Assembly: GCA_049297375.1 (NCBI GenBank)
Contig: JBAQUF010000046.1
Coordinates: 1 to 45,830, forward strand
DNA length: 45,830 nucleotides
Direction of reading: 5' to 3'
Source of the DNA: Patescibacteria group bacterium
GTDB taxonomy: Bacteria > Patescibacteriota > WWE3 > UBA101185 > UBA10185
The notes under the pieces were generated by a model that saw nothing but the letters and a program-made list of their open reading frames with translations, did not search any database and had not been told where the DNA came from. A program made the position numbers and the translations under genes. How positions within the stretch are numbered: the stretch's first letter is position 1; the number at the start of each line of letters is the position of its first letter. This document shows positions 1-45,830 of this stretch, piece after piece.

Positions 1-117
1 TAAAGCAATATCTGCCAGCATATCCAGTGCATTTTCTTCTGAATAAAATACCTTTTTATTCTTTAGTGGCTTTGATCTGTCCTTTGTTGGAGTTTTTGTT
101 TGTCGCTTATTTAGCAT
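1..117 (-). CDS. partial hypothetical ORF running off the left edge (part of the phage-like module)
   Basis: Not in the ORF track. ATG at 117-115 overlaps the end of ORF 107..364. The frame MLNKRQTKTPTKDRSKPLKNKKVFYSEENALDMLADIAL stays open to position 1. Only 39 codons are visible and no motif is recognised. Confidence 0.25.
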   Translation of the reverse strand, partial: MLNKRQTKTPTKDRSKPLKNKKVFYSEENALDMLADIAL

Positions 118-364
118 TGTTTTGTACTCCTAAAATTAGATCTTGTAATGGTGGTAGACATATTGAGCATGCAAAGTCACCCTCCAGTCGTTGCCAAAAA
201 TCATGTCCGCTACATTTTGGACATGCTGTTGGAATTTCCTTGTAAGTCTCATAGCCTAATTCGTAAAATTCGTTCTTTTCGTTCACTTTTGTGTAAGGTA
301 TTGGTTCTATGTCTATTTGATTTTTCTTTATGAAAATCTTGAGTTTTTCTAAATATGTAGTCAT
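107..364 (-). CDS. small zinc-ribbon protein (phage/plasmid-like)
   Basis: 85 aa with CPKC...x17...CSIC, two CxxC pairs. Lies 22 nt downstream of the primase gene on the same strand. Confidence 0.5.
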   Translation of the reverse strand: MTTYLEKLKIFIKKNQIDIEPIPYTKVNEKNEFYELGYETYKEIPTACPKCSGHDFWQRLEGDFACSICLPPLQDLILGVQNNAK

Positions 365-386
365 ATAAGGTACGAATTCTACGAAT

Positions 387-2456
387 TTACGAATTCAACT
401 GCCTTTCTACAGCAAACCATCGCTCTATGCCGTTGTTACTGTCCATCCTTGCTAAACCTAGTTCCTTTAGTGTTGTCAAAGCTGCGTTAATTATTTCCTT
501 GTCGGAATTATTGTTTAAAGCTCTATGTATCTCTGTTTTAGTCATTCCATTGGGATTGCCTTTTAAAGCACTCAAGACGCGTGTTGTTAGTGAATCTAAT
601 GCTTTTGTTTGGAAGATATATTTGGCAGAGTTTTCTGCATAGTCCCAAACAGCGAGTGCTGCCAATAGGTGAGCAGGTTGTATGAATTTAGATTTATCCA
701 GGAGAGCGTAAATACCTGCAACTCTTGTTACATATGACTCAGCTCGTGAAGTCATGGCACCCAACATGCCTGGTTTACCCTCTGAGAGTTCTGGATATAT
801 GCTTTTCCACAAAGGTTTAGCTTCTTCACTCCATTGAATTTCATCCACAGTACTAGAAAAATTAACTGCGTCTTTAATCTTTAGCGTTAGTCTTTTAATT
901 TCTATGTCAGGTATATATCCACCGAATGCTAGGTAACTGGATCTGCTAACACAGACCCAAAGAAATCTATTACCAAAGCCGTTAAACGTTTCTGTTTCGT
1001 TCAATAATTTTCGCAATTCCTCTCTAGTTATGTGCCCCATAATAGTAATGTGTGCTCCGGTAGCTCTAGCGGGGAAGTTCTTGGAGAGCGTGCATAAGTT
1101 ACCTGTATCCCACGCATCCCTGATTATTGCGGATAATGTATTATCTTTTCTTGCTGAAACCTTTAATACCGATGCAAATTCAGTTTCCATAACGAAAAGT
1201 CTTTTATCTTTTACTCCCTCGTCACTAATGACATCCTGGTAACCCTCTATGGGACCTCTTTTTCCCTTTTGTATTGGTTCGGATTTTGTAACCGCATCTC
1301 GTACATTCCAAATCAAGCCTTCGCCAGAAACTAGTCCTGAGGATATTCTGTAACTCCAAAGTAGATCTATCTCGCTAAAAATCTTCTTTGGATAACCCCA
1401 ACTATCTCCTTTTCTACCTTTTGCTGTTTTTCCAACCAGCACACAAAAAAGTCTCATTGGGTGATAGATCGCTCCTATTTTTATATGAGGTTTTGGTCCT
1501 ATAACAGAACCAAAGGCACACAAAAAATTAAAGAGTAGTGCAGAACTATCTGCCTCTGTTTGAGGTCCTACAGTTTTTACAAAATCTCCAGCAAGACCAA
1601 TAAAAGCCTCCTCAGCAATAGGTGATGGCCAGGGTACATTGCACATTGTTTCGTTATTGAGTGTTTTTTCCTTAAGAATAAATTCTTTTGCAGAATTGAA
1701 AATAGCGTCTACCTCTGTATCGTCCAAGGGAGGTATAAAAGTTTGATTTATACTTACAATTACCAATTTGGCACTTATTAAATCGTAATTTCTGGATAAT
1801 AGTGAGCAGGAAACCCTGTGGAGTGTATCGTTTCTGGTTCCCTCTTTTGCTCCTAGAGCATCTGCAATATCAAAAGGTGGTACATCGGTGCCTGTCGTAT
1901 AATTCTCAGTATGGTCTGTTTCAAGATTGGGAAAACAAGGAAGATTTCTTAACAATTCTTTTGGATCTCCGTTTATAAGCCACTCGTATGATAGTCCATC
2001 AAAAGCTGACGGAGGTATTACGACAAAACCACCATCTCCGCGAACATCTAGGGTTTTACCGCCAACCTTAACTGTGTTGCGGACACCTTCTGCATAGGCG
2101 TAATAACTGTGATAACCACCCGTGATAGTTTTTACCATAACGGGCGACTTGTAGGGGGAATCAGTCTCATCCCAATCTAAAACCGTAACCCCAGATATTT
2201 TTCCGGTAATCAAACCAATTGCATTTACACTTGGGTTTGAGAAACCTGTCTCCAGTTCACTATCTGTTGGCAATTTGTTTTGCAGTTCTCTCCAAGTGGA
2301 GATAGCTGGTTTTTTATCAACTTTCCTGACTTCCTTTCCTCCTATTATCTTTGTTTCATACTCACCGTTTTTATCTAGTTTGTAACTAAGGATTACGGGC
2401 ATAACAGATAATCCGTACGAATTTTTATATATCTTTGCTGTAGATAATAAATTCAT
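387..2456 (-). CDS. bifunctional DNA primase/polymerase (Prim-Pol N-terminal domain) with a DUF3987-like C-terminal helicase-like domain
   Basis: 689 aa. N-terminus has VLDWDETD (DxD), GGYHSYY and DVRGDGGFVVIPPS, typical of the Prim-Pol family. The long C-terminal part resembles phage/plasmid primase P4-type or DUF3987 modules. Confidence 0.85.
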   Translation of the reverse strand: MNLLSTAKIYKNSYGLSVMPVILSYKLDKNGEYETKIIGGKEVRKVDKKPAISTWRELQNKLPTDSELETGFSNPSVNAIGLITGKISGVTVLDWDETDSPYKSPVMVKTITGGYHSYYAYAEGVRNTVKVGGKTLDVRGDGGFVVIPPSAFDGLSYEWLINGDPKELLRNLPCFPNLETDHTENYTTGTDVPPFDIADALGAKEGTRNDTLHRVSCSLLSRNYDLISAKLVIVSINQTFIPPLDDTEVDAIFNSAKEFILKEKTLNNETMCNVPWPSPIAEEAFIGLAGDFVKTVGPQTEADSSALLFNFLCAFGSVIGPKPHIKIGAIYHPMRLFCVLVGKTAKGRKGDSWGYPKKIFSEIDLLWSYRISSGLVSGEGLIWNVRDAVTKSEPIQKGKRGPIEGYQDVISDEGVKDKRLFVMETEFASVLKVSARKDNTLSAIIRDAWDTGNLCTLSKNFPARATGAHITIMGHITREELRKLLNETETFNGFGNRFLWVCVSRSSYLAFGGYIPDIEIKRLTLKIKDAVNFSSTVDEIQWSEEAKPLWKSIYPELSEGKPGMLGAMTSRAESYVTRVAGIYALLDKSKFIQPAHLLAALAVWDYAENSAKYIFQTKALDSLTTRVLSALKGNPNGMTKTEIHRALNNNSDKEIINAALTTLKELGLARMDSNNGIERWFAVERQLNS

Positions 2457-2629
2457 ATAGAAGCCTCCTTATTACCGACAGGAGGCTTTTGAGGATTTGA
2501 GTATTCCTTAAAGCATTCTTCCAGACAAATTTTTACAGACTTACACTCTTTTGCTGCTTTTACTTTTAGAAGTTTATGTAACTTGGAATCTATACGAACT
2601 AATTTTGTTTTAGCGAACTGCTTATTCAT
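2453..2629 (-). CDS. small DNA-binding protein, ribbon-helix-helix-like
   Basis: Track ORF is 2453..2677. The ATG at 2629 (MNKQFAKTKLVRIDSKLHKLLKVKAAKE...) is the more plausible start. It shows a beta-strand then helix pattern like Arc/CopG. Its stop overlaps the primase start by 4 nt. Confidence 0.4.
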   Translation of the reverse strand: MNKQFAKTKLVRIDSKLHKLLKVKAAKECKSVKICLEECFKEYSNPQKPPVGNKEASI

Positions 2630-2826
2630 AGAAAACCTTTCTAGAATAAAAAAGACCCAAAAGTGATATGAAATCATAATTTCGTATCACCCTCAGGTCG
2701 CAGTCTCGCTTGTGGCGAGGTTAGCTTTAACGGGTAAAACCTTGTGTCAGTTAAACTCTATACTCAGCTTATAAAAGTTTTTTATCCTTTGTCAAGTAAT
2801 CTACTTATTTATCTTTTAATTTTTGA

Positions 2827-3249
2827 TTATGAGTTGGTGTAATCGCTTCTCTTTATTACTGTAGCATCGGGGTAATGTGCTGTGAATTCTGGTACCTGCT
2901 CGTCAGGGACGATATAGTTGAATCCCTCAATTCTTTCTGTAGATATATTTTGATTAACGGTATGTTTCAATGAGAACTCGTCGTTCTTTTTTCTTTCTAA
3001 ATACTTCAGTGCCAGATGTGGATCATTCTTAAGTGCCATTACTATAGATTTTCTTGCTACTAAAAACGGGTAGCTTTTATAACTCTCTTTTTGCTCGGAA
3101 TATCCAGGGCTTTTCTTTTGGAATTCATACAGTGTATCAGGATGAATTCCCGCGTAAACACAAGCTTCTGCATCACTGCACCCCCAGAGGAATGCCTCCT
3201 TTAATTTTCCGAGAGTTTGAATTGTCATTTTCTTAGGTCTACCTGCCAT
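2827..3249 (-). CDS. HTH DNA-binding protein, phage terminase small-subunit-like N-terminus
   Basis: 140 aa starting MAGRPKK...LKEAFLWGCSDAEACVYAGIHPDTLYEF. The GRPxK plus HTH pattern is seen in phage small terminase or regulatory proteins. Function is not certain. Confidence 0.5.
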   Translation of the reverse strand: MAGRPKKMTIQTLGKLKEAFLWGCSDAEACVYAGIHPDTLYEFQKKSPGYSEQKESYKSYPFLVARKSIVMALKNDPHLALKYLERKKNDEFSLKHTVNQNISTERIEGFNYIVPDEQVPEFTAHYPDATVIKRSDYTNS

Positions 3250-3306
3250 AGTTTAATTAAATAGGATAGTTTTACACCTTGCAACTTAAAATGTAACAGG
3301 AGGGTT

Positions 3307-3540
3307 TTAAATGAAAAGTTCGTGCATTTGGACTTTTAGTGCTTTGGCTATCTTTGCAATAGTTTCTGTTGAGGGATTGCGTTCTCCTCGTTCAATATAC
3401 CCAATGTAAGCTCTATTTAATCCTGCACTTAGAGCTAAATCTTCTTGGGTTATACTTTTTTCTTCCCTATACTTCCTAATTTTTTCGCCTATTTTTTTAG
3501 ACTGACTTGTAACTTTAACCACACATATAGTTTCAGGCAA
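3307..3540 (-). CDS. XRE-family helix-turn-helix transcriptional regulator
   Basis: ITQEDLALSAGLNRAYIGYIERGERNPSTETIAKIAKAL is a classic HTH_3/XRE motif. The start is uncertain: TTG at 3540 or GTG near 3522. Confidence 0.85.
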   Translation of the reverse strand: MPETICVVKVTSQSKKIGEKIRKYREEKSITQEDLALSAGLNRAYIGYIERGERNPSTETIAKIAKALKVQMHELFI

Positions 3541-3575
3541 TCTTTACCAGCGGTCGACTTACTGGTAGTATAGAT

Positions 3576-3764
3576 ATGATTATGGATAAAAACTTGCGAA
3601 ACGGAATAATAATAGGGATAGCAGTTAGTGCCTTATCCGTTTTCTATTACTTTGTCGTAAGACCCATTCATAATAGTAATGAGTTGGGTAAATGCCTGGA
3701 AAGAGCCGAAAAACAAACTTATTACAAACAAAATTATAGGGACAATTGCTTTAAACAATTCTAA
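3576..3764 (+). CDS. small membrane protein (hypothetical)
   Basis: 62 aa with one hydrophobic helix (GIIIGIAVSALSVFYYFVV). Divergent from the XRE gene and first in a tightly packed plus-strand gene string. Confidence 0.4.
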   Translation: MIMDKNLRNGIIIGIAVSALSVFYYFVVRPIHNSNELGKCLERAEKQTYYKQNYRDNCFKQF

Positions 3765-3766
3765 CT

Positions 3767-4057
3767 ATGAGTAATAACCCAGAGGACACTTCCATTGAAG
3801 AAAAAGTCACCAAGCAATATCAAGCAAGAATAGATTTCATAAGTAAAAGTGATAAACCAGAGGAGCAGAAAGACAAAGAAATAGTCACACTTATGGTGAA
3901 TTGTACTTTTGACCCGAGACTACCCGCAGTATCGTACACATCAAGAAGCCAAGCCGAAAAGTCATTAAAAGTGCAGGAAATACTGGAGTCACTTAGTGAC
4001 GAAGAATTTTTAACAGACTCGTATGTATTGAATTGGCACGATTTACTTAATTCTTAA
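3767..4057 (+). CDS. hypothetical protein
   Basis: 96 aa ORF starting 2 nt after the previous stop. No recognised motif. Confidence 0.45.
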   Translation: MSNNPEDTSIEEKVTKQYQARIDFISKSDKPEEQKDKEIVTLMVNCTFDPRLPAVSYTSRSQAEKSLKVQEILESLSDEEFLTDSYVLNWHDLLNS

Positions 4058-4080
4058 GTGATATTAAGGAGGTAATTATT

Positions 4081-4302
4081 ATGAAAGTATTTCCTACGGG
4101 AAAAGATGCAGCCCTATATAAACAGTTAATAATCGGGAGTGTAATGATTGGTGTTGGTAAAGTTTTAAATGATCTTTATCCATCAGCATCTTTTATATTT
4201 GGATTCATGTGCATTGTTGGAGGAGTGATTTATTTATTAAGTAAAGTATTTGGAAAAAAGAAAACGGTTTTACATAAAGACAACCAAACTATCCTAAAAT
4301 GA
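4081..4302 (+). CDS. small membrane protein (hypothetical)
   Basis: 73 aa with two hydrophobic segments. AGGAGG lies 10 nt upstream. Its TGA stop overlaps the next ATG (ATGA). Confidence 0.5.
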   Translation: MKVFPTGKDAALYKQLIIGSVMIGVGKVLNDLYPSASFIFGFMCIVGGVIYLLSKVFGKKKTVLHKDNQTILK

Positions 4303-5243
4303 CCAATACATTGTTAGATAGATTTAAAGGCTGCTTGATCGGCTTAGCTGTAGGCGACTACTTAGGCTTGCCTATAGAGTTTTGTAAGGCATCCCAGGTT
4401 AAGAACTTCTATCCAAATGGGTTAGAGCCTAGAGCATGCACTAGGGGCAATTCCAGCTATCCGGCAGGTTTTTACACAGATGATACCGCTTTAACAATTT
4501 GTTTAGCGGAATCACTTATTGAAAATGGGTTTGATGTTAAGGATCAATTTCTGCGATATAAGAAGTGGCTAATGGAGGGCTACGCAACGCCGTTTAACGA
4601 CAACGCATATGGTGTGGGTCAAAACACTCTAAGGCAATTACTTACTGCAGATCCGGATAATCTTCCAACAGAGATGAAGAATAACGAGAAACAAGGTGGA
4701 AACGGTGCCTTGATGAAATGCTCTCCGATTGGATTAAGATACTACAAAGATGAAAAAGAGTTGGTGGAAAAGACAATTGCCTCCACAATAATTACACATA
4801 CCAATGAGATCGCTGTTTGGTGCTGTATCGCACATAACCTTTTCATTAGTTATTCCTTGTATGGATATGCTAAAGAAACATTTATTGAAAGGTTCCTATC
4901 CACTTATCAGAATTGCCATGCAAAGCTCCAGGAAGTCTTACAGATGGACTTTAGTACCGTGGACGAGCATTCACTTAGTACATCCGGATATTCGTTAAAT
5001 ACTTTCATTATTTCACTCTATTGCTTCGTAAAAACGGATAACTACAAAGATTGCATAACAAAGGCTATTTTCTTAGGTGGCGATGCGGATACGCAGGGAG
5101 CTGTTGCAGGATCGCTTGCAGGTTGTTACTACGGATATTCAAAGATTCCTAAATCTTTCTTAGTACACCTAATGAAAAAAAGCTATGTTACATCTCTCTC
5201 AGCAAATCTTTGTTCCAGAACCAAGAAAGAACAAGTTAGCTAA
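4299..5243 (+). CDS. ADP-ribosylglycohydrolase family protein (DraG/ARH-like)
   Basis: 314 aa with family signatures: LLDRFKGCLIGLAVGDYLGLPIEF at the N-terminus, FYTDDTALT, and GGDADTQGAVAGSLAGCYYG near the C-terminus. Confidence 0.85.
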   Translation: MTNTLLDRFKGCLIGLAVGDYLGLPIEFCKASQVKNFYPNGLEPRACTRGNSSYPAGFYTDDTALTICLAESLIENGFDVKDQFLRYKKWLMEGYATPFNDNAYGVGQNTLRQLLTADPDNLPTEMKNNEKQGGNGALMKCSPIGLRYYKDEKELVEKTIASTIITHTNEIAVWCCIAHNLFISYSLYGYAKETFIERFLSTYQNCHAKLQEVLQMDFSTVDEHSLSTSGYSLNTFIISLYCFVKTDNYKDCITKAIFLGGDADTQGAVAGSLAGCYYGYSKIPKSFLVHLMKKSYVTSLSANLCSRTKKEQVS

Positions 5244-5526
5244 TAGATTTACCTAAAAGAAACTCAATCAGCCTTATACACGCGTAGGTATAATCATATA
5301 AAATGCTGCCTTTAACTATCAGCTCGGGTCTCCACAATGCTAAACACACTAAGGATATTGAAAATACCAGCCATAGTATTGCTCCTATGGAGAACAAAGC
5401 TATTAGCAACCTATTATTATTCTCAGTTGAAGAAGTTTTTATATTTAGTTTATTTTTATAACCACCTTGTACAGAGTTACCGTCACCAGTTACATTTGTA
5501 GAGAAGTTACTATCTGTTATTTTCAT
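5236..5526 (-). CDS. small membrane protein with N-terminal STNVTGDGNSVQGG motif
   Basis: 96 aa with one strong TM helix (LLIALFSIGAILWLVFSISLVCLALW). Overlaps the upstream 241 aa gene by 17 nt. Shares a motif with that protein's C-terminus. Confidence 0.5.
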   Translation of the reverse strand: MKITDSNFSTNVTGDGNSVQGGYKNKLNIKTSSTENNNRLLIALFSIGAILWLVFSISLVCLALWRPELIVKGSILYDYTYACIRLIEFLLGKSIS

Positions 5527-6235
5527 TATCTAATCCTCCTTGTACTTTATTTCCATTACCTGGAACATTAGTACTTAAATCAATATAATTCTGTGCTACT
5601 ACCTGTTTATCAATTTTGACCTGAACCAAAGTTACACTATCAGAAACCTTTGTCTCATCAAGACTTTCTGACATATGTTGTAATAATTTTACTCCCCTAA
5701 AGACTACTGTTCCAAAATCAGTTAATCTGATTTGGTATCTTCCAAGTAATTTGTTTTCTACCCATCCGGTTGGAGGGTCTACTATCCCAAGATCCACCAA
5801 GAAAAACAGGTAATTATAATTAGCTTGAATCTGTTCTTTACTACCGTCTATTGTAAGTCCATTGCATAATGTCGTGTCCTCTAAAAAATTGAAATCAGTG
5901 GAGCAACCTGCATGTAGTTTTTCATGTAAGATATTGGAGAGATCGGGATTATTACTTTGATAAAGTGTAAGATAAAGTATTCCGCCATCTGCAAGGAAAT
6001 AGTCTTTAGTAAAAAAGTTATGTGAAATTCCAAAAGTCTCCAAATGTTTGAAATAGTCAGGTAGGTATATTTTCTGATCACAAACCTTAATATAATTTAG
6101 AAATTTAAAAAATCTTGGAAATTGTTCTGAGTTTGAATACTCTTCCGCCATCCACCCATTTCTCCCTATGAGACTTTGCAAGGTCTTTGAGTCTTCCAGA
6201 TTACTTTGAGTAAGATATATTACCTCTTTACTCAT
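5510..6235 (-). CDS. hypothetical protein (C-terminal STNVPGNGNKVQGG motif)
   Basis: 241 aa. Start overlaps the stop of the 990 aa gene by 8 nt, so the two look translationally coupled. No recognised domain. Confidence 0.55.
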   Translation of the reverse strand: MSKEVIYLTQSNLEDSKTLQSLIGRNGWMAEEYSNSEQFPRFFKFLNYIKVCDQKIYLPDYFKHLETFGISHNFFTKDYFLADGGILYLTLYQSNNPDLSNILHEKLHAGCSTDFNFLEDTTLCNGLTIDGSKEQIQANYNYLFFLVDLGIVDPPTGWVENKLLGRYQIRLTDFGTVVFRGVKLLQHMSESLDETKVSDSVTLVQVKIDKQVVAQNYIDLSTNVPGNGNKVQGGLDNENNR

Positions 6236-9200
6236 TTTGTACCGCCTTTTCTATAGTTAAGGCACCGAACTTGTCTGATAGTCTCACATACACACGCTCA
6301 AATTCGTACCAAAACCATTTAAGTTTTGGATTTTTTTTAATAAGTCTTTTAATATGTCTCTCTGCGGAAAAGTAATAATTAAAATCATATTCTGAAGATA
6401 CCCGTTCCACATACTTTGTATAAATTCTCCAAACATAAGTTATATAATTTAAATTTCCCGAATTATCACTGCCTATGGCAAAATCAAGAAGATCCTGAAA
6501 CCTCTTATAGTATTCGGGACTTAAATCATATAGAGGGTTTGCAAGAGCTGTTTCGGTTAACTCTTCTTCAAAATCCGATACTTCATGAGCAATAAGTGGC
6601 TCTGGGGCTATATATGCTTTAGCTTCAACAACTTTATTTCTCAATTTTTGAAAACGCCATTTAATAGCCTGTGGATCGTTGTAGATTTTAATAAGGCTGG
6701 TGTTCGCAATATCTTTAGCAAATGGAAATTCCATATTTTTAAAAACATCTTGAAAGTATCCTTTACCAACAACTTTAATTGCTCTGTCCAATTCACTTAA
6801 ATTTTCTAATGCCTGTCTTTTGCTGTACTCCTCAATGTCCTTATCCTCTACAAAGGATTTTAGTATTGGAATTGCACCTTGTAGGTAGTTGCCTTTTTCA
6901 TTTTCCAGAGAAATAAAATGGGTAAAACTCCCTGGAATTAAATATCTGGCATCATTGTCTTTATCGGAGTACACACCATAAACAAAAGTTAGTTCACTTT
7001 CTTTTATATCCGTTACAATTTCTAAAATCGTCATGAGATCCTCAGTGAACGCAAAAACTAAAAAGTCTATAAATTTTTGGCGATATTCTGGTAATTTTTC
7101 TGGAAACAACTTCAATCCTAACCTCATAATTGCACCAAAATAGAAATGGACCGAACTTATTGTGTATGGTCCGGATTTACTTTCCGTATTTTGATATTTA
7201 ACTTTGAATTTTTTAGGATCAATCAGGTCAAGGTTACTTTCAATTGCGAGTTTCATTAACCTTTCTGTGTCTTCAGGCTGAATTACATCTTTAAGGTCGG
7301 ACTCGTTCCTTAGATAATAATCAAATACTTCAGGTTGATATTTTCCTTGACCTGGTTCAAGTAACCTCTTAAATTCCTCATATTTTTTAGTTTTGTTGCT
7401 CTCAAAAGGACTATTAGTAACTTGTGGAACAACCTTTGCAGGCTCCAGAAGAGAGTCCTTTATGGCTTTTTCATATAGAGAAATATCGTTGACCCTCCAT
7501 CTATAGTTCCTTAGAATCATTTCAAACACATGTTGCCCATCCTTAGGCAGTTTTAATATCTCATCATGTATACCTTTCAAGTTATTTTCACTCACTAACC
7601 AAACTAAAATTTCCTCATATGTGTCCCAAACCGCCCAAACATTCTCATCCTTTCCCATATTATTTTTTGCTGCCTTAATAAGTTCTTTCCAAAAGTCAGG
7701 GTCTGCTTCGGCAATCATCAGTGTTATTGATTCTATTAAGTACGATTTTTCAATATGGTAAACATTTCTTAGCTTTGCAATAGCAAATACTACCTGCTTA
7801 AGTAATGTAAGAGTGGGGGTAGCATCTGTTTGTAACGTTTTTTTTATGTTTTCAATGAGTCGTTGGTCACCTTTTTCATCCTCCCCATTGAAGATTGATT
7901 CTTTGTCAATTAACCGCTTTAAAAAATTTGTATCCTTTGAGGATTTTTCTAATAAATACTTGATCGCTTCAGGGGATGTGATTTCATAAAGTCCATGACG
8001 GGCATAAATATCCATACCTTGTTTTATGGCTTCTATGAGGTAATCTATCGTTTTAAAACTATTTGGTGCTGAATCATAACAAAATTGAATAAAGGCTTCT
8101 CTAACTAAGGAGTCCTTATTTATAAAATTTACGGAAAGCTCTTCAACCAGAACTGCATCCTTATAAAAGGTTAATGCTGATAAACAGTGTCGCTGTAAAA
8201 CTCCATTACCATCTTGGGATTTTGCATACTCAACCATTCTTGTTTTCCAGAAAGTCTTTTCTGCATTACTAAGTAAATCTGGTTGCTCTTCCAGTATATT
8301 TCCGATTATTGATATTACATTGCCTCTATTAGTGTATGTTTTTTCTGGCGTGTCTTGTTCTTCAATATCTTTTTTCAAGGATGTAAGTGCTGTTTTTGTA
8401 GCAATTTTACCTAAACCGGTTCTTGCCCAAACGGGAAACCAGATTCCTTTGGATCCATAGGTTTTATACACTAACTTGAATACTTTCAGTTTCGTTTCCT
8501 CTGACTCTAAAGGAACATTTGTAAGGTATTCAGCCAAGTCCTCAGTAAGAGACCTCTGATGTTTCTGCAAAAATTCTACACACCAACTCGTTATTGTATT
8601 TCGTTTGTTGCTTAAGAAGAGGAAGTATAATACTCCAAACCAGGATTGTTTAAGCATCGGAATACCTTTTTGCTTGAAAACAGCATATTTCTCATAATCT
8701 TCTATAATGCTTGAAGAACCTAATAACTTTTCGGCTACTAAGAACTCAGAAAGTCGGTGATGTTTCCAACCCACATATTTCTTTTTAGTTTTGTCATCGG
8801 TTAAAATTTCCATTAACCCTTTATCCGTCAAATATGCTTTCGTGAAGGGATATTTTTTATTTAGTAATATACTGTCAAATATGCTTTCTTCTATCTGATT
8901 GGCATGGATCAATTCATATATAAAGGCAAGTGGTATCAACTCTTTGAAGTTATTTCCATACAGTTTTTGAAACAAATAGGTATAAAAAACGGGTAGCTTA
9001 AATTCTAAATAATTTGTTTGTTCAAGGTATTCAATAAATATATCTAGATATGGTTTGTAGGATATAAGGCTGTTATACACATCCTTAAACCAAAAAGCTC
9101 TAAGTATCTCATTACTGAGGCTTTCTGAGACCCCCTTTTCTAAAAGGATACTTCTAATTTCCGAATTATCTAAATAATTTTCTTTCGTAAAAATTCCCAT
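6228..9200 (-). CDS. large all-alpha/helical-repeat protein with a STAND (NACHT-type) winged-helix-like signature but no P-loop NTPase domain
   Basis: 990 aa uninterrupted ORF. Residues ~125-160 (DKGLMEIL...YVGWKHHRLSEFLVAEKLL) resemble the GLL...F-x-H-x-S-F-Q-E-[FY]-L-A-A motif that follows NACHT NTPase domains. The rest looks like HEAT/TPR-type helical repeats. There is no proper Walker A. Confidence 0.55.
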   Translation of the reverse strand: MGIFTKENYLDNSEIRSILLEKGVSESLSNEILRAFWFKDVYNSLISYKPYLDIFIEYLEQTNYLEFKLPVFYTYLFQKLYGNNFKELIPLAFIYELIHANQIEESIFDSILLNKKYPFTKAYLTDKGLMEILTDDKTKKKYVGWKHHRLSEFLVAEKLLGSSSIIEDYEKYAVFKQKGIPMLKQSWFGVLYFLFLSNKRNTITSWCVEFLQKHQRSLTEDLAEYLTNVPLESEETKLKVFKLVYKTYGSKGIWFPVWARTGLGKIATKTALTSLKKDIEEQDTPEKTYTNRGNVISIIGNILEEQPDLLSNAEKTFWKTRMVEYAKSQDGNGVLQRHCLSALTFYKDAVLVEELSVNFINKDSLVREAFIQFCYDSAPNSFKTIDYLIEAIKQGMDIYARHGLYEITSPEAIKYLLEKSSKDTNFLKRLIDKESIFNGEDEKGDQRLIENIKKTLQTDATPTLTLLKQVVFAIAKLRNVYHIEKSYLIESITLMIAEADPDFWKELIKAAKNNMGKDENVWAVWDTYEEILVWLVSENNLKGIHDEILKLPKDGQHVFEMILRNYRWRVNDISLYEKAIKDSLLEPAKVVPQVTNSPFESNKTKKYEEFKRLLEPGQGKYQPEVFDYYLRNESDLKDVIQPEDTERLMKLAIESNLDLIDPKKFKVKYQNTESKSGPYTISSVHFYFGAIMRLGLKLFPEKLPEYRQKFIDFLVFAFTEDLMTILEIVTDIKESELTFVYGVYSDKDNDARYLIPGSFTHFISLENEKGNYLQGAIPILKSFVEDKDIEEYSKRQALENLSELDRAIKVVGKGYFQDVFKNMEFPFAKDIANTSLIKIYNDPQAIKWRFQKLRNKVVEAKAYIAPEPLIAHEVSDFEEELTETALANPLYDLSPEYYKRFQDLLDFAIGSDNSGNLNYITYVWRIYTKYVERVSSEYDFNYYFSAERHIKRLIKKNPKLKWFWYEFERVYVRLSDKFGALTIEKAVQNE

Positions 9201-9354
9201 TTTTTCCTGACTTTAACTTGATGCTACAAGGATATTATACTAGCATTGACACGAGTTTACTAAGTGTGTCCTTGTAACAAGAGCCTTTATTGTAAACTGA
9301 GCATCCCCAAATGCATGGAAATCAGTTAAAATAGACTTATAAAGGTATATAAAT

Positions 9355-10821
9355 ATGTTTGAACAAGCTTTAAAAAATATAGATGATGCACTGCATAGAG
9401 ATGCCGGTTCTGCAACGGAACTGGATTACATAGAACAGACTTCCTGGATTCTGTTTCTTAAATACTTGAATGACCTCGAAAAAGATAAAGATACTGAGGC
9501 GAAGTTAGCAAATAGAAACTATCAACATATTCTTGATCCGAAGTATCGTTGGGACACATGGGCATGTCCTAGAAACCCAGACGGTACGATAAATCATAAC
9601 AAAGCCCTATCGGGTGACGATCTAAAAGATTTCGTAGATGGCGAGCTGTTTCCATATCTTAAAAAATTTAAATACTCCGCAGAAAACGCTGACACAATTG
9701 AGTATAAGGTAGGAGAAATCTTTAGCGAGTTGAAAAACAAAATCCAAACCGGTTACACACTACGAAGTATTTTGGATATTGTGGATAGTTTAGAGTTTAG
9801 AACTGACGCAGAAAAGCACGAGCTTTCCCATTTGTATGAAAGCAAACTGCAGAATATGGGTAATGCTGGTAGAAATGGTGGGGAGTATTACACGCCAAGA
9901 GCTTTAATTCGCACAGTAATTAAGGTTGTAGATCCAAAAATAGGGCAAACAATTTACGACGGTGCCTTAGGATCAGCTGGATTTCTAGTAGAATCCTTTA
10001 ATTATCTTACACAAGAAAAAGAAAAACTTTCACCTAAAGATTGGGAAACGCTTCAAAAGAAAACGTTTTATGGTAAGGAAATTAAATCTCTCGCATACAT
10101 TATTGGTGTAATGAACATGATTCTGCATGGAATTGAAGCTCCAAACATTATTCATACAAATACTCTAGCTCAAAATATCTCTGACATCCAGGAAAAGGAT
10201 CGTTACGACATTGTTCTTACAAACCCACCTTTTGGTGCTGGTATTAGAAAAGAAATTCAACAAAACTTTCCTATTAAAACAGGTGAAACAGCCTATCTAT
10301 TTTTACAGCATTTTATAAAAATTCTTAAAGCCGGTGGTAAGGCGGGTTTAGTTATTAAGAATACATTTCTTTCAAACACCGACAATGCGTCTGTATCATT
10401 AAGGAAACACTTACTTGAGACATGCAACCTCCATACAGTTCTTGATTTACCTGGTGGTGTATTTACCGGAGCTGGCGTTAAAACGGTAATTCTATTTTTT
10501 GATAAAGGTGTTTCTACTAAAAAAATATGGTTTTATCAATTAAATTTGGATAGAAACCTAGGGAAAACTAATTCTTTAAATGAAAAAGATCTAAATGATT
10601 TTGTAGAGTTACAAAAGACAAAAGCTGCTACTAAGAACTCTTGGTCAATAGATATTAAGGATATTAACCAAAAAACCTTTGATCTGTCTGTAAAAAATCC
10701 TAATGTTGAGGAAGCTGTAGCCTTGCGGGAACCTCTGGACATAATCAATTCTATTAGAGATCTTGATAAACAGAGTAATGAAATTTTGAATATACTATAC
10801 GAAAGAATCAATGAAAAGTAA
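9355..10821 (+). CDS. hsdM: type I restriction-modification system, DNA methyltransferase subunit M
   Basis: 488 aa with the HsdM N-terminal domain (LHRDAG...EQTSWILFLKYL), AdoMet motif IYDGALGSAGFLV and catalytic VLTNPPFG. Confidence 0.95.
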   Translation: MFEQALKNIDDALHRDAGSATELDYIEQTSWILFLKYLNDLEKDKDTEAKLANRNYQHILDPKYRWDTWACPRNPDGTINHNKALSGDDLKDFVDGELFPYLKKFKYSAENADTIEYKVGEIFSELKNKIQTGYTLRSILDIVDSLEFRTDAEKHELSHLYESKLQNMGNAGRNGGEYYTPRALIRTVIKVVDPKIGQTIYDGALGSAGFLVESFNYLTQEKEKLSPKDWETLQKKTFYGKEIKSLAYIIGVMNMILHGIEAPNIIHTNTLAQNISDIQEKDRYDIVLTNPPFGAGIRKEIQQNFPIKTGETAYLFLQHFIKILKAGGKAGLVIKNTFLSNTDNASVSLRKHLLETCNLHTVLDLPGGVFTGAGVKTVILFFDKGVSTKKIWFYQLNLDRNLGKTNSLNEKDLNDFVELQKTKAATKNSWSIDIKDINQKTFDLSVKNPNVEEAVALREPLDIINSIRDLDKQSNEILNILYERINEK

Positions 10822-12001
10822 TTGGGAAATAAAAAAGCTTTCCGATGTATGTACAATAGTAAATGGCGGTACACCAGACACTGCAGTAAAACGATATTGG
10901 GGAGATCCACTTTTATGGATTACACCCAAGGACATGGGAAAATCAGAGCAAATCTTTGTGGATGATACTGCAAGAAAAATAACTATGGAGGGTCTAAAGA
11001 ATTCTTCCGCCAAATTATTACCAGTAAATTCCGTTATATTATCTTCACGGGCACCAATAGGTCATCTTGCGATCAACACCAAAGAAATTGCTACAAATCA
11101 AGGATGCAAAGGGCTGGTTCCACATAAGGAGCTTGATACTTTTTATCTTTATTACTTTTTGAAAAATTCAGTAGGGTTGTTGAATGAGTTGGGTAGTGGC
11201 ACTACTTTTAAAGAACTTTCTGGTACTAAATTATCTACTGTAGAAATTCCTTTACCAGATAGAGCAGAACAACTGAGAATTGTTACAAAAGTTGGAGAGA
11301 TTTTTGAAAATGCTGACAAGGAAAAAAGAATCGCAGAAATAAATTTAGAAAACATAAAAGAACTTTACCGCAATTACTCACAAACTGTATTTGAGCATAC
11401 CGGTGACAATTGGGAAACTAAGAGATTAAAAGAAGTGTGTGAAAAAATTACAGACGGGACACATCAGACCCCGAGTTATTATGAGAACGGTTATATTTTT
11501 CTCTCATCTAGAAACGTAACCAGTGGCAAAGTAAATTGGGATAATGTTAAATATATTGATGAAAAGCAACATACCGAAATGCACAAACGAGTTTCACCAA
11601 GGATCGGAGATATATTACTAGCCAAAAACGGCACTACAGGTGTAGGAGCTCTTGTAGATAGAGATGTTAGCTTTGATATATACGTAAGTCTTGCCCTACT
11701 AAGAGTTACAAATGATATAACTCCAGAATATCTTTTGTATTTTGTAAATTCTCCCTTTGCAAAAAAGCAATTTAATAAAAGACTAAAAGGTTCGGGAGTA
11801 CCGAATCTTCATTTACAAGAAATAAAAGAGGTCGTAATTTCTTTTCCTAAGTCAAAGCAAGAACAAAATACCACTGTTTTAAGATTAAAGGGGTTTTTAG
11901 AACAAAAACAAAGTCTAGAGAGGATTTATCAACAAAAGATACAACATTTAGAAGAACTTAAAAAATCAGTACTTAATAAAGCCTTTATTGGAGAGCTATA
12001 A
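10811..12001 (+). CDS. hsdS: type I restriction-modification system, specificity subunit S
   Basis: 396 aa with two target-recognition halves (each W..K.L.dv........G.TP) separated by conserved coiled-coil spacers. Overlaps hsdM by 11 nt. Confidence 0.9.
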   Translation: MKSNWEIKKLSDVCTIVNGGTPDTAVKRYWGDPLLWITPKDMGKSEQIFVDDTARKITMEGLKNSSAKLLPVNSVILSSRAPIGHLAINTKEIATNQGCKGLVPHKELDTFYLYYFLKNSVGLLNELGSGTTFKELSGTKLSTVEIPLPDRAEQLRIVTKVGEIFENADKEKRIAEINLENIKELYRNYSQTVFEHTGDNWETKRLKEVCEKITDGTHQTPSYYENGYIFLSSRNVTSGKVNWDNVKYIDEKQHTEMHKRVSPRIGDILLAKNGTTGVGALVDRDVSFDIYVSLALLRVTNDITPEYLLYFVNSPFAKKQFNKRLKGSGVPNLHLQEIKEVVISFPKSKQEQNTTVLRLKGFLEQKQSLERIYQQKIQHLEELKKSVLNKAFIGEL

Positions 12002-12008
12002 TAAATAT

Positions 12009-14318
12009 ATGAATGAAGCCGAAACAAGAGCCGAATACATTGATCCAAAACTTGTTGAAAGTGGCTGGGGAGTAGTAGAAGACTCCAGGATACTAAGAGA
12101 ATACAGGTTTACAGATGGTAGAATTCAGGTTGGTGGCACAAGAGCAAAGCCGGAAATTGCAGACTACATACTGCAATATAAAAATATAAAACTTGCCGTA
12201 ATTGAGGCAAAACAGTTAGATTTACCTCCAACTGAGGGTGTTACCCAAGCTAAAATATACGCACATAAACTTTGTATTGATTACACCTATTCCACTAACG
12301 GTAAAAGAATCTATCAAGTATGTATGAAAACGGGTAAGGAGGAGTATATAGATAAGTATCCGACTCCGGAAGAACTATGGAATGCAACATTTTCTGATCA
12401 GAATGATTGGAAAGAAAAGTTCAACGGCGTTCCCTTTGAAAATGTTAACGGTACTAAAAGTCTTCGCTATTACCAGGAAATTGCAGTTAATAGAACAATG
12501 GATTCAATCGCTGAGAACAAACAGAGAATTCTTTTAACATTAGCTACTGGTACTGGTAAAACTTTTATCGCTTTTCAAATAGCTTGGAAGTTATTTAAAA
12601 CACGATGGAATTTAAAAAGAGATGGTGCAAGACAACCAAGAATCCTATTCCTAGCAGATAGAAACATATTAGCTGACCAGGCATATAACGCTTTTTCTGC
12701 ATTCCAAGAAGACGCCTTAATTCGTATATCACCTTTAGATATTAGAAAAAAGGGCACAGTACCGACAAATGGGAGTGTGTTTTTCACTATTTTCCAAACA
12801 TTTATGAGTGGTCCTAATAACACCCCGTACTATGGTGACTATCCCAAGGATTTCTTTGACTTTATTATTATTGATGAATGTCACCGTGGTGGTGCAAATG
12901 ATGAGAGTAACTGGCGAGATATTATGGAATACTTTTCTCCCGCAGTTCAGTTAGGCTTAACGGCAACTCCAAAGAGGAAAGATAATGTGGATACTTACAG
13001 ATATTTCGGAGAAACTGTATACACCTACTCACTTAAAGAGGGAATTCAGGATGGTTTTTTAACCCCATTTAAAGTAAAAAGGGTAAAGACTACCATGGAT
13101 GATTATGTTTATACGGCTGACGATGATGTTGTTGAGGGTGAAGTTGAGCAAGGAAAAGTATATGTAGAATCTGATTTCAACAGAATTATTGAAATAATGG
13201 AGCGTGAAAAAAAGAGAGTCGCTGTCTTGTTAGACGAAATAGACCAGAAAGATAAAACAATTGTATTTTGTGCTTCCCAGGCTCACGCACTTGCAATCAG
13301 AGATCTAATCAACCAGATGAAAGATAGTAAAGATCCTAACTATTGTGTTCGTGTAACAGCAAATGACGGTTTGAGAGGTGAACAGTATCTTAGGGAATTC
13401 CAGGACAACGAAAAAACTATACCAACAATACTTACTACTTCACAGAAACTATCCACTGGCGTTGATGCTAGAAATATACGAAACATAGTCCTTATGAGAC
13501 CTATCAACTCAATGATTGAGTTTAAACAGATTGTAGGGCGTGGTACGAGGTTATTTGAGGGTAAAGAGTACTTCACTATAGTTGATTTTGTTGATGCCTC
13601 TCAAAAGTTTTCTGATACAGAGTGGGATGGGGAACCTATTGATGAGTATATTCCACCTGAAAATAAAACACCTAAAGTGCATGATGGTCCTACAGATATT
13701 ATCTATGAACCTACTCCAACGGAACCTAAAGAACCGAAAAAAATGGTTAGAATAAAACTTAGAGATGGTAAGGAAAGAAAAATCCAACACATGGTTTCAA
13801 CTTCATTTTGGAGTTCTGACGGAAAGCCTATCTCATCCGAGGAATTCATAAAGAGCATCTATGGTAAATTACCGGACTTTTTTAAAGACGAGCGGGAGTT
13901 AAGAAAAATATGGTCCAGTCCTGATACAAGAAAAGCGTTTCTAAATAAGTTAGCTGAAAACGGTTACGGTGTGGACGAGCTTACTTCTCTACAGAAATTA
14001 GTGGACGCAGAAAACAGCGATTTATTTGATGTGCTTTCCTACATATCATTTGCAATTGAACCATTGGAGAGATTGGAAAGAGCAAATAATAGTAAACCTG
14101 TTGCTTTTAAGAATTTGGATATAGACCAAAAGGAATTTTTGGAATTTGTACTTTCAAAGTATGTTGAAAATGGATTTGAAGAGCTTGATGAAGAGAAGTT
14201 ACCTGTGTTACTAAATCTCAAATACCAAGCAATCGCAGATGCAGTGAAAATACTTGGCGGTGTTGAGAGAATAAGAGACACATTCCTTGGATTCCAAAAG
14301 TGCCTTTACTCTGTCTAA
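12009..14318 (+). CDS. hsdR: type I restriction enzyme, endonuclease/helicase subunit R
   Basis: MNEAETRAEYIDPKL is the canonical HsdR N-terminus, so the ATG at 12009 is preferred over the track's TTG at 11988. SF2 motifs LATGTGKT and IIIDECHRG are present. The C-terminus resembles the EcoEI R C-terminal domain. Confidence 0.95.
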   Translation: MNEAETRAEYIDPKLVESGWGVVEDSRILREYRFTDGRIQVGGTRAKPEIADYILQYKNIKLAVIEAKQLDLPPTEGVTQAKIYAHKLCIDYTYSTNGKRIYQVCMKTGKEEYIDKYPTPEELWNATFSDQNDWKEKFNGVPFENVNGTKSLRYYQEIAVNRTMDSIAENKQRILLTLATGTGKTFIAFQIAWKLFKTRWNLKRDGARQPRILFLADRNILADQAYNAFSAFQEDALIRISPLDIRKKGTVPTNGSVFFTIFQTFMSGPNNTPYYGDYPKDFFDFIIIDECHRGGANDESNWRDIMEYFSPAVQLGLTATPKRKDNVDTYRYFGETVYTYSLKEGIQDGFLTPFKVKRVKTTMDDYVYTADDDVVEGEVEQGKVYVESDFNRIIEIMEREKKRVAVLLDEIDQKDKTIVFCASQAHALAIRDLINQMKDSKDPNYCVRVTANDGLRGEQYLREFQDNEKTIPTILTTSQKLSTGVDARNIRNIVLMRPINSMIEFKQIVGRGTRLFEGKEYFTIVDFVDASQKFSDTEWDGEPIDEYIPPENKTPKVHDGPTDIIYEPTPTEPKEPKKMVRIKLRDGKERKIQHMVSTSFWSSDGKPISSEEFIKSIYGKLPDFFKDERELRKIWSSPDTRKAFLNKLAENGYGVDELTSLQKLVDAENSDLFDVLSYISFAIEPLERLERANNSKPVAFKNLDIDQKEFLEFVLSKYVENGFEELDEEKLPVLLNLKYQAIADAVKILGGVERIRDTFLGFQKCLYSV

Positions 14319-14324
14319 CTAGCT

Positions 14325-15405
14325 GTGACAAAATATCTAAAAGATAAACAATACTATTACGATGACTACGATCGTTCCACTATTGAAGAATGTAAGGCTC
14401 ATTTAGAAAGACTTGCAGGTAACCCTAATCCCAAAAAGGAATTAACAGAGGATCAAAAAACTATTCTGAAGTGGCTATCCGTATGGGCAGAATTACACAT
14501 CTATTTTATTAAGGGCGAAAGGTATAAAAATAGAGAGAGTGCCGTAGAGGAACAGTTCCGCAGTGACGCCAGAAAAGATAATACTTTGGAACGAGTGTCT
14601 ATTCCGTTGGGAATTAAGTGTAAGGACTGTAATACAAGAATGGAATTTACTCAAAAAGATTTAGATGTGTATGACGAAACCAAAGTTCTTATTATGTTTA
14701 ATTGTCCGAAATGTGGTAAAGGGAGGGCATTTTATAACAATGGAGAAGAGTGGAAAATACAAACCACCAAATTGTTCAAAGTGTGGTTCTCAATATAATT
14801 TCTCAAACAGCAGAATCAAAAACAAGATAATTACAACTTTTACATGTCCTAAATGCAGTAACAAGGAAGAAATGGTATTAGATCTGGATGAAAAGTATGT
14901 ACCGGCTCCTGTTGAGCCAATAACTGAGGAGGACAAGCAAAAATACTTAATGAGTTCTGTAGAGGGTAACGCTTACATTGATAGTTGTTATAAACTCACT
15001 GATGCAACGGACGCTCTTAAAGACGAGCAGGAAAGGGAAGAACATAAGGAGTTGTACGACAAGGTTGCTAAGATTAGTCGCCTGAAAATTGCAGACGTTG
15101 AAAAGCTGTTGATTGATGTGGCAACTAAGAACGATTACGCCAAGTTTCAGTTTGGCAAACCTGATATTGGTAGGTACTTTATTGTTGAGTTTAATGCTGA
15201 GGATATAAAACCCAGCCGTGAGGAATATGATTCAAAACATAATTTACAAAAGGTTTGCGAAAAAGCACTTAAAGATACTAACTGGAGGGTTATGAGCGAT
15301 GGTGTTAGTTACAGAGCCGGATATTTAACCGGTAGGGTAAGGTGCTACGAAAAAGAAGAAGATATTTTGGAACTTATAAAACATGCAAAAAATAGGCAGA
15401 AATGA
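14325..15405 (+). pseudogene. zinc-ribbon-repeat protein gene split by a frameshift at an A4 run (two track ORFs, 14325..14798 and 14665..15405)
   Basis: GTG start lies 6 nt after the hsdR stop. ORF1 carries CKDC...CPKC and ORF2 carries CSKC...CPKC. Removing one A from AAAA (14754-14757) joins ...FYNNGEEWK to YKPPNCSKCGSQYNF... in a single frame. Confidence 0.6.
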
Positions 15406-16288
15406 TCCGTGCCCTTGTGGCAGTAATAGTAAGTATAAACATTGTCACGAGGGAAAACTTTTCACTTTTAAAGCAGAAAGATTTAACATAGCTGCAAAAA
15501 AAGACGGTAAAACATTTAAATTATTCAACATCGCTTTTAATCAAAACCGAAATGGTCAGGCTAGTATTATAGTATCCTTTCCCTATTTGAAAGAATCACA
15601 AGGTCTATTATCTGTAGCAACATTTCCGAAAAATTTAACAAGAATTGAGCAACTTAGTCTGGAACCTGGAGGTAAAGTAACATCTCATAAAATTAAATAT
15701 AGTCATTGGATGGATGGAAATGTTCATTTTTCTCAGGATGGAAAGATATACACTCTTAAAAAAGATCCCTCAGACTCTCTGGTAAATGGTGTAGGTCACC
15801 TCTTTACCATACATATTAAAGATATTACTGGATTTGAGGAAAAAGTTGACGCTAAAGAGTTCACATCTAAAATAATTGATCTAGATGTGGAAATGATAGA
15901 TAAGGATAAAGACACTGTAAAATTCACAGCATGGTGGTATAAGGAAACTGTTATACATCCTCCTAGAGCAGAATTTTCAAGGATTTATAACTTTAAACAA
16001 GAAGAGGGAGTAATCAGTAAGGGTTTTGCTTTACAAGCACCAGATTGTTCGCCATTAACTGAATCAATACTTTTACTTTGTGCTAGACAAGAACATTTAA
16101 CCGAAGATCCTGGATCACATATCTTATTCTTAGGGGGTTTTGATAAAAGAGAGATTTTTAAAGATTTAAGTAAAGACTTTAAATTTTTGGCAATGATGTA
16201 CCCTGCCATGGACTATGAGGATTTAAAAACACGATTAGGGAGTGTTGATCTTAATAGCTCAGATATAGCTCCACAACTATCACTATAA
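15383..16288 (+). CDS. SEC-C metal-binding motif protein (function unknown)
   Basis: 301 aa. N-terminal GRNDPCPCGSNSKYKHCH is a SEC-C motif. The rest is unrecognised. Overlaps the preceding gene by 23 nt and is the last gene of the hsd operon string. Confidence 0.7.
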   Translation: MQKIGRNDPCPCGSNSKYKHCHEGKLFTFKAERFNIAAKKDGKTFKLFNIAFNQNRNGQASIIVSFPYLKESQGLLSVATFPKNLTRIEQLSLEPGGKVTSHKIKYSHWMDGNVHFSQDGKIYTLKKDPSDSLVNGVGHLFTIHIKDITGFEEKVDAKEFTSKIIDLDVEMIDKDKDTVKFTAWWYKETVIHPPRAEFSRIYNFKQEEGVISKGFALQAPDCSPLTESILLLCARQEHLTEDPGSHILFLGGFDKREIFKDLSKDFKFLAMMYPAMDYEDLKTRLGSVDLNSSDIAPQLSL

Positions 16289-16395
16289 AATGTTACTTCA
16301 AGCGCAAACTTGTAAAATACTTTGAAACATCACCAAAACATCAACCAATTGGTTTAGATTAGCCTCCACTACCGACCCCAAAGCACCTTAATATT

Positions 16396-16662
16396 CTACT
16401 TACCGTTTAACATCTTGGACCAGATTTCTGTGTCCTTATTCTTAATACCTAAATTGTATTCAACTGAGGTTTTAATGTACCAAACAATATAAAGGTCTAT
16501 TTTGGTATTCACCCTCTTATTTTCAGAATACTTATTAAGTCCAATAAGGAGACCCTCAACTGCTGGGTTGAGATCTGATTTATATTTGTTCGCTATATCT
16601 TTTGTTAAATTCAAAAGATTGGTTAGAAGAGATATTTGTTCTTTATTTAATGTTCTTTTCAT
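16396..16662 (-). CDS. small sigma-70 region-2-like protein (fragment or stand-alone)
   Basis: 88 aa. IANKYKSDLNPAVEGLLIGLNKYSENKRVNTKIDLYIVWYIKTSVEYNL follows the sigma-70 region 2 pattern (DL.QEG.iGL.kA...f.......F.tYa.wwIr.ai). Regions 3 and 4 are absent. Confidence 0.4.
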   Translation of the reverse strand: MKRTLNKEQISLLTNLLNLTKDIANKYKSDLNPAVEGLLIGLNKYSENKRVNTKIDLYIVWYIKTSVEYNLGIKNKDTEIWSKMLNGK

Positions 16663-16735
16663 AATAAGTTACTCTATGGTAGCGGATATAATATTAGATA
16701 ATATAGCCGCTACCTTAAGAAAATTTGGATTACAT

Positions 16736-16966
16736 TCATTGTTGCGTTTGAGATTCACTGCCTGAATCCGAGCTAGAACTATCGTTACTACTAGAATCTC
16801 TGCTGGAGCTGTTGGTTTCTTCTTTAGATTCCCTGACTTCAAAATCTGAGCCAACAGCATCGTTTCTAGCTTGGTGCTCGGCTCTTGAAACCTCCTTTCC
16901 AGAGTCCCGATCACCATACGCTTCTTCTGAGTAATCCTGCGTATCTTCTCTAGTCCATCCGCACAT
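16736..16966 (-). CDS. acidic Ser/Asp-rich small protein (hypothetical)
   Basis: AGGAGGTGA lies 6-9 nt upstream of TTGATG (16969/16966). It is preferred over the overlapping track ORF 16669..16917, which has no RBS. The C-terminus is low complexity. Confidence 0.45.
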   Translation of the reverse strand: MCGWTREDTQDYSEEAYGDRDSGKEVSRAEHQARNDAVGSDFEVRESKEETNSSSRDSSSNDSSSSDSGSESQTQQ

Positions 16967-17076
16967 CAAACTCTCACCTCCTATTGCCTTAGGCTTAAGA
17001 TATAAGTAGATTATAACACCGTTGTAAAATTAACTTTTTGCAAGTAGCATAAAGGAGTAAGTCATTTTTATAAAAT

Positions 17077-18378
17077 ATGTCTAAAAATATAACAATACAA
17101 CCATATAAAGGAAGTAGAGACTTTTATCCTGAAGATATGAAGACAAGAAACTTCATATTCAATACATGGAAGAAGGTCTGTAAATCCTATGGTTACGAAG
17201 AATATGATGGTCCTTTTATTGAATCCTTTGATCTTTACGCAGCTAAATCAGGAGAAGAATTAGTAAATGAGCAACTTTACAGCTTTGAAGATAGAGGTAA
17301 AAGAAAAGTAGCAATAAGACCAGAAATGACTCCTACTTTAGCTCGTATGGTAGCTCAGAAGATAAATGAACTCCCCCGCCCTATTAGATGGTTTTCCATT
17401 GCAAACTTTTGGAGATACGAAAAACCTCAAAGAGGAAGGGGAAGAGAATTCTTCCAACTAAATTTAGATATATTTGGAATAGAAGGAGTTGAAGCTGATC
17501 TTGAAGTAATTTCCACATCAGTAGATATACTTAAAAGCTTTGGGGCTAAAGAAACAATGTTTGAAGTTAGATTTAATAACAGAAGACTTGCAGATGACAT
17601 ATATAAAGAGCTTGAAATTAGCTCTGAACAAAAAAAGATAGTAAATAAGGCACTAGATAAAAAACTTAAAATATCTCAAGAAGAATTTAACAACTGGTTA
17701 AAAGATGATGCAAGGCTATCTAGCACTCAACTTAAATCCTTAAATGAATACCTGGAGAATCCAATGCCAATGATCAAAAAAATACTACTCCGATCAAAAG
17801 GAGCACAAGAAGCCACTAAGCTTATGGATCTAATTGAAAAGCAGGATTTGAGTACATTTGTTAAGTTTAACCCAACCATAATTAGAGGCTTAGATTACTA
17901 TACTGGCAATGTATTTGAGGTATATGATTTGAACCCTCAAAACATCAGAGCAATTGCAGGAGGAGGAAGATACGATGATTTAGTAACTGCATTTGGGAAA
18001 GACAACTTGACTGGGACCGGATATGCAATGGGGGATATTACGCTTAAAGACTTTTTAGAAGGTTGGAATCTTCTTCCTAAGTTTGAAAATGAATGTGAAT
18101 ATCTAGTAACTTTGTGGCCATCAGAAGACCTTAAGTTCTTAGATAAAACCCTACAGATTTCTAAGGCTCTAAGAAACAAGGGTTTAAATGTTCAAACATG
18201 GTTGGAAAAAAATACAAAAATTGATAAACAGCTTAAGTATGCAGATAAGAAAGAGTGCAAATATGCTGTAATTATTGGGGAAAATGAGATAAAAGATAAT
18301 TTAGTAACCATTAAGAACCTAGCGAATTCCAGCCAAGAGACAAAGCCTTTAGAAAATTTCTTATCAGATATAGAATAA
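17077..18378 (+). CDS. hisS: histidine--tRNA ligase
   Basis: 433 aa with class II motifs: VAIRPEMTPTLARM, RYEKPQRGRGREFFQLNLDIFG and GGGRYDDL. Has a C-terminal anticodon-binding domain. Confidence 0.95.
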   Translation: MSKNITIQPYKGSRDFYPEDMKTRNFIFNTWKKVCKSYGYEEYDGPFIESFDLYAAKSGEELVNEQLYSFEDRGKRKVAIRPEMTPTLARMVAQKINELPRPIRWFSIANFWRYEKPQRGRGREFFQLNLDIFGIEGVEADLEVISTSVDILKSFGAKETMFEVRFNNRRLADDIYKELEISSEQKKIVNKALDKKLKISQEEFNNWLKDDARLSSTQLKSLNEYLENPMPMIKKILLRSKGAQEATKLMDLIEKQDLSTFVKFNPTIIRGLDYYTGNVFEVYDLNPQNIRAIAGGGRYDDLVTAFGKDNLTGTGYAMGDITLKDFLEGWNLLPKFENECEYLVTLWPSEDLKFLDKTLQISKALRNKGLNVQTWLEKNTKIDKQLKYADKKECKYAVIIGENEIKDNLVTIKNLANSSQETKPLENFLSDIE

Positions 18379-18384
18379 ATAATA

Positions 18385-19386
18385 ATGTTTGGAAAGAACC
18401 TGCCCAAAAATCTTACTCTTGCATATATTGCATTAACTGGCGCCACCATTTTATGGGGGGCAGCAAATCCCATAATTAAGCTTACACTAGGCTATATACC
18501 ACCAGTTACATTCTTGTTCTTAAGATTTTTAATAGCTTGTGTAATTCTACTACCTTATGTTTTATATGAACTTCAAAAAACTAAAATTGATAAAAGAGAT
18601 TATTTAAATATATTTTTATTTGGCTTATTCTCCCAAACCTCACTAATCTTAATTTTTATTGGTCTTGAATACACAACTGTTATAGAAGCGTCAATAATTG
18701 GTATTCTTGGATCTATTCTTGCTGTAGCTGCGGGTCATTATTTCTATAAAGATAAAGTAAACAAGGATGTTAAAAAAGGACTAGTTATTGCATCTTTGGG
18801 AACTTTATTCATTGTTATTGAACCGTTATTTACAGGCAATATTCATAATACTAACTTGATTGAAAGAACATTTGGAAACTTTTTAGTGCTTTTATACAAC
18901 ATAACATGGGTCATATTTATTGTATGGTCAAAATTTAGTATGGGAGAAGAAAGATCTTCTTTGTTGAAAAAAGCTTTAAGTTTTATCCACTTAAAACCAA
19001 TGTCAAAAAATTATTCTTCAACTCTTCTTACAGCACTAGCATTGTTTGTTGGATTAGCAACCATTACACCTTTAGCTCTTTTAGAAAATATGGGGTACAT
19101 AGGAAATATTTCAACGTTCGACGTATTTTCCATTAGACCTATTGGTTTAATTGGACTATTTTACATGGCAATATGCTCTTCAATAATTGCCTATATGATG
19201 TATCAATGGTCTTTAAAGTACGTAAAGGTTTCAGATACTGCATTTTTTGGGTATTTAGCACCAGTATTGACACTCCCCTTTTCTTATATAATCCTAAAGG
19301 AAGTGCCAACAACACTAATGCTTATTGGAACAGCAGTAATAGGCATAGGAGTCTACACATCAGAAAAGAATTTAAATGATCGGTAG
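18385..19386 (+). CDS. EamA/DMT-family transporter
   Basis: 333 aa with about 10 hydrophobic helices in two EamA-like halves. N-terminus [17 protein letters not shown] is typical of the family. Confidence 0.85.
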
Positions 19387-19439
19387 AACCGACAACATAC
19401 TTGTCCGCAAATATAAATCCTGATATACTGCATCTCGTC

Positions 19440-19784
19440 ATGAAAAAGGATATACACCCAAAACTAAATACTTGTGTTGTTACATGCGCATGTGGAAACA
19501 CGTTTACAACAGTTTCCACTCTACCTTCCGTAACGGTGGAGATTTGTAGTGCTTGTCATCCTTTCTATACAGGACAAAGTAAATTTGTTGATACAGAAGG
19601 AAGAATAGACAAATTTTCAAAGAGATTAAAATTAGCAGAAGAAAAAAAGAAGAAAGCAGATGAACTTAAAGTATCTAGATCTGCAAAGAAAAAAGGTCCT
19701 GTAGCTTCAAAAGATTTAACATTAAAAGAAATGCTTCAAAAAGCAAAGGCTGAGGAAGAATCAAAGAAACAAGCTGAAGAGTAG
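19440..19784 (+). CDS. rpmE: 50S ribosomal protein L31 (Zn-binding type) with a long Lys/Glu-rich C-terminal extension
   Basis: MKKDIHPK...CACGN...[10 protein letters not shown]...GRIDKF. ATG at 19440 is preferred over the track's TTG at 19401. About 45 extra C-terminal residues compared with E. coli L31. Confidence 0.9.
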
Positions 19785-19835
19785 ATTATAATTTCTAAAT
19801 TTTCCAAGATATTAAATTGAAAGTACAATATACCT

Positions 19836-20801
19836 GTGGATCAAACACATAACTATATTCAAAAAGAAATAGAAAGAATAGAAAAAGAAATAGAATCCAG
19901 TAAAAGAACTCTAGAAGGTGAAAACGATATTGAAATGAAGAAGTTGTACGAAGAAGAAATTTTGAATCTTCAAAAGCAAAAAAAAGAAGTAGAAAAATCA
20001 TTAAACATTTCAAACTTTCAAGTAGGAAAAAAAGAAGTAGACGATGGAGATTTTAACTTAGATCCAAATGTTGCAACTATGGAAATTAGATCTGGAACAG
20101 GGGGAGATGAGGCAGGGTTATTTGCTAAGGATTTATTTAGAATGTATTCAAGATATGGAGAAAAGGCTAAATGGAAGATAACAGAAGAGTACCTTAATGA
20201 AAATGAAGTAGGTGGAATTAAGACTTTAATAGCTGACATTAAAGGACAAGATGTGTATAAATTACTAAGAAATGAGTCTGGAGTACATAGGGTACAAAGA
20301 ATACCAGTAACAGAAGCTGGGGGAAGAACTCATACTTCTACAGCCACAGTAGCAGTTCTTCCAAAGCTAAAAAATATAAATATTGAAATAAGACCAGATG
20401 ATTTAAAATGGGAGTTTTATAGGTCTGGGGGAAAGGGTGGACAAAATGTAAATAAAGTATCAACAGCAGTTAGACTTACCCATATACCAACAGGAACAAT
20501 TGTTGAATGCCAAGAAGAAAGATATCAAGGAAAAAACAGAGAAAAGGCTTTAGGTATTCTCCACTCCAAACTTTATACTCAAATGCAAGAACAACATGTT
20601 AAAAGTATAACTGACTTAAGATCATCTCAAGTAGGAACAGGGGAACGCAGTGAAAAGATAAGAACATATAATTTTCCACAGGATAGGATTACAGATCATA
20701 GAATAAATAAAAATTGGCATAGCATTGAAAGAGTTATGAATGGAGATATAGAAAAAATACTAGAAGAGTGCTCACTAATTGAATCTAAGGATAACAGTTA
20801 A
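19836..20801 (+). CDS. prfA: peptide chain release factor 1
   Basis: 321 aa with a GTG start. RIPVTEAGGRTHTST carries the RF1-type P-x-T tripeptide, and GKGGQNVNKVSTAVRLTHIPTG carries the GGQ motif. Confidence 0.9.
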   Translation: MDQTHNYIQKEIERIEKEIESSKRTLEGENDIEMKKLYEEEILNLQKQKKEVEKSLNISNFQVGKKEVDDGDFNLDPNVATMEIRSGTGGDEAGLFAKDLFRMYSRYGEKAKWKITEEYLNENEVGGIKTLIADIKGQDVYKLLRNESGVHRVQRIPVTEAGGRTHTSTATVAVLPKLKNINIEIRPDDLKWEFYRSGGKGGQNVNKVSTAVRLTHIPTGTIVECQEERYQGKNREKALGILHSKLYTQMQEQHVKSITDLRSSQVGTGERSEKIRTYNFPQDRITDHRINKNWHSIERVMNGDIEKILEECSLIESKDNS

Positions 20802-20807
20802 GACAAG

Positions 20808-22031
20808 TTAAATCTGCTTTGCAAGTTCTAAAGCTTTTTCAAGCTGAGTATCTTTTCCTGCTGCAGAGTCTTCGCTTGTTATCTCAACTTTTATATCAGG
20901 TTCAAGACCTTTTTTATGAATCCACACTTTGTTTGGAGTAAGCCATTTTGCAATGGTTATATGGATACCAGAACCATCCTCAAAATCTTGTGCATCTTGA
21001 ATGGTTCCCTTTCCAAACGATTTCATTCCAATAAGCTCGGCTCCAATGTTATCTCTTAGAGCAGCTGCCAATATTTCAGAAGCAGAAGCACTACCTTCAT
21101 CAATAAGAACAAGCACTTCTGGAACATCCCCAAACACCCCTACTCTGCTGGCATTAAGAGGAACTTGCTCCCCAGTAGCTTCTTCTTCATAAACAACAGT
21201 TTTACCTCTAAAAAATTCTTCACTAATATGAACTGCTGATTGAAGATAACCTCCAGGATTCCCTCTCACATCTACTATTATTGCGTCCAGTTCCTTCACT
21301 TTTATATTTATTTCAGACACTGCCTTGTCCCATTCCTCATTTGTTTCTGGTCCAAACCTGCTCACCCTCACATATACGGTCCCGTCTCCTTTATCTTCCC
21401 AAGTTACACTAGCTACAGTTATCAACCCCCTGGTAATGGACAAATCTCTTGGTTGTTCATCACCTGTTTGGATAGAAAGATTAATCTTTGTACCGGCAGA
21501 ACCCCTGATTTTGACTACTGCTTCACTTACAGATAACCCAAAGGTAGATTCATCTTCAATCTTAATTATTTTATCTCCAGGTTTAATTCCAGCGTTTTTT
21601 GCTGGAGATCCATCAAACGGAGATACAATAATTATCTGATTATCTTTAAGTCCAAGCTCAGCTCCAATACCTTCATACTTCCCCCCTAAAGCATCTCCAA
21701 AGCTTTTATTAACATCAGGTGTTAAAAATGATGTATAAGGATCACCTAGAGAGTCCACCATGCCAGATATTGCACCATAAAGCATTTTCTGAGGATCAAC
21801 AGGTCTTTCCAGGTATGAGTTATTCAAAAGATCCCAGACATTCCAAAACAATGAAAAATCAATTTCTTTATCAGCTGGATATTGATTAATTACTTCTATT
21901 TTTGGTGGATTTTTTCTTACCTCAAATATGAAGCCTCTTTTTCCCATGTAGTAACCACCGTAGAAAAATCCTACAGCTACTAGAAAGATTATTAATAAAC
22001 GCTGAAATTTCTGAAACTTTAGTGTTTTCAT
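20808..22031 (-). CDS. S41-family carboxyl-terminal processing protease (PDZ domain)
   Basis: 407 aa with an N-terminal TM anchor and a PDZ segment (SPAKNAGIKPGDKIIKIED). Catalytic motifs RGNPGGYL and DEGSASASEILAAAL are present. Confidence 0.9.
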   Translation of the reverse strand: MKTLKFQKFQRLLIIFLVAVGFFYGGYYMGKRGFIFEVRKNPPKIEVINQYPADKEIDFSLFWNVWDLLNNSYLERPVDPQKMLYGAISGMVDSLGDPYTSFLTPDVNKSFGDALGGKYEGIGAELGLKDNQIIIVSPFDGSPAKNAGIKPGDKIIKIEDESTFGLSVSEAVVKIRGSAGTKINLSIQTGDEQPRDLSITRGLITVASVTWEDKGDGTVYVRVSRFGPETNEEWDKAVSEINIKVKELDAIIVDVRGNPGGYLQSAVHISEEFFRGKTVVYEEEATGEQVPLNASRVGVFGDVPEVLVLIDEGSASASEILAAALRDNIGAELIGMKSFGKGTIQDAQDFEDGSGIHITIAKWLTPNKVWIHKKGLEPDIKVEITSEDSAAGKDTQLEKALELAKQI

Positions 22032-23017
22032 TCTAATATAAAGAAATTTGGCGACCTTATCTCCACTGAATTTTTATCTATACCGAACTTAACAAATATA
22101 CTAGATTCACAAGCTCTGTCAACAACTCCAATCCATCCAAAGTATGGATCTTGAAACACTTGCACTGTCATACCTAAATCTACATGTTTAATGGGCTCTA
22201 ACTTTTCCCTATTAGGATTGGGTATAGTACTAACCTCTAAAGGAATAGGAATTCTCAAGAGGTTCTTATCTCCTTCAAAAAACACATATCTATAAGAAAC
22301 AGAACTTAACATTTTATAAACAGAATCGGGAGTTTTTATCTTTCCAAAACCTGAAATGATCCCAAGGGGAAAATTATGATTTTTAGCAAAATCAAAAACT
22401 TCCCTATGAGTGCTACCTGCTATTACAGCACTTGCTTCCATTTCATATGCTCTTTCCACCACATCCAAACCAACGTAGTGTCCTATATACACAATCTTTC
22501 CTTTTATTCCTTTTGCAAAATTCTCAAGATAAGATCTTTTAAGAACATCTGTAGGGTTGGGAAAAACCACTAATTCTCCAGATGCTTGTACTTTTGTACT
22601 TGCAGAAAAAAGAATGTCCTTCATTTGAGTTTCTAGAAGAACTGATCTTTTATTATAAACAGACTTTACTACTCCCCAAACTCCAGATAACACAACACAT
22701 CTCTTATCTATCTCCTCAAACGCATAGAATTTTTCATGCAATGATAGATTACCGTCATACGGAGCAAAAACTTTGTTGGATCGAGTTTTTCCAAGCAAAG
22801 ACCCAGCATAGTAATACCTTTTATCTGTCTTTAAAGCATGAGGCTTAAAACTCTTTGGAAGTACTAACTCTCTTTGAGAAAAAAGACAGTCACCTAAGTG
22901 ATCAAAAGGTTCGACTCTATCTCCAGCTGATACTGATATATTTCCTTCGACTGGAAGGGTTCTTTCCACAAAGCACTTACTATTTTGTTTTATTCTTTTT
23001 ATAACTGGTACCAACAT
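22028..23017 (-). CDS. hypothetical protein
   Basis: 329 aa. Overlaps the protease gene start by 4 nt. No confident motif. The N-terminus GNISVSAGDRVEPFDHLG is reminiscent of a barrel-sandwich hybrid motif. Confidence 0.6.
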   Translation of the reverse strand: MLVPVIKRIKQNSKCFVERTLPVEGNISVSAGDRVEPFDHLGDCLFSQRELVLPKSFKPHALKTDKRYYYAGSLLGKTRSNKVFAPYDGNLSLHEKFYAFEEIDKRCVVLSGVWGVVKSVYNKRSVLLETQMKDILFSASTKVQASGELVVFPNPTDVLKRSYLENFAKGIKGKIVYIGHYVGLDVVERAYEMEASAVIAGSTHREVFDFAKNHNFPLGIISGFGKIKTPDSVYKMLSSVSYRYVFFEGDKNLLRIPIPLEVSTIPNPNREKLEPIKHVDLGMTVQVFQDPYFGWIGVVDRACESSIFVKFGIDKNSVEIRSPNFFILE

Positions 23018-23019
23018 AT

Positions 23020-24057
23020 CTATTTACTCTCAATATCCCTATAGGAGTTTCCAAACTGTTTTATACAATCGTTAAGTATTTTTACACTAGAATATAAGCT
23101 TTCATCGTTAATTCTTGTATCAAATATGATACCTACTTCCCCACCTAGTGTAGAAATATCCATTGAACCTAAGTCAGAACTTTTAATAGACAATTTTGCA
23201 GGTGAATCAAGTTTTAGAGGCATCACAGAAACTTTATCTTTATCAATTTCAATAAATTGATCCTCGCCTACTTTTGTACTTAACAGACATTCAACTGAAC
23301 CCTTTGTTTTTATAAGCAAACCAATATTTTCTAAGTAATCTTCTTCGTATATATCATCATCTTTATCATACATTTTCAGCAATTGTATGAGGGGAAAAGC
23401 ATTCTTATTATCCATATACAAGTTATAAATCCCCGATCCTCTAATTAAGTCTAAAAGCAAGACGTAGTTAAGTTCTTTACTACAAACGTTTTGTGCAAAT
23501 CTTCCACCAGTAAAAACAATCTTTTTTTTGTTCTCAATTTTAAAATTATTAGGTAACTTCTTAGATATATTTTTATCAAAATTACTTTGAGTGGATAAAT
23601 CATCAGAAACTATCTGCGGATAAATACAAAGATTTGAGTAGTAATCAAGCTCACCAAAGTCTCTATTTCCTGTGGATGATTCAGTATCCTCATTGCAAAG
23701 TGAGAAGGAGTTTATGAAATTGTTTGCTATCAAGGAAGAATTATTAACAACGATCGGAAAATAGTCTGTGGAGTTTTGAACTAGATTCATTATTCCCACT
23801 TTAAGCTTTGAGTTATCTATAAAATCAGGAGCTTCTAAGAATCCAGATACTATTATATTACAAGAGCTTATCTTAATCTTTCTTTCACCCAAAAACTTCT
23901 CGATCAGAAATTTATAGAAATCCTTACTGTTGCATTGATTTGATAGAGTACCCTCCGAGTAAACATAAGGAAAAGTGAAAAATTCAACACTCTTTGTTTC
24001 TTTTCTCAACAAAAAACTAACAACAGAAGTATCAAAATAGGCAGCTAATAGAGGCAT
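23020..24057 (-). CDS. hypothetical protein
   Basis: 345 aa, with a 2 nt gap to the next gene. IVFTGGRFA faintly resembles actin-fold ATPase motifs, but this is not enough for a call. Confidence 0.6.
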   Translation of the reverse strand: MPLLAAYFDTSVVSFLLRKETKSVEFFTFPYVYSEGTLSNQCNSKDFYKFLIEKFLGERKIKISSCNIIVSGFLEAPDFIDNSKLKVGIMNLVQNSTDYFPIVVNNSSLIANNFINSFSLCNEDTESSTGNRDFGELDYYSNLCIYPQIVSDDLSTQSNFDKNISKKLPNNFKIENKKKIVFTGGRFAQNVCSKELNYVLLLDLIRGSGIYNLYMDNKNAFPLIQLLKMYDKDDDIYEEDYLENIGLLIKTKGSVECLLSTKVGEDQFIEIDKDKVSVMPLKLDSPAKLSIKSSDLGSMDISTLGGEVGIIFDTRINDESLYSSVKILNDCIKQFGNSYRDIESK

Positions 24058-24076
24058 AAATATATGATAACAACGT

Positions 24077-24334
24077 CTACAGAGCGTGTCTATCAGTATA
24101 GGGCAAAAGCCCCATGTATCTGGCTTTTTTTATTTCAATTGCTAAAAGTCTTTGGTTTTTAGCTGTTAGACCACTGTATTTTTGAGGAATTATTTTTCCT
24201 CTTTCGTTTATAAATCTTCTTAACACCAATACATCTTTATAATCAGGCTTAGTTCCTGTTTGTTTAAAATAACAGTTCCTAGGTGTAGGTGCCCTTTTTT
24301 CTCTTTTTGGTCTTTTATCTTTTTTTAATGCCAT
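24077..24334 (-). CDS. rpsR: 30S ribosomal protein S18
   Basis: [43 protein letters not shown] is the S18 signature. Confidence 0.95.
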
Positions 24335-24347
24335 ATTTTTAAAAACT

Positions 24348-24370
24348 TATGCCCCGTTTAACGGGGCATA
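24348..24370 (-). terminator. hairpin plus T-run between ssb and rpsR (intrinsic terminator or attenuator)
   Basis: Perfect 9 bp stem TATGCCCCG/CGGGGCATA with a 5 nt loop. On the minus strand it is followed by AGTTTTTAAAAAT. Confidence 0.6.
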
Positions 24371-24384
24371 AACGTTAATCAAAG

Positions 24385-24882
24385 TTATTTCTTTTTCTTT
24401 CCTTTTTCCTCTTCTTCAGTGTCTAAATCTCCTAAGTCTAAATCACCAAGATCGTCTAAATTAACTTCTTCTTCTGGACCAACTTCTTCCGCTTCTGGAA
24501 CTTCAATATCCACCAAGTCCTCATCTGTAGAACTTTCTTCCCCAACTTTCTTAGGAGTTAATATGATCATATCGTCAATTATTATCTCTGTCTTGTATCT
24601 TTTCTTTCCATCTTCTCCAACCCAATCTCTAGTTTGAAGTCTTCCTTCAACAAATACTTTTGTTCCTTTCTTTAAGAGCTGACCACAGATTTCTGCTAAT
24701 TTATTCCAAGAAACAACATTATGAAAATCAACAGACTGTTTCTTTTCTCCTTGTGTAACCCACTCTCTATTTGTGGCGACCACAAAACTTGCTACTGCAT
24801 TTCCTTGAGGAGTATATCTTACCTCAGGATCCTTTGTAAGGTTACCTATAAGCATTACTTTGTTTAGATTTCTTGATGCCAT
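24385..24882 (-). CDS. ssb: single-stranded DNA-binding protein
   Basis: OB-fold N-terminus NLNKVMLIGNLTKDPEVRYTPQGNAVASFVVATNR and an acidic tail. The extreme C-terminus is EEEEKGKKKK rather than the usual D-D-D-I-P-F. Confidence 0.95.
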   Translation of the reverse strand: MASRNLNKVMLIGNLTKDPEVRYTPQGNAVASFVVATNREWVTQGEKKQSVDFHNVVSWNKLAEICGQLLKKGTKVFVEGRLQTRDWVGEDGKKRYKTEIIIDDMIILTPKKVGEESSTDEDLVDIEVPEAEEVGPEEEVNLDDLGDLDLGDLDTEEEEKGKKKK

Positions 24883-24905
24883 AGTGTCTCCTTGCCTCCT
24901 TCAAC

Positions 24906-25187
24906 TCATTTCTGAGCTGTAATTAGATACCTCACTAAACCTGATAGCAGATTTAGCTTTGCCTTTAATTTTGTAACTATATCTGATTCACATTCAATAG
25001 AAATCACATCGTAAAACCCCTCTGTATTGTGCTTTATTTCATATGCAAATTTCCTTCTTCCCCAAAAATTCGTTTCAACAACCTTTGCACCTAAAGATGT
25101 AATTATTTCTTGTACTTTCTTGGAAAGATTAGTTGCTCCTTCTTCCCCAAGATCGTTTTTATAAATTGTCATTATCTCGTATTTCAT
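24906..25187 (-). CDS. rpsF: 30S ribosomal protein S6
   Basis: MKYEIMTIY...WGRRKFAYEI...GFY. ATG at 25187 is preferred over the track's TTG at 25208. The rpsF-ssb-rpsR order is conserved. Confidence 0.9.
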   Translation of the reverse strand: MKYEIMTIYKNDLGEEGATNLSKKVQEIITSLGAKVVETNFWGRRKFAYEIKHNTEGFYDVISIECESDIVTKLKAKLNLLSGLVRYLITAQK

Positions 25188-25326
25188 AGTTTTTTCTTGT
25201 ATCAACAATAAGATTATATATTACAAATATTGTATGTCTACACTTAAATATCTAATCTTAATAGATAGCAGAAACCCAAATGCTTTGAAGATACTACATA
25301 AAATTCAATAAAAAGGCAAATACTTC

Positions 25327-26439
25327 TTAAACACTAAAGTTAAATTCTATGATATCTCCATCCTTTACCACATAGTTTTTACCTTCAAGTCTTACTAAGC
25401 CCATTTCTTTAGCCTTCTTTAAACTTTCTATTGGTTTTAGATCTTTAAAGTTAACAACTTCAGCAGATATGAAACCTCTTTCAAAGTCTGTATGAATTTC
25501 TCCTGCTGCTTGTGGAGCTTTAAATCCTTTTTTTATTGTCCAAGAATGAACTTCTTTAGGTCCCATAGTTAGATAGCACTCTAACCCCAAAAGGTCATAG
25601 CATTTCTTTATCAATTTATCTAACCCCGTTTCTTCTACCCCAAGTGTTAAAAGATAGTCCTTTTTCTCCTTTTCATCAAAATCTGAGAGCTCTGCTTCAA
25701 CTTTTGCACATATAATAATAGCTTCACTGTGATCTATAAGTATCTTTTGAGCAAGTTTCTGCTTCAATTCATTCTCACAAACGTTAAGTACATAAATCAT
25801 TGGTTTTAAAGTTATTAAATTGAACTCTTTTATTAATTCTTTACTCTCTTCATCCAAGTTAATATTTGAAGCAAATACCCCTTTTTCTAGTTTCTCTCTG
25901 ACTTTCTTTGCAACTTCTAGTTTCTTTATCACTTCTTTTGATTTCCCCACTCTTGCATCCTTTTCCAACCTTCCCATAAATTTATCTAGTATTTGAAGAT
26001 CAGAAAGAATTAGCTCCGTGTTTACTACAGCAGAGTCATTAAGAGGATTAACAGATCCTGCTCTTATTACGTTCTCATCTGAAAAGTCTCTTATCACATG
26101 AGCAATAGCGCTAACTCCTCTAATGTGACCAAGAAATTCATTTCCTAATCCTTCTCCTTGAGATGCTCCTTTTACAAGACCTGCAATGTCAAAAAACTTA
26201 ATTATAGAAGGAACTACTTTTTCAGGTATTTGCTTATCGATTCTTGGACAATCATTTCTAACATACTGGCAAAGAAGGTCTAATCTGTAATCTGGAACAT
26301 CTACAATACCGACATTAGGTTCAATTGTTGCAAAAGGATAATTTGCAACAAGAGCTGCTTGTCTTTTAAGAAGTGCATTAAATAATGTAGATTTTCCAAC
26401 ATTAGGAAGACCAACTATTCCTACTGATAATGAAGACAT
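25327..26439 (-). CDS. ychF: redox-regulated ribosome-binding ATPase YchF
   Basis: GIVGLPNVGKSTLFNAL, PFATIEPNVG and a C-terminal TGS-like VKDGDIIEFNF. Confidence 0.95.
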   Translation of the reverse strand: MSSLSVGIVGLPNVGKSTLFNALLKRQAALVANYPFATIEPNVGIVDVPDYRLDLLCQYVRNDCPRIDKQIPEKVVPSIIKFFDIAGLVKGASQGEGLGNEFLGHIRGVSAIAHVIRDFSDENVIRAGSVNPLNDSAVVNTELILSDLQILDKFMGRLEKDARVGKSKEVIKKLEVAKKVREKLEKGVFASNINLDEESKELIKEFNLITLKPMIYVLNVCENELKQKLAQKILIDHSEAIIICAKVEAELSDFDEKEKKDYLLTLGVEETGLDKLIKKCYDLLGLECYLTMGPKEVHSWTIKKGFKAPQAAGEIHTDFERGFISAEVVNFKDLKPIESLKKAKEMGLVRLEGKNYVVKDGDIIEFNFSV

Positions 26440-26515
26440 GAGGTGATTATACAGCTTTGTATTCTTTTGAGCTCATAAAACCAGAGTAAGTTGTTGACGT
26501 CAGACTGGGCATCAA

Positions 26516-27085
26516 CTATTCAATAAGTAGACCAGCCAAATTCTCGATCTCTTCCTTTAACCCTTTGTTATGCGGTGTTTCAAGAACATAGTTATAGTTA
26601 CCCTGTAACTCACTCCTTGATCTTATACTTTTCTTTCCAACAACATTCATTCCAAGAGTTTTGCAATATTGAACAACATTGTTTGTACAAACATCTGTAT
26701 ACTTTGGTTCATCTGCTCCAACACAAACAACTATTGCCTTCTTTTTACTAAACTCATCTTGTTTATTTGCTGTATAAAGAACACTGCACCTGTCTATGAA
26801 GTTTTTAAATATTCCTGGAGGCATACTAAAATAGTTTGGACAAACAAACACTAATCCATCTGCTTGCTCCATCTTTTCCATAATTTCCTTCATATCATCC
26901 TTTTGTGCACACTCTAAGTTTTTATTGCAGTATTCTACACATCCTCTACAAAAACCAATATTCTTCTTTCTTAAGAGAATAACTTCATTTTCTATTCCTT
27001 TTTTCTTAAGAAATTCTTGAATAAAAAGTATTAGAGCTTCAGAGTTTCCTCTCCTTGGACTCCCACAGATACTTAATATTTTCAT
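26516..27085 (-). CDS. flavodoxin-like NAD(P)H-dependent FMN reductase / iron-sulfur flavoprotein family protein
   Basis: MKILSICGSPRRGNSE at the N-terminus, a CRGCVEYC cysteine cluster, and LVFVCPNYFSMPPG. Confidence 0.75.
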   Translation of the reverse strand: MKILSICGSPRRGNSEALILFIQEFLKKKGIENEVILLRKKNIGFCRGCVEYCNKNLECAQKDDMKEIMEKMEQADGLVFVCPNYFSMPPGIFKNFIDRCSVLYTANKQDEFSKKKAIVVCVGADEPKYTDVCTNNVVQYCKTLGMNVVGKKSIRSRSELQGNYNYVLETPHNKGLKEEIENLAGLLIE

Positions 27086-27145
27086 ACTAGTATTTTAGCA
27101 CTGTGCAGATTGTATAGAATGGAGAAAAGTAAAAATTAGTCAAAA

Positions 27146-29394
<2,249 letters not shown>

Positions 29395-29459
29395 AGATAT
29401 TAGACTAATACTAGACGAATAATAGACAAATGTCAATTAGTTTAAACTGGAAAAAATCC

Positions 29460-29530
29460 AAAAATGCGCTCCCGTGCATTAAGTCGAGCAGTCCTACCCT
29501 ACTACTCTCCTTTCACAGAAGCGCATTTTT
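29460..29530. repeat. 10 bp inverted repeat AAAAATGCGC / GCGCATTTTT with a 51 nt spacer at the left border of the G+C-rich island
   Basis: Read directly from the sequence. It lies between the Fic gene start and hairpin element A. Confidence 0.5.
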
Positions 29531-29540
29531 ATCCCCAAGT

Positions 29541-29600
29541 TTTTAAAAACTTACAGGATGTGAGTGTTGGCACTATTTCTAGTTTTCACTCACATCCCAA
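29541..29600 (-). terminator. hairpin/terminator element copy A (downstream of the 219 aa gene)
   Basis: Minus strand GGGATGTGAGTG-N20-CACTCACATCC has a perfect 11 bp stem (29556-29566 / 29587-29597). It is followed by TGTAAGTTTTTAAAA and is about 85% identical to copy C. Confidence 0.7.
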
Positions 29601-29621
29601 TATACTTAGACTTATACTACC

Positions 29622-30275
29622 CTAGTAAAGCCCACAATACCCAAGTTCCCTTACCCGAATGTGAATGGGCATTATGTGCTTCATATAACTTGCCACAGCA
29701 TCTTCTACATTCCGATACTTGTTGGCACCAGGGTTCCGTCTATGATAGGTGATGTTATCCCGAAGGTCTTCCTCGGTACTGCCTCCATTTAAAGAAGCCG
29801 CCCACAATACCATTCGTTCCCCTTTGGCAGCGGGTTCTTTGTCATAAGCAGCCTGGCCATCACCACCAGTAAACCGACGGTACAAACTTAGTGCCTCAGA
29901 GCTAGGCTGCCAGCTGTCAGGCATATAAAGGGTTCTGCCACATTTCGTAGCGGAAAACCACTCTCCCTCTTCTTTAAGAAGAATTTCATCCTGATCAGGA
30001 TGGCCTATCAAGGCAATGACCGTCCTACCCCCTACCTTAACAATGTTGTAGGGAACTGATGGATTCCTAAAGTCCAATCCTGTTTTGTAATGCAGGACTG
30101 GGCCACCTGGAATCTGAAAATAATGCCATCCGTTCCTGTTTACCGGACAGTCCTTAAGAAACTCTATTTGATCGAAATAGAGTTCCGGCCAACGACCTCT
30201 CATACAATCGTTGGATGCATCAGAGATAGCGCAGGTCAACGAATCAAAACTTGGAGCAGTTTTTGACTTTGCCAT
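29622..30275 (-). CDS. hypothetical protein (island gene 4)
   Basis: G+C-rich ORF. AAGGAGGT lies 7 nt upstream of the ATG at 30275 (MAKSKTAPS...). The track's ATG at 30281 sits too close to the SD. No recognised domain. Confidence 0.6.
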   Translation of the reverse strand: MAKSKTAPSFDSLTCAISDASNDCMRGRWPELYFDQIEFLKDCPVNRNGWHYFQIPGGPVLHYKTGLDFRNPSVPYNIVKVGGRTVIALIGHPDQDEILLKEEGEWFSATKCGRTLYMPDSWQPSSEALSLYRRFTGGDGQAAYDKEPAAKGERMVLWAASLNGGSTEEDLRDNITYHRRNPGANKYRNVEDAVASYMKHIMPIHIRVRELGYCGLY

Positions 30276-30534
30276 TTTCATACCTCCTTCAGGTTATGAC
30301 TTCCCGCAGGCTGGCGGGTTAAATTAAAGGATTTCGTGACAATTACATCACAATCTGTTACACAGAATCTAGCTATAATCGGCTAGAAAATCCCCTGCCC
30401 AGAGTTGGGCTCTTCTTTCTTCTATAACTCCTCGATCTATATTCTGATCAAGAAGTTATCTAAACCTATGTTAATTTCTTTCGTTTTTCTCCTTTCTATT
30501 TTTGGGTTTTCAGAACTTTTCAATTTTTGAAAAG

Positions 30535-30592
30535 CTCAAAAAACTCGGGAGGTATATTGGCATCTTTCCAGATATTCCAACTACCTCCCAAG
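30535..30592 (-). terminator. hairpin/terminator element copy B (downstream of the Csx3-like gene)
   Basis: Minus strand TAG-TCTCTTGGGAGGTAGTTGG...CCAATATACCTCCC-GAGTTTTTTGAG. It shares the TAGTCTCTTGGGAGGT junction with copy C. Confidence 0.7.
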
Positions 30593-30595
30593 AGA

Positions 30596-30907
30596 CTAAT
30601 CGATCAGATCCCCAGGTAAGTACAGATTACTATGGCAAACTGCCACAACGTATCTTCCTAACTTAGGATCAAACACAGCTACGGTCTCGTACAAGTGTAA
30701 CAGACCGTGGGCAATAGCAACGGCCACAGGCAGGGATGCCGGGCCGTTGATCTTGATGATAGAACCACCAGGCAGTTTGCCAGAGGCCTTCATCCCATCA
30801 ATTCGAACGGTAGCGTCCCGCACAATAACATTATTTTGTGCAGGTTCGTTGGAATTAAATCCAACTGTCAACACATCCCCCTGGATATCAATCAAAAACG
30901 AAGCCAT
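30596..30907 (-). CDS. csx3: Csx3-like protein (CRISPR-associated Csx3/Crn3 cA4 ring-nuclease family)
   Basis: 103 aa. INGPASLPVAVAIAHGLLHLYETVAVFDPKLGRYVVAVCHS parallels, from memory, the Csx3 core (...SGRGPIWLHCFLAHKYHH..FVAVYDPRLGAVVVQSHS of the A. fulgidus protein). Size fits the family. AAGGAG lies 5 nt upstream of the ATG. Confidence 0.72.
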   Translation of the reverse strand: MASFLIDIQGDVLTVGFNSNEPAQNNVIVRDATVRIDGMKASGKLPGGSIIKINGPASLPVAVAIAHGLLHLYETVAVFDPKLGRYVVAVCHSNLYLPGDLID

Positions 30908-30920
30908 TTTTCTCCTTTTT

Positions 30921-31529
30921 CTATTGTTCTTGTTTCTCCAAAGTAACTAGAGAAACAAGATGATTTGCAAGAGCTTTAACCATTGATCGACAGGAATTAT
31001 CCTCACCTCTTTCAAGATGATGAACACTTCCTCGAAGAATACCGTCTGGAGCAACTCCTTCGACTATATCTTCAGTGCCAAAGTAATCAGAAAACACTTC
31101 AGCAACGATCGTAAGCCCTAACTCTGCACAAAACTCACGCCATGGTTCCATTCGCTGGCCCCATGTTTCATCCTTCCAGTTTCCTGCCAGGATTACTGCG
31201 TGAGTGGCGTGCGACATAATCATCCGATTTTCATCGGAGGTTCGCCCGCCTACATCGATAATGGTGAGAGGGGTGGTGGCTTTTTCAACCCACTCAGCCC
31301 GAACTGCGGCAAACTCAGGAGTGAATTTGGACTTGTAGTCCGTTTTCAACTGCTGGGCAAGCTCTGGATCGTTCTGAGCGGCTTCACTAAACCACGCCCC
31401 TTCACCATCAGGACACGCCGTTATAACATACGGGTACGGCGCACCCTCAATCCGTTTGATTGCCTGCTTCAACCCCTCTCGCAGGCAGGACTTCCCTGAA
31501 TGGGGAGGTCCACAAAGAACAATTTTCAC
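30921..31529 (-). CDS. small P-loop NTPase (the ATPase module found fused to Csx3 in other genomes)
   Basis: 202 aa with a GTG start after GGAG. Walker A is LCGPPHSGKS and a Walker-B-like LTIIDVGG is present. The stop is 13 nt upstream of the Csx3-like start. Confidence 0.75.
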   Translation of the reverse strand: MKIVLCGPPHSGKSCLREGLKQAIKRIEGAPYPYVITACPDGEGAWFSEAAQNDPELAQQLKTDYKSKFTPEFAAVRAEWVEKATTPLTIIDVGGRTSDENRMIMSHATHAVILAGNWKDETWGQRMEPWREFCAELGLTIVAEVFSDYFGTEDIVEGVAPDGILRGSVHHLERGEDNSCRSMVKALANHLVSLVTLEKQEQ

Positions 31530-31650
31530 CTCTACTCCTATAGGATTAACTCAATTCTGCCTATTATAGATAACGACTTGAGCTTTGATTAGCCGCCTCT
31601 CAAAAAGAGGTAATAGCGCTTAAAACAGCACTAGTATCTTTCTTTGAGAA

Positions 31651-31707
31651 AAATAAAAACTTGCAGGAGGTGAGTTGGCACTATTTTAGTTTCCAATCAC
31701 CTCCCAA
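31651..31707 (-). terminator. hairpin/terminator element copy C (downstream of the 672 aa gene)
   Basis: Minus strand TAG-TCTCTTGGGAGGTGATTGG-N16-CCAACTCACCTCC-TGCAAGTTTTTATTTTT. The stem is 8+4 bp with one bulge. Confidence 0.7.
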
Positions 31708-31711
31708 GAGA

Positions 31712-33730
31712 CTAAACCCCAAATGAGCCAGACTCTATGCCCAGTTCCTCTTCAATACTTCTTACAGCATTGATTTGGTCTGGGGTGCATCCTTCAACAG
31801 GCATTTTAACAACCTCATATAGTCCGTTGAACATTCTTAAGGCGAGCTCTTTCTCGCTCACCTTCTCCCAATAGTAATGCCCGTCAGACTTATGTCTGGG
31901 AACATCATCACTATCTTTTTCACGAAGATGCCCATCGGGTTCAATTACCCACCCATCTCCTTGATTAGTTTTACCCCCTCGACGATGCCATACCTCGAAG
32001 TGAACCAAAAGTTCACCTCTATCTTGCTTTTCTTTCAGAACCTTTAAGTTGCTTTCGATGTCCTGAAATCTGGCAAGAGTCTTCTTAGCATCCCGAACCC
32101 AGCTCTCCAGGTTGGGCCATCCCTCTGTAGAGGGCATTATGTCAAGACCACTCTCTTGAGCGATCTCTTCAATTTTCCCCTTTGATATTTCATCAGCCAC
32201 AGAAAACCAAGGCTGGCTTACCAATTGGGAAACCTTGTTTTTTAAGACTTCTGCTTCCCCTCTCAGGGCGGTCCTTTGTTCCAGCTCACAACCCTCTAAG
32301 TGATAAGCTTGTTTTTCTTTTTCAAGCCTAACAAACAACCTCCCACGAGGTTCGACATTATGCTGATCCTGGCCATTCCAGCCAAGATTCAACACGAATG
32401 GATCGGTCGAAATAACTTCGCCAGTTTCCTCATCACTCAAGACAAGATTGCCTTTGCAATCTTGATAAGTACCAACTAAAGTGACAATTCTACCAATCCA
32501 TTCCTTCGGAACATGACCCCAAGGTGCGGTGCCTTTGGCCACATAGAATGCAGGATCGCGCTTGGCATCAGCCATCTTCCAAGTCACCCAAATTTCGGTC
32601 ATTAATTTACCATCTTTGACGAACAGGGCGTAAGGACGTATCTTGTATCCACCTTCTGGGCGGATGAACAAAACATCACCTTCATGAAGAATCACCATAA
32701 CTTCTGGCCAATCGTAGATCATGCCAGCAGCTCCCTCCGCACCTCGCCCTTCGGCGAAGATGATAGGATCACCTCGCCAAACTAAAACCTCGGGATTCGA
32801 CCCGCGGGTGTAAACCCAAGAGGTCGAGACCTTGACCAGGAATCCTGCTTCAGCCTTTGGTGCCTGAGCCAATCCGTACTTTCGCTTTATCGTTTCCTGC
32901 TCCCAGGAGTAACGAGCCGGGATGGTCTTTTCTTCCAAAACCACTACGGCAGCCTTGGTCAAACGGCCTTCAGCTTCAAAGCCCACAAGCGGCAGCTCCA
33001 ACAAACTGCGACCACGTCCACTTTGACCCAACGACACAACCATTCCGGTAGCGCCGTTTGTCAATGCGATACCTTCTTCCACGCGGCCACCTTGCCAGGT
33101 ATAAGCCAGAAGTTGGTTGGAGAGGAAGTTGAGGTTTGGGGCTGTGGTTGGAGAATTAGCCATTGCAGCTTCTGCTACTTTCAGCGCCTGAATGTTTTCA
33201 TAATCTTTCCAGGTTGCCGTCTGCAGACCAGTTGTGTCATACCAAAGTGCACGAGGTTCAAACTTACAACCACCAGAGAGGATAACCTTGATAACATCAC
33301 CAGGCTTCATGATAACAAGACCATCAGTCCAGCTACCAATCCGGCCAGCGTCGCCATAAGCGCCCCATCCTTCAATTATCTTCTCAGGTTTGCCAGCAAT
33401 CGTTTGCCAGCGACCTGAAGTGTTCCTGGTGTACGTGCCTTCGGTGTTGATGCGCACAATCACCCTCTCACTAACTTCGCTCGATCGGGTAAGAACCCAG
33501 AACTTGATTTCAGGTTTACCGTTGCGAGCGGGAATCGTGATCTGCTGCAACTCGGCATCCACGACACGACCATTAGCAGCAACTTCTGGGGGATTCCGAC
33601 GGGAAAAACCGACTTTCTCATAGCGGCGACCCCGACCAGCCTCACCCAAGAAAATCACCTTCCCCAGCTTCTCATCCTGAGTAAGTGGGAGACCACCAAC
33701 CAACGAACCAGAAAAATTGTATGTTTTCAT
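31712..33730 (-). CDS. large protein of unknown function with a tandemly duplicated ~160-residue N-terminal domain (island gene 1)
   Basis: 672 aa G+C-rich ORF with AGAGGA 5 nt upstream of the ATG. Residues ~25-178 and ~231-388 align: LG[EQ][AS]GRGR, TIPAR, EG.GA.G.AG.I..W....VI...GDV, GG.K..P.AL. Coiled-coil-like middle region. No known catalytic motif recognised. Confidence 0.75.
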   Translation of the reverse strand: MKTYNFSGSLVGGLPLTQDEKLGKVIFLGEAGRGRRYEKVGFSRRNPPEVAANGRVVDAELQQITIPARNGKPEIKFWVLTRSSEVSERVIVRINTEGTYTRNTSGRWQTIAGKPEKIIEGWGAYGDAGRIGSWTDGLVIMKPGDVIKVILSGGCKFEPRALWYDTTGLQTATWKDYENIQALKVAEAAMANSPTTAPNLNFLSNQLLAYTWQGGRVEEGIALTNGATGMVVSLGQSGRGRSLLELPLVGFEAEGRLTKAAVVVLEEKTIPARYSWEQETIKRKYGLAQAPKAEAGFLVKVSTSWVYTRGSNPEVLVWRGDPIIFAEGRGAEGAAGMIYDWPEVMVILHEGDVLFIRPEGGYKIRPYALFVKDGKLMTEIWVTWKMADAKRDPAFYVAKGTAPWGHVPKEWIGRIVTLVGTYQDCKGNLVLSDEETGEVISTDPFVLNLGWNGQDQHNVEPRGRLFVRLEKEKQAYHLEGCELEQRTALRGEAEVLKNKVSQLVSQPWFSVADEISKGKIEEIAQESGLDIMPSTEGWPNLESWVRDAKKTLARFQDIESNLKVLKEKQDRGELLVHFEVWHRRGGKTNQGDGWVIEPDGHLREKDSDDVPRHKSDGHYYWEKVSEKELALRMFNGLYEVVKMPVEGCTPDQINAVRSIEEELGIESGSFGV

Positions 33731-33783
33731 TTTTCCTCTTTTCCATTTTTCTCCAAGGGTTAAATTTTACCCAATGGTTGGCA

Positions 33784-33827
33784 CATACATACATAAGATA
33801 TAGGTGACATGCAAGAATGTATGTATG
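33784..33827. promoter_or_regulatory. 11 bp perfect inverted repeat upstream of the 672 aa gene (candidate operator)
   Basis: CATACATACAT (33784-33794) and ATGTATGTATG (33817-33827) with a 22 nt spacer, 54-97 nt upstream of the start at 33730. Confidence 0.4.
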
Positions 33828-33927
33828 CACACAATCATTTGGCAAAATACAAATGAAAATATTTAACTATTCTTGGGATATTTAATTGTAAAAGTACTCT
33901 CTTCTCTCTTACTTACTATCTGGTTTT

Positions 33928-33952
33928 GGTACTGTACTTTTTGTACAGTACC
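33928..33952. promoter_or_regulatory. perfect 10 bp palindrome GGTACTGTAC-TTTTT-GTACAGTACC
   Basis: Read directly. No flanking T-run on either strand, so a protein-binding site is more likely than a terminator. Confidence 0.35.
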
Positions 33953-34357
33953 TAATCAGAAAGCAAATGCTTAACGTACTTTCTCCTTTGTGTAACAGTC
34001 ATAAATCTACTTACTACAAAGGGTAGGTTTTGTAACAAACAAATTGATGTTTATTACCGTGTTTTTAAGTCTCTTTTATTTGAGCCACTCTGTACTCTAA
34101 AAGTACCAGATTCTCTAATTCATTCTTTTAGTCATTCCTAAATTTCTTTGTTAGGAGGATATACCTTCTAACAACCTCATTGGGTAGGAAATATTAGGCC
34201 GACATTTGCTTAAGATAATTTGTCTTAGGCAAGAATCTGTCTGAGATATCGGTAGGTCAGTTTGAGCTCTCTCCTTTATTAAATTAGGTAAAGTACCTAA
34301 AACTTTAAGAGTCTAAAAAGTGTTCCGTATATCTTGGGCAGATTTCTACCTAAGAAA

Positions 34358-34388
34358 CTAAAAAAGCTCGGTTTCTTTAACCCGAGCT
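34358..34388 (-). terminator. hairpin plus T-run inside the ORF-free gap
   Basis: AGCTCGG (34365-34371) pairs with CCGAGCT (34382-34388). On the minus strand it is followed by TTTTTAG. The plus-strand T-tract is weaker. Confidence 0.45.
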
Positions 34389-34502
34389 ATACTTTTAGCT
34401 TTAAACCTTGTTAACTAAGGTTCGGGTAGGAACAAGCTTTAATCATTATATTTTAAATGTCCTCTCTAACTTTCTAAATATATTGTATCTCATAGTTTAA
34501 TA

Positions 34503-34611
34503 TTTGTCAAGTAGTCATTAACATTGTCATTAAGTATTTAACAACCTATATTTCTTGATCGATAAATATATCATACTATAGGTACATATGTTTGTCAAGT
34601 AGTTATTGACA
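34503..34611 (+). promoter_or_regulatory. two copies of TTTGTCAAGTAGT[CT]ATT[AG]ACA, 88 bp apart, upstream of the TrmB-like gene (promoter/operator candidates)
   Basis: Copies at 34503-34523 and 34591-34611 are 19/21 identical. Copy 2 contains TTGACA, followed 14 nt later by TATAAT (34625-34630), which lies 10 nt from the ATG. Confidence 0.45.
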
Positions 34612-34640
34612 GATAATTTAAACTTATATAATCTGTACCT

Positions 34641-35405
34641 ATGTATAAGAATGTTCTTGAAGACTCAGGATTAAAATCCGGAGAAGCAGAAATTTATGAC
34701 TTACTACTCCAGTATGGAGACTCCCCTGCTTCAGAATTGACTTCTAAAACAAATCTTAAAAGAGGAATGATCTATAAATTTTTAGATGACTTAAAAAAGA
34801 AAGCTCTAGTATCTACATACTCCAAAAACAAGAAAACGTATTTTAGAGCTGAGCATCCCCACAAGTTAATGCAAAAAATAGAAGGAACATTACAAGACTT
34901 TCAATCTCAGAAAATAGCTCTTGAAGCGATACTTCCTGAACTTGCAGAAAAGTATAATCAAAAACAACTCAGACCAACGGTTGTTAGCTACGAAGGAATA
35001 CGTGGAATTAGAAAGGTATTCAAAGACATATATGCACCTAAAGATGAACCTGTGTATGGATGCGTAGATGTAGAATCTTCTGAAAAAGCTGTTTCTAATG
35101 AAGTAGTAAAAGACTTAATACCTTTAAGAATCAGAAACAACGTAAAGGCAATTAGCTTTATTGGCAAATCTAGACTAGGAGAGCAAATTCATGCTAAGGA
35201 TAAAGAATCTTTAAGAGAGAGTATCCTCTTAGATAAAAGGAGGTATCCAATACCTGCAGAAATTGATGTTTATGAAGATAAGGTAGCACTATTAAGCTTT
35301 GAAAAAGGAAACTTTTCTGGGATATTGATTCAAAACAAGGATATTGCCACATCCTTAAAAACAATATTTAAATTAGCTTTTAGAAAATCTGAGGTATGGG
35401 ATTAG
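34641..35405 (+). CDS. TrmB-family transcriptional regulator
   Basis: 254 aa. The N-terminal wHTH LEDSGLKSGEAEIYDLLLQYGDSPASELTSKTNLKRGMIYKFLDDLKKKALV is typical of TrmB. Confidence 0.85.
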   Translation: MYKNVLEDSGLKSGEAEIYDLLLQYGDSPASELTSKTNLKRGMIYKFLDDLKKKALVSTYSKNKKTYFRAEHPHKLMQKIEGTLQDFQSQKIALEAILPELAEKYNQKQLRPTVVSYEGIRGIRKVFKDIYAPKDEPVYGCVDVESSEKAVSNEVVKDLIPLRIRNNVKAISFIGKSRLGEQIHAKDKESLRESILLDKRRYPIPAEIDVYEDKVALLSFEKGNFSGILIQNKDIATSLKTIFKLAFRKSEVWD

Positions 35406-38112
35406 CTCGTCCTTCATACTGTGCCTTCACTACTACCCTTGGCTTACCGGAAGATGTCTGCCAAGGTTCAAACGATATCTTTCCAAACCCAGAGCTCATT
35501 AACATAGCTTTTAATTCCGCGAGAGGATATATGTGAAACTGCCCTTCTCTGCCACCTGGAAACATTACTTTTATATCCCCAAACTTTTCAGACCCCTCTT
35601 TAAATTGCTCTTTTACCTCTTCTAACCAACTACCTTCCTCACCTTCAAGAAGGGGGATATCTGTTCTAATAATTCCTCCTGGTTTCAATACTCGTGCAAT
35701 CTCTGAAAGATTAGACACTTGTTCGCTTCTACTTACCCAATCGTTAGGTGGAGACCAATTAAGTGTAACCACTGAGACTAAATCTTCTTGCAGGGGTATC
35801 GAGTCAATTGATCCTTGTATTACACTTAGATTTTCCTTTTCATTCTTTCCAGGGGACCAGATATCCATACCTATCAGCTTAGACTTTCCTTTCAACATAT
35901 CTGCCATAGGTTCTGTTATTCTTTTTCTGTCTCCACAAGCTAGATCAAGAACAACTCCGTTTATATCACTCATTTCCGAAAAGAAGTTTTTTAGTCCCTC
36001 TAATTCTCTTGAAGTATCGGCTGTTGTTTCGTTAGATGTACTAAACAGCTCTTCATTGCCATCATAAAATTCCTTTATCCTTTCAAGAGCTTTAAGGGTA
36101 GATTTATTATTCTTAGACTCCTTAACAATATCTTCTTCCCAAAAGTTTTCTATCATAGAAAGAAGTAAGGTCTGCATGTTTGACCCTTCCTCAGTAGAAT
36201 CAAAGGTTTTAAGCAACTGAAGGTATTTATTGTTTTCTAAGTCACTTTTTCTTAAAAACTCATTCTGATACCAGCTTTCAACATCTCTTCTGTACTTATA
36301 AAGTACGTTTGTTGCATCTTGTATACTAATTTCATTATTCTTTGTAACTTCGTGGGCTGCTAAAAATAACTTGCTACTATGCCTTAGAATCATATCGTTT
36401 ACTTGCCTAATTCTATCCAATTGAACATCTGAATACTGTGGATCATTACTTAAGAACCTCTCGACACTACCTACTATATCTGAAATAGCCGCCACATTTT
36501 CAAACAATAAACCTGTATTTGGTGATTTCCCTATCTCAATAACCTTAGAGATATCTTTTAAACTTCCTGAGATAGCTAAAAGAGTTTTGATCCTATTTGT
36601 CTTGTCTTCCTTAGTTAGAGTCTCCAAACCAATGTAGTTCTTAAATTTTATCTTGGATCTGTCTGAGAAAACATCCCACAAAGTAGATTGTTCTCTAACA
36701 GAAAAATTAACTATTCCCAATCCGAGATCTTCTAGAGATTCCGAAAACTCCAGAAACTTCTCCCATTCCTTTACCATACCCCCAGACTCGGGAAATTTAT
36801 TAACAAAATTATTAGCATCCCAAATACCATGTGCTTCTATATCCTTGGCCGACAACCTTGGATAAGGTTCCCCTTCGTGAGTAATTTTATCCTTTTCACC
36901 CTCACTAACTAGTTTAAAAACCTTAACAATTTCTGGGTGCTCTACCCTTCCATGTTTTTTAATCTTTACTACTCCTCCAAGATCATGGCTGATCTTTACA
37001 ACCTCACACCCCTTAGTATCCTCACCTTTGCCTAAGTAGTACCTTACACCATCAACCATGGTGTAACCATTTGCTCCTATTTCAGTATTTCTTCTATATA
37101 TCTCGTAGTAGCCATAAAGTCCACCATGTGCCCTAAAATCTTCAAGCTTAATGTTACCTTCCTTTAAAACATTTGGACATTCTCTTCTAAAAAATTCTTT
37201 TGGTGAGTGCCAAATCAAACTTCCAGAAAATAAGCTTCTAGATCCAGAATAACCATACATTTTAAATAAGTCACCATTTATTCTTGATCTTTTACCGTTA
37301 GGATATGTAACGTTTAATACCCCATTTTCATCTCTTACCCCATTTCCATAGCTTGGGTGAAAAACAATAGCAGATGAAACAACCTCTTGCGTTCTATAAA
37401 ACTTTCCATCTCTTGAGGGATAAATACGGTTGTTATAGTAGTCAGCGGCTTCCCACAACCCCATGTAAAAGTCCTCCTTTCTGATATTTTTGGGATCAAG
37501 CGGATCTGCCTTTGGAACATAAAACAAATCCTTAGGTTTAACATTTGGATCTTCTAAAGACCTTTCGTAGTCCTCTTTAGAAAAAACTAGCCCAAAGTTC
37601 ATAGACAAATCGGCGTAAACCTCCATTTGGTCTCTCCTAATAGGGTGACCCTTTTCTGATGCCTTTTCTAAGTCTATTGCAAACCTTCCAATATCACTAG
37701 CCATTTCATTCCATCCCATATTGCCATCTTTTTTCACTCTTGATACATCAAAAACAACAGTTCTTTTTTCAGATTTAGGAGTTTCAATAAGGTTTAGATA
37801 CCCATTGTCCTCAAGAACAATTATTGCCCTTCTTAGATCTTTACTCCATGTTCTTTTTTCTTCTTCATTGAAGGATTCTTCTGCGCGTTTATCCAAAACT
37901 TTTGAAGACTCTATTCCTTCAACCACAGAATCACCATGTAAACTACGTCCACTAGCAATTTTAACATTAGGAAATAACTCTTCGGCTAGACCCCCATCCC
38001 CACTAGAACTAGAAACAGACTCTTTTTTTGGATCTTCAACTGCAATAGAAGAAATCTCTTCTACAGTATCTCCTGGTTCAAGTATTTCAGCATACATTTC
38101 TTTTGTGGGCAT
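35380..38112 (-). CDS. large protein with a C-terminal class I SAM-dependent methyltransferase domain (N-terminal ~650 aa unknown)
   Basis: 910 aa. The C-terminus has motif I VVLDLACGD, then LIGMDIW and VLKPGGII, a Methyltransf_11-like order. The N-terminal two thirds are unrecognised. Confidence 0.7.
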   Translation of the reverse strand: MPTKEMYAEILEPGDTVEEISSIAVEDPKKESVSSSSGDGGLAEELFPNVKIASGRSLHGDSVVEGIESSKVLDKRAEESFNEEEKRTWSKDLRRAIIVLEDNGYLNLIETPKSEKRTVVFDVSRVKKDGNMGWNEMASDIGRFAIDLEKASEKGHPIRRDQMEVYADLSMNFGLVFSKEDYERSLEDPNVKPKDLFYVPKADPLDPKNIRKEDFYMGLWEAADYYNNRIYPSRDGKFYRTQEVVSSAIVFHPSYGNGVRDENGVLNVTYPNGKRSRINGDLFKMYGYSGSRSLFSGSLIWHSPKEFFRRECPNVLKEGNIKLEDFRAHGGLYGYYEIYRRNTEIGANGYTMVDGVRYYLGKGEDTKGCEVVKISHDLGGVVKIKKHGRVEHPEIVKVFKLVSEGEKDKITHEGEPYPRLSAKDIEAHGIWDANNFVNKFPESGGMVKEWEKFLEFSESLEDLGLGIVNFSVREQSTLWDVFSDRSKIKFKNYIGLETLTKEDKTNRIKTLLAISGSLKDISKVIEIGKSPNTGLLFENVAAISDIVGSVERFLSNDPQYSDVQLDRIRQVNDMILRHSSKLFLAAHEVTKNNEISIQDATNVLYKYRRDVESWYQNEFLRKSDLENNKYLQLLKTFDSTEEGSNMQTLLLSMIENFWEEDIVKESKNNKSTLKALERIKEFYDGNEELFSTSNETTADTSRELEGLKNFFSEMSDINGVVLDLACGDRKRITEPMADMLKGKSKLIGMDIWSPGKNEKENLSVIQGSIDSIPLQEDLVSVVTLNWSPPNDWVSRSEQVSNLSEIARVLKPGGIIRTDIPLLEGEEGSWLEEVKEQFKEGSEKFGDIKVMFPGGREGQFHIYPLAELKAMLMSSGFGKISFEPWQTSSGKPRVVVKAQYEGRANPIPQIF

Positions 38113-38161
38113 GGTTTTATTTTATATTAAAGACATTGAAATGAAAGAACAAAGTAACTAC

Positions 38162-38749
38162 TTACTTAATACTTTCCTTAAAAGCTTTATCAATAAAAGT
38201 CTTAATGGCACTCTCTAGTTTGTCAGAAGGAATATCAGATAGAGCAACTCCCCAATCATTAATTAATATTTTTAAATCTTTATATAAACTATCTGCAGCA
38301 TGATTTCTATTCTCTATTGTATTTCTACTATCTCTGGAATTTGCAAATAATCCTGTAATTTTATGCTTATACAAAACAGCATTGGCTACTTTGTTTACAT
38401 TCTGTCCCCCAGGACCGCTTGCTGAGAATTGACTGTAATCTAAATCTTTTGTTTCAACAAAAGGTTCTCCCAAATCCAACAATTTAATTAACCAAGAACA
38501 GTAGTCATCTATATTTTTATCATTTACTTCCTTGTTTATATCTTTTGGAAAATGTTCTAGGGATTTAATAATTTTATCTTCTGATTCTTTTATTCTTCTC
38601 TTTTGTGAATTGGATATTTCCTCGTTTCTGGCTGCCTTTAGTGTTTTACTCCCCACACCGCCACTTTTACCACTATTTGCATCTTTAACTAATCCATCCC
38701 CTAAACTGTTAGCTTCATCTACAGTTAAATCTTTAAAGATAATGGGCAT
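38162..38749 (-). CDS. stand-alone RF-1 (GGQ) domain protein, peptidyl-tRNA-hydrolase-like
   Basis: SASGPGGQNVNKVANAVLYKHKITGLFANSRDSRNTIENRNHA matches the class I release factor GGQ domain. There are no codon-recognition domains and no ArfB-type basic tail. ATG at 38749 is preferred over the track's TTG at 38776. Confidence 0.8.
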   Translation of the reverse strand: MPIIFKDLTVDEANSLGDGLVKDANSGKSGGVGSKTLKAARNEEISNSQKRRIKESEDKIIKSLEHFPKDINKEVNDKNIDDYCSWLIKLLDLGEPFVETKDLDYSQFSASGPGGQNVNKVANAVLYKHKITGLFANSRDSRNTIENRNHAADSLYKDLKILINDWGVALSDIPSDKLESAIKTFIDKAFKESIK

Positions 38750-38804
38750 ACAAAAATTATAACAACTAGTTACCAAATAGTCTTTATACTGTTAAAATAA
38801 TTAT

Positions 38805-39614
38805 ATGCCTCAAAGTGCTATACAAGGTGCCGTGGTTGAAATCATCCCAGATCATGAAGCTATTGGTAGTGTTCTTAATTTTGAGGAAATAGAAACAGAG
38901 AAAGGAGTTACCTCACAAATACAGGAATCGATAAAAAAACTTGAAGGAACCACTCTAAGGAGAGACTCTATAGGGCAAGCTTTTGGTCACAATCTTGTAG
39001 AACTATTGGTTTACGAGAATAAGAAGCTTAAGGAAGAACCGGAAAAACTTAGAGAAAAAACATCCATAATACTGCAAGTAGGAAGGGAGTACGCCAAGAT
39101 GCAAAGGGAAAATGTAAACAGTTTCCTAAATGGCTTTATGGCAGAAGCCTGCCTAGCACTATCACTAGATGAACTTGGGTACACAGTTTTGGCTCCAACT
39201 ATAGAAGAAGATATAAAGGGAAAAATTGACATGTTTGTAATTGATAAAAATTATACCCAAGAACCATATGCCCTAGCTATCCAAGTAAAAAACTCGTCAG
39301 AGGTAGAAGATATTATTGTTCATAACTTAAATGACGATATCAAAAACCTAAATATGCAACTAGAAACCCAATCAATAAGATATCTACCGGAATTTAAAAG
39401 TAAACTTGCTTATAGTAATAAATATATGTTAGAATATCTTTCCAAAAATAAGGAGAGATTCAACGGGAGGGTTATACCATTAGTTGTAATCATTCCAGGT
39501 GGGGACATGTCAGAGACTAGTTCCTACAACACTGTAACATCGGCACCTGTAAAGGGCTTCTCTTACAAATTATTTGATAAACTTAATGAAATATATGAAG
39601 GAGAAAAATTATGA
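38805..39614 (+). CDS. hypothetical protein, possible PD-(D/E)xK nuclease fold
   Basis: 269 aa. MAEACLAL...GKIDMFVIDKNYTQEPYALAIQVK gives an E...D...QxK spacing reminiscent of restriction-endonuclease-like folds. The evidence is weak. Confidence 0.5.
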   Translation: MPQSAIQGAVVEIIPDHEAIGSVLNFEEIETEKGVTSQIQESIKKLEGTTLRRDSIGQAFGHNLVELLVYENKKLKEEPEKLREKTSIILQVGREYAKMQRENVNSFLNGFMAEACLALSLDELGYTVLAPTIEEDIKGKIDMFVIDKNYTQEPYALAIQVKNSSEVEDIIVHNLNDDIKNLNMQLETQSIRYLPEFKSKLAYSNKYMLEYLSKNKERFNGRVIPLVVIIPGGDMSETSSYNTVTSAPVKGFSYKLFDKLNEIYEGEKL

Positions 39615-39838
39615 GTCAAACCGGGGTTAGGAATACAGTTGGAAGTGCTCCTGTGACAGGTATTACTTGCGAAGAGGTTATAAGATACCAAAAAATGCTT
39701 TTATCCAACGAGATAGTACCTGACAACATTCAATCTGCAGTAGCCACCCACACAGCAGTTTGTCCTGCATGTAGGAAGGCCTGGACAAAGGGTACAAAGA
39801 AAGAAGACGAAGCACTAAAAGATGCGAAACCAAACTAA
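39611..39838 (+). CDS. small zf-HC2 (anti-sigma-factor-type zinc finger) protein
   Basis: 75 aa. C-x25-H-x3-C-x2-C (ITCEE...THTAVCPAC) matches the ZAS/zf-HC2 pattern. The start overlaps the previous stop (ATGA). Confidence 0.5.
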   Translation: MSQTGVRNTVGSAPVTGITCEEVIRYQKMLLSNEIVPDNIQSAVATHTAVCPACRKAWTKGTKKEDEALKDAKPN

Positions 39839-39860
39839 TAGGGATCGCATCTTTTTATTT
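39821..39860 (+). terminator. intrinsic terminator after the 38805-39838 gene pair
   Basis: GATGCGA (39821-39827) pairs with TCGCATC (39845-39851), followed by TTTTTATTT. Confidence 0.55.
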
Positions 39861-39904
39861 CCGTTTTCTTTTAAAATTCAACGAAATAAACTATCATTAA
39901 TTTA

Positions 39905-41869
39905 ATGCCCAAGTCTTTTTTGCTAAGAAAACAATACTTCATCCTCTTCAAAACTCTGTCCATATATCTTCTTTTATTCCTTCTGTGTTCTTTCAAAGCA
40001 TTAGCAGGAACCACTTCTCCTGTTACTACAGCAGAAAAAGACCCTTCTACTCCAAATGGAAAACTTCTTTGGTACGTAACTCCTGTAGAAGTGACACTCA
40101 CATCTACTGATCTTGAAAGTGGTGTTAAAGAAATAAACTACAAAATAGATAGTGGAAATTGGGTTAAAAAAGACTTCACAGACACATTAAACTTAATTCC
40201 TAACCCATCATTTGAAATACCAGATGAAAATGCCCCTATATACACAAAGGACTGGACGATTGGATTACAAGACGAATACACAACTTATTTAAGAGACAGT
40301 TCAGTATATAAACCGGGCTTTGCAACGACTTCAATTCAAATATCATCCACAGGAGGATCTTGGCACTCAATTAATCACTTAGATAACTTTGCCGTTTCTT
40401 CTTCATACAACAACATGAATGCATATGCATGGATTAAAACGGAGAACGTTTCAGGATCTGTATATTTTAAAATATATGCAATATCTCAAGACCAAAATGG
40501 TCAGCAAACAATAAGTTTAGTATCCACAAGCTCTGCTTTGACAGGAACAAACGATTGGACTCAATTATCATTAAACTTTGTTGTGGGCGTAGATAATGCA
40601 GTAGGAGTATACATGGAGATAGGAATTGAGGGATCTGGAACAGTATGGATAGATGCAGCAAATATAAACAGTTCTTTAACTCCAACCACCACATTTACGG
40701 TAGCAACAGATGGGGAGCACACAATTCAATACTACGCAGTAGATAAGGCAGGAAATACAGAAAGCACAAAGAGTCTTAGCTTTAAAATAGATCAAACTCC
40801 ACCTGGAAACTGGAGGGATTCTGGGGCGATAAGAGCATTATTTGGTAGCGATCATGAGTTGTATGTTTGGACACATGTTGACGATACAACATCTGGACTA
40901 TCAACATTAACAGATAAGTTTCAGTACACAACTAGAATGTATGATGGCTTTGGAAGGTTCTCAACCCTATACAGCTGTAGTAGCACATGGAAACCAAACA
41001 CATGGGCAACGCTTGTAAGTCCTCCGTTCCTACCAGGAGTTCATTCAGCCTACATAATTACTCCCAAGGTAGATTTTTGTGATAGCAACTGGAAAATATG
41101 CCACTACACAAGGTTTTACGCAGAAGATTTAGCTGGAAATATCTCCACAAAGGATATGTGTATAAATGGTCCTTGGATAAAAGTTAGAGGTAAAGGAATA
41201 GTAAGATCCAACAATAATGTGGATATGATTTCAGAGGCTTACGAAGACAACACGGATGGCTTAATAGAAGCAGGAGGAACATCTATAAATTTCTTCAATT
41301 CATCCGTGGATTTGTATATGAACAATTCAGTTACCCCACCCCCAGATTATGATTACGATAAATTATTTGAAATGGCTCCAAATTCAAAAGATCAAATATC
41401 AACATCCGAGGATTTAATTTCATCTAATGGAGTTTATTTTATAAATGGAGATTATGAGATAACATCACAAAAATTACCTAACAATTACTCCAGTGCTGTC
41501 TTTAACCAAATACTATTTATAAATGGTAGCCTTAAAGTATCGGACACCCTACAGGTGGTAAATAGCTCAACTGCGCTATTTATAGTAAAAGGAGACGTAG
41601 AAATATCAAAAACCGTAACAACAGTCAAAGTAGGAATAATAGCTGATGGAACAATATATACTGCTTATAACATCAGTGAGGGGGAAGCATCATCTGCTCT
41701 TACAATGAACGGGATCTTCATTGCAAATAAAATAAACTTCCAAAGAACTCTCCAAGGTACACATAACGAAAAATACCCATCAGATGAAATAACGTATGAA
41801 CCAAAATATGCATTAAAACTAAGAGACTACATAGGGATAAACGATATTCAATGGCTTTCTACTGAATAA
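39905..41869 (+). CDS. secreted multidomain protein (signal peptide, two Ig-like/OmpL47-type modules, CBM-like domain)
   Basis: 654 aa with an N-terminal signal (LLLFLLCSFKALA-GT). Modules: LESGVKEINYKIDSGNW, GEHTIQYYAVDKAGNTES (Ig-like) and LIPNPSFE (CBM4_9-like start). Confidence 0.7.
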   Translation: MPKSFLLRKQYFILFKTLSIYLLLFLLCSFKALAGTTSPVTTAEKDPSTPNGKLLWYVTPVEVTLTSTDLESGVKEINYKIDSGNWVKKDFTDTLNLIPNPSFEIPDENAPIYTKDWTIGLQDEYTTYLRDSSVYKPGFATTSIQISSTGGSWHSINHLDNFAVSSSYNNMNAYAWIKTENVSGSVYFKIYAISQDQNGQQTISLVSTSSALTGTNDWTQLSLNFVVGVDNAVGVYMEIGIEGSGTVWIDAANINSSLTPTTTFTVATDGEHTIQYYAVDKAGNTESTKSLSFKIDQTPPGNWRDSGAIRALFGSDHELYVWTHVDDTTSGLSTLTDKFQYTTRMYDGFGRFSTLYSCSSTWKPNTWATLVSPPFLPGVHSAYIITPKVDFCDSNWKICHYTRFYAEDLAGNISTKDMCINGPWIKVRGKGIVRSNNNVDMISEAYEDNTDGLIEAGGTSINFFNSSVDLYMNNSVTPPPDYDYDKLFEMAPNSKDQISTSEDLISSNGVYFINGDYEITSQKLPNNYSSAVFNQILFINGSLKVSDTLQVVNSSTALFIVKGDVEISKTVTTVKVGIIADGTIYTAYNISEGEASSALTMNGIFIANKINFQRTLQGTHNEKYPSDEITYEPKYALKLRDYIGINDIQWLSTE

Positions 41870-41885
41870 TAGATTATATGATTTA

Positions 41886-43271
41886 TTAGAACTTCTTCTT
41901 TATCTTAAACTCACCACTTGGCGTATCTTCAACGACATACCCTAATCCAAGCATTTGTCTTCTTATAACATCAGCCTTATCCCAAATTCCATTCTTTCTG
42001 TATTCCCTTCTCATCTTAGCAAGATCACTAACGTTAGTGGGAATTTCGTATCCAATATGTTCCTGGAGTTTTAAACCCAAAAACTCATCTATTTTTAATA
42101 CAGTATTTAACTTAGAAGCCTCTGAGATAGTACTTTTTAGTAACTCCCAAACAATAGCCAATGCTTCAGGAGTATTTAAATCATCTTCTAATCTCTCCCG
42201 AAACTTTTTAATATATTTATCTGAAACCTCAGCTTTTGGATCCTGCTCATAACTTCCTATTATTTCATATATTTTATTAAGAGAATTTTGCGCGCTGCTT
42301 AGAGCTTCCCATGTAAAGTTAAGGGGCGTTCTGTAATGAGCAGTCATATACAGATATCTCAAATCAAGTGGGCTGAAACCTCTATTTACCACCTCACTTA
42401 GTGTATAAAAATTACCCAAACTCTTACTCATCTTCCCAGCGTCAACCATTAAAAAGGCACTGTGAATCCAGTAGTTTACAAACTTCTTTCCAGTAGCACA
42501 CTCGCTCTGTGCTATCTCATTCTGATGATGGATCATCTTTAAATCTTCTCCACCTAAATGAATGTCTATTGTGTCTCCAAGCTCTGAAAGAACCATCGCA
42601 GAGCACTCAAGATGCCATCCAGGGAATCCAGTACCCCATGGAGACCGCCATTCTTGCTGCCTTTTTTTATCGCTGGGAGAAAACTTCCATAATGCAAAAT
42701 CAGTAGGATTTTTCTTCTCAGGATTGGGATCAACTCTTGCACCTTCTTTAATATTTTCTATGGTAAGACCAGATAACTCACCGTAGCTTGGAAATTTAGA
42801 TGTATCAAAATAAACACCGTCAGATGTTTCATACGTGTATCCTTTTTCTTCTAGTGTAGCTATTAAATCTATTTGATCATCAATATACTCTGTAGCTCTT
42901 GTAAACTTCCTAGGCTCAGAAAGATTTAGATCTTTGTAATCCTTCAGAAATCCTTTTATGTAAAATTCAACAATTTCCTTAGCTGATTTTCCTTCTTCAG
43001 TAGCCTGCTTCTCAACTTTATCTTCTCCGCCCTCTGGATCACTACCTCCTTCAAATAAATGACCAACATCAGTCATATTCATAATAAAATCAACTTTGTA
43101 GCCATTAAACCTCAAGGCTCTATAAACAAAATCTGACAAGGAAAACAATCTCCAATTTCCTATGTGAGGATGCATGTAGACAGTAGGACCACAACAATAC
43201 ATTTTAACTAAACCAGGTTCAATGGGCTTAAAATCTTCTAACTGTTTTGACAATGAATTATAAATCTTCAT
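41886..43271 (-). CDS. cysS: cysteine--tRNA ligase
   Basis: HIGN (HPHIGNWR) and KMSKS (KMSKSLGN) class I motifs. 461 aa. Confidence 0.95.
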   Translation of the reverse strand: MKIYNSLSKQLEDFKPIEPGLVKMYCCGPTVYMHPHIGNWRLFSLSDFVYRALRFNGYKVDFIMNMTDVGHLFEGGSDPEGGEDKVEKQATEEGKSAKEIVEFYIKGFLKDYKDLNLSEPRKFTRATEYIDDQIDLIATLEEKGYTYETSDGVYFDTSKFPSYGELSGLTIENIKEGARVDPNPEKKNPTDFALWKFSPSDKKRQQEWRSPWGTGFPGWHLECSAMVLSELGDTIDIHLGGEDLKMIHHQNEIAQSECATGKKFVNYWIHSAFLMVDAGKMSKSLGNFYTLSEVVNRGFSPLDLRYLYMTAHYRTPLNFTWEALSSAQNSLNKIYEIIGSYEQDPKAEVSDKYIKKFRERLEDDLNTPEALAIVWELLKSTISEASKLNTVLKIDEFLGLKLQEHIGYEIPTNVSDLAKMRREYRKNGIWDKADVIRRQMLGLGYVVEDTPSGEFKIKKKF

Positions 43272-43307
43272 ATTGAGTAAAATAATATCACAAAGAGGTG
43301 GTTATTG

Positions 43308-43952
43308 TTATATCTCTAGCCTTCCATCAAGTGCTCTGCTTAGTGTAATATCATCTGCGTATTCAATATCCCCACCCACTGGAAGTCCTCTAGCTATTCT
43401 TGTTATCTTAACTCTATCCGAATCAAATCCTTTTTCTCTTATTAATTTGGATATGAACATAGCAGTAGACTCACCTTCCATGCTAGTATTTGTTGCTAAT
43501 ACAACCTCAACAGATTTATCACCGCTAACATCATCAAATGATGAATCATTTACCAAATTAGATATTCTTTCAATAAGTTCTTTAATAAAAATATCATCAG
43601 GCCCTACACCGTTTAATGGATCTATAATTCCATGAAGAACATGATAAACACCCTTGAAATTTGTCTTTTCAAGAGCAAAAGCATCAAGAGGACCAGACAC
43701 AACAGCAATTAGCTTTTTATTTCTTATGGGGTCATCACATACAAAGCAAGTATCAAATTCTGTCACATTTTTACATATATTGCACAACTTGGTACCCTTC
43801 TTTAACTCTACCAAAGAGTCTGCAAACTTCTCCAACTCCTCTTGTGGAAAATGAAGTAAAAAGAAAGTTAGCCTTTGCGCAGTTTTTGGACCAATTCCAG
43901 GGAGTCTTTCAAAGGAGTCTATTAAGTTTGAGATAGGTTTTGGTAGCTTCAT
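43308..43952 (-). CDS. recR: recombination protein RecR
   Basis: HhH motif LPGIGPKTAQRL, a C4 zinc finger CNICKNV...CFVC, and Toprim ATNTSMEGESTA. Confidence 0.95.
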   Translation of the reverse strand: MKLPKPISNLIDSFERLPGIGPKTAQRLTFFLLHFPQEELEKFADSLVELKKGTKLCNICKNVTEFDTCFVCDDPIRNKKLIAVVSGPLDAFALEKTNFKGVYHVLHGIIDPLNGVGPDDIFIKELIERISNLVNDSSFDDVSGDKSVEVVLATNTSMEGESTAMFISKLIREKGFDSDRVKITRIARGLPVGGDIEYADDITLSRALDGRLEI

Positions 43953-43965
43953 CTGTAGTATTTTA

Positions 43966-45522
43966 TCAATTTTTAGCCATCATTGGTAAGCCGCCGTCAA
44001 AAGCTTCCAGTATGGATTTGTTATCCACTCCAGCAGGAACAGAAACATTCATATCGGTAAGATCATTCTTCTTTGGTTTCTCATTACTCACTACACATTT
44101 AATAGTTAAAGAAACACCAAACACACTTTCACTTAAACTCTCTAATAATTTTCTTGTTCTTGCACACTCTAATCTTTCTTTGTGGAATGGATAGAACACT
44201 TCAAGAATCAAGAAATTTCCTTCAACTTTCAAAGGCTTACTTGAAGTTAAAAGTGCAGTTATAGAGTGATTTAATTCTCTGCTTTGTTTGATAAAACTTT
44301 CCCATTTATTTTCCACCTTTTTCATTGATACAACAGGATTTTCACTTAAGTTACTGCTAGAAATATTTTTACCGCTATCAATGTCATCGCCCTTTTTCTT
44401 TACACTACCATTGCTATCTTTACCATCCCTTGGAGTACTTTCAGGAGAATCACAGTCACCATCATCACTGCTTGAACATATTTCAACTATAGCAATTTCT
44501 ACAGGAAGTTGAGGTATAAAAGAGCTTCTAATATTCTTATGTGCTTCTAACAAAGTGTTAGTAGTCTTTACTAACCATTTCAAATCTATTTTCTTTGCTT
44601 GCTGTTTAGTAGCCTCAATTATTTCATCTGTAACTTCAGCAGCACTTTCAGAAACTCCAGACTTAATAAACATTAATGTTCTTAGGTATTTCAACAGTTC
44701 CCCAACCCACACATATAAATCCACGCCTTCTTCAAAGACATTGTTGAGTATTGATAATGCTTTAGAAGCTTTGCAGTTTATTAGGTAATCTACACATTCT
44801 ATATACTTTTCCTTAGAAGAAGCACTTAAAAGGGAATCAACATTTATATCACCCTCTGTAACTTGTTGTAACAATGTTTCAGCATCTCTAAAGCCTCCAA
44901 GGGATGCTTCTGCTATCTTCTTCAACTCAATATCCGATACCTTTATCTTTTCACTATCTGCAATTTGGTTAAGCTTTTCAATGATTTGATTAACTGTTGC
45001 TCTCTTAAATCTGAACACCTGGCACCTTGATTTTATAGTCGCTGGAACTTTATGATCTTCAGTTGTGCAAAGAATAAAATGAGTGTTTTTTGGGGGTTCT
45101 TCAAGAGTTTTAAGAAGCGCATTAAAAGCTTCTGTAGTTAACATGTGAACTTCATCAATAATGTATATTTTCTTTTTCCCCATTGTTGGAGCAAGCTTTA
45201 TCTTGTCTTTTAAATCTCTAATATCATCTATTCCTCTATTGCTTGCAGCATCTATTTCTATTAAGTCTACGTAGGAACCAGCTTTTATAGACTCACAGTT
45301 ACTGCATTTATCACAAGGATCTCCATTTGCTTTTAGTTTTGTGCAATTTAAAGCTTTGGCCAATATTCTTGCAACAGTAGTCTTCCCTGTCCCTCTTGGA
45401 CCTATAAAAAGGTATGCATGGACAGTTTTGCCTGTTTGAACTTGCTTAGCCAAAGCGTCAGCAGCTTCATTAGGACGACATACTTCTGTGAATTTTTGTG
45501 GACGATATTTTGTATAGTACAT
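43966..45522 (-). CDS. dnaX: DNA polymerase III subunit gamma/tau
   Basis: GPRGTGKTT, IIDEVHMLT, a zinc module CTK...CDKCSNC, and the sensor region IKSRCQ. Confidence 0.95.
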   Translation of the reverse strand: MYYTKYRPQKFTEVCRPNEAADALAKQVQTGKTVHAYLFIGPRGTGKTTVARILAKALNCTKLKANGDPCDKCSNCESIKAGSYVDLIEIDAASNRGIDDIRDLKDKIKLAPTMGKKKIYIIDEVHMLTTEAFNALLKTLEEPPKNTHFILCTTEDHKVPATIKSRCQVFRFKRATVNQIIEKLNQIADSEKIKVSDIELKKIAEASLGGFRDAETLLQQVTEGDINVDSLLSASSKEKYIECVDYLINCKASKALSILNNVFEEGVDLYVWVGELLKYLRTLMFIKSGVSESAAEVTDEIIEATKQQAKKIDLKWLVKTTNTLLEAHKNIRSSFIPQLPVEIAIVEICSSSDDGDCDSPESTPRDGKDSNGSVKKKGDDIDSGKNISSSNLSENPVVSMKKVENKWESFIKQSRELNHSITALLTSSKPLKVEGNFLILEVFYPFHKERLECARTRKLLESLSESVFGVSLTIKCVVSNEKPKKNDLTDMNVSVPAGVDNKSILEAFDGGLPMMAKN

Positions 45523-45633
45523 AACTGCCTAAACTTTAGTATAAATCTTCAGTAGTTGTAAACCACTAATAAGCATTAGAAAATGATACAAAAAATTAAA
45601 GGGTATAGAATAGATTAAACGAAAGGGTCGGGG

Positions 45634-45830
45634 TTATAAGGACAGTAAATCAATATCTAAGCTTGTTATTTCTTCTAGTTCTTTATCGCTAAAATTCTGC
45701 AAAACCCAATCTTCAACTAAAATATTCTTATTATCAGGTCTTCCTATTCCTACTCTAACTCTCCAAAAGTCTAGAGTTCCAATACTTTCAATAATACTTT
45801 CTACTCCATGGTGTCCTGCAGATCCAGACC
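45634..45830 (-). CDS. pth: peptidyl-tRNA hydrolase, C-terminal part (runs off the right edge)
   Basis: Not in the ORF track because no start lies in the window. The minus-strand frame reads SGSAGHHGVESIIESIGTLDFWRVRVGIGRPDNKNILVEDWVLQNFSDKELEEI...* with stop at 45634-45636. G.GGHNG...F.R.R.GIGRP...V..YVL..F is the Pth pattern. Confidence 0.8.
   Translation of the reverse strand, partial: SGSAGHHGVESIIESIGTLDFWRVRVGIGRPDNKNILVEDWVLQNFSDKELEEITSLDIDLLSL

Follow-up and report, generated by a model that had tools for sequence, protein, structure and literature searches.

Organization of the locus

The window, that is, the whole stretch of 45,830 nucleotides analysed here, originates from a tiny-genome bacterium of the candidate phyla radiation (Patescibacteria-type). 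Three genes on its minus strand encode proteins of 990, 241 and 96 amino acid residues. The product of the large gene (6228..9200) is an NTPase-less, NLR/STAND-derived protein and a proposed sensor or scaffold, the middle gene (5510..6235) encodes a proposed adaptor, and the small gene (5236..5526) a predicted single-pass membrane protein that may act as effector or anchor. The large and middle genes overlap by 8 nt (6228-6235) and the middle and small genes by 17 nt (5510-5526), and the trio is separated by 154 bp from hsdM (start 9355), the first gene of a divergent type I R-M operon in which the identities of hsdM, hsdS and hsdR are backed by Pfam or ORF content. The ORF coordinates hence agree with an initial annotation that had described three translationally coupled minus-strand genes diverging from hsdM. 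The intergenic region (9201..9354) is a putative promoter region: a perfect -10 box TATAAT was read from the sequence at 9239-9234 on the minus strand, and AGGA at 9208-9205 precedes the ATG of the large gene at 9200. The -10 box was not listed by a consensus promoter scan because its -35 element is weak; it probably serves as the promoter of the large gene. Genes for a Prim-Pol and an XRE protein lie near the trio.

The large gene is accessory, being present in one of 41 related genomes. Among the 51 loci considered, R-M methyltransferases are located next to about eight, in one case (L001) translationally coupled to the partner gene, and 11 loci have an XRE gene in the vicinity. The accessory, defence-island setting proposed at first is consistent with this distribution. 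Serine recombinase genes stand beside the module in loci L003 and L089. In L003, a homolog of the Zn-ribbon gene of the window (14325-15405) directly adjoins the large gene, which makes it quite possible that the R-M cassette has inserted between the two in the window. The family was not found in the phage, plasmid and IMG/VR collections searched.

The large protein and its NACHT-bearing relatives

The 990 aa protein had no match in Pfam (neither AAA nor NACHT), NCBIfam, PADLOC or the PDB sequences, in keeping with the earlier remark that the trio corresponds to no named system. With phmmer, 236 detectable relatives were recovered, which form an unnamed family. They include NACHT-bearing proteins matched at E ~1e-74 and below, among them P0061 (E 3e-74; Pfam NACHT E 1.8e-9, Walker A GEPGSGKT, Walker B LDGLDE) and dozens more. 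These full-length, P-loop-carrying homologs, for which a search had been suggested, constitute a sister clade of proteins of 1330-1430 aa with a real NACHT NTPase followed by the winged-helix motif FxNxEFQEYLA. The alignment of the window clade to them starts just after their NBD (MAFFT, hhalign), and the N-terminal 215 aa (query residues 8-215) aligned with the NACHT clade in hhalign at 99.8% and E 1e-27. Judged from these alignments, the 990 aa protein is homologous to bona fide NACHT proteins, significantly and over its full length.

No Walker A motif was detected in any protein of the short clade. All NTPase-less forms grouped in one clade with a support of 1.0, and the alignment start is identical for each of their 51 representatives, whose N-terminus is conserved. 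A NACHT domain supplied in trans was found neither in the genome (above cut-off) nor within 5 kb of the short-form genes. As shown by the tree and the sequence alignments, the NTPase-less clade is either a descendant or a sister of NACHT-WH-HEAT STAND proteins whose C-terminus carries a nuclease-like domain, and it has lost a P-loop core of about 180 residues while keeping the predicted helical domain, winged helix and HEAT-like solenoid. The initial proposal of an NTPase-less STAND derivative is thereby borne out, given that the P-loop relatives align from just after NACHT through the winged-helix motif. Against the defence models of PADLOC, family members and NACHT sisters gave only weak P-loop or HTH matches.

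Residues 8-84 (8949..9179, minus strand) are helical and correspond by homology to the helical domain that follows the NBD in the NACHT clade; in MAFFT and hhalign, its KPYL pairs with PRYL of that clade, and an FW motif at residues 36-37 is near-invariant. Residues 85-160 (8721..8948, minus strand) constitute a winged-helix module, assigned by its AlphaFold2 secondary structure (helix-strand-helix-helix-strand-strand, followed by the motif helix) and by its alignment with the winged helix of the NACHT clade (MAFFT, hhalign). The module ends in W145-x-H147-H148...E152-F-L, the counterpart of FxNxEFQEYLA, with W145, H147, H148 and E152 invariant in A1. The corresponding segment, WKHHRLSEFLVAEKLL, was located at residues 145-160 (nt 8721-8768), exactly where the initial annotation had placed it. 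From alignment and model, the protein is predicted to retain the post-NBD helical domain and a winged helix with a conserved His-containing motif. The long helical repeats that had been noticed downstream of this segment are present as well: residues ~185-990 (6231..8648, minus strand) are all-helical in the AlphaFold2 model (pLDDT 89.5 for the 990 aa protein), and their best Foldseek PDB matches were SF3B1, CAND1, importins and PR65 (E 4e-6 to 4e-4, with low TM-scores). Relatives of the protein gave weak HEAT_2 matches. The C-terminal, sensor-type repeat region is modelled as a HEAT/ARM-like alpha-solenoid and is the presumed ligand-binding part.

Interchangeable output modules

Gene architecture was tabulated for 53 loci, in 52 of which the large ORF is complete. 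Wherever the sequence extends far enough downstream of a short form, a coupled gene for 195-300 aa follows at a distance of -41 to +4 nt. Forms of at least 1130 aa have no coupled gene, save spurious ORFs of up to 36 aa and an unclassified overlapping ORF of 210 aa in L047. This comparison shows that the outputs of the family are interchangeable, located either at the C-terminus or in the next translationally coupled gene; by calls that are sub-threshold or motif-only, they would be HEPN-like, TIR-like, PD-(D/E)xK-like, or a middle protein with a membrane anchor. The initial annotation had not mentioned such interchangeable effectors. Among the fused outputs, R-N-x-F-x-H is invariant in 13 HEPN-like domains. 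Five proteins matched TIR_2 (E 3e-5 to 1e-2) and carry DIFISHAS. Invariant in the standalone nuclease-like partner are a D and a K, and the residue two positions ahead of this K is E or D ((E/D)-x-K); its Mrr_cat matches were weak. All HEPN, TIR and nuclease calls are below the curated thresholds or rest on motifs alone, and PDB profile searches with these domains yielded no match. A SIR2 domain was not seen among the effectors.

The output of the window is split into the 241 aa middle protein and the 96 aa predicted single-pass membrane protein. This three-gene layout recurs in seven loci, which answers the earlier question of its conservation, and TM-fused middle proteins occur in L001, L017, L041 and L046. 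The nearest relatives of the window protein, L041 and L020, are TM-fused single-gene forms.

The middle and the small protein

No word-level homolog was found for the 241 aa protein, which belongs to a fast-evolving family. An iterative HMM linked it to the middle proteins of L041, L033, L017, L004 and L001, thereby joining split and TM-fused forms. Its AlphaFold2 model is poor (pLDDT 40). Given the translational coupling of their genes, the large and the middle protein may be in contact. The idea that the N-terminus of the partner corresponds to the linker of the fused forms failed its test.

The 96 aa protein, which had been called a membrane protein at first sight, contains one strong hydrophobic segment in Kyte-Doolittle window scans (~residues 39-66; 5329..5412, minus strand). 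Its counterparts across loci are proteins of 64-96 aa with an N-terminal motif and one predicted TM helix, and the small membrane protein had no Pfam match. Flanking charges favour an N-in topology in six of seven homologous loci; in the window, the TM flanks are balanced (2+/1- each), which places this protein outside the six clear N-in cases. The small gene is preceded by a perfect Shine-Dalgarno sequence, AAGGAGG (5535..5541, minus strand), 8 nt before its ATG and inside the Q-G-G codons of a motif in the tail of the middle protein. An SD-like sequence is present at this position in six of seven loci; four of these, namely the window, L033, L088 and L089, have a clear one of at least GGAGG. 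Between L004 and L055, pN/pS was 0.16 for the middle and 0.10 for the small gene.

A matching motif at the tail of the middle and the head of the small protein

The tail motif of the middle protein (residues 219-240, DLSTNVPGNGNKVQGGLDNENN; 5516..5581, minus strand) and the head motif of the small protein (residues 7-28, NFSTNVTGDGNSVQGGYKNKLN; 5443..5508, minus strand) were identified by local alignment. They form a 22-residue match with a local score of 67, which none of 20000 shuffles reached; 13 residues are identical, and just 5 of these use the same codon. Across the seven loci, the motif of about 20 residues differs between loci and matches within each: in a 7x7 matrix, within-locus scores were 57-82 in six loci and 30 in L088, and scores across loci were 17-35. 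The observed score was reached by no shuffle in the six strong loci and by 55 of 5000 shuffles for the weak pair of L088. In the seven loci together, 43 of 82 identical tail/head residues share the codon, a codon identity near chance; the synonymous sites of the two copies are near saturation at an amino-acid identity of 50-70%. The comparisons show a motif that is locus-specific and, as far as sequences tell, co-evolving. Tail and head copies are spaced by 73-97 nt, never by a multiple of 3. Both motifs abound in G, N, S, T and D, interspersed with hydrophobic residues in an alternating pattern, and they lie in segments that are unstructured in AlphaFold (pLDDT 25-28). In all seven loci, the motif scored at background against the large protein of its own locus. 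By analogy, the motif resembles the end-tags through which known microbial immune pairs relay death signals.

Comparison with known systems

The family has a homologous helical domain and winged helix, long C-terminal repeats and a winged-helix motif of the FxHxxFQEYLA type in common with NACHT/STAND antiviral sensors (Avs/AVAST, bNACHT; Kibby et al., bioRxiv 10.1101/2022.07.19.500537). Like Avs and bNACHT, it combines modular effectors (TIR, nuclease, HEPN, TM) with accessory, island-borne genes. In contrast to STAND proteins, the whole clade is devoid of the defining P-loop NTPase, and its effectors are C-terminal or encoded by the next gene, whereas those of Avs and bNACHT are N-terminal. 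In PADLOC, no Avs or bNACHT model was matched by this clade or by its NACHT sisters.

A precedent for a STAND-type repeat sensor joined to an effector without the STAND NTPase is Dsr1, which, like other NTPase-less defence proteins, has its sensor in common with Avs7 (bioRxiv 10.64898/2026.01.04.697583). The present family is unrelated to Dsr1 in sequence, without a match to the Dsr1/Dsr2 models of PADLOC and without a SIR2 effector; unlike Dsr1, it retains the post-NBD helical and winged-helix modules, and its effector is C-terminal or encoded by separate genes, in the window as a two-protein membrane module.

Proposed function

We consider the trio an accessory conflict module, most likely anti-phage, that is located on a Prim-Pol/XRE mobile island and consists of an NLR-derived protein and a membrane effector, and assign this reading a probability of roughly 60%. 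Most likely, it represents a conflict system of NLR ancestry, so far undescribed, that acts through a membrane effector. The accessory nature of the gene, its R-M neighbours and the immune-type effectors predicted from sequence would fit an anti-phage role. The solenoid would bind an invader- or stress-derived ligand without a nucleotide switch, and the middle protein would dock on the large one. Binding of the matching motifs to each other in the cytoplasm would couple the activated complex to the 96 aa membrane protein, which, once clustered, may damage the membrane and abort the infection. In all its testable parts, the analysis supports the main reading of the initial annotation, in which an NTPase-less STAND derivative cooperates with two small proteins, the last of them a membrane protein and possible effector.

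A possible, more specific version of the coupling step is a true amyloid-like templating pair as in HET-S/NWD2, the BASS pairs or Bab/Agp: activation would cluster the tails of the middle protein, whose cross-beta fold would template the heads of the membrane protein and thereby cause a lethal membrane lesion. As with the pairs by which BASS were discovered, two adjacent collinear genes encode, at the C- and the N-terminus of their products, a motif of at least 15 residues, and within-pair similarity is far above between-locus similarity in six of seven loci. The composition of the motifs and their unstructured prediction fit this version as well, and amyloid signalling from a repeat-protein sensor other than a canonical NLR is already known from the E. 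coli Abi system Bab/Agp (BASS11; bioRxiv 10.1101/2024.11.07.622273). The trio resembles Bab/Agp and the Bell/NLR BASS pairs (bioRxiv 10.1101/2020.01.06.895854) in its adjacent collinear genes, in the within-pair covariation of a short terminal motif and in a small membrane-directed output, and Bab/Agp also in that the upstream large repeat protein is not a canonical NLR. However, the large protein as the sensor carries no motif, unlike in every validated amyloid-signalling system; the copies are located on the tail of the middle protein and the head of the TM protein, whereas FASS/BASS pairs have a copy on the N-terminus of the NLR/TGP sensor. The topology is inverted too, since the motif is N-terminal to a simple, single TM helix instead of C-terminal to a Bell/HeLo/Hell-type or other recognised death domain. 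Moreover, a one-to-one beta-zipper tether predicts an identical sequence signature. We regard amyloid templating as a tentative, rather doubtful option. A further difference from Bab/Agp and the BASS pairs is the host, a unicellular ultra-small bacterium.

The duplicated motif could also be a gene-fission scar, left when the ancestral gene for a middle-TM fusion was split by a tandem duplication, about 73-97 nt long and out of frame; the copies would then have no role in interaction, or both would bind one site on a third partner, e.g. the large protein. The out-of-frame spacing of the copies and the existence of TM-fused single-gene forms, including the nearest relatives L041 and L020, agree with such a history, and part of the tail copy is under a separate constraint, the SD of the small gene being contained in its GG codons. 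Yet the SD accounts for just two or three residues of one copy, amino-acid identity persists although the synonymous sites are near saturation, both ORFs are open with low pN/pS, and a divergence to background between loci with a match within loci is not expected of a neutral scar, which makes this origin unlikely.

Alternatively, the module may serve the mobile island itself (addiction, competitor exclusion or regulation) or be a housekeeping scaffold, instead of acting in host defence, in line with the Prim-Pol and XRE genes beside it, with the serine recombinase genes in L003 and L089 and with the absence of the family from defence databases. The last variant conflicts with the gene missing from 40 of 41 relatives, hence not housekeeping. 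Swapped TIR-like, HEPN-like, nuclease-like and membrane outputs on one NACHT-sister scaffold are the architecture of an immune sensor, the family is absent from the mobile-element collections searched, and element-versus-element exclusion would still count as a conflict function; we thus hold a role outside host defence to be improbable.

Lastly, the initial alternative had the R-M cassette insert into the large gene and leave a 5'-truncated pseudogene. The cassette immediately upstream and the Zn-ribbon homolog directly beside the large gene in L003 had lent it some appeal, but it is refuted by the common start of 51 representatives from many samples and contexts and by their single clade. 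The ORF is moreover intact and has a promoter-like -10 box and an RBS to itself.

In short, the large protein of this tiny-genome bacterium derives from NLR-type immune sensors, or is sister to them, and does without their ATP-binding engine.

Gene organization and genomic context

The trio consists of three genes on the minus strand that encode proteins of 990 aa (large gene, 6228-9200), 241 aa (middle gene, 5510-6235) and 96 aa (small gene, 5236-5526). Neighbouring genes share 8 and 17 nt, and a gap of 154 bp lies between the trio and the divergent hsdM; ORFs, overlaps and gap were exactly as given in the initial annotation. The divergent region contains a perfect TATAAT (9239-9234, minus strand) and an AGGA ahead of the ATG of the large gene. 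A perfect Shine-Dalgarno sequence, AAGGAGG (5541-5535, minus strand), lies 8 nt ahead of the ATG of the small gene. None of the three proteins had a match in Pfam, NCBIfam, PADLOC or the PDB sequences, in agreement with the earlier view that the trio corresponds to no named system.

The window is a complete 45.8 kb contig from a genome of 0.79 Mb (94% complete), a size typical of Patescibacteria/CPR. The trio is located in an accessory island (positions 1-16.3 kb) that runs off the left end of the contig. The island encodes a Prim-Pol protein (387-2456), an XRE protein (3307-3540), an ADP-ribosylglycohydrolase gene string (3576-5243) and, after the trio, the type I R-M system (9355-14318), a Zn-ribbon gene and a SEC-C gene; the housekeeping genes hisS, prfB and ychF follow. 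No tRNA was found in the window. The large gene was present in one of 41 related genomes. The ADP-ribosylglycohydrolase gene (4299-5243, plus strand; Pfam E 2.7e-67) converges with the small gene, their 3' ends overlapping by 8 nt (5236-5243); such a gene adjoined trio homologues in none of 51 loci.

Descent of the 990 aa protein

A word-indexed search with the 990 aa protein retrieved 12 relatives of 28-35% identity, the N-terminus being common to all, and an exhaustive phmmer search retrieved 236 relatives in two groups. Members of the short group (~950-1200 aa) have no P-loop. Members of the long group (1330-1430 aa), which align from residue ~280 onward to the query from residue ~90 onward, possess a genuine NACHT domain (in the member P0061, PF05729 with E 1.8e-9, Walker A GEPGSGKT and Walker B LDGLDE), followed by the canonical FENPEFQEYLAS motif. 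Their C-terminus is a D...D...E.K domain consistent with PD-(D/E)xK, and some carry an additional N-terminal MerR or XRE HTH. Full-length homologues with a P-loop, which the initial annotation had proposed to look for, thus exist.

Both MAFFT and profile-profile comparison mapped the start of the short group to the very end of the nucleotide-binding domain (NBD). With hhalign (99.8%, E 1e-27), query residues 8-215 aligned to residues 183-433 of P0061, in which the Pfam NACHT match covers residues 51-196. The short group therefore retains the helical segment (query KPYL aligned to long-group PRYL), the winged helix and everything downstream, and lacks only the P-loop core of ~180 residues. In the AlphaFold2 model of the 990 aa protein (pLDDT 89.5, pTM 0.76), residues 85-160 follow the secondary-structure order of a winged helix and then form the motif helix (WKHHRLSEFLVAEKLL, residues 145-160). 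Residues ~185-990 form an alpha-solenoid. Its best PDB matches were HEAT/ARM proteins; TM-scores were low, as is to be expected when solenoids are flexible.

In a maximum-likelihood tree built from the shared region, 51 NBD-less representatives (support 1.0) were separate from 56 NACHT-bearing ones, and the NBD-less clade comprises at least 51 clusters at 50% identity. Provision of a NACHT domain in trans was rejected: no such domain scored above the cut-off elsewhere in the genome, and none was encoded within 5 kb of the short-form genes at any locus. The clade, together with the lack of NACHT in trans, supports the earlier proposal of an NTPase-less STAND derivative and refutes its alternative, a large gene truncated by insertion of the R-M cassette. 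The family is a relative of NACHT STAND sensors by homology, and is not filed as a STAND NTPase because the defining NTPase feature is missing.

Two winged-helix histidines, H147 and H148 (8759-8764), are invariant or nearly so, though the clade lacks the nucleotide-binding domain. Winged-helix histidines in NLRs contact the bound nucleotide. Five NACHT-bearing sisters (P0061, P0066, P0068, P0071 and P0078) share the architecture [MerR/XRE HTH]-NACHT-WH-HEAT-solenoid-C-terminal D..ExK domain; since none matched an Avs or bNACHT model in PADLOC, they may be a STAND defence family not yet described, with the effector at the C-terminus.

Interchangeable outputs

In the tabulated loci, short large proteins (~990-1010 aa) with enough downstream sequence were each followed by a tightly coupled gene for 195-300 aa (gap -41 to +4 nt). 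Proteins of at least 1130 aa each had a fused C-terminal domain and no coupled gene; the exceptions were spurious ORFs of at most 36 aa and an unclassified overlapping ORF of 210 aa in locus L047. Five output classes were distinguished. The first is a fused, putatively HEPN-like domain of ~140 aa with an invariant R-N-x-F-x-H (Rx4H pattern) and no database match. The second, TIR-like, is either fused (1167-1208 aa) or standalone (194-218 aa) and contains DIFISHAS; its Pfam TIR_2 matches (E 3e-5 to 1e-2, five of five tested) were below threshold. A standalone, putatively PD-(D/E)xK-like protein of 223-235 aa has an invariant D and an invariant K, the second residue before K being E or D (Mrr_cat E 0.03-0.1). 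The remaining classes are the middle protein with a small transmembrane (TM) protein, encoded by two genes, and the middle protein fused to a C-terminal TM helix, encoded by one (loci L001, L017, L041 and L046). The names HEPN-like and nuclease-like reflect motifs, and the profiles of the two corresponding alignments (A4 and A5, respectively) gave no meaningful match against PDB sequences. The split nuclease partner and the C-terminus of the NACHT clade were aligned by hhalign with a probability of 23%.

The output classes are interspersed on the tree, and outputs have therefore been swapped repeatedly. A swapped-output architecture and an accessory or island context are marks of immune sensors, which by architecture and association suggests such a role here. 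Neither the short clade nor the NACHT clade matched a named PADLOC system.

Five of 29 partners (loci L002, L027, L031, L033 and L037) begin, within their first 15 codons, with MST[IV]S..ISAKxxI, a start that the other 24 lack. These five span three unrelated classes (nuclease-like, TIR-like and middle protein), and the segment may be a common docking peptide kept through effector swaps. A correspondence of the partner N-terminus to the linker of the fused forms was rejected (HMM, all E > 0.5).

A matched tail and head in the middle and small proteins

The 241 aa protein is fast-evolving. A word-indexed search with it retrieved no homologues, and an iterative HMM related it to middle proteins from six further loci, in both split and TM-fused forms. 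Its AlphaFold2 model had a pLDDT of 40; by impression, a putative winged-helix pattern, Y..FL..LGI...Y..T..G, can be recognized.

The final ~22 residues of the 241 aa protein, DLSTNVPGNGNKVQGGLDNENN, have a match in NFSTNVTGDGNSVQGGYKNKLN, residues 7-28 of the 96 aa protein. The three-gene arrangement, whose conservation had been in question, was found in seven loci, each with such a tail/head pair and each with a different sequence. Local scores within a locus were 57-82 in six loci and 30 in locus L088, against 17-35 across loci, and in the six strong loci none of 5000-20000 shuffles scored as high as the actual pair. Codons agree at only 43 of the 82 identical residues; it is therefore the protein sequence that is kept similar, and a recent DNA repeat is not the cause. 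Between the closely related loci L004 and L055, which differ by few changes, pN/pS was 0.16 for the middle and 0.10 for the small gene. The flank N-terminal to the TM helix is the more positive one in six of seven small proteins, so a cytoplasmic head is predicted; in the 96 aa protein of the window the flanks are balanced and the rule leaves the topology undecided. The motif was also sought on the large protein and is absent from it.

Two forms of coupling between tail and head agree equally well with these sequences. One is a constitutive beta-zipper tether, the other a triggered amyloid-like templating step as in the Bab/Agp and BASS pairs; we consider the templating form rather unlikely. 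It is also plausible that the pair arose as a fission scar by out-of-frame tandem duplication; the copies are 73-97 nt apart, never by a multiple of 3. This origin does not account for the persistent match of the two copies within each locus despite their divergence from one locus to the next. It is unlikely that a programmed frameshift joins the 241 and 96 aa ORFs: the small gene is equipped with a strong Shine-Dalgarno sequence and an ATG of its own, the two frames are related by +1 in six loci but by +2 in one, and no slippery site was seen.

A Shine-Dalgarno-like sequence precedes the small gene in six of seven loci and is clear (at least GGAGG) in the window and in loci L033, L088 and L089. 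In at least four loci the Gly-Gly codons that end the tail motif double as this Shine-Dalgarno (GGAGG; window 5535-5541), which places one short sequence under both coding and translational constraint.

Distribution and mobility

About 70 loci were gathered, of which 53 were tabulated, 52 with a complete large ORF. Loci on genome contigs were found with a pattern from alignment A1, alignment A2 being too divergent for pattern design; a first scan of these contigs with a single protein gave no match. Phage, plasmid and IMG/VR collections contained no relatives. The family is concentrated in Patescibacteria/CPR genomes. Five of 13 genome-collection loci (L013, L014, L017, L022 and L025) stem from MAGs labelled 'uncultured Gammaproteobacteria' with 33-40% G+C, like CPR loci; the labels may be wrong, or the family may reach beyond CPR.

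R-M methyltransferase genes adjoin ~8 of 51 loci. In locus L001 (6765-14387), the TM-fused partner gene overlaps by 4 nt with a complete type I R-M operon downstream (hsdM, hsdS, hsdR), so that sensor, membrane effector and R-M system apparently share a single operon. Behind hsdR in the window, the Zn-ribbon gene (14325-15405) is split into two overlapping ORFs of 157 and 246 aa. Its homologue in locus L003 is one intact ORF of 360 aa that directly adjoins the large gene and diverges from it, and the R-M cassette of the window may hence have been inserted between the two. Genes for a serine recombinase or Prim-Pol occur within a few kb of the module in loci L003 (8921-10579), L089 (8785-10329), L004 (425-2266) and L087 (1-1526), as does Prim-Pol in the window (387-2456). 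Small integrative elements of a type that recurs in CPR genomes seem to carry the module.

Proposed mechanism and relation to known systems

The large protein descends from NACHT STAND proteins, has lost the NBD and is combined with swappable outputs, here a cytoplasmic and a membrane protein with a co-evolving tail/head pair. Its solenoid would sense a cue derived from the invader, with no nucleotide switch involved. The 241 aa protein may ride on the large protein, as their translational coupling, the sole evidence, suggests. Tail and head would bind each other and pass activation to the membrane protein, the clustering of which might damage the membrane. We assign a probability of about 0.22 to the full reading, in which an NTPase-less NLR relic controls an amyloid-like relay in an ultra-small unicellular CPR bacterium, the executioner being a minimal membrane protein of 96 residues and a single helix, whose N-terminal head is templated by the C-terminal tail of a soluble adaptor.

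Dsr1, which lacks an NTPase and reuses the Avs7 sensor, is a conceptual parallel to the 990 aa protein. The present family is different in that it keeps the helical and winged-helix modules and has C-terminal or split outputs. The tail/head pair shows the features by which amyloid-signalling pairs are discovered, as read from sequences. However, two features of their layout, a motif on the sensor and a Bell/HeLo effector, are missing in the trio. The Bell/HeLo arrangement is the inverse of the adaptor-tail to effector-head layout found here, which has not been described before for such pairs. The family has no name, and current databases of defence systems do not include it.

The NTPase is regarded as the on/off switch and oligomerisation engine on which NLR/STAND immune sensors depend. 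A whole diversified clade without it, still equipped with the winged helix, including the nucleotide-contacting histidine, and with a full set of immune-type effectors, amounts to a natural test of what the remaining NLR scaffold can do by itself. The tail/head pair is a small system, open to experiment, in which co-evolving end-tags would link a protein of the cytoplasm to an executioner in the membrane. The defence repertoire of CPR bacteria is poorly known. If the relay reading is true, prion-like signalling would not be confined to multicellular bacteria and prophages of E. coli but would include the smallest cells known, and sensing of the NLR type could do without a nucleotide switch.

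What the first reader, a model, noticed from the sequence alone, without database searches (positions are those of the whole stretch)
29541..33830. Abrupt G+C-rich four-gene island in an AT-rich genome: a self-contained, uncharacterised module
**Seen in the sequence**
- Between about 29.55 and 33.75 kb the base composition changes sharply. Hand counts give 37/60 G+C in 32701-32760 against 15/60 in 28021-28080.
- The island holds four minus-strand ORFs: 672 aa, a 202 aa P-loop NTPase, a 103 aa Csx3-like protein and a 219 aa protein.
- All four have strong Shine-Dalgarno sites (AGAGGA, GGAG, AAGGAG, AAGGAGGT).
- They form three transcription units, and each unit ends in a related hairpin/T-run element.
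- The left neighbour is the fic-tgt housekeeping pair. The right neighbour is a 0.9 kb ORF-free AT-rich stretch.
- No integrase, transposase, tRNA, cas gene or CRISPR repeat is present.

**Inference**
- This looks like a recent horizontal acquisition of a functional cassette from a higher-G+C donor.
- Two of the four proteins (672 aa and 219 aa) have no motif I can recognise.
- The other two link the cassette to cyclic-oligoadenylate biology. The cassette could be a cOA-linked defence or anti-defence system that has not been described.
Basis: partly seen in the sequence, partly recalled or inferred. Interest (0 to 1): 0.85.

Follow-up and report, generated by a model that had tools for sequence, protein, structure and literature searches.

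The report
GC-rich accessory-gene patch in a Patescibacterium
The G+C-rich stretch is real, horizontally acquired DNA in a tiny-genome (Patescibacteria) bacterium, but it is three unrelated gene units rather than one four-gene system: a known but uncharacterised CRISPR-accessory pair (ATPase + Csx3) found here without any CRISPR system, plus two proteins of unknown fold.

Summary
Positions 29.5-33.8 kb have 46% G+C against 35% elsewhere. The shift also holds at synonymous sites (GC3 0.42-0.48 against 0.18-0.39). The region holds four minus-strand genes in three units, and each unit ends in a related hairpin plus T-run. It is not a chimera, because independent assemblies from other sequencing runs cross both borders.

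The ATPase + Csx3 pair is a split form of the published Csx3-AAA / AAA-Csx3 type III CRISPR accessory family. Here it is an orphan, with no cas gene or cyclase found on the contig. The same pair occurs as a ~1.1 kb GC-rich islet at many unrelated sites in AT-rich genomes.

The 672 aa protein belongs to a mostly Patescibacteria family. Its model is confident (pLDDT 91) but has no fold match. It is a recombinant mosaic. Its GC3 exceeds the host background in 18 of 18 loci, often beside the same TrmB-like and C2 gene pair. The 219 aa protein is a very rare orphan.

The four genes occur together only in this organism. A single self-contained cOA defence cassette is therefore not supported. The recurrent GC excess and the TrmB-side location are new and unexplained.

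The parts
29455..29535 (-). Very stable hairpin flanked by an A-run and a T-run, exactly at the left compositional border between the island and the fic start codon. It probably insulates or terminates transcription in both directions.
   Evidence: RNA fold dG -37.3 kcal/mol, z = -9.1. Inverted repeat I9. The GC step lies at about 29.40-29.45 kb.
29541..29621 (-). Terminator hairpin + T-run after the 219 aa gene. It is copy 3 of the island-specific element.
   Evidence: dG -26.1, z -4.0. It shares AATAGTGCCAAC and repeat D8 with the element after the 672 aa gene.
29622..30281 (-). Gene for a 219 aa protein (more likely 217 aa from the second ATG) of unknown function. It is a very rare orphan family.
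   Evidence: Only 6 representatives among 1.84 billion clusters and 3 hits in the 5.8-billion set. The AF2 model has pLDDT 79.8 and no PDB fold match. No family hits.
30530..30595 (-). Terminator hairpin + T-run after Csx3. It is copy 2 of the island-specific element.
   Evidence: dG -27.1, z -4.5. A 25 nt direct repeat (D4, 92%) matches the element after the 672 aa gene. The 16-mer TAGTCTCTTGGGAGGT occurs only at these two places.
30596..30907 (-). Csx3/Crn3-like protein (103 aa), the second gene of a bicistronic operon with the ATPase.
   Evidence: PADLOC PDLC01045 3.4e-23 and PDLC01040 'Csx3 (CARF)' 6.1e-13. Pfam PF09620 scores 19.7 bits, just below GA 21. The subfamily profile hits only AfCsx3 in the PDB at E 0.002. 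H67, H71, D80, K82 and H92 are invariant.
30921..31529 (-). P-loop NTPase (202 aa, GTG start), the 'AAA' partner of Csx3. It lies 13 nt upstream of csx3.
   Evidence: PADLOC PDLC01045 6.6e-66, PDLC01515 2.4e-59 and C3a67 3.3e-33. The family has over 1,100 members at 58-80% identity. Conserved motifs are GPPxSGKSC, CPDGEG, DxGG and GSvHxLERGE. No PDB sequence relative.
31640..31711 (-). Terminator hairpin + T-run after the 672 aa gene. It is copy 1 of the island-specific element.
   Evidence: dG -22.2, z -3.6. Repeats D4 and D8.
31712..33730 (-). Gene for a 672 aa protein of a mostly Patescibacteria family. It has two tandem beta-rich domains (1-173 and 205-380), a beta domain, long helices (480-570) and a C-terminal beta domain.
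   Evidence: 61 homologs. The AF2 model has pLDDT 91.2 and pTM 0.71. No fold match in PDB or BFVD. The profile finds nothing in PDB sequences. The internal repeat is 33% identical, E 2e-17. It is a mosaic: residues 1-392 are 80-96% and residues 393-672 are 38-59% identical to the L004-type protein.
33731..34640 (.). ORF-free, AT-rich spacer between the island and the TrmB-like gene. It holds two near-consensus promoters that point toward the island and sit within a 24 nt direct repeat. A hairpin + T6 follows.
   Evidence: Promoters at 34598-34570 and 34510-34482 (11/12 matches, minus strand). Repeat D6. Hairpin at about 34392-34362. 67 nt are 82% identical to the equivalent spacer in L027. No Rfam match.
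34641..35405 (+). TrmB-like winged-helix regulator of native composition. It is a recurrent neighbour of GC-rich cargo in other Patescibacteria and is not part of the island.
   Evidence: Pfam TrmB 9.6e-10. GC3 0.25. Homologs lie near the 672 aa family or the ATPase in at least 14 distinct loci.
35380..38112 (-). 910 aa protein with a C-terminal SAM-methyltransferase domain and native composition. It is a weak homolog of the 'C2' proteins (~800-850 aa, C-terminal GNAT) that pair with TrmB elsewhere.
   Evidence: Pfam Methyltransf_11 3.2e-6. 24% identity and 70 bits to the L013 C2 protein. It does not reach E 1e-4 against the C2 profile. C2 proteins carry GNAT domains.

Best explanation
The stretch is a genuine patch of horizontally acquired accessory genes in a Patescibacteria chromosome. 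It is built from three independently terminated transcription units with separate evolutionary histories. It is not a single four-gene system.

**Unit 1: the 672 aa gene.** It belongs to a mostly Patescibacteria family of unknown and apparently unprecedented fold. It is itself a recombinant: the N-terminal double domain and the C-terminal half have different histories. In almost every genome that carries it, it appears as GC-rich cargo.

**Unit 2: the ATPase-csx3 operon.** It is a split version of the known Csx3-AAA / AAA-Csx3 type III CRISPR accessory family. Here it is an orphan, with no cas gene or cyclase found on the contig. The Csx3 part keeps the equivalents of H57, D69 and H80 of the cA4 ring nuclease Crn3. 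It also has a nearby second His and a Lys in place of R71.

- Inferred: it binds and probably cleaves cyclic tetra-adenylate or a related oligoadenylate.
- Inferred: the P-loop NTPase acts as the coupled effector or regulator.
- Shown: the same pair travels as a ~1.1 kb two-gene unit into many unrelated sites of AT-rich genomes.

**Unit 3: the 219 (217) aa gene.** It is a very rare orphan.

**Location.** The patch lies beside a native TrmB-like regulator and a large C2-type gene. Other Patescibacteria also carry GC-rich variable cargo at this position.

**What is shown.** Composition, gene structure, verified junctions, family memberships and lack of co-occurrence.

**What is inferred.** Ligand and activity of Csx3, coupling to the ATPase, the direction and timing of transfer, and any role in conflict with phages or hosts.
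For: **Composition and reality**
- GC and GC3 step.
- Junctions reproduced in independent runs.

**Unit structure**
- Three terminators, and a 13 nt ATPase-csx3 spacing.

**ATPase and Csx3 identity**
- PADLOC Csx3-AAA hits of 6.6e-66 and 3.4e-23.
- L019 carries a true AAA-Csx3 fusion with Pfam Cas_csx3 at 4e-19.
- The subfamily profile hits only AfCsx3 in the PDB.
- Conserved H, D and H residues against the residues defined in PMC7371418.
- The literature states that the fusion's ATPase is of unknown function (PMC6546367, PMC12409355).

**Orphan status**
- No cas gene or cyclase on the contig.
- Cas10 and csm genes appear only beside the ~305 aa fusions, in cyanobacteria-like loci.

**Independent mobility**
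- AAA-Csx3 alone forms GC islets in L071, L075, L078 and L103.
- The ATPase is 79% identical between the window and L027, while YchF is 64.5% and TrmB 23%.
- The 672 aa family sits inside a phage-like integrated element in L004. It is a single-gene islet in L117.
- In a 3.7 Mb, 60% GC genome (L116) it is compositionally native.

**No co-occurrence**
-.

**Mosaicism**
-.

**TrmB-side recurrence**
-.
Against: - The three units share one island-specific terminator family and one strand. They therefore have a common local history, and a functional link cannot be excluded.
- AAA-Csx3 and a 672-family gene lie within about 1.5 kb of each other in three separate lineages (window, L027-type, L019). 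That is more than nothing, although the shared TrmB-side location could explain it.
- No integrase, att repeat or tRNA marks the island in the window, so the mode of entry is unknown.
- The 672 family's GC3 tracks host GC3 with slope 0.81. Simple recent import from one donor pool does not predict that.
- Csx3 positions G45 and R46 (cA4 contacts) are not conserved, and the second His is one residue out of register with H60. Ring-nuclease activity is therefore unproven.
- Only 45.8 kb of the genome was seen. A cyclase could be encoded elsewhere.
Confidence: 0.7

Rival explanations
1. The four genes form one self-contained, undescribed cOA-linked defence or anti-defence cassette, acquired in one recent event from a higher-GC donor.
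For: - Same strand, similar GC (0.465-0.488) and similar GC3.
- All three units end in the same island-specific terminator element.
- Csx3 links the region to cOA biology.
- A 672-family gene lies close to AAA-Csx3 in the L027-type and L019 loci too.
Against: - The set of four is found only in this organism (window plus L026, L113 and L114).
- 672-family loci mostly lack the ATPase, and ATPase loci mostly lack the 672 family: 3 of about 20 and 3 of 48 lineages.
- The 219 aa family occurs alone elsewhere.
- Each unit has its own terminator.
- AAA-Csx3 is a published family.
- No signal generator (Cas10 or CD-NTase) is present on the contig.
Confidence: 0.1
2. The GC excess does not reflect recent transfer. 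These genes are long-term residents of a conserved, TrmB-controlled locus. A local force keeps their G+C high: selection on mRNA or codons, or GC-biased gene conversion at a recombination hot spot.
For: - The 672 family's GC3 exceeds the background in 18 of 18 loci (mean +0.20). It scales with host GC3 (slope 0.81, r 0.71).
- Intergenic DNA inside the island is also GC-elevated.
- The gene is a recombinant mosaic.
- Synteny C2 - TrmB - gap - GC patch - ... - YchF recurs in distant lineages.
Against: - The flanking TrmB and C2 genes would be the recombination arms, yet they are not elevated (-0.06 and -0.08).
- Highly expressed genes such as S2 and EF-Ts in L001 are not GC3-rich.
- Cargo differs almost completely between lineages; it is mostly singletons.
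- The same families also occur away from TrmB and inside a phage-like element.
- The ATPase is more conserved between genomes than YchF, which indicates transfer.
- Partial amelioration of imports from a very GC-rich pool also gives a positive slope.
Confidence: 0.15
3. Assembly chimera or contaminant fragment joined into an AT-rich contig.
For: An abrupt composition change with no mobility genes. One Logan contig (L026) covers only the island interior.
Against: L113 (run ERR1558698) crosses the left border into fic at 99.9% identity. L114 (run SRR28062683) crosses the right border through TrmB and beyond at 100%. The same layout (TrmB - gap - GC-rich AAA-Csx3 or 672 family) recurs in many unrelated assemblies.
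Confidence: 0.01
4. An integron-like cassette array without an integrase (CALIN). In this reading, each gene unit is a cassette ending in an attC-type hairpin.
For: The units share one orientation and each is followed by a related, genome-specific hairpin. The L027 pair is bracketed by perfect direct repeats of its own hairpin.
Against: - The hairpins are followed by T-runs and fold as ordinary intrinsic terminators.
- No RYYYAAC / GTTRRRY core sites are visible in the sequences.
- No integron integrase is present.
- No structured-RNA or DNA family matches.
- The elements downstream of Csx3 are unrelated between lineages.
Confidence: 0.03

Closest known systems
Csx3-AAA (Shah et al. 2019, cluster 35; e.g. 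Synechocystis Slr7080) and AAA-Csx3 (cluster 67, C3a67), accessory proteins of type III CRISPR-Cas
   Same: The same two domains are present. The ATPase matches PADLOC Csx3-AAA positions 109-285 of 286 at 6.6e-66, and the small protein matches positions 1-99 at 3.4e-23. The ATPase is 58-66% identical to ~305 aa cyanobacterial fusions. The ATPase-then-Csx3 order matches cluster 67 and the L019 fusion.
   Different: The domains are two separate genes rather than one polypeptide. No type III cas genes, Cas10 or CRISPR array lie nearby or anywhere on the contig. The host is a Patescibacterium. The pair is strongly GC-elevated relative to its host and is scattered at unrelated loci.
Crn3/Csx3 ring nuclease (Archaeoglobus fulgidus AF_1864; PDB 3WZI, 6YUD)
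   Same: It is the only PDB family hit by the subfamily profile (E 0.002). The equivalents of H57 (H67), D69 (D80) and H80 (H92) are invariant. The DPxLG motif and the C-terminal GDxID are shared.
   Different: R71 is replaced by an invariant Lys. The second His is at +4 rather than +3 from H57. The cA4-contact residues G45 and R46 are not conserved. Pfam and TIGRFAM scores fall below the curated cut-offs. The protein always travels with a P-loop NTPase.
Classical genomic islands and defence islands acquired by horizontal transfer
   Same: An abrupt compositional change, accessory genes of sporadic distribution, a location that also varies in relatives, and cargo related to defence signalling.
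   Different: - The island is GC-richer than the host, whereas islands are usually AT-richer.
- There is no integrase, tRNA or flanking repeats in the window.
- The GC excess of the 672 family is systematic across 18 of 18 hosts and scales with host GC.
Viral and MGE ring nucleases used as anti-CRISPRs (AcrIII-1 / Crn2 family)
   Same: A possible functional analogy: a ring-nuclease-type gene carried as mobile cargo without a cognate type III system.
   Different: The fold and family differ (DUF1874 against Csx3). No experimental or contextual evidence here shows that the pair sits on a phage or plasmid. There are no PHROG matches. This comparison is analogy only.

Membership tests
Csx3/Crn3 (Pfam PF09620, TIGR02579) | Sequence match to the curated family models at their cut-offs | tested here: inconclusive
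   PF09620 scores 19.7 bits against GA 21. TIGR02579 scores 19.8 against 55.4. PADLOC Csx3 models are met clearly (3.4e-23 and 6.1e-13). The subfamily profile hits only AfCsx3 in the PDB at E 0.002. hhalign to a bona fide Csx3 domain (L019) gives probability 72% and E 3e-5.
Csx3/Crn3 (Pfam PF09620, TIGR02579) | Conserved catalytic and ligand residues H57, H60, D69, R71 and H80 (PMC7371418) | tested here: inconclusive
   The H57, D69 and H80 equivalents (H67, D80, H92) are invariant. R71 is replaced by an invariant K82. The second His (H71) aligns with H61, not H60. G45 and R46 are not conserved.
Csx3/Crn3 (Pfam PF09620, TIGR02579) | Mn-dependent cleavage of cA4 | not testable with these tools
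   Needs purified protein and cA4.
Csx3-AAA / AAA-Csx3 type III accessory proteins (Shah et al. clusters 35 and 67) | A Csx3 domain and this particular P-loop NTPase domain together | tested here: met
   Both domains are present as adjacent, 13 nt-spaced genes. PADLOC PDLC01045 covers both. Csx3 is adjacent in 26 of 48 ATPase lineages, and fusions add to that.
Csx3-AAA / AAA-Csx3 type III accessory proteins (Shah et al. clusters 35 and 67) | Both domains fused in one polypeptide | tested here: not met
   Two ORFs are separated by a stop codon and a Shine-Dalgarno site. Stand-alone ~200 aa ATPases are in fact the majority form in the database.
Csx3-AAA / AAA-Csx3 type III accessory proteins (Shah et al. 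clusters 35 and 67) | Encoded next to a type III CRISPR-Cas module | tested here: not met
   No cas genes on the 45.8 kb contig. Cas10 and csm neighbours were seen only for the fusions in cyanobacteria-like loci.
Complete cOA signalling system (generator + sensor/effector) | Presence of a cyclase (Cas10 Palm/GGDD or CD-NTase) | tested here: not met
   None appears among the families listed for the contig's proteins. Those calls list only the 25 most frequent families. The rest of the genome was not available.
Horizontally acquired genomic island | Compositional deviation, including synonymous sites, with sharp borders | tested here: met
   GC3 is 0.42-0.48 against 0.18-0.39. The borders are sharp within about 100 nt.
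Horizontally acquired genomic island | Mobility signatures (integrase, tRNA target, flanking direct repeats) | tested here: not met
   None in the window. Related islands do abut tRNAs (L027, L001) or lie in a serine-recombinase element at tRNA-Ala (L004).
Horizontally acquired genomic island | Patchy distribution and higher similarity than housekeeping genes between genomes | tested here: met
   The ATPase is 79% identical between the window and L027, against 64.5% for YchF and 23% for TrmB. The 5' 1.24 kb of the 672 aa gene is 85% identical in DNA to the L004-type gene.
Integron cassette array / CALIN | attC sites with R''/R' core sites (RYYYAAC ... GTTRRRY) and an integron integrase | tested here: not met
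   No core sites are visible in the three elements. The hairpins carry T-runs typical of terminators. No integrase was found. A dedicated attC model was not available.

The most novel reading that the evidence does not exclude
Patescibacteria share a chromosomal landing zone next to a native TrmB-like regulator and C2 gene pair. Systematically GC-rich cargo accumulates in this zone. Its two recurrent passengers are a new-fold, recombining protein family (the 672 aa family) and an orphan ATPase-Csx3 pair that works outside CRISPR-Cas. One possible role for the pair is degrading or sensing cyclic oligoadenylates made by the epibiont's bacterial host or by competing mobile elements. If so, this would be a previously unrecognised conflict or host-interaction toolkit of ultra-small bacteria. 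The constant GC excess would reflect a special source or a special maintenance mechanism.
Probability: 0.2. Interest if true: 0.75.

Novelty: new variant of a known kind. Interest (0 to 1): 0.5.

Why it matters
Csx3-AAA is a recognised but functionally blank CRISPR accessory family. The 2025 literature still calls its ATPase 'of unknown function'. This work shows that a split, CRISPR-less form is widespread as a tiny GC-rich two-gene islet in AT-rich, Patescibacteria-type genomes. That argues the pair has a role independent of type III CRISPR and gives a clean minimal unit to test.

The 672 aa family is a confidently folded protein with no structural relative. It is a frequent and always GC-elevated passenger in these reduced genomes. 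Most genes in such genomes are under strong pressure to be useful, so this family is a good candidate for new biology.

The finding also corrects the idea of a four-gene system, which would otherwise mislead an experimental design.

Tried and rejected
1. **Chimera.** Rejected by junction-spanning contigs from other runs.
2. **Four-gene co-occurrence.** Searched from three sides and not found: 672 aa family loci in genomes, ATPase loci in metagenomes and 219 aa family contexts.
3. **Phage origin.** No relative of the 672 aa family in IMG/VR. No PHROG hit for any of the four proteins. No BFVD fold match.
4. **Fold assignment.** The 672 and 219 aa models give no Foldseek hit at E <= 0.001 in the PDB. 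Profile against PDB sequences finds nothing.
5. **A universal 'cassette-end' element downstream of Csx3.** The hairpins are lineage-specific and are ordinary terminators. The integron attC idea was dropped.
6. **Att-type flanking repeats of the island.** Only weak 14-33 nt matches.
7. **Known RNA in the island or the 0.9 kb spacer.** None.
8. **Translational selection as the cause of high GC3.** Ribosomal and translation-factor genes in L001 are not GC3-rich.
9. **GTPase NKxD motif in the ATPase.** The NWKD in the window protein is not conserved in the family.
10. **Literature on GC-atypical islands or Csx3 in CPR or Patescibacteria.** Nothing found.

Full report
**What the window is.** The 45,830 nt window is a complete contig of a Patescibacteria (CPR) metagenome-assembled genome. 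The 672 aa and 219 aa proteins are deposited as WAX66_02290 and WAX66_02275, 'Patescibacteria group bacterium'. The rest of the contig is ordinary reduced-genome housekeeping: Cys- and His-tRNA synthetases, RF-1, SSB, RecR, DNA pol III delta', L31, S6, YchF and TGT. It also carries a type I restriction-modification system and a Prim-Pol protein.

**Checking the observation.**
- The two hand counts are exact (37/60 and 15/60). The island is 46.4% G+C and the rest of the contig is 34.6%.
- The difference is not an amino-acid effect only. GC3 of the four genes is 0.42-0.48, while no other ORF of at least 100 aa exceeds 0.39. Intergenic DNA within the island is 0.38 against 0.31 in the neighbouring spacer.
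- The borders are sharp, near 29.40-29.45 kb and 33.65-33.70 kb.
- The four minus-strand ORFs and the four Shine-Dalgarno sites are confirmed.
- The three hairpin + T-run elements fold stably, with z of -3.6 to -4.5. They are related in sequence (repeats D4 and D8). They occur only inside the island.
- For the last gene the SD abuts the first ATG. The second ATG (217 aa, as in NCBI) is the more likely start.
- A fourth, very stable hairpin (29455-29535, dG -37 kcal/mol, z -9.1) sits exactly on the left border.
- There is no tRNA, Rfam family, integrase or cas gene.

**Not a chimera.** Three contigs assembled independently from other sequencing runs match the window.
- L026 covers 29936-33800, the island interior.
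- L113 (ERR1558698) covers 29229-30836 at 99.9% identity. It crosses the left border into fic.
- L114 (SRR28062683) covers 31978-41405 at 100% identity. It crosses the right border through the spacer, TrmB and four further genes.

**The ATPase + Csx3 pair is a known family in an unusual setting.**
- The 202 aa protein matches PADLOC's Csx3-AAA model over its ATPase part (6.6e-66). The 103 aa protein matches the Csx3 part of the same model (3.4e-23). Both also match other Csx3 models.
- Pfam and TIGRFAM Csx3 models score just below or well below their cut-offs.
- A profile of the stand-alone subfamily hits only A. fulgidus Csx3/Crn3 in the PDB, at E 0.002.
- A Doudnabacteria relative (L019) carries a true ATPase-Csx3 fusion with a strong Pfam hit of 4e-19.
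- Against the residues shown to matter in Crn3 (H57, H60, D69, R71, H80; PMC7371418), the subfamily keeps invariant H67, D80 and H92. It has an invariant Lys for R71. A second invariant His lies one position out of register with H60. The cA4-contact residues G45 and R46 are not kept.
- The ATPase family has over 1,100 members at 58-80% identity. Its conserved motifs are GPPxSGKSC, CPDGEG, DxGG and GSvHxLERGE, and it has no solved relative.
- The literature describes Csx3-AAA (cluster 35) and AAA-Csx3 (cluster 67) as type III accessory proteins with an ATPase 'of unknown function' (PMC6546367, PMC8136920, PMC9676260, PMC12409355).
- In my sample, Cas10 and csm genes flank only the ~305 aa fusions in cyanobacteria-like loci.
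- In AT-rich, CPR-type genomes the split pair has no cas neighbours. It often forms a ~1.1 kb islet of 50-60% G+C set directly into 33-38% G+C DNA at unrelated sites: L071, L075, L078 and L103.
- The ATPase is 79% identical between the window and L027, whereas YchF is 64.5% and the TrmB-like protein 23%. That pattern indicates transfer between lineages.

**The 672 aa protein.**
- It has 61 homologs. Those with names come from Collier-, Falkow- and Uhrbacteria, Paceibacterota, Saccharibacteria and others.
- The AlphaFold model built on 46 sequences is confident (pLDDT 91.2, pTM 0.71). It shows two tandem beta-rich domains (1-173 and 205-380, 33% identical to each other, E 2e-17). These are followed by a small beta domain, long helices (480-570) and a C-terminal beta domain.
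- Foldseek finds nothing at E <= 0.001 in the PDB or BFVD. The family profile finds nothing in PDB sequences, Pfam, NCBIfam, PADLOC or PHROGs.
- Invariant residues are mostly glycines with a few Arg and Asp (GRGRR and GDAGRIG motifs). There is no obvious catalytic constellation.
- Stand-alone versions of domain 1 exist (L018-L022). One copy is fragmented (L017).
- The gene is a recombinant. Residues 1-392 are 80-96% identical to the L004-type protein (85% at the DNA level over 1.24 kb). Residues 393-672 are only 38-59% identical.

**The 219 aa protein.** It has six representatives among 1.84 billion clusters. The model has moderate confidence (pLDDT 79.8): a seven-strand sheet plus helices, with no fold match. 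Its two close relatives sit in other genomes without any of the other three genes, again in GC-rich patches.

**The four genes are not a conserved set.**
- From the 672 aa side (22 loci), the ATPase is nearby only in the window, the L027-type loci and L019. The 219 aa family is never nearby.
- From the ATPase side (80 loci, 48 dereplicated lineages), Csx3 is adjacent in 26, and fusions add to that. The 672 aa family is adjacent in three, and the 219 aa family only in the window.
- What argues for some shared history is the island-specific terminator that ends all three units. In L027 the ATPase-Csx3 pair is likewise bracketed by perfect direct repeats of that genome's own terminator hairpin.
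- These elements differ between lineages and behave as ordinary intrinsic terminators. I found no attC-type core sites.

**The unexpected part: a recurrent, GC-rich cargo zone.**
- The TrmB-like gene just outside the island has native composition. So does the large gene convergent with it: 910 aa with a C-terminal methyltransferase here, and ~800-850 aa 'C2' proteins with a C-terminal GNAT elsewhere.
- This pair recurs beside the 672 aa family or the ATPase in at least 14 distinct loci. The orientation is the same (divergent) and an ORF-poor spacer of about 0.5-2 kb lies between them.
- In L027 and L012 even YchF lies downstream, as in the window.
- In 12 of 16 TrmB-bearing loci a GC-rich patch of at least 1 kb starts 0.07-3.2 kb from the TrmB 5' end. 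The caveat is that all these loci were retrieved through the cargo genes.
- Cargo other than the 672 family and ATPase-Csx3 consists almost entirely of lineage-specific singletons. A few have nucleotide-related domains (AAA_28, NDK).
- The GC3 of the 672 family gene exceeds the local background in 18 of 18 loci. The mean excess is +0.20 and Wilcoxon p is 8e-6. It scales with host GC3 (slope 0.81).
- The ATPase exceeds background in 13 of 15 loci (+0.15). TrmB and C2 do not (-0.06 and -0.08).
- In L004 the 672-family gene is the GC-richest part (0.55) of a phage-like integrated element (0.40) in a 0.30 host. That element carries a serine recombinase at tRNA-Ala, a primase, and small-terminase-like and SSB-like genes.
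- In a 3.7 Mb, 60% G+C genome a distant family member is compositionally native.
- The simplest reading is repeated import from GC-richer sources followed by partial amelioration. A local GC-raising force is not excluded.

**How it most likely works.**
- Shown: there are three transcription units. Unit 2 is a bicistronic ATPase-csx3 operon.
- Inferred from family knowledge: Csx3 forms dimers that sandwich cA4 and, with Mn2+, cleave it. The retained His, Asp and His residues make binding, and probably cleavage, of cA4 or a related oligoadenylate plausible. The tightly linked P-loop NTPase is the partner whose activity is coupled to ligand binding, as Shah et al. proposed for the fusions.
- No cyclase is on the contig. 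The signal source is therefore unknown: an unlinked system, a mobile element or, speculatively, the epibiont's host.
- No mechanism can be assigned to the 672 aa and 219 aa proteins. Repeated beta domains, glycine- and arginine-rich conserved motifs and modular recombination suggest a binding or scaffold protein in a conflict or host-interaction role rather than an enzyme. This is the weakest part of the account.

**Verdict.** The 'undescribed four-gene cOA system' is not supported. The cOA-related pair is a known family in a new, CRISPR-less, split and mobile form. The 672 aa family and the systematic GC excess beside TrmB in Patescibacteria are the parts that look new and worth following.

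Noticed in passing
window 34362-34611 (minus strand), inside the 0.9 kb 'ORF-free' spacer: Two near-consensus sigma-70-type promoters (TTGACA-17-TATGAT at 34598-34570 and TTGACA-17-TACAAT at 34510-34482) sit within a 24 nt direct repeat (34500-34523 and 34588-34611). Both point toward the island. A hairpin + T6 follows at about 34392-34362. This could be a short (~90-200 nt) transcript, or TrmB operator and promoter repeats. 67 nt of it are 82% identical to the equivalent spacer in L027. There is no Rfam match, and the fold z-score is only -1.9.
   Followed up: partly
window 29455-29535: An unusually stable hairpin (18 bp outer stem, dG -37.3 kcal/mol, z -9.1) is flanked by an A-run and a T-run. 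It lies exactly at the left compositional border, upstream of fic.
   Followed up: partly
window 35380-38112 and C2 genes in L012, L018, L013, L019, L020: The large protein convergent with the TrmB-like gene (they overlap by 26 nt here) has a long N-terminal region of unknown function. Its C-terminal small-molecule transferase domain differs between lineages: a SAM methyltransferase in the window and a GNAT acetyltransferase in L012 and L018. The TrmB + C2 pair is a conserved Patescibacteria gene pair of unknown role.
   Followed up: partly
L004 2800-16700: A phage- or satellite-like integrated element (GC 0.40 in a 0.30 host). It has a large serine recombinase abutting tRNA-Ala, a DnaG-type primase, a small-terminase-like protein and an SSB-like protein. 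It carries the closest homolog of the 672 aa gene as even GC-richer cargo (0.55), together with a 312 aa unknown protein at 0.60 GC.
   Followed up: partly
L036, L047, L070, L086, L088, L110 (about 1-6 kb downstream of the ATPase gene): A second recurrent GC-rich gene set accompanies the ATPase where Csx3 is not called: a ~105 aa protein, a ~119 aa protein, a MoxR-like AAA ATPase (~400 aa) and a ~555-590 aa protein. L070 and L102 carry two paralogs of the Csx3-type ATPase in one island.
   Followed up: no
L001 9926-15321 and L027 6608-6835: tRNA genes sit inside or at the edge of related GC-rich patches. tRNA-Thr and tRNA-Tyr lie between the 219-family gene and further GC-rich unknown genes in L001. 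tRNA-Glu, tRNA-Gly and tRNA-Trp lie between the TrmB spacer and the ATPase-Csx3 patch in L027. The window has none.
   Followed up: partly
L017 10636-12413: The 672-family gene is broken into three consecutive ORFs (157, 159 and 169 aa) that match successive parts of the family profile. This is an apparent pseudogene that is still GC-rich (0.57 against 0.43).
   Followed up: no
window 387-2456 and about 9.3-14.3 kb: A 689 aa Prim-Pol / PriCT-1 protein lies at the contig's left end. A complete type I restriction-modification system (methylase, specificity and restriction subunits) is also present. Both are of native composition. An ADP-ribosylglycohydrolase is also encoded on the contig.
   Followed up: no
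window 28327-28330: The fic ORF (TTG start as listed, 369 aa) and the tgt ORF overlap by 4 nt, which suggests translational coupling of an unusual Fic-TGT pair. A Fic homolog also lies near the ATPase-Csx3 fusion in L019.
   Followed up: no

Follow-up and report, generated by a model that had tools for sequence, protein, structure and literature searches.

The Csx3-NTPase module accompanies type III CRISPR systems and is one of their functionally unstudied accessories. It is known as a single polypeptide in both domain orders, Csx3-AAA (the Slr7080 family) and AAA-Csx3, and the domain joined to Csx3 is described in the literature as being "of unknown function". The structures and ligand contacts available for comparison are those of the Csx3 protein of A. 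fulgidus (AfCsx3). Here, we analyzed an orphan csx3-like gene and its P-loop neighbor in a 45.8-kb stretch of Patescibacteria DNA (hereafter the window). The two genes specify the Csx3-AAA/AAA-Csx3 module as separate proteins, a form of this known type III CRISPR accessory that is new in being split and free of CRISPR genes nearby.

Results

Inspection of the window showed the 103-aa and 202-aa open reading frames, the motifs quoted for them, and the 13-nt gap between them just as described in the original prediction (Table 1). On the minus strand, the 202-aa P-loop gene ended 13 nt upstream of the 103-aa Csx3-like gene, and the two frames were separated by a stop codon and these 13 nt, giving two polypeptides and no fusion. 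Both are real genes and not chance open reading frames, as judged from the numbers of homologues (321 for the 103-aa protein and more than 1,110 for the P-loop protein), the dN/dS of 0.09-0.23 between the pair and its relatives, and the gene order 672-202-103-219-Fic, which was recovered independently in assemblies from two other sequencing runs. The identical order in these two runs also led us to reject the idea that the island carrying the pair was a misassembled chimera. The P-loop and csx3 genes form one self-contained two-gene operon. The long hairpin directly after the csx3 stop codon is likely the intrinsic terminator of this operon, and the TATAAT hexamer upstream of the P-loop gene, which was seen by direct reading but missed by the promoter scan, could be the -10 hexamer of its promoter. 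The csx3 hairpin contained a 25-nt direct repeat shared with a copy at 31691-31715. The loop sequence of the terminator hairpins of the island was not found in the other loci, so these hairpins are a local feature.

Table 1. Positions of the operon, the island, and the neighboring genes in the window
Feature	Position	Strand	Details and basis
103-aa Csx3-like ORF	30596-30907	minus	ATG start
202-aa P-loop NTPase ORF	30921-31529	minus	GTG start
Intergenic spacer, 13 nt	30908-30920	minus	AGGAG ribosome-binding site; direct sequence reading
Long hairpin and U-run directly after csx3 stop	30537-30599	minus	RNA fold -27.4 kcal/mol, z = -4.95
Region upstream of P-loop gene	31530-31711	minus	TATAAT at 31568-31563, then AGGAG site of P-loop gene
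672-aa gene terminator hairpin	31640-31715	minus	RNA fold -22.2 kcal/mol, z = -3.0
GC-rich island	29560-33850	all genes minus	219-aa, Csx3, P-loop, and 672-aa genes; composition profile, per-gene GC and GC3
672-aa neighbor	31712-33730	minus	Locus tag WAX66_02290; undescribed domain of ~180 aa present twice (residues 1-182, 208-389)
219-aa neighbor	29622-30281	minus	Nearly orphan, with 6 clusters in a set of 1.84 billion representatives
219-aa gene terminator hairpin	29535-29615	minus	RNA fold -25.3 kcal/mol, z = -4.3
Fic-domain protein, SoFic-like	28327-29436	minus	PADLOC SoFic, E 3e-46
TrmB-family regulator	34641-35405	plus	Divergent from island; BLAST matches

The 103-aa protein is a member of the Csx3 superfamily, whose fold of about 100 aa is alpha/beta and distantly CARF/STAS-like. 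When its AlphaFold2 monomer model (pLDDT 84.6) was compared with the PDB using Foldseek, the top 11 matches were all AfCsx3 (6yud, 3wzg, and 3wzh), with E values down to 6e-5, a TM score of about 0.59, a probability of 1.00, and about 105 aligned columns over the full length. The structural search was needed because the sequence and profile searches of solved structures gave only marginal Csx3 matches (E 0.17 with the single sequence and 0.024 with the profile). The PADLOC profile Csx3-AAA (PDLC01045) matched the protein at E 3.4e-23 over profile positions 1-99, the PADLOC profile Csx3(CARF) matched at E 6.1e-13 over the full length, and the protein was 45% identical to the Csx3 part of the Scytonema fusion P0221. 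The Csx3-like identity proposed in the original prediction was thus supported by the AfCsx3 structures and by the PADLOC profiles, but the other family models did not reach their cut-offs. The Pfam PF09620 score of 19.7 bits missed the gathering cut-off of 21, with only the C-terminal half covered, and the NCBIfam equivalog TIGR02579 reached 19.8 of the 55.4 bits required. Because both scores fell under the cut-offs, the 103-aa protein is assigned to a distinct Csx3 subfamily and is not a Crn3 equivalog.

The motif on which the family assignment had originally been based was present in residues 53-93 of the 103-aa protein (INGPASLPVAVAIAHGLLHLYETVAVFDPKLGRYVVAVCHS). The residues H67, H71, D80, K82, and H92 were invariant in 54 homologues and were kept in 67 of the 68 stand-alone Csx3 genes adjoining a P-loop gene. 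These residues mapped to H57, H60/61, D69, R71, and H80 of AfCsx3, respectively, with the spacing between H67 and H71 one residue longer than that between H57 and H60 of AfCsx3. Residues H67, H71, D80, and H92 are the predicted metal-binding and catalytic set, and all four were retained. In the Csx3/Crn3 family, R71 is absolutely conserved, as are H57, H60, H80, and the catalytic D69. The position of AfCsx3 R71 was occupied by an invariant lysine (K82) in the 103-aa family, and S44, G45, R46, and I49 of AfCsx3, which contact cA4, aligned to K52, I53, N54, and A57 in the HMMER alignment used for the N-terminal part. Since the cA4-contacting side chains of S44, R46, and R71 of AfCsx3 are K52, N54, and K82 here, the alignment suggests that the ligand of the 103-aa protein may not be cA4.

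The 202-aa protein contained the Walker A motif LCGPPHSGKS (residues 5-14) and the Walker B/DxxG motif LTIIDVGG (residues 88-95), and the Walker residues of this P-loop family were invariant across dozens of CRISPR-free loci. The protein matched the Csx3-AAA profile PDLC01045 at E 6.6e-66 over positions 109-285 of 286, PDLC01515 at E 2.4e-59, and the C3a67 "AAA-Csx3" profile at E 3.3e-33. It shared 65% identity with the C-terminal domain of the fusion P0221 from Scytonema and 43% with the pSYSA copy, which is Slr7080 by its coordinates. No Pfam family and no significant Pfam AAA match were found for the 202-aa protein, and a search against the PDB sequences returned no relative, as the P-loop motif alone was matched. 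Unlike the hhhhDE motif of AAA+ proteins, its Walker B (TIIDVGG) has no Glu after the Asp. The Foldseek neighbors of its AlphaFold2 model (pLDDT 90.4) were ParA/MinD, the GPN-loop GTPase, Get3, SRP/FtsY, and small kinases (shikimate, dephospho-CoA, and adenylate kinase), with TM scores of 0.35-0.62. The AAA+ identity was rejected on the basis of the Walker B motif, the absence of a Pfam AAA match, and these SIMIBI and small-kinase neighbors. Judging from the predicted fold, the 202-aa protein is a P-loop NTPase of the kinase/GTPase division (SIMIBI-like), notwithstanding the label "AAA" in the literature. The original prediction was therefore right that the protein corresponds to the fusion partner of Csx3, as the identity to P0221 and the PDLC01045 match show, but not that this partner is an AAA+ ATPase. 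The description of the locus as a split fusion likewise held for its components, both of which match Csx3-AAA, but not for their arrangement, because the gene order is reversed with respect to the closest fusions, in which Csx3 is N-terminal.

The operon lies within a variable stretch of the Patescibacteria chromosome, an island of foreign composition. The GC content of the island was 0.42-0.49, compared with 0.30-0.37 in the flanks, which agrees with the transferred island that had been suggested for the locus. The island was located between the TrmB regulator and the SoFic-like Fic gene. A position between TrmB and YchF was common to the related genomes and the synonymous divergence was saturated, which together suggest a long residence of the pair. 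No integrase, no convincing att-like repeats, and no tRNA were found at the borders of the island, and the tRNA and Rfam scans of the window gave no match. Residues 26-367 of the Fic protein matched positions 25-350 of 361 of the profile for SoFic, a single-gene defense system, over the full length, and the GC content of the gene was host-like (0.29). TrmB was the most frequent neighbor of the pair in Patescibacteria (14 of 36 loci with the NTPase gene first) and also topped the Pfam census of pair neighbors (10 of 141 ORFs).

Two further genes of the island, encoding the 672-aa and 219-aa proteins, had been put forward as the sensor or effector of a new signaling system, and neither proposal was borne out. 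The 672-aa protein had no match in Pfam, NCBIfam, PADLOC, or PHROGs; 61 homologues were found, and all those with a named source came from Patescibacteria lineages. The gene has its own terminator, and the pair was absent from the homologue loci L092-L095, in which three distinct contexts were inspected. The 672-aa neighbor is variable island cargo and not an obligate partner. The 219-aa gene also has its own terminator, and its product, with only the 6 clusters given in Table 1, had no family match in Pfam, NCBIfam, PADLOC, or PHROGs. Its assignment as a nucleotidyltransferase was dropped, as the sole hint was a Pfam match at E 0.27 and hardly any relatives of the protein were found. PHROGs gave zero matches for all four island proteins.

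The P-loop and Csx3 genes adjoined each other in 87 of 91 related loci, in either order and either fused or split, and the four loci without an adjacent partner all ended at a contig edge. The distinct related loci numbered 82, comprising 36 NTPase-first and 46 Csx3-first loci. Cas10 or RAMP genes were near the pair in only 3 of the 36 NTPase-first loci, whereas cas genes were near 29 of the 46 Csx3-first cyanobacterial forms. Cyanobacterial relatives adjoin Cas10, RAMP proteins, Card1/Can2, and WYL proteins. The NTPase-first pairs were mainly from Patescibacteria, and the split form was the rule in those 36 loci. The CRISPR-free pairing recurred in about 30 other species, most of them Patescibacteria, and the orphan arrangement without cas genes nearby is common in this group. 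Carriers of the pair include two near-complete Patescibacteria genomes on single contigs (JBAZBY010000001.1, 1.03 Mb, and CAZQXB010000001.1, 0.91 Mb). As originally noted, the window contained no cas gene and no CRISPR array, and no source of cyclic oligoadenylate was visible in it. CARF, SAVED, and Cas10 were absent from the 25 most frequent Pfam families listed for the 141 neighboring ORFs. The spread of the pair was sporadic, with 170 matches among 185,579 species genomes. Searches of 50,697 phage genomes and of 2.9 million contigs from IMG/VR gave no relatives of the pair, and the plasmid matches were all cyanobacterial, those from Synechocystis being pSYSA. In the fused Csx3 domains, the histidines equivalent to H71 and/or H92 were lost in 15 of 30 cases, whereas both were kept in the 103-aa protein. 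The frequent loss of catalytic histidines from the cyanobacterial fused Csx3, with the stand-alone copy intact, suggests a division of labor between sensor and nuclease.

Discussion

The pair is best explained, with a probability of roughly 0.6, as a split, CRISPR-free Csx3-AAA operon whose most likely role would be to remove or sense an oligoadenylate-type signal without the need of a local Cas10. By analogy with AfCsx3, the 103-aa protein would form dimers, bind a cyclic or short linear oligoadenylate (cA4 by the same analogy) between stacked dimers, and cleave the bound oligoadenylate in a Mn2+-dependent manner. The 202-aa NTPase would work in complex with Csx3, since elsewhere the two are found as fusions of either order and hardly ever occur apart. 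Either the ligand-induced stacking of Csx3 would switch the NTPase/kinase activity, or the 202-aa protein would act on the nucleotide product. The link to oligoadenylate signaling is drawn from the cyanobacterial relatives encoded beside Cas10, RAMP, Card1/Can2, and WYL proteins. Counting against this explanation, a passage in PMC9676260, citing Shah et al., states that plasmid interference was unaffected by the deletion of csx3 (slr7080) in Synechocystis.

The variable cargo of the island could instead be the effectors of a CRISPR-independent conflict system with the pair as its nucleotide-sensing core, which we regard as unlikely. The candidate effectors would be MoxR-vWA with a large protein, the proteins with the ~180-aa domain (such as the 672-aa protein), and DEAD helicases. 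In 7 of the 36 NTPase-first loci, bpMoxR, vWA, and the large protein directly followed the pair on the same strand, and 7 distinct loci, the window among them, encoded a protein with the ~180-aa domain at most about 2 kb away on that strand. The elevated GC content was common to the cargo and the pair, and the SoFic-like gene flanks the island. However, no single neighbor was conserved, most NTPase-first loci had neither type of cargo, the pair was missing from the three contexts of 672-aa homologues mentioned above, each unit in the window has its own terminator, and no nucleotide cyclase was found. Also rejected was the presence of a GGDD motif like that of Cas10 among the large cargo proteins, as the sole match was at the extreme C-terminus of one protein and not in a palm domain. 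That the NTPase-Csx3 of Patescibacteria in general is the sensor core of a Cas10-independent nucleotide-signaling conflict system, with interchangeable cargo in a hypervariable, TrmB-adjacent, GC-rich island, appears decidedly unlikely. A role of the pair in RNA-end processing or repair, in which Csx3 would be a 3' oligo(A) exonuclease dependent on Mn2+ and the P-loop protein an enzyme akin to polynucleotide or nucleotide kinases, is to be doubted to a similar degree. The earliest account of AfCsx3 presented it as a deadenylating exoribonuclease (Yan et al. 2015, cited in a passage of PMC7371418), but its affinity for cA4 is about 100 times that for RNA according to the literature. The P-loop model resembles small kinases, and the invariant Asp after strand 2 (PDGEG) and the Arg-containing loop (ERGE...R) of the 202-aa sequence may be P-loop kinase-like features, but the closest relatives are found in type III CRISPR loci beside cA4-dependent effectors. 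The sequence conservation of the pair is unusually high for a defense gene; however, its compositionally foreign nature and its sporadic distribution (170 of 185,579 species genomes) are ill-suited to a housekeeping function.

The original prediction also considered an anti-defense function. A module on a mobile element that destroys the cA4 of a host type III CRISPR system, or of another oligoadenylate defense, has a precedent in the viral ring nucleases (AcrIII-1), and would fit the atypical GC content of the island and the primase, serine recombinase, and TraX genes that adjoin a homologue of the 672-aa protein in L092. This function is nonetheless improbable given the zero relatives in the phage genomes and IMG/VR, the island borders without integrase, att repeats, or tRNA, and the shared TrmB-YchF position with saturated synonymous divergence. 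To our knowledge, Patescibacteria largely lack type III CRISPR, CRISPR-Cas being generally absent from them. Moreover, the plasmid matches were exclusively cyanobacterial, and pSYSA itself carries the CRISPR loci of Synechocystis (PMC9676260). The lack of nearby cas genes would also be expected if the pair were the degenerating relic of a CRISPR locus since lost, with no current function, but this explanation is hardly credible, as both ORFs were intact with their ribosome-binding sites and a terminator, the dN/dS was 0.09-0.23, and the catalytic and Walker residues were invariant across dozens of CRISPR-free loci.

The split, CRISPR-free form argues for a role of the Csx3-NTPase module that does not need a local Cas10. 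Dozens of bacteria with small genomes keep this compact form under strong purifying selection, and with its two small soluble proteins it is experimentally simpler. Our analysis also offers a correction to the field, in that the partner domain is modeled as a P-loop protein of the kinase/GTPase division and not AAA+. If the pair degrades cA4, Csx3 would join the ring-nuclease families with orphan members, and the origin of the signal in episymbiotic bacteria would become a question. If the pair is instead the sensor core of a conflict system, Csx3-type signaling would exist outside CRISPR, and this state could be ancestral, with the module recruited later by type III systems.

Among the known systems, degradation of cA4 outside a CRISPR locus, the activity originally proposed for the pair, is carried out by AcrIII-1/Crn2, but these have an unrelated fold (DUF1874) and are virus-borne, and no viral member of the family of the pair was present in the collections searched. 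Csx15 of Pseudomonas fluorescens is, like the pair, an orphan, being a CRISPR-type cA4-binding protein encoded away from CRISPR loci, with orphans making up about 25% of csx15 genes (PMC13148439). However, it is CARF-like and of another fold family, sequesters cA4 without cleavage, and has no NTPase partner. The 103-aa protein resembles A. fulgidus Crn3/Csx3 (AF_1864; PDB 6YUD, 3WZI) in its fold, its size of about 100 residues, and the conserved equivalents of H57, H60, D69, and H80. It differs from AfCsx3 in the low identity (22-24%), the change of R71 to Lys and of S44/G45/R46 to K/I/N, an extra invariant Q-N-D motif in its family, and its obligate pairing with a P-loop protein, which AfCsx3 does not have. 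AAA-Csx3 (cluster 67 of Shah et al. 2018, C3a67, for example Caur_2269) has the same NTPase-then-Csx3 order as the pair, but its P-loop match is weaker than that to Csx3-AAA, and the 103-aa Csx3 did not match C3a67 at E < 0.01. Csx3-AAA (cluster 35 of Shah et al. 2018, for example CYB_0599; Synechocystis Slr7080; "Csx3-prime" of Athukoralage et al. 2020) is a single polypeptide with Csx3 at the N-terminus and is found in type III CRISPR loci, whereas the pair is encoded without cas genes by two genes in the opposite order; both of its domains are nevertheless shared with the pair.

Fold and catalytic residues of the 103-aa protein

Both ORFs of the pair were found as the original prediction had them, on the minus strand with the quoted motifs, and the 13-nt gap between them carried an AGGAG ribosome-binding site. 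The curated sequence models gave marginal support for the 103-aa protein: Pfam Cas_csx3 scored 19.7 bits (cut-off 21) and covered the C-terminal half only, and TIGR02579 scored 19.8 bits (cut-off 55.4). Searches of PDB sequences with phmmer (E 0.17) and with the family profile (E 0.024) both led to Archaeoglobus fulgidus Csx3 (AfCsx3). When the AlphaFold2 model (pLDDT 84.6, input alignment of 54 sequences) was compared with the PDB using Foldseek, AfCsx3 accounted for each of the top eleven matches, aligned along the full length (E 6e-5, TM ~0.59, 22-24% identity), and a cA4-bound Cat1 CARF domain and STAS proteins came next. PADLOC matched the protein to its profiles Csx3-AAA (E 3.4e-23) and Csx3(CARF) (E 6.1e-13). 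The Csx3-like assignment was thus upheld by fold and PADLOC profiles, with the curated models below cut-off. The protein belonged to a tight family of ~101-104 aa (321 matches), and an identical NCBI entry already carries the name “CRISPR-associated protein Csx3”.

AfCsx3 residues were mapped onto the protein by HMMER alignment together with their published roles, including the contacts of S44/G45/R46 with cA4 (PMC7371418). Residues H57, H60/61, D69, and H80 of AfCsx3 were equivalent to H67, H71, D80, and H92, all four of which were invariant in the family. R71 was replaced by an invariant lysine (K82), and S44/G45/R46 by K52/I53/N54. Judged from the alignment, the catalytic machinery looks intact since the His/His/Asp/His residues are invariant, but the ligand pocket is unlike Crn3's, with changes at the equivalents of R71 and S44/G45/R46.

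The partner is a P-loop NTPase

No Pfam or NCBIfam family was found for the 202-aa protein, and its only match among PDB sequences was the P-loop motif itself. More than 1,110 homologues with 55-80% identity were found, including cyanobacterial proteins of ~305 aa. In the Scytonema Csx3-NTPase fusion P0221, residues 1-106 were 45% identical to the window Csx3, and the rest was 65% identical to the window P-loop protein. The 202-aa protein aligned to the last two-thirds of the PADLOC profile Csx3-AAA (E 6.6e-66) and also matched the AAA-Csx3 profile C3a67 (E 3.3e-33). The predicted identity with the ATPase partner of Csx3 fusions therefore held, but the AAA label did not: the Walker B motif, TIIDVGG, was not followed by Glu, so AAA+ identity was rejected and the domain is a P-loop NTPase of the kinase/GTPase division. 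The AlphaFold2 model (pLDDT 90.4) was akin to ParA/MinD, GPN-loop GTPases, Get3, SRP/FtsY, and small kinases, though only with TM values of 0.35-0.62. About 46 positions were invariant in the family, which suggests an enzyme with a specific substrate.

Two genomic contexts of an obligate pair

One genome per species was scanned; the best 80 of 170 relatives were used, plus metagenomic loci. Pairing was obligate, with the two genes adjacent in 87 of 91 loci and the other four cut by contig ends. After removal of duplicates, 46 loci, nearly all cyanobacterial, had the Csx3-first order, fused or adjacent, and 36 had separate genes in the NTPase-then-Csx3 order. The latter came from Patescibacteria lineages (Saccharibacteria, Paceibacterota, Gracilibacteria, and others), Poribacteria, Entotheonella, and Omnitrophica. 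Neighbours were scored using HMMs made from recurrent neighbours, which Pfam named as Cas10, RAMP, Card1, and WYL proteins. The closest fused relatives lay in a type III context. Among the 46 Csx3-first loci, Cas10/RAMP was present in 29, CARF/WYL in 38, a CRISPR array in 14, TrmB in 4, and bpMoxR with vWA in 1. The corresponding NTPase-first counts were 3, 2, 2, 14, and 7, the three with Cas10/RAMP being from Entotheonella and two Poribacteria loci. When 141 ORFs lying no more than ~5-6 kb from the pair in a subset of cas-free loci were sorted by Pfam family, TrmB, AAA_5/bpMoxR, GNAT, RuvB, DEAD, and vWA recurred; CARF, SAVED, and Cas10 were absent from the 25 most frequent families. No cas genes were found in the 45.8-kb window, which contained housekeeping genes for HisRS, CysRS, a release factor, DnaX, RecR, YchF, and Tgt.

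The locus and its neighbours

The features of the window and of related loci (L numbers) are listed in the table. The pair is an operon of its own, since a likely terminator follows csx3 and the upstream 672-aa gene is terminated by a related hairpin. The three island hairpins had fold z-scores of -3.0 to -5.0, and two shared the loop sequence AAATAGTGCCAAC, with compensatory changes in their stems (GGGAGGTGA/TCACCTCC versus GGGATGTGAGTG/CACTCACATCC); the loop motif was absent at the equivalent position of the other loci compared. Each promoter near trmB lay inside a 24-nt direct repeat, the repeats being 88 nt apart. Together with the nearby hairpin, these could be TrmB operator sites, produce a short transcript, or both.

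Features of the window and of related loci
Feature	Position	Strand	Details
Upstream defence/mobile-type gene	387-2456		Prim-Pol/PriCT protein
Upstream defence/mobile-type gene	4299-5243		ADP-ribosylglycohydrolase
Upstream defence/mobile-type gene	6228-9200		990-aa ORF, no Pfam match
Upstream defence/mobile-type genes	9355-14318		complete type I restriction-modification (HsdM, HsdS, HsdR)
Fic-domain protein	28327-29436	minus	flanks island; SoFic anti-phage profile, full length, E 3e-46; GC 0.29, host-like
Island, four genes	29560-33850 (29.6-33.8 kb)	minus	GC 0.47-0.49, GC3 0.42-0.48
Hairpin + U-run after 219-aa stop	29535-29615	minus	long, related to next two hairpins
Hairpin + U-run directly 3' of csx3 stop	30530-30600	minus	-27.4 kcal/mol, z = -4.95
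Hairpin + U-run after 672-aa stop	31640-31715	minus
103-aa ORF (csx3)	30596-30907	minus	ATG start
202-aa ORF (P-loop)	30921-31529	minus	GTG start
672-aa gene	31712-33730	minus	undescribed domain of ~180 aa in two copies (residues 1-182, 208-389); motifs GRGRR, GDAGR.G
Two sigma-70-type promoters, trmB-island gap	34360-34611	minus	near consensus; TTGACA-17-TATGAT, TTGACA-17-TACAAT
Hairpin + U-run	near 34362-34400		~110 nt further downstream
~180-aa-domain proteins	L005 9391-9909; L009 8572-9462; L057 11910-12521; L074 12597-13439; L085 1773-2390; L088 3136-3942
Large protein after MoxR-vWA cassette	L058 16051-18117		E 2e-10 to 672-aa residues 565-660
MoxR-vWA cassette directly after pair	L002 8475-14773; L012 5133-10830		also L015, L054, L067, L076, L083
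Stand-alone and fused Csx3	L018 9303-11891		Nostoc sp. XA010

A chimeric assembly was ruled out, as the order 672-202-103-219-Fic was identical in assemblies from two other sequencing runs. The genes flanking the island had GC of 0.29-0.37 and GC3 of 0.18-0.29. This contrast recurred in most Patescibacteria loci, where the GC of the pair and co-oriented downstream cargo was 0.1-0.25 above that of the surrounding genome (L001, L005, L012, L041, L056, L066, L084, and others; 0.65 versus 0.38 in L056). Several findings speak against a recent mobile element: the TrmB-YchF position was common to related genomes, synonymous divergence from the nearest relatives was 0.9 or saturated, searches for an integrase, a tRNA, or repeats flanking the island were negative, neither the 50,697 phage genomes nor the 2.9 million IMG/VR contigs contained a relative, and plasmid matches were all cyanobacterial, including the pSYSA copy (43% identity; Slr7080 by coordinates). 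On these grounds, the locus is a variable region of odd composition but long residence. The pair was under purifying selection (dN/dS 0.09-0.23). Such Patescibacteria genomes seem to be marked by a hypervariable, persistently GC-rich island beside TrmB.

The 672-aa or 219-aa protein had been proposed as a sensor or effector, an idea unsupported as stated because neither was a conserved partner. Relatives of the 219-aa protein occurred in just 6 clusters of 1.84 billion representatives, and the pair was absent from all three distinct contexts of 672-aa homologues inspected; in L092, a 70%-identical homologue adjoined a primase, a serine recombinase, and TraX. The pair could be tied more loosely to interchangeable cargo of the island. 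The 672-aa family had 61 homologues, every one with a source name being from Patescibacteria lineages, and no known domain was found in the protein. Its ~180-aa domain stood alone in shorter proteins beside the pair at six other distinct loci, and its C-terminal region resembled large proteins after MoxR-vWA cassettes. The GC-rich cassettes directly after the pair in seven loci were made up of small ORFs and of genes for a bpMoxR-type AAA protein, a vWA protein, and a large protein with a Zn ribbon; they look like a MoxR-vWA ternary conflict system.

Proposed mechanism and comparison with known systems

By analogy with AfCsx3, stacked dimers of the 103-aa protein would bind a ligand of the oligoadenylate type between them and cleave it with Mn2+. 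The NTPase, in complex with Csx3, may be switched by ligand-induced stacking or act on the product. In the residue census, the full His/His/Asp/Lys/His set was present in 67 of 68 stand-alone Csx3 genes adjoining the NTPase, whereas 15 of 30 N-terminally fused domains had lost the equivalent of H71, of H92, or of both, with replacement by Gln, Asn, Glu, or Asp. This pattern fits a split between sensor and nuclease roles, in which the window protein, by its residues, is of the putative nuclease type. Many cyanobacterial loci had an intact-histidine stand-alone Csx3, directly after it a Csx3-NTPase fusion in which one or both histidines were replaced, then a Card1/Can2-like effector; in the Nostoc locus L018, an intact stand-alone Csx3 and a fused copy without the histidines lay beside a Card1-like effector.

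Csx3-AAA, AAA-Csx3, and the Synechocystis member Slr7080 are the same module as the pair, already known and uncharacterised, and orphan ring-nuclease homologues are on record for Csx15 (PMC13148439). No mention of Csx3 together with Patescibacteria was found in the papers retrieved. What is new is a recurrent, split, CRISPR-free variant of the module in Patescibacteria, together with the reclassification of its partner domain.
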